A DNA stretch of 64,000 nucleotides from Cenococcum geophilum (taxonomy: Eukaryota), in the NCBI GenBank assembly GCA_050273025.1, contig CP158635.1, positions 930,001-994,000 of the forward strand, given 5' to 3'. A program made the position numbers and the translations under genes. The notes below the pieces were generated by a model. That model saw nothing but the letters and a program-made list of their open reading frames with translations. It searched no databases and was not told where the DNA came from. Shown here piece after piece: positions 1 through 64,000 of the stretch (the stretch's first letter is position 1; every line of letters begins with the position of its first letter).

Positions 1-349
1 GGGTCTCCCCCTGGAAAACCTCATCTCTATATATATTAATTAAAGTCTATATAATAAAGCTCTAAATTACAAACTTGGGTCAAAATTTTAGTTGGGGGGC
101 CAACTATCCGCATGTTAAAATATAGAGCGTTATTAGTAGGGTTATAGGGGGTGCTTTGTAATGGCTTAAGGCTCTCCGCTGACTTATCCGGCCCCTCCAT
201 TCCTAGAAATAAGTACCCCCTATAACTCTACCAAAACGGCCTTAAATTATATAAATAAAGGCTTATTTTATAGCCCTAGAATAGAGCTATAAATTAGGCC
301 TCTATTTATAAAATATAGAGTTATATTAGTGGGGCTATAGGTAGTATAT

Positions 350-449
350 TATTTGGATATTATCCGGATATTATCCGATATCCGGGCTATCCTCGGATAA
401 GATTATTATCCGCCCGACCGGATAGGATAATCTATCCTCCGCAGGTCTG
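350..449. mobile_element. Possible terminus of a hAT-like DNA transposon with subterminal GGATA/TATCC repeats
   Basis: Cluster of CGGATA/TATCCG motifs ending ...CCGCAGGTCTG (CAGACCTGCGG on the minus strand). The partner terminus is not in the window. Confidence 0.3.
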
Positions 450-3400
450 CTGGTTCCCCCCCCTCCGTGCACGGTCCCACTCAATGCATACCAAAATCAA
501 ATATTGCCAAGCCTCGATTTGAGGCCGTAGAATCACATATAATTGATAAAATCGTCTAGATTTTTAATGTAGTAATCTACTAAGTTTCCTCATTTGAATA
601 AGCTACTATATGAGATTTTCCGACCGTAGGAAGTCGTTAAATTTAGTGTTAAGCGCGAGTAGCCCTAGATATAACCACTCTATCTATTACCTTAATTGCG
701 ACCTTTAAAATAACAATAAGAGATTGCCTAGAAGCTTATTTCTTCCGTCTACCTCCTCTTGTCAGTTTAAGGTCGTTTCAAAGCTGTAGATTTACTGCGC
801 GAGCGTATATAGCCTCCTCTCTCTAGCGGCGTTTTTTTTTAGCTGCCTCCTTCTCTTGTTAAACCTTGGCTTGTATTCTAACTGTTACGGCACTGGCAGA
901 ACTTGGCAGAACTTTGTACAGGCAAGTTGCCACAGATTGCCGCATATTGCGGTCACGTGACGCGAAGATCTTATAAAACATCAAGCGGCGCTGCTCTTCT
1001 TCTCCTTCCCTTTCCCTAGCTTTAGATTCTTATTTATAGACAATCCAATCGTACAGGCTTGCGCGTCCCTCTTACCGTACTTATGCCTTAATTAACTAAG
1101 TCGCTAATATTATCTAAAGCTTAACTACCCTCTTCTTCCTAAGAAGGAACTTAAATATATTTATAAGACTACAAACCAGAATAGAATATAGAACTAGACC
1201 TAAAGATTATTACTAGAACTTAAAGAATAGAACGGAACTAGAAAGAATAGAAAAGAATAAAATAGGACTTATAAAATACGCATAGACTAAAACCCCTATA
1301 GAAACCTACCAGAAATTATATAATACCCCTACTACTATACTACAAAATACAGCAGTAGGTAAAGCAGCTATAGGACCCTTAAATACCTTAGACAAAGAAA
1401 TAATTAATGTTTTAACCCCCTAGGCGGAGCTTACGGCAGCTAATACTAAAATTAAATAACTATAAGAGCTGCTTAAAGCTAGAGATACCCCCTATATCTA
1501 ATAATAAGTTATTCTTAGATAACTAAAGACTTGCTATAGTCCTTTAGGCCCTATCCTAGCGCCTTAGTAGATCTACTAAGGCCTATATAGTACCGAAGCG
1601 GTTAGCAAAGGTTATAGATCCCCTATTACTTACGGATAAAACAGACCTAATATTTAATAACTAGAAGCTTTAATTACCGGATAAGCTTAAAGTTAATACT
1701 AACTACTTTCCTACCCCCCGAGCTAAGATGGCCTATATCTTTAACCGTACTAGTAAAGATACCTAGACGTATTTACGCCTGTAATACACTAAAGACTTAA
1801 TAAACCCCTTTATCTCTAAAGAAGAAATAATTAAATACTTATCTTCTATTTATAAAGACCTTTTTAAAGTATAGAATGCTTACCTTAGCTATAAAAGCCT
1901 AAATATAAAAACAGTGGAGACCTTTTTAGCCTTCTAGACCCGCTTTTTATACCTAGTTAGATAGGCCTAGATCCCCTAAAAAGACCTACTGCTAGACCTC
2001 TTTAATAAGCTTACTCTAGACCTATAGTGGGCCGTATTACTAGCTTATACTATAGCATAGACGCTAAAAGAACTTATGGACTATTGCCTAGCTATTAGCT
2101 AAGGCCTCTATTAAATTAAGGCATGCGCTAATTAGCTAAAAACTAAAAACCTTATAAACTAGGCTATAAGTACTGCGAGAACGGCCTATAGTGCCCTAGT
2201 ATAATCAGTAACCCATATAGTACTAGCCGCTTAGCCTATAGTTAATACAGCAGCTAGCCGCGTAGCTACCTTTACTATAGGTCTAGTATATACCTAGCTT
2301 ATATATAGCGACCCCTATATATAGGCCCTTAGCGATTAAGGAGCTTACTTCTTATATAGTTAACCTAGCTACTCTATAAGAAACTGCCTAATAAAGGCAA
2401 AGATAAATAAGGTCCTATTAATTTAGGAGAATAGCATAAAGTTAGAAAAAGAGGAACCCTAGGGGAAGACTCCTCCCTAGGGTTAAAAGGAATTAATATG
2501 TTATATATTAATCTAGGTTAGCTAGTTAGTAAAAGAAGCTGCACTATTCCTTATACTTTATTCCGCAATAAATATTAAGTTTTAACCTCTGCTTTAGCTA
2601 ACTTAGGAGTAAATACCTTTACCTTAATTAATATAAAGTGCGCTATAAAACTAGCTAACTTTTTAAATACGCCTTTAGAAGAACTGCCTAAGCTAATTCC
2701 TATTTATGGGTATAACGGACGGGTAGGACTACCTATTATAACTATATTATAGATTTACCTTTATATTAACGGACAAAAGTAGTATAACATCCCCTTTCTT
2801 ATTATAGACCTAAGAAGCTATAATATAATCCTAGGAAGAAAATAGCTAGCCTATTTAGGCTTATAGCTAGATATATAGAGTAAACGGCTTATTTAGCCTA
2901 AAACCCTACCCCTAACTCCTTCCTTTATAAAAGAAATTAGTATTATAATAGAAAATATTATACGGCCCTAGATTAATACTATTTACTAGGCTAATGCTAT
3001 ACGTAGGGACCAGGCCTTTAAGAAAGATATATAGCTTAATCCGTAATAGATCCGTATACTACGCCGCCCCTAGACTACCTACATTACGCTACCCGCATTA
3101 AAGACCTAGGAAGTTAGTAATAACCTAAAAAAGCCCCCTATAGAGAGCTTAGGCCCTATATAGCCACGAAGAACAGCAAGAAATATTAGATACTATACTA
3201 AACTAATAGACCAGAGGAATAACTTACGGAAGATAGAATAGAAGCTAAGAAAGATTATAAACCCTAGACCGTAAAATACGGTCCAGTAAACGGCAGTAAG
3301 GAAATCTGCGGACCTCCCACTAGTTAATATCTGCTATATTAGCGCTATAGGATTCTACCGGAACTTAGTCTAGCCTAATACTATTACTTTTATAACTAGC

Positions 3401-5180
3401 TTATACAAAATTAATTAAATACTTAAGGAAAAGGAAAGTAAGCTTAGTAGATAGGAAAGCGAGCTTATAGATAAGGAGCTAGTAGAATAGAAACTACCCT
3501 ATTAATACTAAAAGTTTAAGGACGTATTCTCTAAGGTAGTATCCAATATACTTCCACCGCACTAACCGTACGACTATAAGATTAAGATTAAGTTAAATAA
3601 GGAAAACGCCCTTAGCTATACCCCCCTCTATAAATAATCTATTACTAAGTTATAGGCCACTAAGTAGTATCTTATTAATAACCTAGTAAAGGGGTTTATT
3701 AAGCCTAGCCAGGCCCCTTTTACCTCCCCTATTCTCTTTACAAAAAAGCTAAATAGAGAACTTTATTTCTGCATTAACTACTATAAGCTTAATAATATAA
3801 CCCGCAAAGACTATTATCCGCTATCCCTACTTAATAAGATACTGGCCCAAATAAATAGAGCTAAGGTATTTATAAAGCTTAATATCCGTTAGGCTTTTTA
3901 CTAAATTAGAATAAACCCCAGATCTATAAATCTTACTATATTTTAGACTTAATATAGATTATATAAGTATAAAGTACTTCCTTTTAGACTAACTAATAAA
4001 CTAGCTACGTACCAATAATATATAAACGATGTACTCTTTAACAACCTCGACGACTTCTATACGGCCTACTTAGATAATATTATAATTTACTCTAAGAATA
4101 AGTTAGAATACAAGGAGCACGTCTATAAGGTCCTATAATAACTCTATAAGGCTAGCCTATAGGCCAATATTAAGAAGTTAGAATTTAGTGTAAAGTATAT
4201 AAAGTACCTAGGGTTTATTATTAGTACGGACGGAATTAAGGCTAACCTAGAAAAGACGGCCGTAATTAATTAGTGGGAACTACCATAGACCGTAAAAGGG
4301 ATACAGTTATTTTTAGGTTTTTATAACATCTACTAACGCTTTATTAAGAACTATAGCAGAATTACTTAGCCCCTTAGCCGCCTTACTATAAAGGACCGGC
4401 CCTTTTATTTTAATACCGTATATAAGCAGGCTTTTAGTAAGCTTAAGAAACGGCTAGTTTCCGCTCCCTTGCTCACCTACTTTAACCTAAAACGGCCCTT
4501 AATGCTAAAAACGGATGCCTTAGATAGTGTTATTGCTGGTATTTATTCTTAAAAGCAGACTAACAGAGAATGGCACCCTATTGCTTACTACTTAAAGACT
4601 ATAATAGATGCTAAGCTAAACTACCTAATCCACGATAAAAAAATGTTGGCTATTATCTCTAGCTTTTAGCACTGGCGAGTATAGCTAGAAGGGACCCCTA
4701 AGCCTATTTAGGTAGTTTTAGATTATAAGGCCCTAGAATACTTTATAATAACTAAGGCCCTTACGGCCTAGTAAGCGCGCTAGGCAGATATTTTATCCTA
4801 GTTTAACTTCCTAATTATATATAGGCTAGGCGCCACTAACCGTGCGGACGCTCTTATAAGACGTAAATAGGACCTAAATGACTAGATAGCTGTAAAGATC
4901 TTATTATAGACCTAGACGCTACTATAACTAGAGTACCTTAACCCTTAGATATAGGAAGAACTAAGTACTAAATCTCTAAGCGCTAAGATATATCCTATTA
5001 ACCCTACGGAGTTTAACTTTATTAATAAATTACTATAAGTAAACCGTATAGATCCTTCTCTATAGGAATACCGTAAAAAGGCAAAGGATATTACTAGCCT
5101 ATAGTCCCTTAAAAATAGACTACTTAAGTACTAGAAATGGCTAGTAGTAGTAAAGAAACGGAACTTATAAACCTGGCTTA

Positions 5181-5550
5181 TATCACGGAGTAAGTATAAG
5201 CGACGATAATATATAGCAAGGTAGATATTATTAAGCTATGTATATAAACTGTATGAGGAGGTTAAGACGTTGCGAAAGGAAAGAAGGTAGGAAAACGGGG
5301 AGAAAGGGTATATATTGTTAACTTGGTTGCTTGGTTAATACGTACATAGGCAGAATAGGGTTCAGGTCGTGGTCCTGGCAGAACTTGGCAGAATTTGGTG
5401 GAACTTGGCAGAATATAGCAGAATGCCGTAGATTGCCGTTAGATTGCCATTAGATTGCCGTTAAATTGCCATTTCGCGGTTAGTCTTTAATTGCTGAGTC
5501 GGTAGAAACAGGTAAACGTGTGCAAGGTGTTATAGGGGTGTCCTGTAACA
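5181..5550. mobile_element. Solo LTR S1 (370 bp, unrelated family) inserted in pol of element A
   Basis: T(G>A)TCAC...GTAACA termini; 5-bp TSD GCTTA at 5176-5180 and 5551-5555; absent from the homologous position of copy B. Confidence 0.88.
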
Positions 5551-7720
5551 GCTTATTACTAAAGCATATACCTAGGTCTCTATAGCCTACCCTAAAAAGA
5601 ATAAGACCTGCAAGATTATTGGTAACCGTTACTACTAGCCTAAAATGGTTATAGATATTAACCGTTACGTACAGAACTGTAATAACTGCTGTAGGTTTAC
5701 GATTCTATAAGATAAGACCCTAGAACTATTAAAACCTCTCCTAATACCTAACCGCCCCTAGCAGTATATCTCTATAGACTTTTATAAGCTACCTACGGAC
5801 CGCAACGGATATAATATGGTTATAATTCTAGTTAACCGCTTTAGCAAGCGCCTGTTTTTAATTCCCTATTATAAGAATATTAATACTAAGAAGGCGGCCT
5901 AACTATATATCTACTATATCTACCGCATTTATAGACTATTAGATACTATAGTATCCGACTATAGTCTATAATTTATATCGGCCTTCTAAAACGAGTTTAC
6001 CTAGATCCTAGGTATTAGGCTAAAGCTCTCCATAGTATACTACCCCTAGATAAATAGCTAGACGGAGATTATAAATTAATATTTGGATTAGAGACTCCGG
6101 CCTTTTATTAACTACTTTTAGGATAACTAGGGCGAACTGCTACCCCTAATAAACTATGCCCAGGTAATTCTACCCTATAACTCTACGGGATTTGCACCTA
6201 TCTAACTAGAAATGGAGTATTTACCCTAAATAAGCTTTAACTAGGATAGACCAGAAGGACCACAGACTGTACGCAAGAAGCTATCTTATAAGAAAGCCCA
6301 GCAGTACGCTAAGCGCTTAAAGGAAGCCTAGATAGTAGCCCGTATAAATCTAGAAAAGGCCTAAAAATTAATAGTATAATAGGTAAATAAGTATAGGCGC
6401 GAACCCGACTTTACCGTAGGCGATATAGTTTGGGTTATAATAAAGAACTAAAAGACGGAACGGCCTAGCCGTAAGCTAGACTATTAGATAGCGGGGCCGT
6501 ACAAGGTCCTTAAGAAGATAGGTAACTTATATAAAGTAAAGCTCCTAGATTTAATTAAGGTTTATTCTATTTTCTTATTAGATAAGCTATAGAAAGCTAT
6601 AAATAACCTATTACCCGGATAAAAGAACGAACCTCCCCTGCCGATTTAAGTTAATAGCGACGATAAATAGGAAATTAAAGAAGTACTAGCCTGTAAACTA
6701 GTAAGGAAAACGCTAAAGTACTACGTTAGTTAGAAAGGCTATAACTTAGACCCTACCTAGTACCCTATATAGAACTTTATTAGCAGTCCCTATAAGCTTT
6801 AAAAATTCTATAACTATTACCCTAATAAACTAGGACTCCTAAAGTACCCAGATAAGTAGATAGAGTGCTAGTATAGTAAAGATAATAGGCTACTAGAAGA
6901 ATATAAAGATAAAAACGCCCTATAGAAGTAATATAGATATATAAAGCCTAAGGGCAGGCTTTACTAAAGGGGGGGGGGTAATGTTACGGCACTGGTAGAA
7001 CTTGGCAGAACTTTATATAGGCAAGTTGCCATAGATTGCCGCATATTGCGGTCACGTGACGCGAAGATCTTATAAAACATTGAGTGGCGCTACTCTTCTT
7101 CTCCTTTCCTTTCCCTAGCTTTAGATTCTTGTTTATAGACAATCCAATTATATAGGCTTGCGCGTCCCTCTTACTATACTTATACTTCGATTGTAATAAA
7201 GCCTTATAGCAGGAACTACGGTAGACTTATTAATAGGCCGGGTATATAGGTAAACAAGAAGTTAACAACGTAATAATAACTAGTGGAGTAGTTGCCTAAT
7301 AGATTAACTCTAATTATATTCTAAGATTTACTACAAAGGAGAGAACTATCTAGGTAGGGACTATGGTCCTTTAAATACACAACTATACTCCTAAGAAATC
7401 CCCTTTATACGTAAGGTACGTATACTTTATCTACTCTATTATAGATTATATAGATCCTATAGATTATATGGATTACGTTATATAACCTTAGTTACTATTC
7501 CTCGTTATATAGCTTTATCGGCTCCATTTTAGACCATACTTAAATTAACCAACTAGCTTCTTCCGTCTCTTCTCTAAGTAGTTATAATATTATACTTAAA
7601 GCGTCCGTAATACCATCTCCCTCCTCTTTATCTTTATCCTTAAAGATCTTAAATATCTTTAAGTTATTTACTAAAGGTATAATATCCGTCTAATTAATTT
7701 AGTTAATATTTTAACTTATT

Positions 7721-8360
7721 ATACCTAAAGCTCCTTCTTCTTCGTCTATAGCTTATTAGTCTCGTACTATCGCTATAATATTATCTCTTAGTGAGATTAT
7801 ACTATCTCTATATTCTCGTTATTTAAAAGAGGGGTTAGTTTATATTACGTTAGCGAGTCCATCTTCGTAATAACCGTCCTCTTACTTAGAGTGCATTAAA
7901 GTAAATATTTATTCGTCCTATAACGTTCGCTCTGTCTCTAATGCTAAATATACGCAACCTATTACTTTTAATAGTTGTCTAGTTCCTTAATTAATTTATT
8001 TTAGGGTCTTATATTTAATCTACTACTACGCGGCTAGATAATAAACTGTCTATTACTCTAGCGGAACTTTATTGTTCTTATAACGCTAAATAAAAGGCTG
8101 CTAAAGCTTAGCAAAGGGCTCTTAATTCTTATCTTACTGCGTTCGCTTAGTTAATCCATCTTAAAAAGGTTTATAAGAAGGTTTGTTTTAAAGAGTAGAA
8201 ACTTATAGAATAAGGTTTATAGGAACTTGGCGATAAAAGAACGGATTCTCTTCTAATAGAGAAGGAAATAGATCTAAGTAGTTTAGTAACTACTCTTCTT
8301 AGGTCCCCCTTAGGTGACTCGTTCTTTAGTAATTCTTTTTTATTAATACTACCTAACCTA
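7721..8360 (+). pseudogene. Antisense accessory gene of element C: Zn(II)2Cys6-like motif plus coiled coil (RIPed)
   Basis: De-RIPed MPKAP...CSRCSKEGLVCIALASPSSRQPSSCSEC.KANIRSSCDVRS, a probable intron, then RL.RLEKV..K...KE.KL.EQGL.EL. Homologous stretches occur in E and F. The end coordinate is approximate. Confidence 0.65.
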
Positions 8361-11300
8361 ATTTCTTCTAATACTCCTATACCTTTCTTATAGCGTTCTT
8401 TAAATTCTCTAGTAGCTTTTAGGTAGTCTTATTATAGCCTATTTACTTAACTTTATACTATATTTTATTATTAACGTTCTTATAACTAACAATCTTTAAA
8501 ACTTACTATTTGTCTTCCTCTTATCCTCTATATATGTCTACTTTATAAATAGGTGGCTTAATATTCCCGTATACTAGCTCTAGTATTATAATATACTATA
8601 TAGGGTAGATCCTTATCTTAGCTAGTAGGTTTAACTTAAATATAACCAGTAAAATCCTCTAAATAATTTCGAAAGGCCTTAGTCTAACATAGTCTAACAT
8701 CTTACTTAGTCGTTAACTCTTAAAATTTTTATATAGTAGCCACACTTTATCTCCCTCCTTAAGATCTAGTCCCTTAGATCTCTTAGCATTATAGTACTTT
8801 TTTATTCTTTTTTATACTTTCTTTACTGATTCTATAAGGTCTACATAAAGATTTATTAGTGTCTTTATTTTTTCTTTAACTATACTACTTGTTTTCTTCG
8901 CTTACCGTAGTAATAACGATATTCTTAGCTTATATCCATAATTTGCCTTAAATAGTAATGTGCCTATTCCTTCCTATGGTGTTACATTATATATAAACTA
9001 TATAATTAGTAATAGTAATACCCAATTATTCTATGCATAATTGATATAATGTCTTAGATACTATTCTAGCGTCTAATTTAATCTTTCCGTTTAACCATCT
9101 GTCTATAGATAATATGCGGTAAAAGTTACTGCTTAAACTCCTTACTTTACTAAGAACACTTCCTAAAATATTACTATAAATTTTAGATCTCTGTCTAATA
9201 TAATCTTACTTAGTACTCTATATCTTACGAACACTTCTTTAATATAGATTCTAGTAATATCTTCCGCTAAGATTTCTTTTATATATACTATAAAGTATCC
9301 CCACTTTATAAGCTTGTCTACTATTACTAAAATTACGTTATAATCTTGTCCGGTAATAGAGTCTCTTAACTTTAGTAACTTAATAATAAAGTCTTATAAT
9401 ATAACCTCCCATAGTCTCTCTGGTATTTTAATAGGTTGTAGCCCTCTATATGGCTTATGCCTTATTAGTTTATTCCTTTAGCAATCTAAACACTCTTTTA
9501 TCACTTTTCTTGCGATATTTCAGATTCTATTAATAATATATTCTTCCTAAAGTCTTAATACTAAGCCTATTGCTCCATTATGTCCTTAAGTTATTCCCCT
9601 ATAGAAATCTTCCATAAAATGCTCTGCTATGCTTCTTAGGATATACTTCACTTCTCAATTTTCGTATATATCCATTTATAGATCTTCTAGCTATGCTTTT
9701 AGAATTCTTTATACCTAAAAGCTTTCTAGTATCTTGTAAACTCTTTCTAGTTCGTTATCCTCTTAAGTTACTACTAGTTTAGGGTAATTATATCTAATTA
9801 ATCCATCCTTATCTCTACGTAGTATTACTCCTAATAGTTTCTCGTTATTCTATAGTTTAGCCCTTCTGCTAAGTGCGTCTGCTCTTATATTCTTAGTTCC
9901 CTTAGTATACTAAATCTTAAAATAGTATTCTATAAGTATCTCTGCCTATCTAACCTATCTTTAATTAAGTTCTTTTATTATTAGGAACCCCGTTAGGTTT
10001 TTATAATCCATCTTAACTATAAATGGTTTCTCTACGCCTTATAAAAATGCTCTCTATTTCTTAAGTGCTGCAACTATACCTAATAACTTTTTATTATAAA
10101 CGTTATAGTTTAACTCTAGTGGTATTATCTTTCTACTATAGTATGCTACTAAATGCCATGCGTCCTTATACTTCTGTAGCAAATATACTCCTAGTGCGTA
10201 GTTTAATGCGTCCGTTTCCACAACCGTGTCTAGTCCTAGTTGGTAGATCTTAAGGATTGGCTCCTAGGTAAATAACTCCTTAAGTTCTTTAAATAACTTT
10301 CTTTATTTATCTCCCTATACCTATAGTTCCTCTTTCTTTATAAGCCTGGTAAATGGTTTAATATTCTTTAACCATTATGCTATAAACCTTCTGTAGTAGT
10401 TACAAAACCCTAAGAATAACCTTAACTATATTACATTCTCTAGTTCTTACCAACTTACTATAGCTTTAATCTTCTTTATGTCTATACTAATATAACCTAG
10501 TTTAATAATAAATCTAACGAAATCAGTCTTCCTTATAAAGAACTTGTATTTCTTAATTGCTACTAGCATCTGTTCTTCTTATAGTCTCTTTAAAACCCAT
10601 TTAATATGTTCTTTATATTCTTCCTTAGTTATTAAGTAGATAATAATATCGTTAAGGTATACTATAACAAACTTATTAAGGTATTCTTCTAACATACTAT
10701 TAATTCTTTTCTAAAATATTATAGGTGCATTTGTTAGTCCGAATTGCATAACTAATAGTTTATATAGTCCTTCTCTTAACCTAAAGGCTGCCTTCCATTT
10801 GTCACCTTCCTTAATTCTAATTTAATAGTACGCCTATCTTAGATCTATCTTCGTAAAGATTTGCGCGTTACCTATCCAATTTTAGATTTCGCTAATTAAG
10901 GGTAAAGGATACCTATCCTTCCTAGTAATGCTATTTAACTGCTTATAGTTAATGCATAACCTAAGTTTTCCATTCTTCTTTGGTACGAATAATACTAGGT
11001 AACCTACTAATGACTATAATAGTCTAATATATCCCTTTCGTAAGTTCTCTTAGACAAACTCTTTTAGTACGCTTGCCTCCTCTTAAGTAAGCTTATAGGT
11101 TGGAAAGAACCTTAGACTTATTCCTAGTTTTAACTCTATCTTATAATCCTATACTGTATAATCTGCCAGCTTTTTACTTTCCGGTAACTATAGTTTCTTA
11201 CTATACTTATAGTATCTCTTTAGTATATAACTTAAGCTTTACTTAGTCTCTTTATATATCGCTCTAACTTAGTATTATACTAACTTAGTTTACTGTCGCA

Positions 11301-12688
11301 TTTTACGGCGTTAAATATCTCTAATATTGACCTAACCTGTAATCCAATTAATCCTTAGGTTGTATTCCTGTAACTAAGGCATGCCTAATACTGCCTTATC
11401 CCGTCCTAATAGTAGGATATTAAAAGATATCTCAATTCGTCTTCCTTTAATAGTTATCTAAATTAGTCCTATTTTAAGATTAATAATCCCTCTTCTATAG
11501 GCTATTAGATCTCCTAAAATTGTAACTAATAGGTAAGATTGTTTCTTCTATCTATAAGATAATCCTATTCTCTTTACTACTACTAATAAGATATAGTTCC
11601 GCGTTGCTCCACTATCTATTAGCGCCTTAAACTGCTAATCTTGCCATTTAACTTATAAATTTAGGTGTTGTTCTTAAATTCCTTTAAGGGTCTAAGGCTC
11701 TACTACTAGCTTTCTCTAGTCCCGTAGGCCTCTACTTTTCCTAACTATTAGCTACTTAATTCTATTACATTTAGCTTACTCTTTAGCTAATGCCTAGTTC
11801 GCTTTTTATCTTTAATATACTATAGATACGTATTCTCTAGGCATTCCCACCACTATTATCTATCTAAGTATTCTTCCGTAAGGAATCTTCCTAGCTAAAG
11901 TATTAAATTTCCTTTCTTTTAGACTTCTACTAGATACCATCTATGCATATATTTGGCATTCCTATACTATCGCTTATTTATTATCTAGTATATCCTTATA
12001 GGGTATTTCTAATTCTTTTTCTTTAGATTCTTATACATCTTGTATATATTATCTATATATGCAATCCATAATAGTATATAGTGTGCTAGGTGCTTTAGGT
12101 TAACTCTTAACTTGTCTTTATTTTTAAGTTTAAACCTTTATTATGCTAATCTAAACGTTATAACTTTATTCGCAGGTACTAAGATATGTCTTTCGCTTCT
12201 CTAGTCCTCTAATTATTTCTTTAGATTCTTTAATATTATAATTAAGGCTCCTTTAATATAAGTTATGGCCTTCTCTATAATTAGGTGGTTTTAGATAACT
12301 CTTTTATCTAACCACATATAGAAATCTTCCTACTTATTATTATGCCTTTACCTATACTACTTTTAGTACAGCTGCTAGAGTATATACGGCTTATCCGTAA
12401 GGAAGTATCTTCTTATTACTACGTTATAACAGCCCTTTATATGTCGTTCTTTAAACCTAATAGGGATCCCTAAATCCTCTTTATCTTCCAGTTTAATAAG
12501 CCACTTAGCTCTTAGTATGCCTGCCCTAGGCCTATTAGTAATTCTTCGTATTAGTACTCTATCCCTTATATGTCCTAATATACTAGATCTCTTATCTAGT
12601 TTCTGTTCTTACTATACGATAATCCTTTATCTAAATTCTTCTATAGTTTCTCTTAGTTTATATCTTATGCTTAGATCCTTAAAGTCTT

Positions 12689-14736
12689 TATCAGCAAAAT
12701 ATTGTCCCTTGTAAATGACCTCAGCTACTAAAAGTTGGCGTCGTTGGCGGGCTATTAAGGGCATTAACTAACTTGACAAACCAGCCTATATCGAGTTTAT
12801 TTGACACGCAGCCTGCGCGCAGCCTGCGCATAGCCTACGTAACCTACGCAACCTACGCAACCTGCGCAACCTATATAACTTATAATTTTAGATAATAAAG
12901 GCTACTTTAAAGCCGTTTATAAAGCTATTAAGATAAATTGTATACACTTCTTTATATAATCTATTATGTCTACATTTACTACCTGTCTGCATTGTCTACC
13001 TATCTACATTACCTACCTATCTGCATTACCTACCTATCTGCATTACCTACCTGTCTATATCGCCTACCTGTCTATATTATCTACCTATCTATATTATCTA
13101 CCTGTCTATATTACCTACCTGTCTGCATTGCCTACCTATCTGCATTATCTACCTGTCTGCATTGTCTACCTATTTACATCGCCTACCTATCTGCATTGTC
13201 TACCGGTTTATATCGTCTACCTATCTATATTACCTACCTGTCTGCATTACCTACCTATCTGCATCGCCTACCTGTCTGCATTACCTACCTGTTTATATCT
13301 GCCTATAGTGTCTAATTTAATTTAGGGGAGAGGTCGGCCCGATTAAAGGCTCTGATTGATTTAAATTGTTCTCCATGGCCGTTCGCTGGCTGTATATTCG
13401 AACAGTGGTTATCTAGGGTGCCTCCCTAGGAGGCCTTAATTCGATTCGATTTGGTAATAGGCTCTAGATTAATTCAATTGATCGATTAAATCGTTTGTAG
13501 TGTTCGCTGGCTAGTTGTTTAAACGGTTGTTGTCTGGTTCTGGTAACGGTCGTCTGCTAGTTCTAGCGACAGTCGTCTGGTTCTAGCGACGGTCATCTGG
13601 TTTTGGCGACGGTTATCTAGTTCTGGCGACGGTTGTCTAGTTCTGGTAATGGTCCTCTCTTACCTACCTACCTGCCTGCCTACCTACTTGTCTGCCTACC
13701 TACTTATTTATCTATCTACCTACCTGCCCACCTACCTGCCTACCTGCCTGCGTTAGTATCTGGTTTAATTTAGGGGAGGAGTTGGCCTGATTAAAGGCTC
13801 TTATTGATTCGAATCGTTTTCTATGGCCGTTCGCTAGCTATACATTTAAACGGTAGTTGTCTGGGGTGCCTCCCTAGGAAGTCTTGATTTGATTTAGTAA
13901 TAGGCCAATATTAAAGCTCTGGTTCAATTTAATCGATTAATTAATTAAATTGTTTGTGGTATTTGCTAGCTAGTTATTTAAACAGTTATTGTCTGGTTCT
14001 AGCGACGGTTATCTAGTCCTAGCGACGGTCGTTTAGTTCTGGCGACGGTTATCTAGTTCTGGTAACGGTCGTCTGGTTCTGGCAACAGTTGTCTAGTTCT
14101 GGCGATGGTCCTTTACTAGCTGCCGTTCCAGTGCCTCCTAAGGTAGGGAGGATATAAGGAAGGGTAAAAAATAAGGTGGCTGTAAAGGGGGTAACTTGGC
14201 AGAGGTACGTGCGGGGACCTAATATAGAGCTTTATGTAGAGCCTCCGTATATAAAGCTTCGCGTAGAGCCTCGTGCAGAGCCTCTGTACGTAGAGCTTCG
14301 TGTAGAGCTTTGTGTAGAGCTTCGTGCAGAGCCTCGTGCAGAGCCTCGTATAGAGCCTCGTGTAGAGCCTCTGTCGCAGAGCTTTATGTAGAGCTTTGTG
14401 TAGAGCCTCTTAAGTATATAACTTAAAAATATTATATTATATTACCTTAATTGTATATTAAGGAATATATAAGTTAGTTAACTGCGTATTATTTAACTTT
14501 TAAATATGTTAAGTTGGTTAATTATAGGTTAATTACAGGTCAATTGCGTGTTATTTAACTTTTAAATATATTAAGTTGGTCAACTGCGTGTCATTTAACT
14601 TTTAAATGTGTCAAGTTGGTCAACTGCGTGTTATTTAACTTTTTGAATGTGTTAAGTTGGTCAACTGCATGTTAATTACGCGAAACGCGCTTAACAAAGT
14701 CGACTTAAAACCCAGCCTGCGAATATTTTCCCGATG
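12689..14736. mobile_element. Non-autonomous TIR element D1 built from tandem-repeat modules
   Basis: Ends (C>T)ATC(G>A)GCAAAATAT ... ATATTTTCCCGATG. It interrupts C gag relative to E and has the same module order as D2. Confidence 0.8.
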
Positions 14737-15409
14737 ACTTCTTACTTCTTAATCTTAGTATTAACATTTCGATTTTTAAGCCGAACACTATATTCTCCTA
14801 GTAGGTCTTCTAGGTCTATATATCTATCTCCTAGTCTAATTGCTATTTATACTATAGATTCTCTAATCTATAAAGAAGCCTCTTACCTCTTATTTATGGG
14901 TGTCCTTATCCGTACTCTAAATTCTTAGCCCTGTAGAATTCTTAATCCTAAGCTTACTTCTATCTTAAGCTTTACTCCAGCCTTAGTTTAACTAGGCTTA
15001 CTTAGTGTTCTTATCTCGTCTTAAGAGTCTTAAATCTCACTTATCTTATCTTAAGAATCTTATATTTCTAAAAAACTTCGTCCTAAGCTTATTTGTATAT
15101 CACTAAACTAAGCTATTACTCTGCTCTATTAGTTATCGTCCGTTATAGGTCCTTAAGCTTACCTTATCTTATTTTAAGAATCTTGGTCGTCTTATATCTC
15201 ATCCTAAGAATCTTAAGCCTTTGGCCTTTTGCCTTTATTAAGTGCCGAAGTGGTTTACTATTCTACTTCTCTTATATCTTATAAAGTAATAGATATCGTA
15301 TCTAGTGAGGTCTTAATCCCTACTAATATTCCCTATTCTATAGTGGAATTATCCTCTATCTCTTATATAACATCTCTAAGGTCTACTCGCTCCCAGTAAG
15401 CGGCCTTTA

Positions 15410-18400
15410 TGTTAGCGACTCAGTCAATCGAGACATAAGCACGGCAAAAGGGTCGCGCAAGCCTGTACGATTGGATTGTCTATAAACGAGAATCTAAAGC
15501 TAAAGAAAGGAAAGGAGAAGAAGGGGAGCGCCGCTCGAAGCTATATACGATCTTCGCGTCACGTGACCGCAATATGCGGCAATCTGTGGCAACTTGCCGG
15601 TGCGTAGTTCTGCCAGTGCCGTAACATTACCCCCCCCTCCAAAAAAGCCTGCCCTCAGGCTTTTGCCGCTAAAAGTCTTGGCAAGAGAATCTAACCAATC
15701 AGACAACTTCGACCGCCGGTCGAAGTTCCTAGATATCTCAACACCTCACGTGACTAAGAAATTTCTGGGGCGTTCTTGTCCTTATGTTCTTCTGGTAGCT
15801 TATCGTCTTCGTTATACTAGCATTCTATCCACTTATCTAGGTACTTTGGCGGTCCAGGTTTGTTAGGGTAACGGCTATAGAACTCCTAAAGCTTATAGGG
15901 GCTACCTATAAAGTTCCATATAGGGTACTAAGTGGGGTCTGGGTCATATCCTTTCCAACTAACACAATACTTTAACGTTCCCTTTACAAGTTTACAGGCT
16001 AGTATTTCTTCAATTTCCCATTCATTATCGTCGTTAACTTGAATTGGCAGGGGAGGTTCATTCTTTTGTCCGGGCAGTAGGTCATTTACAGCTTTCCGTA
16101 GCTTATCCAGTAAGAAAATAGGGTGGACTTTAATTGAGTCTGGGAGCTCAACCTTATACAAGTTGCCTACTTTGTCAAGAATCTTATACGGTCCTGCCAT
16201 CTTATAGTCTAGCTTACGGCTAGGCCGTTCTGTCTTCTAGTTCTTTATCGTAACCTAGACCATATCGCCTACAGTAAAGTTAGGCTCGCGCCTATGCTTA
16301 TTTGCCTGCTGTTCCATTAATTTCTGGGCCTTTTCTAGGTTCGTACGGGCTACTTTCCAGGCTTCTTCTAAGCGCTTAGCGTACTGCTGGGCTTCCTTAT
16401 GAGATAGTTTTTCGCGTACGGTCTGGGGCCCTTCTGGTCTTTCCCAGTTAAAGCTTATGTGGGGTAGGTAACCCATTTCTAGTTAAATAGGGGCAAATCC
16501 GGTAGAGTCGTGGGGTAGGGTCGCTTGGGCGTAGTCTATTAAGGGTAATAGTTCGGCCCAGTTATCCTGGAAGTAGTTAACGAAAGGCCGGAGTCTCTGG
16601 TCCAAGTATTAATTTATAATCTCCGTTTAACCGTCTGTCTGGGGGTAATATGCCGTAGAAAGCTTTAGCTTAATACCTAGGATCTGGGTGAACTCATTCC
16701 AAAAGGCTGATATAAACTGCGGCCCGCGGTTGGATATAATAGTGTTTAGTAGTCCGTAAATTCGGTAGACGTAGTAGATATACAGTTAGGCTGCCTCTTT
16801 AGCATCGATATTCTTGTAATAGGGAATTAAGAATAGGCGCTTGCCGAAGCGGTCAATTAGGATCATAACCATATCATATCTGTTACGGTCTGGAGGTAGC
16901 TTATAAAAGTCTATAGAGACATGTTACCAGGGGCGGTTGGGTATTGGGAGGGGTTTTAATAGTCCTGGGGTCTTATCTCGCGGAATTGTAGACCTACGGC
17001 AGTTGTTGTAGTTCCGTATATAACGGTCGATATCTATAACCATTCCGGGCCAGTAGTAGTGGTCGCCAATAATCCTGCGGGTCTTATTCTTTCTAGGGTA
17101 GGCCGTAGAGACCTAGGTATGTGCTTTAGCAATAAGCCGAGTCCGTAAGTTCTGTTTCTCTACCACTACCAGCCGTTCCTAATGCTTAAGTAATCCATTT
17201 TTGAGGGACCATAGGCTGGTAATATTCTTTGCCTTTTTACGGTACTCCTGTAGAGAAGGGGCCGTACGGTTTATTTACAGCAATTCGTTAATTAAGTCAA
17301 GTCCTAAAGGGTTAATAGGATATATCTCGGCGCCTAAGGGGTCTATACTTAGTTCTGCCTGTATCCGGGGGTTAAGGTGCTCTAGTCGTAGTAGCGTCTG
17401 GGTCTATAATAAGATCTTCGCAGCCGTATAGTCACCTAGGTCTTATTCGCGCCTAGTAAGAGTATCCGCACGGTTTGTAGCGCCTGGTCTATACATAATT
17501 AAGAAGTTAAACTAAGATAGGATATCCGCCTAGCGTGCCTGCCGGGCCGTAAGGGCCTTAGTTGTTATAAAGTATTCTAGGGCCTTGTGATCTAATACTA
17601 CTTTAATGGGTTTAGGGGTCCCCTCTAGCTGTACACGCCAGTGCTGAAAGCTAGAGATAATAGCCAGCATTTCTTTATTATGGATGTGGTAGTTTAGTTT
17701 AGTATCTATTATAGTCTTTAAATAGTATGCGATAGGGTGCCATTCTCCGTCCGGTTGCTTCTGGGAAAAAATACCGGCTATTGTGCCGTCTAAGGCATTA
17801 GTTTCTAGTATTAAGGGCCGTTCTAGGTTAAAGTGGGTAAGTAGGGGGGCCGACACTAGCCGTTTTTTAAGCTTATTAAAGGCCTGCATATATATGGCGT
17901 TAAAGTAAAAGGGCTAGTCTTTCCTAGTAAGGCGGTTAAGAGGCCGGGCGATCCTACTATAGTTCTTAATAAAGCGTCGGTAGAAGTTACAGAAACCTAA
18001 AAACGATTATACCCCCTTTACGGTCCGTAGGGGCGTCTACTAGTTAATTGCGGTCGTTTTCTCTGGGTCGGCCTTAATTCCGTCCGTGCTGATAATAAAA
18101 CCTAGGTACTTTATACGCTTAACACTAAATTCCGACTTCTTAATATTGGCCTAGAGGCCAGCTTTGCGGAGCCGTTATAGAACTTTATGGACGTGCTCCT
18201 TATGTTTTAGTTCGTTCTCCAAGTAGATCATAATATTATTTAGATAGGCCATATAGAAGTTGTTAAGGTAGTTAAAGAGTACATCGTTTATATACCGCTG
18301 GTACGTAGCTAGTCCATTGGTTAGTCCAAAAGGAAGTACCTTATATTTATACGTCCCGTAACAGGTCCGGAATGTAGTAAGATCCTTAGACCTAGGGTCT

Positions 18401-21370
18401 ATCCTAATTTGGTAAAAGGCCTAGCAGATATTAAGCTTTATAAAAACCTTAGCTCTACTTATTTGGGTAAGAGTCTTATTAAGTAAGGGCAGCGGGTAGC
18501 GGTCCTTACGGGTTATATTATTTAGCTTACGGTAGTCGATGCAGAAGCGCAGTCCTCTATTTAGCTTTTTGATAAAGAAAATAGGTGAGTTAAAAGGGGC
18601 TTGGCTAGGCTTGATGAAGCCCTTATTTAGGTTATCAATAAGGTACTGCTTTATAGCCTATAATTTGGTAATAGACTGTGGGTAGAGAGGGCTAAAGCTA
18701 AGGGTGCTTCCCTTGTCTTGCTTAATTTCAATCTTATAGTTATATGGTTAGTAGGGTGGAAGCATGTTAGACGCTGCCTTAGAGAATACGTCCTTGAATT
18801 TCCGGTGTTAATCGGGTAGTTTTTACTCCACTAGTTCTTTATCCGTAAGCCCGCTTTCCTGTCCACTAAGCTCGCTTTCCTTTTTTTTAATTATTTGGTT
18901 AATTTCGTATAGGCTAGTTGTAAAGGCAACGGTATTAGGCTAAACCAGGTTCTAGTAGAATCCTATAGCGCTAATACAGCAGACATCAACTAGTAGGAGG
19001 TCTGTAGGTTTCTTTAGCGTCTGTTAGGCCGTGGTTTGCGGTATGGGGTTTATAGTCTTCCTCAGCTTACGTTCCATTTTCCGTAAGTTATCCTTCCTAT
19101 CTATTAGTTTAGTGTAGCGTCCAATATCCCTAACTTTCCTTTATAGCTTCGTAGGGTTCTCCGTAGGGAACTTAGCTAGGTCACTACCGACTTCCTAGGT
19201 CTCTGGTGCGGGTGGCGTAATATAGGTAGTCTGAGGGCGGCGTAGTATACGGATCCGTTGTGGGTTAAGCTATACGTCCTTCTTAAAGGCCTGGTTTCTG
19301 CGCATAGCATCGGCCTAGTAAATGGTATTAATCTGGGGCCGTATAAGGTTTTTTATTGTAATGCTGATTTCTTTTATAAAGAAAGGGGTCGGGGGTAGAG
19401 TTTCGGGCTAGATAAGCCGTCTACTCTATACTTCGAGCTATAAGCCTAAATAGGCTAGCTATTTTCTTCCTAAGATTATATCGTGGCTTCCTAAGTCCGT
19501 AATAAGAAAGGGGACGTTATACTACCTTCGTCCGTTAACGCGGAGGTGGGTCCACAAGATAGTTATAATAGGTGGCCCTATCTATTTGTTATAACCGCGA
19601 ATAGGGATTAGTTTGGGCAGTTCTTCAAGGGGTGCATTTAAAAAGTTAGCCAGTTTTACAGCGCATTTTGTGTTAATTAAGGTAAAGGTATTTACTCCTA
19701 AGTTAGCTAAAGTAGAGGTTAAAACTTAATATCTATTGCGAAATAAAGTATAAGGGATAGTACAGCTTCTTCCACCAACTAGCCAACCTAGATCGATATG
19801 TAATATATCAATCCCTTTTAACCCTAAAGAGGAGTCTTCCTCTAGGGTTCCTCTTTTTCCGGCTCCGTACTATCCTCCTAAATTAACAAGACCTCGTTTG
19901 TCCTTGCCTTTATCAGGCAGTTCCTTATAGGGTGACCTATTTAACTGCACGAGAAGCAAGCTCCTTAATTGCTAAGGGCCTATATACGGGGGTCGCTGTA
20001 TGTAGGCCAGGTGTACACCGGGCCCGCAGTAGGGGTAGCTACACGGCCAGCTATTGGGTTAGCTGTAGGAGTTGCCGATCGTGCCAGGGCACTACGGGCC
20101 GTACTCGTAGTACTTACGGCCTGGTTTACAAGGTTTCTAGTTTTCAGCTAGTTAGCGCGTGCCTTAATTCGACGGAGGCCTTAGTCAATAGCTAGGCAAT
20201 AGTCCGTAAGTTCCTTTAACATCTATGCCGTAGTATAAGCTGGCAATACGGCCCGCTATAGGTCTAGGGTAAGCTTATTAAAGAGGTCTGGCAGTAGGTC
20301 TTCCTAGGGGATCTAGGCCTATCCTGCCAGGTATAGGAAGCGGGTTTGGAAGGCCGAAAAGGTCTCCGTTGTTTTTATATTTAGGCTTTTATAGCCAAGG
20401 CGAGCGTTCTATACTTTAAAAGGGTCTTCATAAATAGAAGACAAGTATTTAATTATTTCTTCTTCAGAGATAAAGGGGTCTACTAAGTCTTTAGTGTATC
20501 GCGGGCGTAAATGCGTTTGGGCGTCTCCGCCAGTACAGCCGAAGACATAGGCCATTCTGGCTCGGGCGTTAGGGAAGTGGTCTGCATTAACTTTAAGCTT
20601 ATCCCATAATTAAAGCTTCCAATTGTCAAATATAGGGTCGGTTCCGTCTGTAAGTAGTAGGGGGTCCGCGACCTTTGCTAACCGCTTCGGTGCTGCATAG
20701 GCCTCAGTAAATCCACTAAGGCGCTAGGATAGGGCCTAAAGGACTATAGTAAGTCTTTAGTTATCTAATAATAACTCATTATTAGATACAGGGGTATCTC
20801 TGGCTTTAAGCAGCTCTCGTAATCGTTTAATTTTGGCATTAGCAGCCGCAAGCTCCGCCTAGGGGGTTAAAACGTTAATTGTTTCTTTATCTGAAGTATT
20901 TAAGGGTCTTACAGCTGCTTTACCCGCTGCTGTAGTTCGTGGCATAGTGGTAGGGGTATTAGGTAATTCCGGGTAATTTCTTTAGGGGTTCTGGTCTGTG
21001 TGTATCTTGTAGGTCCTTTCCTTAGGGTTCTGTTCTTTTCTTTTAGGTCCTGTCCTTATGGTCCTAGTGGTGTCCTTAGGGTCCTATTCTGTGTTCTCGT
21101 AGATATATTTAAGTTCCTTCTCAGGAAGAAAGAGTAGAGTGAGCTTTAGATAATGTTAGCGACTCAATTAATCGAGACATAAGCACGGCAAAAGGGTCGC
21201 GCAAGCCTGTACGATTGGATTGTCTATAAACGAGAATCTAAAGCTAAAGAAAGGAAAGGAGAAGAAGGGGAGCGCCGCTCGAAGCTATATACGATCTTCG
21301 CGTCACGTGACCGCAATATGCGGCAATCTGTGGCAACTTGCCGGTGCGTAGTTCTGCTAGTGCCGTAACA
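15410..21370 (-). mobile_element. Ty3/Gypsy chromovirus B (A family, full length, lighter RIP) inserted in C
   Basis: 217-bp LTRs at 15410-15626 and 21154-21370 differing at 3 transitions; TSD CTTTA at 15405-15409 and 21371-21375; PPT ~15630-15640. ORF fragments include RNase H (17530-17889) and the GPY motif plus chromodomain (15928-16200). Confidence 0.95.
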
Positions 21371-23689
21371 CTTTATCGCCTTATCGTTATAGAATATTTC
21401 GTCTACGTTAAATTTATCGTTCTTAATATCCGATCTACGAACTGGTTCGTTGGTTCCTCTATATCCTATAGGTACTAGCTCTTATAGCTAATAGCTTACG
21501 CTATACTTAGCGTCCTTATAAATTTAGTATGCGTTATTATAATAAAACACAAAACTTTTAATTAAACATTCTTTTATTTCTTATAGCATATTATCGTTCC
21601 TCTATACGTGTATATTATCTACTAGTCTTATCCCTTTTACTATATAGTAACTTTACCCACTTCTATAGTCTCTAATATAATAACCCTATTTTCCGCAATT
21701 TATATAAGCTCCCTCTTTAAACCATTTTTCTTGCTATAGAGTCCGCCTAAATATCTTCTGCTACTAAGATCCCTAGTTTAGCCTCTATTCCTTAGACCTT
21801 TAATTACTTAATCCTTATCCTTTAGGTTTTTATAATTTCTTATTCTATCTCCTAGATTCTTTAGTACCACTTAGGTCTATTAGCTCTACGCTATACTATA
21901 GTTTTTAACTTAGCTTTAGTTATTGCGTGCTTTACGCCTTATATAACTATAAAACTCTATCCTGGCCTCTCTTAGCCTATTCCCTTTAGTAGATCCGATT
22001 ATTAATCTTAATTACTTAATCTATTAGTTCCTGTAGGGTATCCGCATCTTCTATTAGGATAATTACGTCCTAGACTTTAGCCTTAAGTCCTTACTTATAC
22101 TATACTATAAGCGCCCTATTATTTTACTTTACTTATGTTGCTAATGTCTGGAACTATATTATATACTTAATTGCTAAGGTTCGTTGCGTAATGTTTTAGA
22201 GTTTTCTTTCCGCCACAGTTGTTGCCTTTAGGTCTTTAAATATTTATATAAGTCGTTCTATAAATCTATTCTAGCTTAAGAATATAAACCATACTTCTTA
22301 ATTAGTAGTTATTATACTATTTACTTATATCTCTATAAGGTAAGGCTCGAACTATTTAAGTGCTCTTTCTATTAAGAACAGTCCTGTATATGCTATTTAA
22401 TCTATAGGTATTACCAGCTTTACTCCCTCCTATGCTACCTTAAAGTGCATTTATATAAGGAATCCTTTAAGCTTTAATCTCTCTCCTAAGTATCTTTTAA
22501 TTAATAGTAACTTAACCTTTACTGTGCCTATCTCGTTAATTCTATTTTCTAACGTCGCATTATTTTCTATTAACTGGTTAACTATCTCTTATAGCTGTCC
22601 GACTGTTATAGGTTACTATAAGTTAGTATCTGCTATACTAGTGTCGTTACTTAACCTTAAAGTAGTTGCCGCCGTCAATAGCGTTATAGTGGCTGCTTTT
22701 GGTGGCATGTTATTTAACTTTATTAATACTATAACCTTAGTAGTGAATGTATAACGAAGCCTTATAGCAGGAACTACGGTGGACTTATTAATAGGCCGGG
22801 TATATAGGTAAATAAGAAGTTAATAACGTAATAATAACTAGTGGAGTGGTTGCCTAATAGATTAACTCTAATTATATTCTGAGATTTATTACGAAGGAGA
22901 GAACTATCTAGGTAGGGACTGTGGTCCTTTAAATACACAACCGTACTCCTAAGAAATCCCCTTTATACGTAAGGTACATGTGCTCTATTTGCTCTATTAT
23001 AGATTATATAGATCCTATAGATTATATAGATTACGTTATGTGACCTTAGTTACCATTCCTCGTCACATAGCTCTATCGGCTCTATCCTGGACCGTGCTTA
23101 AATTAACTAACTAGCTTCTTCCGTCTCTTCTCTAAGTAGTCGTAATACTGTACTTAAAGCGTCCATAACATCGATTAACTAAGTCGCTAATACTAACCTA
23201 CTTTCTCTATACTATTGTAAGCTATTATTCTTCCTTTATAAGTTACTTCTAAATCTTCTTATCCTATTAGCGTACCTCCTCTTAGTATTATAGTTGTTTG
23301 CGCTCCTCTTAAAGCTCTATTACTTACTCGATTTTTAAAAGGCTAAAGAATATAGCCTTATAATTAGTCTCTGCACGTAGTTTATTAAAGAGAGGCTTGC
23401 TATAAGTTCTCTTCTTCTTTTTATTCCTAAACGCCTTTTAGAGGCCCCTATTTTCTAAGCAGAGGAGGGCAATATTAGTGATAAGCTTAAGAACCGTATT
23501 TTTAAAGCCTTTTGTCCTGCGGCTCTATAACCTTATTAACCACGTCTCGTAAAAGCTTGTGCACCTTCCTCTATTCGCTTACTAAGAGGGCTAAGGTATT
23601 TAAGTTCCTTAATAAAGGCTAAGAGGTTTTACCTTACTTTTATTAGGTCTTAATAGCGCTAAGAACAACCTCTAGATTAAGGGGATTAA

Positions 23690-24189
23690 TATAAGGCACA
23701 TTGCCAGGGTATACGGTAGGGAGTAGGTAAGCCGAGTATGAGTTATAAGAAGAGTCGATAGAAGAGGACGATATAGTAATAAGGGTAGGCAATAGCCTTG
23801 TACGGAGAGACGAACCAATAAGGAGGGAAAGGGCTGCAAGCTTAAGGAGTTTATAAGGAGGTGCCAAGCCTAGCCTTCGGCTAGGCCTTGGCTACCCCTT
23901 AAAGCTCCTAGGCGATGCAGCCAAGTAAGGGCCAAAATAACTATAAGCTTTGCAGTGTGGAAGAATTAAATAAGCGACTTAATTGTAAATTTATAGAAAT
24001 CAAGTGGTATATATACATGAGAAAGGTGTAGACAATAAGGGGTAATTGACCGAGTTAGTGACCGAGTCAGTGACTAAGTCGGTAAGCGAGTTAAGAGGTA
24101 GGTGACTCAAATGGAGACAGTTTAATATGCAGTCGAGTCAGTGTAGTAGTCTGGCGGTGTGCTAGTAGTCGGTTATAATAACCCTTATA
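23690..24189. mobile_element. Solo LTR S3 (500 bp) inserted in the pogo transposase
   Basis: Termini TATAAGG...CCTTATA (RIPed TGTAAGG...CCTTACA); TSD ATTAA at 23685-23689 and 24190-24194; the transposase frame resumes across it. Confidence 0.82.
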
Positions 24190-24499
24190 ATTAAGCCTAG
24201 TATTTGCCCACCCACTAAGTATATTATTTGTAGTAAAGGCCCTATTATAGGCAGCCCAGAATAGACGGAAGAAATCGCGTTTTATAACGGAGGAGAGGCC
24301 CTAACTCTTATAAATAAGAGTATTAAGTTCTTAGCTGTAATACGTGCTAAGAGGAAAGAAGAGACTAACGTTAAGAGGTTATAGTTAGTGGGTTAAATAA
24401 GGCGGAAATATAGCCACTAATATCTTATGCTTATATTACTAGTAGAGGAAGTTTATATTAATATAAGATCTATATCCGTTTAATATTAAAAGCCTCTAA

Positions 24500-25100
24500 A
24501 ATCTTCTATTTCTAGCTTTCTTCTTTATTTCTATATTAAAAAGGGTAGTAGGCTATAAGAATCCTATCTTATTATTTATCTAACCTATTATAGTAGATAA
24601 AAAGAAGACACGGTGTTACTTAAGGTTAAAATTTTAAAGCTAGGAGTCCTGAAGGTTGCTAGAAATAGCTTAATAAATTAGGCCTAAATAGAGGCTTATT
24701 CCGTTAGCGCAGATACTTATAACTACTATAATCTACTCTTTATTACTATCTTAACTAGCGCTAAGAAGCTTACCTTAAATTACTTCTAATCTAGTATAGA
24801 TTCTCTTACTCTTATTAAGTATATTAATAAGAAAGCCCTTTTTATTTATATTGTATATATTATACACCTTAATCTTATACTTCTTAATTTTCTCCTTTAA
24901 TAACTTATAAAAGAGCTAATACTAATATAAATTATTAGCCCTTTTATAGGCTATATTAGCTAGGGCTAAATAGCTTAATTTTATATTATCCTTATAGCGC
25001 TTAATAAACCACAAAACCTAGTTCTTTCTAGGCATTATTCTTAAGATCTTAAAGGCAAAATTTTATACCATTTAAGGAGTAGGAGGTAGGCCACGTTTAG
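24500..25100 (-). pseudogene. Highly degraded Gypsy RT/RNase H fragment
   Basis: Minus-strand remnants resemble AF.S..L...ERNY...E...LA.V and TDH.SL.YL. No termini recognised. Confidence 0.45.
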
Positions 25101-25449
25101 TAAGAAGATTAAAATAATTGGGTATTATTATTACTAGTTATATAGTTTATATATAATATAACACCATAAAGGGGTATTGAGATATTACTATTTTAAGTAA
25201 ATTATAGATATATACCTAGAATATCGTTATTACTAAGATAAGTAAAGAAAATAAGTAAAATAATAAAGTAGAGAATAGAGACTCTAATAAATCTTTATAA
25301 GGACCTCTATTTTATAGCAAAAATAGTATAAGAAAAAATAAAAAAGTATTATAATGCTAAGAGATCTAAGGGACTAGATCTAAAGGAGGGGGATAAAGTA
25401 TAGCTATTATATAATTTTTTTACGAGTTAATAACTAAGTAAGAAGTTAG

Positions 25450-28400
25450 TGTCGGTATAACTCTCTTTACCAACGTGCACGAATATCACTTGTAGTGGTA
25501 CGTATGCGGTGTTGAAGTTGGTAGTTAATTGTTGTCTAGAAGAAAGGGGTTGCTCCAAGGTTAGACAGTTAGTCTCGCTTCGTAGTCCCGTGACTACGTC
25601 ACGTGATTAATATTCCGACACTAGAGCAACTCTAAAAAGAAGGCTAATCTATACTCTAAAGTTAAGTCTTCTAGACTACTCGTAACGTATACGCAATAGC
25701 GACTTTCTGCCAAATTCTACTATATTACTAAATTCTGCCATATTACCAAATTCTGCCAAATTCTGCCATAATACTAAATTCTGCTAAATTCTGCCGAACC
25801 TAACTTTATCCCCGAGATAGAAAATTACTATTAGCTCACTTAGTACTAGCGCCAACACTAAACTAAAGTTAAATCCGTTCGCTTAACCCACCCTATAGCC
25901 TATAATTCGACTTAATTTATATTAATAAGCTATAATAGTGCCGTATAGGGCTTACCCTTTATTATAGCGTCCATAGGGTTAGTATCTCCATTAATCCACT
26001 TAACTTTAGTAATCTATCTTCGTTTATAAGCTTGGCGAAGGCATATTATATTAATTATTAAGTATTTCTTTTATGTAGTTCCTAGTCGGACAAGACAGTT
26101 ATATAAAGACTTTAAATTAGTACAGAGAATAAGTAGTAAGTTAACCTATAAGACCTTATCTAGCGTAGATTTAATTATAGCGCCTATGTTAAAACTATAC
26201 GCTATGCCGTATAACTCTAAGGCTAATATACTCCTAGTAACTCTTTTGCACTTAATTAAGGACCAGTAAACAATATTTGCCTTATTTAAGGCGTCTGCTA
26301 GTATAAGTACGTAGCCAATTTATAAAGATAAGTCCTTATTATTGGTAAAGGAAGCGTCTATAAATACTAGGAGTTATAAGGTGTTAACGTCTAGCTTAAT
26401 AAACTTTAGGCCTCTATTTGCGTTCTTAATCTGCTAGCTTAATTGCTTATTAAGACTCTTTATATCGTCTTTAACTGGGTTAATTACCTAGGTAGTAAAG
26501 GATAGGTTAAATAAGGCCTCTAGCTAATAGACTAAGGCGATATAGGCTCCTCTGGCGCGTTAAGCGATATACTAGTCCTTTAGCATAAGCAGGCCACGCG
26601 TAACTCCTCTAGAGCTAGTGCTATCTACTAGCATAGTGTTAACCACACTAAGGTTCTTATACTAGCGCTTTTGCGTTAGCGTAATACTCCCGTCTTATAT
26701 TAATTAAATAAGTCCTCTATTAAACTTAATTAGTATATTAGCGGTTAATTACTCTCGCTCCTTAGCCATAAATTTGGCCTTATATAGTTCGCTTTATTTA
26801 GCCTCTATAAAGGTATTATCTATAAGAAATAGTATATTATTAGTCTATAGGCCGACAATTCTAAAAGGCTTATTACTATAAAGTAAGTAAGGATTATATA
26901 TAGACTAGTCTATTTGCAGCTAATTAACGTAGTATAAATAGTAGGTCTTAAACCAGTGGTTTCTAGCTTTAGGTACTCTATAAAGTAGCTTTATAACCTT
27001 TAAAACGGAGTCCGTATTAATTCCCAATTATTTATTTAGCTTATATAGTGGTTATACGTAAAACTCGCGGTTTAGGTTTATAGTGGACTAGACATAAGCT
27101 TATAAGATGTCTTGGAGGTAGAGTTGTATCTATAGTAGTATAGCAGTAATATAGAGAATTAGCCGCTGGCTAACCCGTTAAATTATTAGTAACTAAGTAA
27201 GGACTAGCTCTTTCTCTAAATTATTATAGGCCTATATAATAAGTTGTGATTTCTTAAAGGCTCTATTAGTTCCCTTATTCTTAATCTTGTTAATAAACCG
27301 TAAGTTAAAGAGTCTAACCCCCTTTAGCATATCGTGTAGCTTAATAATCTTAAAGACGCCTTTCTTAAGTAGGCCTGTAACCTCCTTTTATCGTAAAGCG
27401 CTAAATTGGGTGTTATCATCGTTCTATAAGTAGATAGCGATATCGGTAATATCTGCAATATCACCTATAAAAGCACCTATATCTATTATAGCGTCTATAA
27501 TAGCCGTGTCTGCGACAGCCGTAAGTAATAGGTATTTACGGGGGCGACCTCTACCTCGCTTTGGCGGTAGCTATAGTTCGGCTTTAGGTAACGATTAAGG
27601 TTTAGCTGGTAAAGGTACTAGTTTAGCTGATTTAATAGGCTCTCGTGGTTTAACTGGGTCTTATAGGTCCAGTAGGTAAGGTTTCACGACCGTAGAGCGA
27701 AAGGTTATAGGCCTATTTGGTAGCTTCATGGTACAGGTCTTACTGTTAACGGCAAGTAGCGTATATAGCCCATCCTAATAACTACTCTGGCTAGTATTGC
27801 CTTCTCTCTAGACTAAGACAGGCAAACTAGGTAGGAGGCTATAAATAGCGTTAGTTTATGGTCCGTTTCGCATATTAAGAGCGTTAGCGATCTGTTGTTT
27901 AGCTTATAGCTTCTGGATTTCTACTATTGCTTTCTTAATAGCCGTAGCTCGCTGTGTAACTAAAGGTAATGGCGCGTCCGATTTAACCATTCGGGGGTAG
28001 GCTCTAAAGACTAGGAGTATAGGGATTAGGCCTTCTAGGCCAGCTGTGTTATTAATAGCTTTAAAGGCCATTTATAGGGCCATCTCCTTACTAATTTCAG
28101 GGATTTTAGTCGTAATGATTTGGTAGGCTCGTCGTAGCGGACTATAGTAGCGCTCTACCATTCTAATAGAATTGTATAATTTGACTGGAACTGACTTTAT
28201 AGTTACTCCTATAGTGGCAGCGTAGTGCTTAAACTCCTTACTGATAAAGTTCTTCCTGGCGTCTGTAGTGATTAGGTCTAGTGGTCCTAAGTAGCTATTA
28301 ATTTAGCACATCCGTAGAATGTCTTAAGTGTGCTTAGCGCTGATATCTCGTAGCTATCTGCCAGCTTAAAATTAAGTTGCTTCGTTGACTACGTATAGTA

Positions 28401-31400
28401 GGGGGGAGCCGCTAATATATATAATGTTAACAATGATATTGTAATTAAAATTAACGTCGTTTTATAGGGTGAAGCGAAATCTACCTAGAGATCTGCTATA
28501 CTTCTAGCAATAGTGGCAGAGTCTAGTTAGCTCTTTAATAGCGGATCTATTAGTGTTATAGCCGTGGCCAGCCTTATTAAGAAGCTTTTGCAGTCTATTA
28601 ACTAACGGGTAACCAAATCAACGGTATAGACGTTGTAGTTCTACGTTAGTTAAGTAGCAAGGGTTTATATTAAAAGACTTAACTAAATAGGACTATAAGG
28701 AGAAGCTCTATAAGAGAAATGGGTGGCCAAATTGTCTGACTACTGGTACCCTTTTAGTGCGAGTAATGATAACGTCCTTTAGGTTATTGTATTTAATATA
28801 AAGTCTATCTATATCTACTAAGCAAAGTAGGAAAGGGGTATCTGCTTCAACAATATAGAATTATACCTTGCCTATAGGGCTGTTAACGTCTATAGTTCCG
28901 ATAGACGTAGATGCTCCAATTCCGAATTAGACAGTTACTTAATCTTTAGTTAACGTGTTAAGACTTACGGACTTATCTACGGCCTATAGAGCTTAGAATT
29001 AGCTATAGCCAGCCGTAGACTTATATAAAGCACCCGTATTAATTATAATTCCTATAAAGACCGTTAAGGTATATTATAACGCTGTGGTTATAGCCGTACT
29101 ATAGGCAAATGGGTCGGTCTCCGTATAAGGTTCTGTAGTAGACTCCGTAGTAAGTTCTAAAGCTATAAACAAGTATATATAAGCCTTATTAGCTAGCTCT
29201 ACGCTTATAGAGGTTGCTTCCTCTGTGGTAAGTATTCCAAAGGTAGTAATATAGGCAGAACTATCGTTAGGTTCTCCGGTATCGTTCCTAAAGTCATTAG
29301 CGTCTTCAGCATCTTATATATAGGCTTTAAAGTCTAAATTATCGTCTTTATCTTTTTCGCAAGCAGCGACGTATTACTTAAAGTGGTTGTTAAAGTTACC
29401 CTTATTACGGCCCTTAATATTAGTAAAGCGTCTCTTATAATCGTCTCTGGACCAATTACGCTTCTCCTCTATATATTTCTATAAACGGCAGTCCTCCTTC
29501 TTACAGACGTAGTACTTAGCCTTTAGTCTGCCGTTAGTTCTATAGGGGCGATTGCTGCCGTAGCGGTTAGTATTTTAGTCTCGATTTTGGTTATTTTGGT
29601 AGTAGCGTTAATCTATAAAAAAAAGCTTAGTAAGACAATCTTATTAAGGCCTATAGGGGGTGTTCTTTTTCCTATGTAATAATAGAGGATTATAGTTTGC
29701 TAATTAACTAAGAGAGGTCTTCTAAAGGGTTGGAGACAGTAATACGGCATGCTAGTACTCCCTAGTAAGCAGTAACTAGCTTATTTATAAGAATGCGGTT
29801 TGTACGGAAGTCTAGGTGTAGTCTATAATGTTATTTTAGTAGCTTGTCTATAAGCAGTTAGAAGTTCTAATAGATTGACTTATTAGGGTTCTCGTCCATA
29901 ACTCCTTAAAGGGTCATACTGTTCCACTCCATAAGGTTCTTACGGTAGTATTCTAGCCCTTTAAAGAACTGTTATATGTGGTTACAGGCTTCCATAAAAG
30001 GTCTCGACTTAAGGTTACTGTTATAGTAGTGGTCCTAAGCAAGCCCTTTTAGCATACTAGGGAATGCTACTGTGTAGCCTTCTAGTGGCAAGCCAGATCT
30101 CTTGCAGATGTTGTAGAAGATGGTTAACTTAAAGTTAAAGCTGTCACTAACTCTATCGTACTTTTGGTCGTCTATATAGATCTTTGTAATTATAGCCACC
30201 TCCTTGCTATATCTAGGCCCTTGCCTAGGTTTTTGCTCCACACTAGGCACGACTAGTTTAGGTAGTATATATATAGGTAGCTGTTACGGCTGCTATAGTT
30301 GCTGCGACCATAGTAATTGGTCGATAAGAGTGTGGATTTAGTTACAATTGGAGGATTAAGGACCGGGAGGGGTAGTAGGGGTAGTAGGGGTAGCAATTGG
30401 AGTAGCTGGCGGTACAGCAATTGGAGTAGCTGGTGGTGCAGCGATCGGAGTAGTTAGCGGTACAGCAGTTAGAATAGCTAGTGGAAGAGCTGGTAATGCT
30501 TATGTAGCTAGTAAGGGACTATAGAAAGGTGTTAACGCCAGTAGAGCTATAGCAAGCTTATCTAAGGTTAAATTAAGTTAATCTTGCAGAGCTATAGTAA
30601 TCATTGGCTTAATATCATTAAGGGCTAGACCAATCTCTTCGTCCGTCCATTTGTAAAACTCTTCTTTTTAAAGGAGGTCGAATAGTGCTTCTGAGATTAA
30701 ATATCTGTTATTATGCTTTCCGACATATACTCCTCTCTTAAGTAGATAGATGCGTAACTTTGCTCTTATATCGGTTTATATGCGTTTAAAATCCTTAGTA
30801 GTAAAGCCTTTAAATTCCTCCTTAAATACTGTCCATAGTGTGTAGTCTGTGAAGTTCTCCTATATATATACATAGACCTTTATTACTACATAGTCTCCTA
30901 GCTTATCTTTAGAAGCTATAGCAGCAGTAATTCTATTACTATACTTCGATATCTTTTTTTGCCACTCTATTATAGTGTAAAGCAGTATGCGTTTAGGTAG
31001 AGGTTATAAAGGTTTAAGGTTTAAGATTTAAGGTTCGAGGTTAAGGTTAAGGTTAAGGGTTAAGGTTAAGGTTAAGGTTAAGGTTAAGGGTAGTATATAC
31101 ATTCTCTACAGCCGTCGGGCTTGTAAAGTGTTCTTAGTAAAATTACTATTCTCTTAGTAATCTGTTATATTAGCTGTAAAGCCAGTATAAATTCTCTTAA
31201 GCTTAAGGGAGGTCGTAATCTTCTCTAAGTAAAGATATAATTCTCTAGGCGATCTGACGCGTTAGTAGTTAAGTTAATACGTAGTCTCGAGCTTTAAGGG
31301 TAATATAGCTTTCTCCTTTAATAAAACAGACAAGAACTAGGCAATCGTGAACTATTTCTAGTACTACTTCTTAAGCGCTAGCTATTGCGTATTTCCTAAT

Positions 31401-31590
31401 CTATACGTCTACTAATCAGTGTTAGTATAACTCTCTTTATTAATATACATAAATATTACTTGTAGTGGTACGTATGCGGTGTTAAAGTTAGTAGTTAATT
31501 ATTGTTTAGAAGAAAGGGGTTGCTCTAAGGTTAGACAGTTAGTCTCGCTTCGTAGTCCCGTAACTACGTCACGTGATTAATGTTCCGACA
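25450..31590 (-). mobile_element. Ty1/Copia LTR retrotransposon, GalEa-like, full length, RIPed
   Basis: 171-bp LTRs at 25450-25620 and 31420-31590; TSD GTTAG at 25445-25449 and 31591-31595. Domain order is gag, protease, integrase, RT, RNase H. RT motifs D(I)SQAYVQS, KPLYG.PEAG.HWF and GIVGLQTDDTLFL after de-RIP. Confidence 0.9.
31005..31090. repeat. (AAGGTT)n hexamer array in the Copia 5' leader
   Basis: Tandem AAGGTT/AAGGGTT units between the 5' LTR and gag. Confidence 0.8.
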
Positions 31591-32093
31591 GTTAGATTAC
31601 GTTAAACTAGAACTATTTAAATTTTTAGCTAAATTTTTAGAAGTTATATATAAACTTAAATTACTAGTAAAGATAAAGATCTACCCTATATAGTATATTA
31701 TAATGCTAAAGCTAGCGTATAAAAATATAGAGCTATTAGTTTATAAAGTAAATACGTATAAAGAATAAAAGAAAGATAGATAGTAGGTTTTAAAGATTAT
31801 TAATTATAAGGATATTAATAATAAAATATAATATAAAGTAAAGTAGATAGGCTATAATAAGACTACCTAGAAACTACTATAAAATCTAAAGAACTCTATA
31901 AAAAAGGTATAGAAGTATTAAAAGAGAATAGGTTAAGTAATATTAAAAAGGAGCTAAAGATAAAGGGATTAGTTAAAGGTAATAGACGAGCTAGATTATT
32001 TAAGGGATCTACTACTAGTATATAAGTTATTTCCGCCTCTTCTTAATTAGAATTCTTTTTAGCCTCCTTAGCCTTAAGTTTAAAGAGACCTTA

Positions 32094-33629
32094 CATCGGC
32101 AAAATATGGTACCCTACTAATGGCCTCAATGGCTGGTGGTTGACGCAATTGGCGCGCAGTTGAGGGCATTTGGCAACTCGACCGACTAGCCTATGTCGTG
32201 TTTTTTTGACACGTAGCCTGCGCGCAACCTGCCAGCAATCTGCGCATTTAGCAACCATAATTATATTTACCTCTTTTATACTAATAGCATATTTTAAATA
32301 AATAAAAGCTACTTTAAAGCTATTTATAAGGCTAGCAAAATAAATATTATTATTTTAGATAATTTAATATAATATAGCGATGGTTCTCTTCTACCTATCT
32401 ACCTATTGACTTACCTACCTGCCTATCTACCTACCTGCCTGTATTGCCTACCTGTCTGCATTGCCTACCGTCTGCATCGCCTACCTGTTTGCATCTGCCT
32501 ACCTGTCTATATCTGCCTACCCGTCAGCATCTCCCTGTTTGTGCCTACCTGTCTGTGCTACCTTGATTCGATCGATCGATCGAATCGTTTAGTGTTCGCT
32601 GGCTAGTCGTTGTCGTCTGGTTCTGGCGACGGTCGTCTGGCTCTAGCGACGGTCGTCTGGCTCTAGCGACGGTCGTCTGTCTCTGGCGACAGTCGTCTGG
32701 CGACAGTCGTCTGGCTCTGGCGACGGTCGTCTGGTTCTAGCGATAGTCATCTAGTTCTAGCAACGGTCCTCTGCTGGCTGCCGTTCTAGTGCCTCCCTAG
32801 GTAGGGAGGATGTAAGGAAGGAAGGGTAAAAAATAAGGCGGCTACATAGGCAGAGACACGTGTAGAGGCTATCGGGAATATAGCGGGGACCCGATGCAGA
32901 GCTTCGTGTAGAGCCTCCGTATGCAGAGCTTCGCGCAGAGCCTTGTGTAGAGCCTCTGTACGTAGAGCTTCGTGCAGAGCTTCGTGCAGAGCTTCGTGCA
33001 GAGCTTCGTGCAGAGCCTCCGTACGCAGAGCTTCGCGCAGAGCCTCGTGCAGAGCCTCGTGCAGAGCCTCGTGCAGAGCCTCGTGCAGAGCCTCGTGCAG
33101 AGCCTCTGTACGTAGAGCTTCGTGTAGAGCTTCGTGTAGAGCTTCGTGTAGAGCTTCGTGTAGAGCTTCGTGTAGAGCTTCGTGTAGAGCTTTATGTAGA
33201 GCTTCGTGTAGAGCTTTGTGTAGAGCCTTGTGCAGAGCCTTGTGTAAAGCCTCTAAGTAATAAGACTATATAAGATTATATAAGATTGCGTAATTGGCAT
33301 ATAACTTTACCTTAGTTGCATGTTAAGGAATATATAGTTAGCTTTTAAAGTCGTCAAATAGGTTAACTGTGTGTTATTTAACTTTTAAATATGTTAAATA
33401 GGTCAACTGCGTGTTAAGGAATATATAGTTAGCTTTTAAAGTTGTTAATTAGGTCAACTGCGTGTTATTTAACTTTTAAATATGTTAAGTTGGTCAATGG
33501 CGTATTAAGTTGGTTAATTACGTGTTAAGTTGGTTAATTCGTGTCAAGTTGGTCAATTTGCATGTCAATTACGCGAAACGCGCTAAACAAAGTCTACTTG
33601 AATCTCATCCTGCGAATATTTTCCCGATG
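32094..33629. mobile_element. Non-autonomous TIR element D2 (same family as D1)
   Basis: 14-bp TIR CATCGGCAAAATAT / ATATTTTCCCGATG with one mismatch, flanked by TA on both sides. Removing it plus one TA restores the host frame L-I-K-(Q)-G-L. Confidence 0.85.
32895..33255. repeat. 12-bp minisatellite (GCAGAGCTTCGT/GCAGAGCCTCGT) inside D2; homologue at ~14225-14410 in D1
   Basis: Directly visible tandem units; explains the spurious RASC-repeat ORF. Confidence 0.9.
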
Positions 33630-34075
33630 TACTTTATAAGATATAGCTCTTTTAAGCATACCTTTTTATATACCTTTATAAGACGGCTTAGTTAAGTATA
33701 AGTATTAAGTTAAGCCTTTAGGGCCTAAGACGCTTTATTAGAATAATATTAAACCTTAATAAGAGCTTTAGCTAGCTTACCCTTTAGTCTTTTAGCCGCT
33801 ATTAATACGCGAGACCTTATAATAGATTAAATAAGGAACTAGATAGTTATATTAAATTATAAAATATATATACTTGGTATTAGAGACGGATTAAATATTA
33901 TAAGAGGATTATATATTCGCTTGCGTATACTTAGTATAAAAAAAGGTTAACAACTAGATAGAGCCGTAATTATAATATATGTCACAGTACGTGCGGACTG
34001 TCAAGGTATGATGTACGAGGTGACTGTATATGATTGACAAACGATGTCGTGTGAGGATCTATGTAGGAGGTAAGG

Positions 34076-36976
34076 TGGTATTAACTGCCCGGCTGATCCT
34101 CGGTCAGCCGAAAAATCACGTGTTTAGCCAGCCACCTGGGTCAGATTCGAGGATCTCCTCAGCGCTACTAGCGCTAAGCTGAGGAGATTCGCGTATCTAG
34201 GGCCACCTGCTGATTAAGCCGCTGATTGACGCCGACTGTAGGGTAATTAGGGCCATTGAGGCCCCAAGTATATATAAAAAAGTCCTCCCTACCTATCCTT
34301 AATCGCGGTAGTATGTCTGCTATTATACCTACTATATAAGATGGCGCTGACTAACCGCGTAGAGATTAATATCGCTAATAATGCCGAATTACGCGCTAAC
34401 GCGCAGTATGTCCTTGCCCTTATGTGTGCCGTAAGGCCTAAGAATATATCTTTAACGTACAATCCAAAGCAGAAGGAGTTTAAGGTAATACCCCCCCCCT
34501 CTCCTAAAAGTATCGTGGCCCGTGGCTAACGCGTTGTCTAGCTTTAGGCCTTCTATAAACGGAAGTAGTACTATAACAGCAATACCATTACGGAGGATAA
34601 GCTACTTCTTTTTCTCGTTAAGGAGGTTATAAGCCAGCCCTTAAAAGGGAAGAGCTGTAAAGCCGATATTAACGTACCCTAAGAGGAAACGTGGCTCTCG
34701 TGGCAGTTAGTTCGCGGCTATATTACCGCTCTAACGGACCTTTATTGGATGCAGAAAGCTATAGGAATAAATAGCCACCCGTCTCCGCGGGAGGACAGCA
34801 TTAGGGAGTACCTAAAGACGTTATAGCGGAGGGACGCGTAGCGCGAGAAAGAGCAGTTCGCTAATAAGGGTAGAGATACCCTCCTTAACGGCTATACCAA
34901 GGACGAGTTCCAGAGCGTCTACCATAAGCTCTAAGCCAGGGGCGCCGCCTTGTCCCCAGAGTGCTACTTCCGCACGCTTGTTGATATCCTGCTAGGCCAC
35001 TATATACTTACCCGCGGCGGCGATAAACGCTCTACTAAGATCTCAGATCTATTTACCTTTAAGTTTAAGGGTAAAGGCCCTACGCGCTGTATGCCCTTAA
35101 TATTCACTACACGCGCAGGTAAGTAGAACCAGCATAGCCGCCTTAAGACTATTGGGGCCCTACGGAACAGGAAGCCGCTTATTTATATACTTAGCGGGCT
35201 AGCTTTCTATCTCCTATATTACTAGGATCTTAGTATGGAGCCGTTTCCGGACTTTAGTAAGCGCTTAGTATAGTACAATATACGCCTAATTAAGGGCGGT
35301 AGGGACTACGAGGCGGCCCTCTTATATAACTTGCAGCGAGATTAGGTCACAAAGGCCTTTTAGTATGTTGGCGTTTTCTTAGAAAAGAAGACGTATATTA
35401 GGCGGAGCGCCGGCGCTAAGACGGCGGAGCTAAAGGGGGTTAGTAAGGACCAGATTTGGCGCGCTAGGAGGTAGAACTAAGAGTAAATAGTAGGCTATTA
35501 CTTAAACTCTCTCCTATAAGAGTTTATAAGGTTAATAGTAGGGCACCTTTTATAGATAGGCTGCTTTAAAATCCGCCGTGCGGGTATTACGCCGCCTAAC
35601 GTACTGCTATTAATAATATGGCCTAAACTAGACAAATGGAAGGGCTGTTTTGGCCTATAGCTATACTAGATTAATAACCTTGCCGCTATAGGGGTTACGA
35701 ACCTTCTCTTTTACCTCCGCGAGGTCATTTTATAGGACTTAGTAGCCCTCCGTAAGATGTTCCTAAGCTATCTAGTATAGAGCTACTCTGTCTTCTAGTA
35801 TAAGGCGTATAAGGCCTTTATGTAGGATCTAGAGCCCTACCTACAGGAAGAGGGGAGCCTAAATTAGCTGTTAATTCTCTACTAGGCTATACCACTCCTT
35901 GCTAACTAACTAAAGGCTCTACGCGCCAAATATAAGCAGACAGCTAGTAAGGTTAAGGGCTTATTAGACTATTTAGATAAGTCCTAGCAGGCCTAGTCTT
36001 TATAGCTTTAATTACTAACGTCCGGAGGCCTTACATTTCGACTAGAAGCCCCTTTGGCTGTAGCTACGGCAGTAGCTGCAGCATGGCCTTAGGGCCGGTC
36101 TACTAACCCCCTACGTCCGCTTATAGAAGCGGCCCCTCTAGCTCTATCTGTTACGGGATTTAATAGATATACGTCCGCCTAGGTAAGCGCTATAGGCTCT
36201 CCTTCCCGTATAGCTTCGCTACCGCCGCTGCCGTAATAGCCGTAGCCGTAGCCGCAGCTAGAGCCCGGGTCTGGGTCTCTACCTATATACTATATAAGCC
36301 GCGCGGTGAACTCTGTACGGGCCCTTTGGCGTAAGTGGACTAAAGGGCTAAGAGGTAATCCTTTTATAGTAGCGCTAGATTCTAAATAGGGTAGTAGATG
36401 GCGGGCTGGCTAGTAAAAGGAGGTTTAATAGTACTCCCTACGGCTCGAGGTTATTAAGGAGATTAAGCGGGTCGCGTAGGTCTAGAAGGTCAGCGAGGAA
36501 GCGGCTATATAGTAGGTTAATCTACGGCAGGAGCAGATGTAGTGCTCACTAGATTAGCTTTGTAAACGGCTTCGAGCGGGTAGAAAGGCTTTAAAATAGT
36601 TATATATATGACTTCTAATAAGATACTAAGAGGTCCTCTATTAAAACCTTTGTCTATAGCCCCCTAGGGGCTCATTTTGGTGCCGTATAAGTTTGATGGG
36701 GTGCTTTAGGGTGGTGGCGCGCAACTTAAAACGCGAATATCTTCATTAACCCACGGCCGATTCTTACCATTCTAGTGCGAGTAGAAAGCGCTCAGCAGGC
36801 TCTACGCATAGCGCTCGACGGGTGTTGAGAGTATGGCGTTGCTGGCGATTAAAAATCGACTGTGGATATGGGGTAATATCCACAGTCGCTGAACGCACGG
36901 ACCTCCTCGCCCGCGTAATCGTGACTTAGCCGCTGATTCAGCCATATAAATGTACCTGTGGATATACTATTGGTAT
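34076..36976 (+). mobile_element. CryptonF tyrosine-recombinase DNA transposon
   Basis: 6-bp direct repeat TGGTAT at 34076-34081 and 36971-36976, no TIR, and a single recombinase gene inside. Confidence 0.8.
34341..36599 (+). pseudogene. Crypton tyrosine recombinase (Ndc10-II-like domain plus C-terminal GCR1_C), RIP stops, one intron ~34485-34547
   Basis: EDKLLLFL..EV, ADKGRDTLLDGY, HYMLTRGGD.R, GKQNQHGR, KKT(H)IGRSAGAKTAEL.GVSEDQI.RAGRWN....GCYL, and the GCR1_C motif SRAV.SVRALWREWTEGL...LD.KWG.RWR. Exon 2 (34548-36599) shows no net frameshift. Confidence 0.88.
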
Positions 36977-37894
36977 ATATACACGTCGCTTAGGGGTCAG
37001 GTCCGTGCTCGTGTTATAACAACACTGAATCATAACAACGTGTTAGGTTAGTGCCGTGACAATATATACTAACTTCTTCTCTATATAGTAAGAATAAGAT
37101 AGTATAACTTTACTAAGTAAAAGAATAAATATTACTAGCTAATTATAATGGTTAGACGTAGAAGATCTAATAGAAGGTATTAGAAATAATAAAGGTTATT
37201 AAATTAAAAATGGGAATACTATACCTCTAATAAACAACTTAGAGATAGGAGATATCTTTAAGGATAAAGATAAAGAGGAGGGGGATAGTGTTACGGACCT
37301 TATATTAATAGTAGTACAACTATTAAGAAGATATATAAATAGGTTAATTAAGATAGTATAAAAGACACTAGAACTAATTAAGCTATAAAATAAGGGGTAA
37401 CTAAGTTATGTAGCTAGTTATATTATAAGTTTAAAATGTAGAAATATAGGAATATAGGAATATAATATACCAATATACTAATATACCGACGTACTTAGTA
37501 TATTTCTTAGGCGCAGTATTAAATACTTAAAGGACTATAGTCCCTACCTAGATAGTTCTCTTCTTTATAGTAAATCTTAGAATATAATTAGAGTTAATCT
37601 ATTAGGCAACTACTCTACTAATTATTATTATATTATTAACTTCTTATTTACCTATATGCCTAGCCTATTAATAAGTCTACCGTAGTTTCTACTATAAGGC
37701 TTTATTATATTAAAAGGCAATATTTTTAGCAACTAATATAGAGGACTATAATATAATTCTTTTACTATAAAGAGGCCTTAAGGCGATTACCTAGTAGCTT
37801 ATTAGCTAGAACGTCCTAAACTAATTCTAAGTTATAAAGGAAATAGTAGAAGAAGGTAAGGGAGTAAATAGGTACCCTTTAAAGGCTTTATAGT

Positions 37895-40800
37895 TGTTAC
37901 GGACGCTTTAAATACGATGTTATAACTACTTAGAGAGGAGTTAGAAGAAGCTAGTTGGTTAATATAGGCACGGTCTAGAATAGAGCCGATAGAGCTATAT
38001 GATAAGGAATAGTAACTGAGGTTATATAACGTTGTACGTAGTATACGCAGTGTATAAAGGGAACGTACGTATAACACGTATAACACGTACATTACGTATA
38101 AAGGGGATTTCTCAGGAGTATGGTTGTGTATTTAAAGGACCACAGTCCCTACCTAGATAGTTCTCTCCTTTATAGTAATTCTTAAAATATAATTGGAGTT
38201 AATCTATTAGGCAACTACTCTACCAGTTATTATTACATTGTTAGCTTTAATTTGCATCACCTATATACCTAGCCCATTAATAAGCCCACCGTAGTACTTG
38301 CTACAAGGTTCCGTTATACAATTACTACCTAGTTATAGTATTAAATACAGAAAGCCGAACAACATGCCACCAAAAGCAGCCACTATAACGCCATTAACGG
38401 CGGCAACTACTTTAAGATTAGGAGGCGATACTAGTATAGTAGATACTAACTCGCAGCAACCTATAACGGTTGGACAACTATAAGAGATAGTTGACTAACT
38501 AATGACTAATAATACGGCGCTGAAAGAAAGGGTTAATAGGATAGGAGTAGCGAAGATCAAGTTACTATTAATTAAGAGATACTTAGGAGAGAGATTAAAG
38601 CTTAAGGGATTTCTTATATAAATGCACTTTAAAGTCACATAAGAAGGGGTAAAGCTACTAACACCTATAGATTGAATAGTATACGCAGGACTATTCCTAT
38701 TAGGAAGGGTACTTAAGTAGTTTAAGCCTTACCTTATAAAGATACAGGTAAATAGGATAACGACTACTAATTAAGAGGTGCGATTTATATTCTTAAGCTA
38801 GGAAGGGTTTACGGAGCGACTTATATAAATGTTTGGAGACCTAAAGGCAGTAACCACAGCAGAAAGAAAACTCTAAGACATTACGCAATAAACCTTAGCA
38901 ATTAAGTATATAACGCAGTTCTAGACGTTAGCTATATAAGTAGAGTAGAATAATAAGGCGCTTATAGCATAATATAAGCAAGGACTTAAGGCTAAAGTCT
39001 AGGACGCGATTATCCTAATAGAAGATGCGGATACCCTATAGGAGTTAATAGATTAAGCGATTAAGATTAACAATTGGATCTACTAAAGGGAATAGGCTAA
39101 GAAAGGCTAGGATAGGGTTCTATAGTTGTATAAGGCGTAGAGTATATAATAACTAAAGCTAAGTTAGAAACTATGGTATAGCGTAGAGCTAATAGACCTA
39201 AGTGGTACTAAAGCTATAAGAGATAGAGTAAGAAATTATGGAAACCTAGAGGATAAGGATTAAGTAATTAAAGGTCTAAGGAGTAGAGGCTAAACTAGGG
39301 ATCTTAATAGCAGAAGATGTTTAGGTAGACTCTATAGCAAGAAAGATAGTTTAAAGAAAGAGCTTATATAAATTACGGGAAATAAGGTTATTACGTTAAA
39401 GACTATAGAAGTGGGTAGAGTTACTATATAGTAAAAGGGATAAGACTAGTAGACAATATACATATATAGAGGGATGATAATATGCTACGAGGAATAAAAG
39501 AATGTTTAATTAAAAGTTTTGCGTTTTATTATAATAACGCATGCCGAATTTATAAGGACGCTAAGTATAGCGTAAGCTATTAGCTATAGGAGCTATACTT
39601 AGTAGAATATAGAGGAACTAATAAACCAGTTTATAAATCGGACATTAAGGATAATAAATTTAATATAGGCGAAATATTCCGTAACAATAAGGTAATAGAG
39701 GCGGCTTATTAGGAGTATATAGACCTCAGAAATGTTATATAAGAGGTAGAGGATAATTCTACTATAGAATAGGGAACATTAGTAGGGATTAAGACCCTAC
39801 TAGATACGATATCTATTACTTTATAAGATATAAGAGAAGTAGAATAGCGAACCACTTTGGCACTCGATAAAGGCAAAAGGCTAAAGGCTTAAGATTCTTA
39901 AGATAAGATAAGGTAAGCTTAAGGACCTATAACAGACAATAACTGATAGAGCAGAGCAATAGCTTAGTTTAATAATATATAAATAAGCTTAGGACAAAGT
40001 TTCCTAAAGATATAAGACTCTTAAGACGAGATAAGAACACCTAAGCCTAGTTAGACTAAGGCTAGAGCTAAGCTTAAGATAGAAGTAAGCTTAGGATTAA
40101 GAATCCTATAGAACTAAGATTTTAAGATATAAATAAGGACTATTAACGAGATTAAGAAGCAGGAAGACTTTAGAGATCTACTCGTAAGACGTAAAAAGAA
40201 AGAAACCATAGAAGAATTTAGATAAAGAATTATTATATAGCAAGAATAGAAACTAGATAAGAGATCTAGTATACTAAGTCGTATAAGGGATAGAGCACCT
40301 GTATAAAGAATTACTAATAGGCCTAGAGTAGGCATACTAAGAACTAAGTGGCTTACTAAACTAGAACAAGAAGAGGATCTAGGGATTCCTACTAGATTTA
40401 AAAAACGACATATAAAGGGCTATTACGACATAGTAATAAAAAGATACTTCCTTACAAACAAGCCGTATATACTCTAGTAGCTGTATTAAAAGTGGTATAG
40501 ATAATAATATAATAATAAGTAGGAAGATTTCTATATATAGTTAGACGAAAGAGTTATTTAAGACCACCTAATTATAGAGAAGGCTATAAGTTATATTAAA
40601 GGAGCCTTAATTATAACGTTAAAAGATCTAAAGGAGTAATTAGAGGACTAAAGGAGTGAAAGGCAAATCTTAGTACCTGCGAATAAAGTTGTAACGCTTA
40701 GATTAATATAAGAGAGGTTTAAACTTAAGGATAAAGATAAGCTAAGAGTTAACCTAAGATACTAAGCATATTATATATTAGCATAGATTGCGTATATAGA

Positions 40801-43800
40801 TAATACGTATAATATATATAGAGCACCTAAGGACAAAAACCGAAAGTACTTAGTAAGGATATATTAGGCACCGGATGAGGCGAAATATTAAAACGCTAAA
40901 TATATATATAGTTAGCACCTAGCGGAAGTATAAAGCTAAGGGGACTTAATACTTTAACTAGGAAGATTCCTTACGGAAGAATGCCTAGATAGATAATAGT
41001 AGTAGGAATACCTAGAGAATATATGTCTATAGTATATTAAAGACAAAAAATAAATTAGGTATTAGCTAAAAGTGGACTAAGTATAAATAGGATTAAGCAG
41101 CTAATAGTTAGGAAAAGTGGAGGCCTATATAACTAGAGGGAACTAGTAGTAGAGCCTTAGACCCTTAAAGGAATTTAAGGATAATACCTAAATTTATAAG
41201 TTAAATGGCAAGATTAACAGTTTAAAGCGTTAATAGATAGTGGAGTAACGCGAAACTATATTTTACTAGTAGCAGTTAAGAGAATGGGATTACCTTATAG
41301 ATAGAAAGAGTAACCTTATCTATTAGTTATAATTTTAGGAGATCTAATAGCCTATAGAGGAGGGATTATTAACCTTAAAATAGGACCTATTTAGATAACT
41401 ATTAAAGGAAGATAAATTAAGATATCTTTTAATATCCTACTACTAGGATAGGATAAGGCAGTATTAGGGATATCTTAGTTATAGGAATATAACCCAAAGA
41501 TCGATTAGATTATAGGTTAGGTTGATATTAAAGATACTTAATACTATAAGATGTAATAATAGGCTAAGTTAGTATAGTACTAAGTAGGAGCAACTTATAA
41601 AGAAACGGAAAAGGGATTAAGTTACGTACTAAAAAGATACTATAAGTATAGTAAGAAACTATAGTCACTGGAAAGTAAGAAGCTATTAGAGTATATAGTA
41701 TAGGACTATAAGATAGAGTTAGAACTAGGAACAAGTCTAAGGTTCTTTTTAACCTATAAGCTTACTAAAAAAAAGGTAGAGCACTAAAGGAGTTTATTTA
41801 GGAAAACCTACGTAAGGGATATATTAGACTATTACAATCATTAGCGGGTTATCTAGTACTATTCGTACTAAAGAAAAATGGTAAACTAAGGCTATATATT
41901 AACTACTAATAGTTAAACAGCATTACTAAAAAGGATAGGTATCCTTTACCCTTAATTAGCGAAATCTAAGATAGGATAGGTAACGTATAAATCTTTATAA
42001 AGATAGATCTAAGATAGGTATACCATTAGATTAGGATTAAGGAAGGCAATAAATAAAAGGCAGCCTTTAGGTCAAAAGAAGGACTATATAAACTATTAGT
42101 TATGCAATTTAGGCTTATAAATGCACTAGTAATATTCTAGAAGTGTATTAACAATATATTAGGAGAATACTTGGATGAATTTGTTATAATATATTTTAAT
42201 ATTATTATTATCTACTTAATAACTAAGAAAGAGCACGGAGAATATATTAAATAGGTCTTAAAGAGACTATAGGAAGAATAGATACTAGTAATAATTAAGA
42301 AATGCAAGTTCTTTACTAGGAAGACTGATTTTATTAGATTTATTATTAAACTAGGCCAACTTAGTATAGATCTAAAAAAGATTAAGGCTATAGTAAATTG
42401 GTAAGAACTAGAGAATATTATATAGTTAAGATTGTTTTAAGGGTTCTATAATTACTATAGAAGGTTTATAGCATAATGGTTAAAGAATATTAAACTATTT
42501 ACGCGGTTAATAAAGAAAGAAGAACTATAGGTATAGGGAGAGTAATAGCAGAAATTGTTTAAAAAAAGTTAAAAAGTTGTTTACCTAGGAGCTAGTTCTT
42601 AAGATCTATTAACTAGGACTAGAAACGGTTATAAAGACAAATATATTAGACTATATACTAGGAGCATACTTTATATAGAAATATTAAGATAGATGGCACC
42701 TAGTGGTATACTATAGTTAGAAAATAATACTACTAGAGTTAAACTATAACATCTATAATAAGGAGTTATTAGGTATAGTTATAGTACTAAAGGAATAGAG
42801 AGTGCTTTTATAAGGTATAGAGAAACTATTTATAGTTAAGACAGATTATAAGAACCTAATAGGATTCCTAATAATGAAGGAACTTAACTAAAAATAGGTT
42901 AGATAGGTAGAGATGCTTACGGAATACTATTTCAAAATTTAGTATACTAAGGGTACGGATAATATATAAGCAGATGCTCTAAGTTAAAAGGCTGAACTAT
43001 AAAATAATAAAAAGCTATTAGGGGCTTTATTGCGAAAAGATATAGACGGACTAATTAGATATAATTATCCGAAAATTACAGTAACTTAAGAAGATAACAA
43101 ACTAGATAGAGTTTATAAATTACTAGAGAGCTTTTAGGTATAAAGGATCTTTAAAGTATAACTAGAGGAATAGTTAGAACATCTAGGAGAAGAAATATTA
43201 TATAAACACAGAGAGGTAAAGTATATCCCAAGAAGTATAGCAGAGCACTTTATAGAAGATTTCTATAAGGGAATAACTTAAGAATATAATAGAGCTATAG
43301 GCTTAGTGTTAAGACTCTAGGAGGAGTATATTATTAATAAAATCTAAAGCTTAGCGCGAAAAGTTATAAAAGAATATTTAGATTACTAAAAGAATAAACT
43401 AATAAGGTATAAGCTATATAGAGGGCTATAACCTATTAAAATACTAGAGAGACTATAGGAGGTTATATTATAGGACTTTATTATTAAGTTATTAAAGTTA
43501 AGAGATCCTATTACCGGATAAGATTATAACGCAATCTTAGTAATAGTAGATAAGCTTACAAAGTGGGAATACTTTATAGTATATACGGAAGAAATATCAG
43601 CAGAAGATATCGCTAGAATCTATATTAAAGAAATATTTATAAGATATAGAGCACTAAGTAAGATTATATTAGATAGAGATCTAAGATTTATAGCAGTATT
43701 TTAGGAAGTATTCTTAGCGGAATAAGGAGTTAGAGTAGTAACTTCTACTATATATTATCCGCAAATGGATAGTTAAATAGAAAGATTAAATTAGACACTA

Positions 43801-45657
43801 GAATAGTATCTAAAACATTATATTAATTATACACAGAATAATTAGGTATCGCTATTACCAGTTATATAGTTTATATATAATACAACACCATAGGAAGAAA
43901 TAGGCATATTACTATTTAAGGCAAATTATAGATATAAGCTAAGAATATCATTATTACTATAGTAAGCGAAGAAAATAAGTAGTATAGCTAAAGAGAGAAT
44001 AAAGACGTTAATAAATCTTTATATAGACCTTATGGAATTAGTAAAGAAAGTATAAGAGAGAATAAAAAAGTACTATAATGCTAAGAGATCTAAGGGACTG
44101 GATCTTAAGGAGGGAGATAAAGTATGGCTACTATATAAAATTTTTAAGAGTTAACAACTAAGTAAGAAATTAGACTATATTAGACTAGGACCTTTTAAAA
44201 TTAAGTAAAGGATTTTACCGGTTATATTTAAGTTAAACCTACTAGCTAAAATAAAGATTTACCCTATATAGCATATTGTAATGCTAGAGCTAGTATATGG
44301 AAATATTAAGCCACTAGTTTATAAAGTAGATACGTATAAAGGATAGAAAGAAGACAAATAGTAAGTTTTAAAGATTATTAACTATAAGGATATTAAGAAC
44401 GAAATATAGTATAAGGTTAAGTGGATAGGCTATAATAAGACTACCTAGAAACTATTAGAGAATTTAAAAAACGTTATAGGAAAGGTATAGGAGTATCGGA
44501 AGAGATTAGGTTAGGTAGTATTAATAAAGAAGGATTATTAAAGAATAAGTTACCTAAGGGGGACCTAAGAAGAGCAGTTGCCGAACTACTTAGATCTATT
44601 TCCTTCTTAGATAGAAGAGAATCTATTCTTTTATTACTAAGTTCCTACAGACCCTATTTTATAAGCTTCTACTCCTTAGAATAAACCTTCTTATAAACCT
44701 TCTTAAGATAAAGTAACTAAGTAGACGCCGCGATACGGGCCTTAAGAGCCTTCTACTCTATACTATAAGAACGTTCTAACTTAGTAAGAGCTTAAAATAG
44801 TTTACTATCTAGCTGCGTAGCAGTAGATTAAATATAAGACCCTAAAACAAATTAATTAGGGAACTAGACAACTATTAAGAGTAATAGGTTACGTATATTT
44901 AGTATTAAAGATAAAGCGAACGTCATAGGATAAATAAATATTTGCTTTAGTATACTCTAAGTAAAAGGACGGTTGTCGCGAAGATAGACTCGCCAACGCT
45001 ATATAGACTAACCCCTCTTTTAAATAACAAGAACACAGAGACGGTTTAATCTCGCTAAGAGATAATATTGCAGTAATAGTATAAGTATAACGTTGCGCCT
45101 GCGAAAAGGAAGGAGTTTTAGGTATAATAAGTAACAATATTAACTAAATTAATTAAACGGACATTATACCTCTAGTAAATAACTTAGAGATATTTAAAAT
45201 CTTTAAGGACGAAGATAAAGAGGAAGGAGATAGTATTACGGACGCTTTAAGTACAATGTTATAACTACTTAGAAAGGAGTTAGAAGAAGCTAGTTAGTTA
45301 ATATAGGCACGGTCCAGAATGGAGCCGATAGAGCTATATAACGAGGAATAGTAACTAAGGTTATATAACGTTGTACGCAGTATACGCAGTGTATAAAGGG
45401 AATGTACGTACAATATATATAACACGTACATTACGTATAAAGGGGATTTCTTAGGAGTACAGTTGTGTATTTAAAGGACCACAGTCCCTACCTAGATAGT
45501 TCTCTCCTTTATAGTAATTCTTAGAATATAATTGGAGTTAATCTATTAGGCAACCACTCCACTAGTTATTATTACGTTATTAGCTTTAATTTGCATTACC
45601 TATATACCTAGCCCATTAACGAGCCTACCGTAGTACCTGCTATAAGGTTCCGTTACA
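37895..45657 (+). mobile_element. Ty3/Gypsy chromovirus E (C family), full length, no nested insertion, RIPed
   Basis: 424-bp LTRs at 37895-38318 and 45234-45657; TSD ATAGT at 37890-37894 and 45658-45662. gag MPPKAAT at 38364, protease ALIDSG ~41225, then RT, RNase H, integrase, chromodomain ~44350-44500 and a PPT before the 3' LTR. Confidence 0.95.
44550..45125 (-). pseudogene. Antisense Zn(II)2Cys6-like/coiled-coil accessory gene of element E
   Basis: ORF 44889-45137 reads LCSCYLKEGLVY...FYLEYTK...SYDV, with TAT/TAC at the Cys positions; aligns with the C and F copies. Confidence 0.65.
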
Positions 45658-46617
45658 ATAGTAAAAGAGTAAAGCTTAGGATACTAGCGCGTCTATAGGC
45701 TTACTATAGCAGTAATAGTTACTAGGGAGGTTAAAAGTAAGGATATAGAGGGCTATAGGCGACCCGTAGGCGACTTATAGGCGCTAAGTAGGCGGGGCTT
45801 AAAGGTAGAGAGATAGAATACGGTTTTTCTTATAGAGTTTTCTCCCTATATATATAAAAGGTATAATCTGTATAGGCCTAACAGGGATCCAAATCGGACG
45901 TTAAGTAATAAATAAATAATAATAATAATAAATAAGAGATAAATTAAAATCCTTAACTTCTTAAACTCTAGAAAATATATTATACGATATTATATAGATA
46001 GAAGATAAACTTAGATATAGTATAAAGTTTTAATATACTAAGAAATATTATAATATTATCTGAATATTAGTAGTATTAGCAATACCGATATTTTGTTAGT
46101 GCTAGCACTAATACACGTTATTTTATTCATGCACGGGCCTTCTTCTCTTAGGCTAAGGGATAGGAGATCTAGATAGCGCTAAGACGCGTCACAACCCATA
46201 TATAACAACCAACTATACCTTTAGAACTCCTCTAATCCGTATTGAACCTTAGCGACACCCCTAGCAATATATTCAGAACTTAGACGGAATGAAGGGAAAG
46301 AGCAATTAGCAACGTGAAACGCTGACCGTAGATTTTGAGGAATAATTCTGCAGCATAGTACTGCATTAGTGAACTATTTCATAGCTTCATATAGCACAGC
46401 TCATATATCGTAGCATTTCGTCCAGCTGGTTGCTGTATTCTTTGCTTAGGAGTTGGCCATATGCCAAAGCAGGCATGAGAGTGATAATATCATTTAAGAA
46501 AGTTAAGGTATATATATAGGATTTGGAGACTATAGCCTTAAAACTTTGCTGATTAGGATATTCACCTGATTTCTTTTGGTGCACCCAGCAGTCAACAATT
46601 ACGATGACGATGCATGC

Positions 46618-48431
46618 TCACGGTCCTTTGCCTTCCTCAACACCAACCTTCTCACCCTTCTCACCCTTCTCACCATTCCCATCTGCAAGATATCCTAGCT
46701 GCGCCCTCAGCCCTTCCTTTCCAACCTTCATCGCTTGTTGTAGCTCTATCTCTTCCTGCCGCAGTCTGCCTTTTCCGAACTCGAGGTCACGCTGCTGCCG
46801 TCGTTTCTCCTCTTGTACCCTCTCTTCTCGCTCCGCAAGAGCTTTCTCTCGCCTCGCTCTCTCGGCACGCTTCTTCGCCAGCTCCGCCTCTTCTTCAGTC
46901 GAGAGCGAGGAACCGTCAGGGGCAGGTGGGAGGGTTGATATGTAAGTCTCAACAAGCGGGTCACGAGTTGAGGTCGGGAGAGAGATAAACCGAATATCTG
47001 TAAGCAGCGCAGGAGGGAGGGCAGCAAGCGACGTTGAGCGATTGAGCACCGAAAGCGGTAACGACTTCAGCAAAGTGGAAAGGTCTGATTTCAAGGTACT
47101 CTGAGATAATTTCAGTCGATTTATGTGCTCTCGGTAACACTTCTCCCTCTCTTTGTCTGAAAGCTTCATGTCTTTCATTTCAGGCACCTTTTTGTATTTG
47201 CGGCGGAACTCTGGCCAGTACAATTTCGGCGTAGCATGCTTCTGTAAAAATGCCAAGTACGGAATCTTTGGATCTTTCTTCTCCTGCTTTTCACGCTGTT
47301 CTTTTAGCGCTTGAATCTTGTCCCGGGCCCACTCGCCCCAGCACTCTTTTCGCGACTTCATGTTTGGAAGGACAGTGTAGCGGTCGTCTTGGATGATATG
47401 GCCATCTTCAATGATCTTTTCCCAGGTGGAGTACGGGTTTATATGGCAATCATCCAGAAGGTCTCTGAATAGAGCTTTCGAGTCTTCTTCGGTCAGAGGA
47501 AGGCCTTCAGCGCCCTCTTCCCATTCTTCGTCTTCGGCGTTGCCGTACTCGCTAGGGTCGAGGCCGTAGTCCTGGCCCATAGCAGCTAATTGGTATGCTA
47601 TATCATTCTCATCGAATTCAATAGGCTGGTCGTTACCCGGCTCTTCTGTGCGTTGTCGTTTAGGCGCACTTCCTTCGTCCTCTTCATTGTCAGTAACCTC
47701 AACCTCCTCGTATTCACTTGAGTCTTCCTCTCCTTCATCACGCGTATGCTTCGTGTGGCTTCTTGTGTCTGCTTCGGCAGAGACCTCTTCATCTGGTTCG
47801 ACCATATCCTGGTCCTCATCCTCGCTAGGTTCTCCTCGCTCTCTCCTTTCCTTCTTTTCCCGCTCTATCCGATCAAATTCCACCACACCCTTCATGACGT
47901 CAGCAGGGAACTTCCAAAAACTCTCATTCGTCTCTGTATTATACACAAATCGCCTTCCAATTTTGGTTTTCACCAATACCCACGGCTTGCATCCTGGTAT
48001 GCCGTACCGATGTTTAGGCCTATCCTCAGGCTCACCTCTGTGGCGGTCTTGGGAACTGTGGCCACCTCGGAAACCACCTCGACCGCGGTTTTGCCCACCA
48101 TGGAAATTCTGGTGTTCGTAATTATTGAAGTTTCCGCCATAAGACCCGCCCATGGATGCGCCTGCGAAGCTGGGAGTCTGATACGGTATTGTAGGTGTAA
48201 ATTGCCGAGGAGAGAATTGCGGCTGGGCAACGGGCCGGACGTATGTAGATTGCTTCGTCTGGTGGTTGTAGTAGTATAAGTGACCTGTTGTCTGTGATCA
48301 GCTATGTACATGTTAGTATTGAGCTTGGTAGATTAAATGATACCTGTCGGCGCTTTGTGTTCAGTCCACCCGGGTGGTAGGGGTGGAAGCCCAGGTGGAG
48401 GCTTTTGAGGCAGGTGAGCAGGCCCCAACAT
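46618..48431 (-). CDS. WW- and FF-domain pre-mRNA splicing factor (Urn1/Dre4/TCERG1-like), 584 aa
   Basis: Exons 48344-48431 and 46618-48284 (GT-AG intron with TACTAAC branch) give WW LPPGWTEHKAPTGHLYYYN..T..STY.RP, a second WW-like motif, FF domain FRDLL....INPYSTWE and a coiled-coil tail. Confidence 0.9.
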
Positions 48432-48685
48432 GTTGGAGGGTAAAATAATTTAATAGCGTGGTGAGGATTTGTGAAACTCTTGCATGCTGGTCTTGAGCCT
48501 CATTGACGTTGCTCAGAAAGTCATCAGGCTTGGCGCGGCGGTTCACCGACGCGTATGAGCTTGTGCCTGGAGCTCTCCGTCAACTACCAACCTCTACAGC
48601 TGTTTGCGCAGTCTTCCGCTTCGCAATCCCCCTCTCTGCTTTTCTATACCTCTCTTTGGCTATTGTTGCATAGCTCAAGCCCAAA
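48432..48685. promoter_or_regulatory. 254-bp bidirectional promoter with GGAGCT (candidate Rpn4-type proteasome element) at 48569-48574
   Basis: Divergent ATGs at 48431 and 48686; motif assignment relies on recalled literature for filamentous ascomycetes. Confidence 0.5.
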
Positions 48686-49630
48686 ATGTCAAGAAGATAC
48701 GACTCAAGAGTGAGACCTTGTCAGCCATTCATTTTCGAAGCAAGCCCTGCTAACAAATGGGCTCAAGACAACCATCTTCTCCCCAGAAGGCCGTCTCTAC
48801 CAAGTCGAATATGCTTTGGAGGCCATCTCCCACGCTGGCACAGCATTAGGCATTCTAGCACAAGACGGAATCGTTCTCGCTGCGGAAAGGAAAGTCACCA
48901 GCAAGCTGCTTGAGCAAGATACCTCTGCAGAGAAGCTGTACATTCTAAACGAGTGCGTTGCCCTATTGGTCCTAATTTACTGCTGAGCTGCGTTATTGAT
49001 ATTGAGATTGCAGTAATATGATCTGTGCTGTAGCAGGCATGACCGCCGATGCCAACATCCTGATCAATTATGCCCGCCAAGCCGCTCAACGCTACCTTCT
49101 CACCTACAACGAAGACATTCCGTGCGAACAGCTCGTACGCCGTCTATGCGATCTTAAGCAAGGATATACACAACATGGTGGTCTACGACCCTTTGGTGTC
49201 TCGTTCATCTACGCCGGCTACGACCCCCAACGCCAATTTCAGCTTTACCAGAGTAATCCCAGTGGGAACTATGGTGGGTGGAAAGCGACGAGCGTGGGGG
49301 CGAACAATGCGAGCGCGCAGAGTTTGTTGAAGCAGGACTACAAGGAAGAGTGTGATCTGAAGGAGGCTTGTGGGTTGGCTGTTAAGGTGTTAAGCAAGAC
49401 GATGGATTCGACGAAGTTGAGCAGCGAGAAGAGTGAGCTGTCTCCCCACGCCCGTAAAATTATATCTTTGACGGCAGCTGACATTTGAAATAGTCGAGTT
49501 TGCAACAGTGGGTAGGACGAAGACGGGAAAGATTTACCACCATTTGTGGGGAGCGGATGAAATTGATGCTTTGTTGAAGGAACACGGCTTAGCGAAGGCA
49601 GAGGACTCGGATATGACTGAAGGTACTTAG
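48686..49630 (+). CDS. PRE9: 20S proteasome subunit alpha-3
   Basis: Exons 48686-48709, 48768-48952, 49014-49432 and 49494-49630 give [32 protein letters not shown]...[18 protein letters not shown]...IEFATVG. Confidence 0.97.
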
Positions 49631-50402
49631 TGTAGTTTGGGAGAATAGAACAGGGAATTGGTAAAACTCATCGTACCTCACTTCATAGTTGGGTCTGTAA
49701 TATACCACTTCAGGTGAGATGAAACGGTTTTCTGTCTTAAAGACCCTTAGTTTGGGTTCTGACTTTAGTTTGTGCATCATGAGTGGCATACATTGTTGCA
49801 CGTCTTGTCAATATACCTTTTCCGTCATACTTACAGTCCAATGCTGCCGATTTGTCTTGTCCTCCTACAACACTCGCTCCTTCCTAATCTATTGAATGTT
49901 AACTCCGCCAGCCTCGTAGCTTCTTTGGCTGTCTAAGATGGTTACCCTAAAAGTAGCGCGGTTGAGCTCAATAAGTTCTGAACATGAAAACTTCTGCGAA
50001 ATTTGGACTTAGCCACAACTCTCTTTCCTTTGCATCCTATATGGCTCGGTAAATACCGCTAATCACACTTTAAACATGAAATCAACTCGAGCAACATCTG
50101 TCGATTTAATTTCCTATAAGCGGAGGCTCTCGGGGCTGCTAGACGAAATCAATGAGACTATTCCTCCAGAGCAGCATGCGATAAAACACCGGTCAACATC
50201 CCCTTGGACTGGTGGCAACCAGCAAGCTCGTTAAGCTTGAGACAGCTTTAATCTTATGATCGACGTCGATCCCAAGGGGCTCTATTACCGACACTAAGTA
50301 CAAACAACACCTGAGACCAGGCAACAACGGCAACACTCAGTAGACATTTAATAGCCAACTCAAATCTCAACTTGAATCTCACCTCATATCATTGCTGGAA
50401 GT

Positions 50403-50861
50403 ATGGGGAGCTCTCCCATCGCATGCAGACCGTCGCTGGACACCCCAATTTTATACACGGGTTATGTGAGAAGCATCTCCAATTCTTTGCCCGAGCCTAC
50501 GCCCGACTCGCCTTCCTGCTCATTCCCTAACGATGGTGAAGTTTCTCCTCTCTCTACATCTCTCTCATCTCAGCCATCGTCTCCGGAATCTCCTCCGGAA
50601 TCTCCTTATAACAATCGATCCATAACTACTAGCGCAATTGGACCCCCACCACCTTCCTGTGTCCTTCCATTACACATCATAGATTTAGAATTCTCTGTCT
50701 ACTACCAAACCCACAGATCTCCGCAGCCTAACCAGCGTTTATGCCTCCGCTGCTTTCGGACGCGAGGCGCGTTTGAGCCGGTCTCAGAAGAAATGGATGG
50801 CGTCCGTTACGTTTGTGGAGAGAACAAAGTGCCGAACAATTACTTTTGCGATTTCGATTGA
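50403..50861 (+). CDS. Hypothetical protein, Ser/Pro-rich with C-terminal Cys motif (CLRCF...YVCG...FCD)
   Basis: ATG-initiated 152-aa ORF in GC-balanced DNA; no family recognised. Confidence 0.45.
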   Translation: MGSSPIACRPSLDTPILYTGYVRSISNSLPEPTPDSPSCSFPNDGEVSPLSTSLSSQPSSPESPPESPYNNRSITTSAIGPPPPSCVLPLHIIDLEFSVYYQTHRSPQPNQRLCLRCFRTRGAFEPVSEEMDGVRYVCGENKVPNNYFCDFD

Positions 50862-52828
50862 TATTGCTTGACTGGTGACGGCAGAAGAGGCGCGCTTGGT
50901 AGTGTCTAGGATGTTTATTGTTTTCATTTGACCGGCGAGGTTTTTACCTCGACTTCTGTCATTTCCTTATTAAGAGCGCCGTTTTATGGTGATGAACTAT
51001 ACTTTCGCATGCTGTTCCCAAGTTGGTGATGCTTGAAGTCTTATTGAGAGTCATTTTCAGATATTAAGCATTCCCAGGTGCCACGAAAACCCCTTTTATA
51101 GCTGCATCATTAAGTCCCCTGGGAATAAATAGATTTGCGGATAGCTTGGAAATTGAATTCTGGTTTCCGAGGTCGGTATTCGGTGCCCGAGGTACTCAGT
51201 GCTGTTATTCTGGTGTTCGGGGATAGTCACTGGACAGCACCTTCAAGGAATAAGAAATTGGAATGGTTTGCTTTACGTCATGAGCAGAATATGAAACTTA
51301 TTACTCGTTTGCTACTCATTTGGACTGCAAGTCACTAATCCCTTCAATATTTTGCTCTAATTCGGGTTCAATTTTTGACAACGAAGCCCCTAGCATTTGC
51401 ACCACGTAGTCAAATTACTTACTCCAAGCCAACCCGATATCAGTATAGAATCCTCCTGAATGCATATATAACCATGTTCTATGTACGCTCACTAATGTAT
51501 GAGTCCTATTTTGCACCAGCAAAACTGCTAGAATCCTTACTAAAGACCCATCCGGGGGGCAGACCTTCGACGATCACTTCAAGGCATCTCAGGAGACGAA
51601 GATATACGCTGGGTCCCGTGAAAATCCACGGGCAAAATAATATCATTCGGAAAAGGCGGCATCCAAGAATTACTAGCTACGAGAAGCTTCTGTTCGAAAG
51701 GCGGCCACTAACCCAACTGTGAGGCAAACGACAATGAAAACGATGATAGGATGGGGTGGCGGAGACAGGAGCTGTAGTAAGGTCAGGGATTAGACCAGGA
51801 TACAAAGAAAGCAGCGAAGGCATGGAGAGGCTCGGGGCATTCTAATGAATAACCCTTATTAAAAATGGTAAACGGTGCCTGATAAGAGGAGATACAGATG
51901 TTTGAAGTACTGGAAAATGTCTCAGCAATGGAATTATAATGATTTGAATGAGTTCTCCAAAATGTGTGGGGGATGGAGAGTTGTTGGTGCGAATGGGAGA
52001 ATAATATCGGCACATGGGTACGAAAAATTAAGCAGTTAACGATGAGTATGTTGATTTTATTACCTCATGTGATCAATTTTATAGGAGATACAACTCGGCT
52101 AGCTATGTTTCTATTTATGGACACTCATTAGAGGATAATAACAATATCGAAACGTATATGGTATTGTTAAGTAATAGTTTACTATCAAAAGACCCGAGCA
52201 ACGCGCTTTTAATAATTAATTACATTTCATGAGGATAATTAAAAGAGTCCGGCTTTCGGTAATGCGAACTTTTACTTACAGGTGACGGGCACTGTCATGT
52301 TACCAATCATCTCGCAGAAAATTTGGGTGTACGTGTTGCCTTACCGTTTAGTATGAAATCAAGCCTAGTGATCTCTAGTTCCCGCCAACGAAGTTGGTAA
52401 TTTGTCTGCAAGCTAGCCAATAATAGAACTACACGAAGGCATAATCTTTCCGTTGGCATTCTTCGGCTCACGGAATCGCTTTGTGCCACCCTCATCTCTT
52501 CCATCATTCAACCCCCACAATTCATCATGTTGAACCATTTAACATCGCCATGTGGAAGCCAGCGACTCGGAATTCTGTTAGACGGTAAAACTTAACGGGG
52601 CTAAGACATGGTGTGTGTATGCTCTCGTAGAATTGGTAACTTGACAGCTCTGCGCCAGCGACCTCCCGGACACCGATGTCCTGTCATGTTCGTTGAGAAA
52701 CCTGGGTCATCCACATTTCTTCGTGCGCTCGTTTTTTTCGCTTTTCTCTTTTCTACGGGACAATTGACTTTATTATCATCAACAGGCCTTCCTAAATGTG
52801 ACAGGAGTCGGTGATCTTTTCTTCCAAT

Positions 52829-54549
52829 ATGCCTACTCGTGAATGCGGTCGCCGCTATCGCCCCGCCGACGTCCTCAATCAGCATCAGAAGTCTAAGGCA
52901 TCGAAATGCCCGGAGCTGTCGCGACAAATGGTGATTGAAGTAAAGGAGCCCAATGGTACTCCTGCTACAAAAACTGTCAAAGTGATAAGCCAGTCTATTA
53001 AAGTGGCTCCCATAGCAACGACTAAATCCGTCCCGGTTGACCAAAGGACTCCTAAGCACTATAGACGAGTCTCAAAGATCCACAGCATGTCTCCTGGGGA
53101 TTCTCATGGAGAAGATCTACCATTCCCCTCGTCTCCTAGATCTCCGAGGTCTCCGAGATCTCCTAAGGCGATAGAGTTTCCCGTGGATGGCAAGCAAACT
53201 CAAGGAAAGGTGTGTGAGACTTTATTTTGGGCCTTCGCATTATTTATAGCGCCGTTAACTCCGTCTAGAGGCCAGAAAGAAGAAGGAGAAAATCTATCAG
53301 TCTTCATGACAGGCGGGATTGGATGATGAAAGGCACTGCGTTTCAGATTAGCACATTCCAGTCCGCGGAACTTGAACCTTCCCCAACGCCAGTTTCTTCT
53401 AAGGACGGATTTGAATTGCTGTGTACCTATAACTGGGTCTCTTCCAAAGCTCCGACAGTATATGTACCAGGCATGTTGGTCGAAGTACCCTTCTAGCAGT
53501 TATAGTTACTTTGGCTAACATTCCAAGTAGGAGCTCCTCCGGTGTGGACGCCAGTGAAGTTACCCACTACTCTAGTCAAGGATTCCCGTATCAATTTCAT
53601 TGACCAAGACGCCTTCCATGCCCCGACATATCCCTTTGAACCTCTCTTCGAAGCTGTCTCCCTTATGAATCCGAGCGTCCGCTTCAACGATGTTGACCTT
53701 GTTGCTAACCGAAATAGCCTTCGGAAGCTACTGAACTTCGCCATGGGCCGGGCGCACGAAAGCTTCCGCATGGACTTGCATGTGGTCAAGAATACACTAT
53801 TTATAACGCGAAGAGAGAAAAGTGCATGCGAGTTTATCTACGGACACCAGACATCTGGCTTTGGGCATAGTTTTGAGCGTGCCTTTACAAAGTCGCCTCC
53901 GGAACTAGAAGATAGTAGCAGCCATCACCGTGCCATTCGCTACTCCCTAGGCGGTCTAAACTGTGTTGTCCGTTTCGAGGTTGATACGTGCTGTGAGGAG
54001 AACAATAATCCGGAAGCACCGGAAAATGGATCCGTTGACGCCATTTCTCGAAGAAATAGCGACAGCTCACTGGTTGATTCTCTCGCAAAAGTCTCAACAG
54101 CTGAGTCGGATCCGAAGCCACCAAAATGCCATTACACCAAGATTATTCGCCGTGGTCATGTTGTACCATCATCGGCAATGGCCGAAGTCAAAGCACGCAG
54201 TGGCAGGGCTCGACTTGGTGAGCTGTTGCCACAGCTCTGGTTTGGCCGCACACCAAACCTCCTCGTGGGAACACATGACAATGGCACTTTTAGAAAGGTT
54301 GAGCATACTAATGCCGAAGCACACTTTCTAGACTGGGAGAATAAGAATCAGAAAGAATTGCGCAAGCTAACCCGCTTAATCGCAGACATACGCGACCTTA
54401 CTATGAAGACGAAAGACAAAGCTTGTGTTGTAGTTTGCAATCATAACGTCAGGCCGCTAACCCTTAAGGTTTTCACCCCGATGGCAAGAAAAGGTGTATT
54501 ACCAGAGAAGCTTATCAACCAGTTCTGGGATGAAAGCACTGGGGCGTGA
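52829..54549 (+). CDS. Fungal protein with DXO/Rai1-like PD-(D/E)XK nuclease motifs (family often auto-annotated as geranylgeranyl pyrophosphate synthetase)
   Basis: Predicted exons 52829-53209, 53269-53470 and 53531-54549. Motifs TYNW...PTVYVPGAPPVW, DLVANRNSLRKL, GFGHSFE, RFEVD, AEVK, PQLWFG. The first exon and start are less certain. Confidence 0.75.
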
Positions 54550-55465
54550 CTATTTTGGGTGCCCGTGCAACTGAGAAACGCTTATGCAACCGCATTGCGC
54601 CATTCGACCCTTCCGCTAATGATGGTTCCTTTTCCGCTATATGCAGCACTTCCACTTCCACCTCTCCTTCTATATTTCTGACAGTGCCATGAAGTTGTCT
54701 ATGGGGCACCTATACACGTTAAGAGTTCGCCCTCTCCCTCGCCTATTGTATATTCTCTTTAGTTATCGTCTAGCCGTGTCATTATATTTGTGGGGGTCGG
54801 GCACTGCAACAGGCCGTCTCATTGGGATTGAAGGATTTGCATGGGTGGCGTCGTCCTGTTCCTATTAGTGGGAATTATATACAAAATCATAGCGGTCTAA
54901 TGGATAGATTAAGAATGAGATTTTGCTCTCCAAATCTACAATATTACAATCGAAATTTCTCTGTACGCACTGGAAACAAGTTTATTGTCTTTCCAGGAAC
55001 GTCTGCGACCCATGTGTTGGCCGAGAGAACTAGAGATTGCTCCTTGCGTTGGATGACTGGGGAAAGTGAGATAAAATTAGGTCAAAATGCTAGGAAATAT
55101 AAGATCCAATTTCGAAGAAATTCAAAGTGTCCGCCTAGAGTGTTCATGTCTTGCAGTTAGCTTAGCAGCCTTGGACACATGTTTTACACAATGATGGGTT
55201 TAGGAAACAAGGTGCAGAAGATGTTAAACGAACAATGCAGGATTAGGACTCTGTCTATTGAATATAGCTCTAGAAGCTCTCTATATAGATTAGGTAGGTC
55301 CAGGCAACTGAGTTAAATAGGTAATAGAAAATAGGTAATGAGACATTCGATGAAACGTTTAGTTATAAGTTGAGAGACAACTAAGACAAAGTACGTAAAG
55401 ACGATCTAGGTCGTCAGACAGTAGTTCGATGGTGGTAAGGAAGTCCGATTTAGGTCGACAGAAGA

Positions 55466-58400
55466 CGGCCAGGATCCGGGCAGTAACACTTGGCAGTAAC
55501 TTTACTGCCCGAATCTTTTGATCGGCGGCGGCCTAGCAGGCGGTTAGGGTAGCCAAGGCACTACTCGGGCACCTATTTTACTAGTAAAAGCCATATAAAT
55601 GCAATGTTTACCAAATGCCCCCCTACCCCGGCATGCCCCGTAGGCTGCCGCACGGTCAAACGGACGTGCACGTACTTTTGTCACCGCTATGTCAACTATT
55701 ACCGCTCAATCGCCACCCAAGCTCTATATAAATACGTGGTAATGGCTCCCTACGCTCCGTACTAAGATTCTTATTTAAAATGGACGCTCCTACCTTAGTT
55801 GCTCCCGCCGCCGCGCTATAGGAAGCTTAGTCCGTTAAATGGAAGGCTTATAAGAAGCTAAGAAATAAGAACGCGATCGCGGCAATGTAGGTAGCTATTT
55901 AATTAATCCCTCCTGAATACTTGCTTGAGCTAGAAGCTGGTAAGCACTATAATACTTGAGACTTAGCAGTATAGCGCTTTAATAACTACGCGTTCTCTTA
56001 AGGCCGCGAACTCTGTATAAGTGGTGGCCGAATTATATAGCGACTCTATATGAAATGTAGAGCTTATGGTGGAGAGACTTGTAACTATTGGAAGCTTACT
56101 AAGGATAACCACCAGCAGAAGGATGAGGAAGGTTAATTACTTAGGCGGCCAAATAGAAAGATTTTAAAGAAGAATTGTCCCTATTATATCTCTGCTTATA
56201 AGCGCGTGAATAAAAGAGTTATTACCTAGGTTATAAAAGTTAATAACGGTATATATACCTGCGCAGCTATACCGAATTCTCTTTTTTTTCTAAAATATAG
56301 GAACCGTTGGCTATAGTATACAGTAACTATAGCGGAAGCCCTTAACCACTAGGCTGCTAATGTATCCGCAGGAGAGGTACGGCGGCTTCTATCCGCTAAT
56401 AACTTGCTACTAATAAGTAGTCGTAACTACTGGAATATAGGAGGGTAAGTTCATTAAGGTAAATAGATAGGAGGTGTAATAAAGCAGGAGCGATTTATAG
56501 AGCTCCATTCAGCTCTCCAATAAGCCGGCTTCTATACTTGCTTGCGTATTTATATGGAAGTTAATACTAAAACAGGTAAGCTTACTATTTTATTTAGTAA
56601 GATCTAAGAGGTAGTAAGATTAAGGCGATTAAGATTAAGGCGATGGTAAGATTAAGGTAATAGCAAGATTAGGGTGATTATAATATCTAAGTAATAATAG
56701 GACTCTATTAAGAAGAATATTCCCCTTTATCTAGATTACTTGCTAGCCTTCTAAATAGGCGTATCTTGTAGCTTTATAGAAAGAACAGGAAAGGAATAAG
56801 TTACCGCTGTAGATTTAGGTTTATTGGATAAACGACCTTTAGCCTTAATCCCGGCAGTATAGATAATATGGCATTTTCCGGTATATCTAAGTTATAAATT
56901 AGTATAGTGGGACCCACTAAATATAATAATCTAACCGTGCGGTGGTATATCTCGGAGTACTTTGGTATTAAAGCGCCTAGGATGTTTATTTGCTATCTAC
57001 CACTAACTTAATACTAACTTGCTTTTCTCCCTAGGTAACGCTACCTCTTAAGTCCTTATTTAACTTACCTTTGTAACTCCCAAATAAATTACTTTTATAT
57101 ATTAATTTGCCTCTAGCTTCTATATTTGTACTAATACAACATTCTCTATAAACTAGCTCCGCATACCGCTATTAACCGTAGTAATAATAATAAATACTAG
57201 TAAGACAGTTCTAATTATATACTTAATTATTATATCTAAGGCTAAGTAGGTGTTTAAAGAAATGCATAACTTTATAAATGAGTTTATGTTCTATAATATA
57301 CCTATACTAAAAGTTTATATTAGCGATTAGGGAGCTAGCTTCATATTGGCTATAGAAAAGCTTATTTAGAAGGATATCTAGATGCAACTCTATAAGTGGC
57401 ACGTTGTTAAAAATATTAAGACTATATTAGTTAACAGTGGTAAGTACTTAAAGGAGAAACGGAAGATATTAGAGGACTTAATTTAGGCGTATACTAAGTT
57501 AGAGAGTCCCGCTAAACTTAAAGCCAATTATAATACACTTATATATTAACTTAACTAGCTAGAGGCTCTTAAAATTAAAGATTATTGGGGCCTAAGGGAG
57601 GCCTACTTTAATAGGGCTTATACTTGTTATTACTGTAATTTTAGTGCTAATACCTTATAAAGGGGCGAATTAATTTACCTAGTAATAAAAGTAAGGTTAT
57701 ATAAGAACCTTGCGTTACTAGAAGTCATTAATTAGATTAAGTTAGTAATTAATAAAAAGTTTAAGGAGTATAAGAGATTAGAATATAAGGATTATAGGGA
57801 GTCTTTCCGGCTTTAAGATATTTATATATTTTAGTTACTATAGGGTTAAGTAACTAATAAGGCTATTAGGCTTATACGAGACGAATAGGAAGTTATTAAA
57901 TCTAACTATAAATAGTTTGGCTAGCTCGCTGAGGATAGTAAGAAGTATAGGCCGCTTAAAAGTAACTATATTATTACTTGCATGTATTAGCGACTCTTAA
58001 AGTTTTATACACGAAGATTTAATACTAAAGACGGCTATAGTAAATACGGCTGCTATTTAGAGCAAGGCGACTATAATCTTCCTGTTCAATATAGCCTCCT
58101 ATATTGTTATTAGATGGAAAAAACTCTACAGAAATTAGCGTTATTGCTATTAAGCCTTCTTTACCCCTAATAGCTACTTAACAGGCCGTTTACTATTAGA
58201 TTTAATTAGCAACTAAGTTATAATACCTAACTTAGTCCCAATGATAAAGCTATTACTAACAGTAACCGCTTTAGCAATAATGGAGCAGATATAGTATTAG
58301 GCGCGGCGACTGTAGTATATAACGTAATTACTAAATTATACCCTACTAAGTAAGTAGAAGTTCTTATAGACTTATTTTAGCGGTAGACTTAATAGCTTCT

Positions 58401-60039
58401 TCTTAAATTTAAAGGGGTGCGTAGAAAGAATAATGCTATACTAATAGAACTACCTAATCCGGTTTAGACTTTAAAGGTAAAGTTTAAGAAGAAGGGTAAG
58501 GCTAATAAGCATGGTCTTACTGGCCTTAAATAAGCTGAGAGGGCTATAAAGTATAAAGAGTAGGCAAAACAATAGATATCTTAATAGAAGAAGAGGTAGA
58601 GATTGGTAGTAGGGGTCCGTAAGGAGCTTGAAATATCGTTAAATATACTACCTGTATTAACTGCACCTGCGAGATTATAGTGCTTACTATAAGCGGCTGT
58701 TAATAAGCGGAAACGTTAGTTAACCTTATTTAAATCCTCTTAAGAGTAACCGTTAATGATATTAAATATATTTATCTATCTATTTAGCCCACCGTCTCTT
58801 ATACTAGTATCCTCTGGTTGGGACTCTAAAGATTCTAATGACTCTAATAACTTTCTTACGCAGCTAAATACTTAGGATCTTAGGTCGTCGCAATTCGAGA
58901 TATAAGCTATAGTTATTCTACCTATGCGACTAAGCAATTAAGTGCACGGTAGGCTAAACCTAGTTTGGAAATTGTATACTGGCTTAGGGTTAACCAGAGA
59001 CGTGGCCATTTAATGCTATTTCGCAGCTTTGATAAATATAACTATTCCCAACCAATAGTGGTAACCTACGGCTTACTACCTTACTCTATTAAAGTTACTA
59101 CCTTATGCTGTGTTTGATATGCATATAAAGAAGTCCTCTGTAACTTGGCTAGATCCTGCTACTAATATTAACGATATTAGTGGGGGGTTGTTAATGATGC
59201 CCCTACGGCAAGCTTTCCAGCGATACGATTTTTGACGATCGCGATCTTGATTATTTGGGGCGTCTCCGTTACCGCAGTGGCTACCGCAGTGACAGAGACA
59301 CCCCAAATAATCGACTCTCCTAAAGTTCGACACTACCCCTAAGCACTCTGGCTCTCCTGCAGTGACCGAGCGGCCTCAACTTCCTTCTAATGCTCGGCGC
59401 TGAGTCTCATCGCCGCTGAGCCTTAGTCCTCATTGCATCGCTGCAGAGCCTCACGAGCCTTATTACATCATCGCCGAGGCCCCTAGCCTAATCGGGCAGT
59501 AGGAGGTCGCGGGTGCAGTTCCCATTAGTGGCGTGTCAAAAATATTAAAAAAAAAGAGTATTTCCTATTAAATTACGTATCAGTAAGGCTTTAAATTGAT
59601 CGTGTTGTTCTTATCTTATTTTTAACGCCCTAAGTTATATTAAACCTATATATTTGCATTATAGCCTAATAGGCCACTCAAGAACTTTGGGAAAGTGGTG
59701 TAATTATGTTAGGCTAGCTCTAAATTAAATTAAAGCAATTGCAGAACTGACTGTACCACTACGCCGCGAGGACTTTACATTATGATATCTACAATTTAAT
59801 TGAATTATAACCCCTTCCTGAATCTTAATTGCATATTTTTGCGTACAACACCACGCTAAGGCTCACGATGCAGGTGCAGATCACGACTCAAGCGGAGCTG
59901 AATTGCGACGCCGTGGCTTATTAAGATCTACAACACTAAAAACAAGCTCAAAGCCACTGATTTTACCGGCAGAATCGAACTTGGCAAAAGATTCGGGCAG
60001 TAAAGTTACTGCCAAGTGTTACTGCCCGGATCCTGGCCG
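55466..60039 (+). mobile_element. Mutator-like (MULE) DNA transposon with RIPed transposase
   Basis: Perfect 55-bp TIRs at 55466-55520 and 59985-60039; 9-bp TSD GACAGAAGA at 55457-55465 and 60040-60048. Transposase from ATG ~55779 with de-RIPed DATF..N...MPL, GDQGAG and QLCEWHV.KNIK. Confidence 0.93.
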
Positions 60040-60744
60040 GACAGAAGAGGTAGGGAATTGTCGAACAGGATGATCAAGAATAAGAACAACAGGAATCATC
60101 TAGTTATATTGGCCTGAATCGGATTTCCATTACCTATCGACCTGTTTCTATTACCTATTCATTACCTATTACCGACTAAGTGGCAATATCAACCGGGTGG
60201 CAATTGAGTACTGGGTCTAAGCGCCTAACGATCACTAAAAATCCATTTAAAAGCTTGGCAACAGCCAAGCAAGCGGACCTTTTTAGGCTGTCCAAGACAA
60301 GCAAGCAAGCAGCGGGCGGTGGAAATTGTAAGCAAGCAGGTAGAAGGCCTCAGTCTTGCTCATCTTGCTTAATAGCAAGTCTAACCTGCTAAAACGTGCC
60401 GGCGCAGGATGTGGGGCAGTCTATCAAGGCTACTAAGTAAACATGTAACTGCTAGGATCTATATAAGTATCCTTAAGCTTTTTAGTCGTGAATGCTATAT
60501 ACTTAGAAGAGGTTTGGATTCCAAAGCGCTTCAATTTTCCTATTAAATACTGTCTATTCACTCACACTTTAAAAATAGCAGTCAAAGATGCACATCAAAG
60601 CCTGACATATATAGAAATCATTTTTTAACAATTGAGAGTAGAGTTACATCACCATTCAGGGTAGGCCTGCCGTTCAAGCTCCAACCCAGCTGACATCCTA
60701 TTGCGATTTTGTTTTGCATTGCCACAATCCACCAGTGTCAACTC

Positions 60745-61969
60745 CTACTTAACTTTAACATACCCATTGCCATTGTCCTCTTCATCCTCTTTCGGCAGCG
60801 GCTTCTTCAAGCCCACCCTCTCCAATGTGCTCATCGGCAGCTCGCCCTTCTCTACCTGATTGGCATCGACGATATAAGTCTTGGGTCTCTTATCAACATA
60901 GAGCCGAATCAAGTCAGGGCGCATATAATGACCACCCTGATGTTCGCGCTATCAATCAGCATCAATCCTAGAATTGCGGACATTTGAGACAGCCAAAAAA
61001 CAGGGTTAACTCACAAAATCAGCAATGACCTTCGTCAAGTGCGCTTCATCTAAGTCGACATCAACGATCATCAAGCCCTCCCATTCGCGGTCGGGATCGG
61101 CAACGGCGCGATATCCATCTGGGCGGTAGATGCGCGAATAGCCCGAGTGCATACCCTCGGTGACTTGGTCGCGGAGACGCTCAGGGGTATTCAGCTTGGC
61201 GCCCTCGGTGCTCACAACCTGGAAAGGCGCGAGGACCCAGGTGCCGGTCTCAATGGCGTAGGCGGGTGAGACGAGCTCCGACTGCGTCTCCGCAATATTC
61301 GTGTAGGGGTCCGGATACTTCAGCGTAGTGGCAGGCGGGTAGACGGGCCATGCCGCGACGTGGATCTGCTCGCCTAGAGCCGCTGCGTGTGCCTTCAGGA
61401 ACGGGTTCATATTCTCCCAGCAGTTTAGGTGACCTAGTTTGCCGATCTCCGTGTCGACAACCGAGTCCAACGAGTCGCCTGTGCCCTCACCGAAAACGAG
61501 TCGCTCGACGTGTGTGGGCTTAATCTTGCGCCGATGGTTGATAACGTCGCCTCGTGGGTCGATAATAATTTGAGCCATGTAGAGAGAGTGTCCGTCAATT
61601 TCGCTGTATCCCATTGAGACGTAGATCTTGTTCATGCGGGCTGCTGAGCGGATTCGCTGCATTTCATCGGAATCGGAACGGAGGCTGTTCATGCGGTACT
61701 TTTTAAGAAGAGGAAGGCTGTCCTGGAAATTGACTTTCCATTGCCAGTACGGATAGCCGGGAATCCCTTTGGTTCTGTCAGCAACAGATGGCGGTATTTT
61801 CCGAAACTCCATCAAACTTACAGGTCTCAGGGAATGCAACAAGCCTACATCCCTTCCTCCCTGCTTCGTTAATATATTTGATGGTGATCTGGACAGACTT
61901 CTCAAGATCGAACCATCCTGGTTCAGCCTGAACACATGCAGCTTTGTACTGACGAATTGTGGCTGGCAT
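60745..61969 (-). CDS. Nitrilase of the cyanide hydratase/fungal aromatic nitrilase clade, 363 aa
   Basis: Exons 61822-61969, 61015-61766 and 60745-60936. Catalytic triad in [20 protein letters not shown] and [11 protein letters not shown]-terminal [14 protein letters not shown]. Confidence 0.93.
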
Positions 61970-62635
61970 TGTGGTACGTGAGGAAGGATATTTGATAATG
62001 CAAAGACACTCAGGAATTTAGCTAAAATTGTGAAAAGTGTTGAAAACCTGACTGAGTGTCCATTACCGCAGCGGTGCTGCTTCATTAAATACAGTTAATA
62101 TCCCCTGAGGCTTAGGAAAAGGTCTCCAGTATCGCAGTCGTTTTCCGCGGGTAAGCCCGAAATAGATAACGGCGCGGCGAGGTGGTACGATTCATCTTGA
62201 TGAGTCCGGGTAGCCTCTGGGATCGCGGATAGCTATCGGGACCCTGTTGCAAGAGGGAGATCTATATGCAGAATATTCCAAGAGGTGTAGTTGTTGGAGG
62301 AGTAACAAGTGAAGGCCATCCCCACATAATGCCGTATACTGACTAGGGGGGAGATATACTTGCCGAAGATGCCGAAGATGCCGAGGGTGCCGAAGACGCC
62401 GACGATGCCGCTGCAAGTCTGCCGCTATGCCGATCGCGCCAACACGCGGGGAAGCGACATGCAAGAAACCATTCACAGGTGTGTCTCAAGCCATCGCAAG
62501 ATCATAACGGTGGCCGGAAGATGGTCGCTACATTTTCTTGTGGCATGACCATGCAATTTTTGTATGGTTGCATGTGTAGCGGATCTACATCCCAGCACCG
62601 CCACCACTGCCACTGACGTCGACCATACAGGAAAG

Positions 62636-64000
62636 TCAGTTATAGCCGACCTCTCCTGGGAAAGAAGCCCAGAATCCTTGCGTGGCATTAACCGTTATGT
62701 TGTCGAAGTCGGCGCTGGCGAAATCGAAATCCGAGTCGAATGAGTTATCGTTACTGACAGGGAACGTCTGCCCAGGGCTGACGAGTGATCCGGCAGACCC
62801 GAAAGGCGTAGACGTTGGAGAAATCGGAGCGAGACCGGCTACTGTAGTCTGTGATGCGGTTAGTGTTTACCCGTGGCTTTGATAATAGAATTAAGCTTAC
62901 GTCTTGAGTAGGCTCTGCTACTGGAGTTTGCTCGTCCTGGGGTTTCTGGACTGGAGATGGTTGCAGTGCGCCATAATCAACCAACGCACTACGAAGTGCC
63001 CGTCGCTCATCCGGTGAGACGGGTCCATCCTCGCCATGAATCGTCCTATAGAATGCTTGCATGCGTTTAATTGTTTCGAACTGCAAGAAAAGGCCATTAG
63101 GAAGTGACACTGCTAAAGAGGGAAGAGGAATTGTTTAATCGAATAAGAGTTGATCCTTACCCAGTGCTGCGCCATTGGCCACTGGCCTTTCATCTCCTTC
63201 AAAAATACACAGCCCTGGATCACAAGGTTGAGTGATTTTTGAGAGTCACTCGGGCCATCCTCCTCGCCGGGAAAATTGTAGCTGTAAAGCATTACACCAA
63301 CTGCTGTATAAATGGTAAATCCTATCCAGGGAACCAGTCCTCTGAGGAAGAAAACACCAAATGTACGCATCTCTTCGAGCATTTCACAGACCGTAGTGGC
63401 TTCTCGGACAAGCTCGGTCCTAGATAACTTCTGCCAATGCTTCCATGTATCAGGATGATCCTGATATGACCTAGGGACTTCAGACTGGTCGTTTTGAGGT
63501 CCAAGCACAGGCAGATAGGCACGATGAAGGAACATAGAAGACATGAAATGAATCGAGTGCATATAGCAAAAGGCCTGACCTTGATCAATAGCATTGTGGG
63601 CGCGCAGGGAGAATATGTCGTATTGTAACCTTTGAGGCAATGAATTCTTCCATGAATTGAGCGCATAGACTAATCGTTGAAATTCAGACGGCGCCCACGG
63701 GAACTCACTGTTGACTGTATTCGAGCACGCCCATCGAGCAACTAATCCCCAAATATTTGCAGCTCGGAGGCTGTAGGCTATAATTCCCAATTCCCCAACA
63801 GGAAGAGATGGGAGAGGCATCTGCAGGTCCCCATTTAAATTCTCACAGCGCACTGCTTCACCAAACACGAAATGGTCTTTTTCGCACGGGAGTTGAATCG
63901 AAATGTCAGAAGCATCAAGTGAGCGCTTCCGTCCTTTGCCGCCACTGAGCAGACTATCCATCAGGAAACAAGTCCAAGCGGTTCGTCGTCTCTCCTCCAT
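62636..64000 (-). CDS. Fungal-specific transcription factor, middle homology region and acidic C-terminus; 5' part outside window
   Basis: EERRRTAWTCFLMDSLLS...LPC..D.F motif; introns 63081-63160 and 62849-62900; ends ...FDFASADFD...GFWASFPGEVGYN-stop. Confidence 0.88.

Follow-up and report, generated by a model that had tools for sequence, protein, structure and literature searches.

A putative spliced antisense gene with a six-cysteine motif in RIP-degraded Ty3/gypsy retrotransposons of Cenococcum geophilum

The host retrotransposon

The stretch of DNA analysed here, hereafter the window, comprises 64,000 nucleotides of the Cenococcum geophilum genome (assembly GCA_050273025.1, contig CP158635.1, positions 930,001 to 994,000). 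A RIP-degraded Ty3/gypsy retrotransposon, termed element C, occupies positions 7190-12688 on the minus strand. Its 3' LTR (7199-7610, minus strand) was delimited by self-BLAST of the window, in which it recurs at 22757-23168 with 91.5% identity and at 38308-37897 with 82%. Adjoining the LTR is a predicted polypurine tract (PPT), recognised by eye at 7613-7641, the minus strand of which reads AAGGATAAAGATAAAGAGGAGGGAGATGG. The degraded gag-pol (8368-12688, minus strand) codes, according to Pfam, for a protease, reverse transcriptase (RT), RNase H and integrase, followed by a chromodomain-like end; the matches to the minus-strand pol include RVT_1 (8.2e-24), RT_RNaseH_2 (5e-22) and Integrase_H2C2 (3.8e-4). 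The order protease-RT-RNase H-integrase, together with the LTR repeats, places element C in the Ty3/gypsy group. The chromodomain itself is faint: in Pfam, Chromo matched relative L037 only, and weakly (13.1 bits, E 0.096, cut-off 25.1), and found no match in the window or in relative L059. Inspected by eye, the end of pol in the window reads ..YKVKxIGY..., its Trp codons having been converted to stops through RIP. Codon counts in the pol frame give 8370-8368 as the candidate pol stop, the exact position being uncertain.

A second copy, element E (40164-45659, plus strand), shares 83% identity with element C by self-BLAST, and the two differ by 751 transitions and 155 transversions. The RIP indices of copies C and E are 1.58-1.61 for TpA/ApT, versus 0.88 in the genic part, and 0.35-0.41 for (CpA+TpG)/(ApC+GpT), versus 1.17.

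The antisense gene in three copies

The gag-pol of element C converges on a reading frame of opposite orientation, on the plus strand at 7721-8393, which occupies the space separating the pol end from the PPT/3' LTR. An earlier reading of this DNA, made from the sequence alone (the sequence-only reading), had described a frame antisense to gag-pol, situated between the chromodomain and the PPT; the RVT_1, RNase H and integrase matches and the LTR at 7199-7610 confirm this arrangement. The end of the frame, formerly set at 8360, is corrected here, as the frame of copy C reaches a stop at 8391-8393. Its final ~9 codons may overlap with pol.

Exon 1 of copy C (7721-7949, plus strand) begins with ATA, a RIPed ATG, and contains three RIP-derived stops; in the profile alignment of the relatives, the start column holds Met in 17 of 21 sequences and Ile in the other 4, and columns 2 and 3 hold Pro and Lys. 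The exon includes the six-cysteine motif at 7811-7921 (plus strand; codons TAT, TAT, TAT, TAC, TGC and TAT). It is followed by a phase 1 intron of 55 nt (7950-8004, plus strand) with a donor lost to RIP, a TAAC-type branch site at about 7992-7995 and the acceptor TAG. Exon 2 (8005-8393, plus strand) encodes the coiled-coil part and a tail, ...SSNTPIPFL, ends with the stop at 8391-8393 and contains seven RIP-derived stops; the C-terminal tail is conserved, and exon 2 can be aligned to the un-RIPed relatives P0180, P0178 and P0176. Read in its spliced form, copy C comprises 205 codons with ten stops.

The gene is present in all three window copies that reach the pol-LTR region. Copy E (44474-45125, minus strand) is composed of exon 1 at 45125-44897, an intron at 44896-44842 and exon 2 at 44841-44474; its spliced reading has 198 codons and seven stops, with exon 1 free of stops. 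The third copy, F, also on the minus strand, had been described as lying in pieces, and it is indeed broken by two insertions. The first piece of exon 1 (37062-37180), from the start to just beyond site 3 of the motif, is interrupted by an insertion (33980-37061) that has a TATAT duplication at its borders. The remainder of exon 1, which carries a 1-nt frameshift, lies at 33633-33974 together with the intron and the beginning of exon 2, and the last part of exon 2 (31896-32093, stop at 31898-31896) is preceded by an inverted-repeat element at about 32094-33632. The DNA identity of C and E to F is about 65-70%, and in the alignment six of the seven length differences between them are multiples of three. 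All three copies are dead: ten, seven and more stops interrupt them, RIP has eliminated their splice donors, and two insertions break up F.

The six-cysteine motif and its ancestral state

In copy C the plus strand at 7811-7921 encodes Y-x2-Y-x6-Y-x13-Y-x2-C-x8-Y, and in copy E the minus strand from 45035 encodes C-x2-Y-x6-Y-x13-Y-x2-Y-x8-Y. The sequence-only reading had noted TGT/TGC or TAT/TAC at six sites, with the same spacing in the three copies. The codons are as described at all sites, but just 2 of the 18 encode Cys: site 1 of copy E has TGT, and site 5 of copy C has TGC. The remaining 16 are TAT or TAC. The identical spacing holds for C and E; in F it is obtained only across the 1-nt frameshift, which falls between sites 3 and 4.

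The pattern of Tyr and Cys alone does not exceed chance expectation. For 32.9 kb of RIPed DNA, 200 third-order Markov simulations gave the pattern with flexible spacing 0.69 times on average (at least once with a probability of 0.50) and that with the exact spacing 0.05 times. The real window contains it in C, in E and in a tandem repeat at 12971-13222 only.

A profile search with exon 1 of copies C and E returned 149 related proteins at E<=1e-3, and for 50 of these E was 1e-10 or lower. At the six sites, the relatives carry Cys or Tyr in 132/140, 140/144, 148/148, 127/130, 126/129 and 111/113 cases, respectively, with Arg and His almost absent; the counts are 56, 51, 29, 37, 66 and 53 for Cys and 76, 89, 119, 90, 60 and 58 for Tyr. 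Alignment columns 33, 50, 64 and 70 are instead mixtures of Arg, Cys, His and Tyr, as expected from the codon CGY, i.e., from an ancestral Arg. Because the six columns hold Cys and Tyr only, while Arg columns read R/C/H/Y, the six sites are, by this comparison, evidently ancestral cysteines. Un-RIPed relatives with all six Cys exist, e.g., P0152 and P0170, and the proposal that the sites are Cys or RIP products of Cys thus stands. The same distinction may serve as a rule in other RIPed genomes, C/Y-only columns indicating ancestral Cys and R/C/H/Y columns ancestral Arg.

Linkage to pol and codon constraint

Related loci were collected from one metagenome collection with a single protein, P0067, as the query; this gave 185 tblastn-confirmed relatives, of which 80 were kept. 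The contig of P0067 itself was not among the results of the scan. The 80 loci contain 87 exon-1 matches, and in 77 of these an antisense pol C-terminus ends 550-811 nt downstream, in a tail-to-tail arrangement; for 8 of the remaining 10, less than 1500 nt of contig was left. In these sequences the antisense gene is evidently linked to pol.

Transversion diversity was examined by codon position as a stand-in for dN/dS. In exon 1 it amounts to 0.076, 0.026 and 0.160 at positions 1, 2 and 3 (Kruskal-Wallis p 5.6e-9), with position 2 lower than position 1 (p 0.0037), which fits coding on the plus strand. In exon 2, counted in the shifted frame, it is 0.087, 0.081 and 0.172 (p 6.1e-5), and within the intron it is flat (p 0.82 for codon periodicity). 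The codon-level constraint that had been predicted is therefore found, and its periodicity shifts frame across the intron.

Other searches of the window sequence gave no further matches. A word-based protein search with exon 2 of copy C (stops as X) produced 132 candidates, none of which reached E<=10. Exon 1 of copy E, which is free of stops, had no usable match in the ESM Atlas, and the plus-strand frames of the window had none in Pfam.

The intron

The sequence-only reading had proposed a RIPed donor, T|GTACGC. Copy C has AAAT|ATACGC at this point, derived from GT[A/G]CGC. Among 83 aligned relatives, 26 have G and 57 have A as the first base of the intron; 82 have T as the second base, and in the acceptor 83 have the A and 80 the G. 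The GT and AG ends are therefore kept among the aligned relatives, except for RIP changes. The intervening segment is retained in all 80 related loci, none of which lacks it. The separation of the two exons in 50 exon pairs is 55 nt (43 pairs), 130 nt (4), 61 nt (2) or 127 nt (1), and all 50 values equal 1 mod 3, i.e., a frame shift of +1.

Six relatives (P0152, P0170, P0172, P0175, P0176 and P0178) are intronless ORFs that lack exactly the 55-nt segment. Their junction reads SDAEW-S[RQ]V[QV].. (e.g., ...AEW-SRVQS...), which is the product of joining T|GT...AG|GG; the splice position proposed in the sequence-only reading is thereby recovered, the junction codon T+GG giving Trp. The contigs of these ORFs are 921-1423 bp in length and come from JGI, and we infer that they originated from mRNA, the alternative being intronless DNA copies. 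P0179, on a contig of 120,785 bp, starts within the intron, as expected of an unspliced genomic copy. The junction-spanning ORF of P0067 has a differing junction, ECTFHVRS, that is not produced by the same splice sites. With GT...AG ends, a branch site and a frame restored in the intronless forms, the segment has the features of a spliceosomal intron and, by these comparisons, is evidently a real one.

Among the RNA runs, none contained more than 0.08 of the sampled words; at 85% likeness, contigs or reads of relatives cover the gene thinly in four runs. The splice joint 7949/8005 was not seen in these thinly covering runs. Several contigs from the RNA runs cross the intron unspliced, e.g., X1 record 2 (7761-8059) and X3 record 22 (7943-8051). 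They speak neither for nor against splicing, because sense-strand RNA of the element, or DNA, would look alike and the donors in the window are destroyed.

The encoded protein

In intact relatives the protein has about 200-205 residues. It is composed of a basic, Ser-rich N-terminus (MPPK...), the motif C-x2-C-x6-C-x13-C-x2-C-x8-C, a Trp whose codon spans the splice junction, a helix roughly 100 residues long, an acidic, Ser-rich linker and a conserved tail, ...SPLGGSFFGDP..LP...SSDTP[VI]PF. The helical segment noted earlier downstream of the donor is present in the window, and the AF2 model of P0170 contains it as a single helix (residues 98-200, pLDDT 94-98). When two copies were modelled together, the ipSAE was 0.33, versus 0.02 for the best control; the ipSAE mark applied is reached by 21 of 30 solved homodimers and by none of 23 solved monomers. 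The two-copy runs agreed in at least 63% of contacts, with a partner pLDDT of at least 71, and the contacts are antiparallel (115 with 157, 132 with 146). The long helix probably pairs into a dimer, and the dimerising coil that had been postulated after the cluster is thus borne out as a model.

The cysteine part has a pLDDT of 50-70 in both AF2 models, and a second run with 150 sequences was not higher. Clusters of the Gal4 type, Zn(II)2Cys6, have the spacing C-x2-C-x6-C-x5-12-C-x2-C-x6-8-C, and basic residues are typical between Cys2 and Cys3. The loop between Cys3 and Cys4 of the antisense gene product has 13 residues, one beyond this range, while the other spacings fit; the segment between Cys2 and Cys3 in intact relatives is AKEGLV or AEKKLV, which is not rich in Lys and Arg. 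The Pfam model Zn_clus (PF00172) matched P0152 with 13.6 bits (E 0.075, cut-off 21), with only model positions 18-36 of 39 aligned, onto the first C-x2-C-x6-C. It gave 9.4 bits with P0067, no match at E<=10 with P0112, which has six Cys, and no match with ten RIP-affected relatives. The best sequence match in the PDB is PPR1, which is not significant (E 0.56) and shows the same half-domain alignment; a PDB search with the profile of alignment A4 retrieved only Mediator subunit 9 (E 0.088). Foldseek against the PDB yielded no match at E<=0.001 and a single row at E 9.1. With Zn_clus below its cut-off, PPR1 at E 0.56 and no Foldseek match, the assignment to the Gal4-type Zn(II)2Cys6 family made in the sequence-only reading is not upheld.

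We nevertheless lean towards zinc binding by the cysteines, either of two ions in a binuclear cluster or in two separate knuckles. In the relatives, P-S precedes both cysteine halves, which suggests an internal duplication of one half-motif. That the protein is a Gal4-like DNA-binding regulator appears doubtful.

Interpretation and rival explanations

At 7721-8393 the plus strand very probably carries a genuine accessory gene of the element, antisense and spliced, in a copy inactivated by RIP. This reading is upheld because of the outside sequences, not because of the motif itself. As judged from the relatives, the gene is conserved as a third one within a single clade of ascomycete Ty3/gypsy (chromovirus-like) retrotransposons; the earlier claim of an antisense accessory gene of the element family is thus corroborated by the 149 related proteins and by the 77 of 87 copies that lie tail-to-tail with pol. 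At the points where the sequence-only reading could have failed, un-RIPed copies have Cys rather than Tyr, the spliced frame is open and the codons are constrained.

A chance arrangement of Tyr and Cys codons in TA-rich RIPed DNA, copied three times, would agree with the 0.69 occurrences expected per 32.9 kb and with the two Cys codons among 18 window sites; it is refuted by the 149 relatives with their C/Y-only columns, the six Cys of the intact ones and the codon periodicity, and retains next to no probability. It is also extremely unlikely that there is no antisense gene and that the conservation stems from a minus-strand pol extended at its C-terminus or from a cis-acting sequence upstream of the PPT. 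Every pol-frame stop between 8460 and 8250 is a sense codon (W, Q or R) in some relatives, so that pol might read past the chromodomain, and copy C has a minus-strand frame with about 85 open codons. In 8201-8395, however, variability is highest at position 3 of the plus-strand frame (0.122, versus 0.071 for the phase of pol), and the pol phase dominates only after 8396. The low variability of plus-strand position 2 in exon 1, the one-base phase shift across a 55-nt GT...AG segment and the stop-free plus-strand ORFs of 138-239 residues in relatives likewise argue against a pol extension. LTR elements do capture host sequence, and a host gene fragment captured once by the ancestor of the family, and carried since without use to the element, would account for a gene whose product has no assigned function. 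We consider this very unlikely, as open frames and six Cys are kept across divergent subfamilies (C/E versus F; P0152 versus P0170, the latter two with 62% protein identity) and the position relative to pol is constant; moreover, no lengthier cellular protein with the domain emerged from the profile search, all 149 matches having 48-233 residues.

A more serious contender, which we rate slightly below an even chance, accepts the gene as real and takes its six Cys for another zinc module: two C-x2-C...C knuckles, or a ribbon-like C4 with two spare Cys. Such a module would bind RNA or a partner (Gag, integrase or a host chromatin or silencing factor), and the long helix would serve as its scaffold. 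The sub-threshold Zn_clus alignment, in which the second half of the model falls on the first C-x2-C-x6-C, and the similar one of PPR1 are in favour of it, as are the P-S before both halves, the lack of a Foldseek match and the antiparallel contacts of the dimer model. On the other hand, Gal4-type factors are arranged in this way, with a two-fold C-x2-C-x6/8-C ahead of a coiled coil, and no other family matched better.

Under the antisense-gene reading, the product may be a dimeric factor that binds nucleic acid or chromatin and serves the element. Its mRNA would start in or adjoining the 3' LTR, on the antisense strand, and the intron would outlive retrotransposition because, as we propose, only the antisense transcript contains it as an intron. 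Taken to its full extent, the proposal would be that a clade of ascomycete Gypsy elements carries its own dimeric zinc-cluster factor, made from a spliced antisense mRNA from the 3' LTR, which binds the LTR or nearby chromatin and either sets the element's own transcription or blunts silencing by the host; in this complete form we regard it as improbable.

Annotation of fungal LTR retrotransposons usually ends with gag-pol. The antisense gene escapes gene finders because of the RIP stops and because intact copies are short, spliced and antisense. It is kept across many copies and subfamilies and looks expressed. A large group of fungal Gypsy elements would thus possess a third gene, whose product is probably dimeric and zinc-binding and may control the element or the way in which it interacts with the host genome. 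It offers a concrete protein for the study of zinc binding, DNA or RNA binding, transposition and silencing.

Comparison with known systems

The likeness to the Gal4-type proteins (PF00172; PPR1, PDB 1pyi) resides in six Cys, two C-x2-C-x6/8-C halves and a subsequent dimer-forming helix. Unlike them, the antisense gene product has a half-domain, sub-threshold match, a 13-residue loop and no basic stretch between Cys2 and Cys3. The coil of Gal4 is short and parallel, whereas the helix here has about 100 residues and is modelled as antiparallel. Also in contrast to Gal4-type factors, the protein is encoded by a mobile element, has about 205 residues and contains no Fungal_trans domain.

HBZ of HTLV-1, a human deltaretrovirus, is encoded antisense near the 3' LTR, has a spliced form and contains a dimerising bZIP. 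The antisense gene resembles it in strand, in location near the 3' LTR, in splicing and in the dimerising helix, an analogy of layout only, since HBZ is a bZIP protein of a human deltaretrovirus and has no cysteine cluster. If the full proposal were true, the gene product would be a fungal counterpart of HBZ and, among relatives of the Gal4-type cluster, the first to be carried by a transposon.

The brtn gene of Boty was reportedly described by Zhao et al. in 2011 (Virology 417:248), so that the slot is already known, and the copies in the window are dead. The statement in the sequence-only reading that canonical elements encode gag and pol only overlooks brtn of Boty-like elements, which the passages on them place in the same slot (PMC7264820, PMC8365987). 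Plant Ty3/gypsy elements (Grande, RIRE2, Retand and PvRetro13) are described, in the passages concerned, as harboring an antisense frame, aORF-3R, between pol and the 3' LTR that is kept across copies (PMC7264820). Like aORF-3R, the antisense gene runs counter to gag-pol in the interval that separates the pol stop from the PPT/3' LTR, and is kept across copies. In this comparison by description only, the plant elements belong to non-chromovirus lineages, and the passages on them describe no six Cys with a coil.

In the Boty elements of the grey mould, brtn is likewise an additional gene, in antisense orientation, that follows pol and precedes the 3' LTR, according to the passages on it (PMC7264820, PMC8365987, PMC4227169, PMC5987419). 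These passages present a fungal Ty3/gypsy element with a chromodomain pol, the end of pol in element C being chromodomain-like, and, as here, an antisense gene between pol and the 3' LTR; they do not mention cysteines, a coiled coil or an intron, the comparison being one of descriptions only. No match in the protein database searches with the relatives carried the name BRTN. If BRTN is homologous, the antisense gene would be a member of a published gene family. In the same set of papers, a transcript from Monilinia is stated to match both a truncated Pol and BRTN, as expected for a tail-to-tail pair.

Mobile elements and RIP

The first 46 kb of the window are AT-rich (GC 0.27-0.46) and bear the marks of RIP: TpA/ApT is 1.58-1.61 in the two long Ty3/gypsy copies, C and E, as opposed to 0.88 in the genic part at 46.6-56 kb, and the corresponding (CpA+TpG)/(ApC+GpT) values are 0.35-0.41 and 1.17. 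The genic part codes for ordinary fungal proteins. Un-RIPed host genes at 46618-64000 adjoin the repeat block and encode an FF-domain protein (46618-48153, minus strand), a proteasome subunit (49018-49488, plus), a CN hydrolase (61006-62085, minus) and a fragment of a Fungal_trans transcription factor (63113-64000, minus).

Element C (7190-12688, minus strand) shows Pfam matches to protease, RVT_1 (8.2e-24), RNase H (5e-22) and integrase zinc finger, in this order, and has an LTR at 7199-7610 with a purine tract immediately internal to it. Element E, on the plus strand at 40164-45659, shares 83% identity with C across 5526 columns, with 751 transitions and 155 transversions between them. Copy F is more distant (approximately 65-70% in the antisense-gene region) and is interrupted twice, by an LTR-type insertion of 3.08 kb (33980-37061; bounds TGTCAC...GTGACA, 5-bp duplication TATAT) and by an element with inverted repeats (approximately 32094-33632; ends TACATCGGGAAAATAT... 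and ...ATATTTTGCCGATGTA, TA duplication). The GC content of the former, about 0.46, is above that of its surroundings, and the insertion is possibly younger or less RIPed. The latter is packed with short tandem repeats, is related to the likewise repeat-rich segment 12690-14740, and resembles a non-autonomous DNA transposon of the inverted-repeat type.

The antisense gene and its known counterparts

What lies antisense to gag-pol in these elements, between pol and the 3' LTR, is a conserved and spliced accessory gene, in copies killed by RIP. In fungal chromodomain Gypsy elements, an antisense gene in the same slot, brtn, is described for the Boty-like elements of Botrytis and Sclerotinia, and is credited to Zhao et al. 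2011 in the relevant passages of later papers (PMC7264820, PMC8365987, PMC5987419). Slot and orientation, which the gene of C, E and F shares, are thus already published for Boty. A review lists Boty alongside plant aORF-3R elements and gives the function of such ORFs as unknown (PMC7264820); brtn is stated to be absent from the current B05.10 annotation (PMC8365987), and a Monilinia transcript is mentioned that matches a truncated Pol plus BRTN (PMC5987419). Full-text searches, limited to papers outside subscription, brought up no account of a coiled coil or a cysteine cluster in a gene of this kind.

Ancestral state of the six-cysteine motif

A sequence-only reading had pointed to six positions in exon 1 occupied by Cys codons or their Tyr RIP products, with identical spacing (C-x2-C-x6-C-x13-C-x2-C-x8-C; 7811-7921 in C) in all three copies. 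The Tyr/Cys pattern is present in the window as described; the spacing holds in C and E, and in F a 1-nt frameshift is needed. Cys codons occupy just 2 of the 18 site codons in the three copies. Taken alone, the pattern is weak evidence, and the motif cannot carry the claim by itself, because the flexible pattern is expected 0.69 times on average in simulated RIP-like DNA of equal length.

An HMMER profile of exon 1 from E and C, run against 1.84 billion representative proteins (E<=1e-3), matched 149 proteins of 48-233 residues; the ten that were traced all came from environmental assemblies. Many begin MPK..., where the window reads IPK (ATA from ATG), and of 21 residues in column 1, 17 are M and 4 are I. 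In an unselected alignment of the 149 to the profile, nearly every residue at the six sites is C or Y (for example site 3, Y119/C29; site 5, C66/Y60), and columns 33, 50, 64 and 70 contained a mixture of R, C, H and Y. Because RIP turns TGY only into TAY, and CGY into TGY, CAY or TAY, this composition shows that the six sites were Cys before RIP. Further searches seeded by P0067, the least damaged match, and then by P0152 yielded near-intact proteins. P0152 itself (152 aa, starting MPPKVSKRPS...) retains all six Cys, and P0170 (239 aa) spans the whole protein to ...SDNTPVPFP; the copy C protein ends ...SSNTPIPFL, followed by a stop.

Intron, linkage to pol and codon constraint

Six database relatives (P0152, P0170, P0172, P0175, P0176 and P0178) read uninterrupted through ...SDAEW-S[RQ]V[QV]SAA... 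Exon 1 (7721-7949 in C), both here and in relatives at genomic loci, ends ...AA[AG] T, followed by GT[GA]CGC; 55 nt on, a TAAC-type branch site stands about 10 nt ahead of TAG, then GG TCT..., and T joined to GG gives a Trp codon. At the donor position C has ATACGC and E has ATACGT; RIP of GT[GA]CGC has thus destroyed the donor in both. No segment-free copy occurred among the best 80 of 185 confirmed relatives from one metagenome collection. These 80 loci gave 50 exon pairs, with a segment of 55 nt in 43, 130 nt in four, 61 nt in two and 127 nt in one; in all 50 its length is 1 mod 3 and the frame change +1. Three more copies of this set read through with gaps, and in P0179, on a 120-kb contig, the exon 2 ORF begins within the intron. 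The short contigs that carry the joined form are most simply read as coming from spliced mRNA. P0067 has a different junction (ECTFHVRS instead of AEW-SRVQS) and may be a deletion variant or use other splice sites, since a direct repeat of about 10 nt flanks the 130-nt segment in the subfamily that has it (loci L004 and L068). The anatomy proposed by the sequence-only reading was right, splice junction included.

In a check for expression in Cenococcum geophilum, no RNA run contained more than 0.08 of the sampled words, and gene cover was thin at 85% likeness. At this likeness no joint appeared across the intron, and several contigs pass through it unspliced; for dead copies this outcome is uninformative.

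At the genomic loci, 77 of 87 exon 1 matches are accompanied by the C-terminal portion of a pol in antisense orientation, which ends 550-811 nt downstream, and 8 of the remaining 10 have <1500 nt of contig left. Constraint was assessed by purine/pyrimidine diversity, a kind of variation that does not arise through RIP, in 83 aligned DNA copies, 81 of them from the loci and the other two C and E (excluding copies with <800 nt available). Diversity at codon positions 1-3 is 0.076, 0.026 and 0.160 in exon 1 (Kruskal-Wallis p 5.6e-9), flat in the intron (0.068, 0.083, 0.073; p 0.82), and 0.087, 0.081 and 0.172 in exon 2 with the frame shifted by one (p 6.1e-5); beyond 8396 the phase of pol dominates. 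Position 2 is lower than position 1 in exon 1 (p 0.0037), which fits the plus strand; in exon 2 the comparison of these positions does not discriminate the strand. Of 7 length differences between F and C/E in the antisense-gene region, 6 are divisible by three. Past the chromodomain-like part (8250-8460, minus strand), every stop in the pol frame is replaced by a sense codon (W, Q or R) in some relatives. The pol stop, for which 8370-8368 is the candidate, and its tail-to-tail overlap with the antisense gene are therefore provisional.

Predicted features of the protein

Pfam assigned no family to the antisense protein: its Zn_clus match reached 13.6 bits against a cut-off of 21 and covered the second half of the model only, on the first C-x2-C-x6-C, and a PPR1 alignment (E 0.56) was likewise limited to a half-cluster. 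Pro-Ser precedes both cysteine halves, which gives the motif the look of one half-cluster doubled. AF2, given 29 sequences for P0170 and 150 for P0152, models a helix some 100 residues long with confidence (pLDDT 94-98) and the cysteine part with low confidence (pLDDT 50-70); a Foldseek search gave no match. A two-copy model with zinc reached ipSAE 0.33, the best control 0.02. In the calibration set, which was microbial and ligand-free (the present model includes zinc), 21 of 30 solved homodimers reached this mark, as against 0 of 23 solved monomers. Contacts in the dimer model are antiparallel (agreement at least 63%, pLDDT at least 71), and the model supports pairing. From the Pfam, AF2, Foldseek and two-copy results we would describe a six-cysteine, probably zinc-binding and probably dimeric coiled-coil protein, which at best works 'like' a small Gal4-type factor, the Zn_clus match being sub-threshold and confined to half a domain. 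The database entry P0177, an exon 2 ORF of this family, is named 'vacuolar-type H+-ATPase subunit I/STV1' by its source, probably a mis-annotation through coiled-coil similarity.
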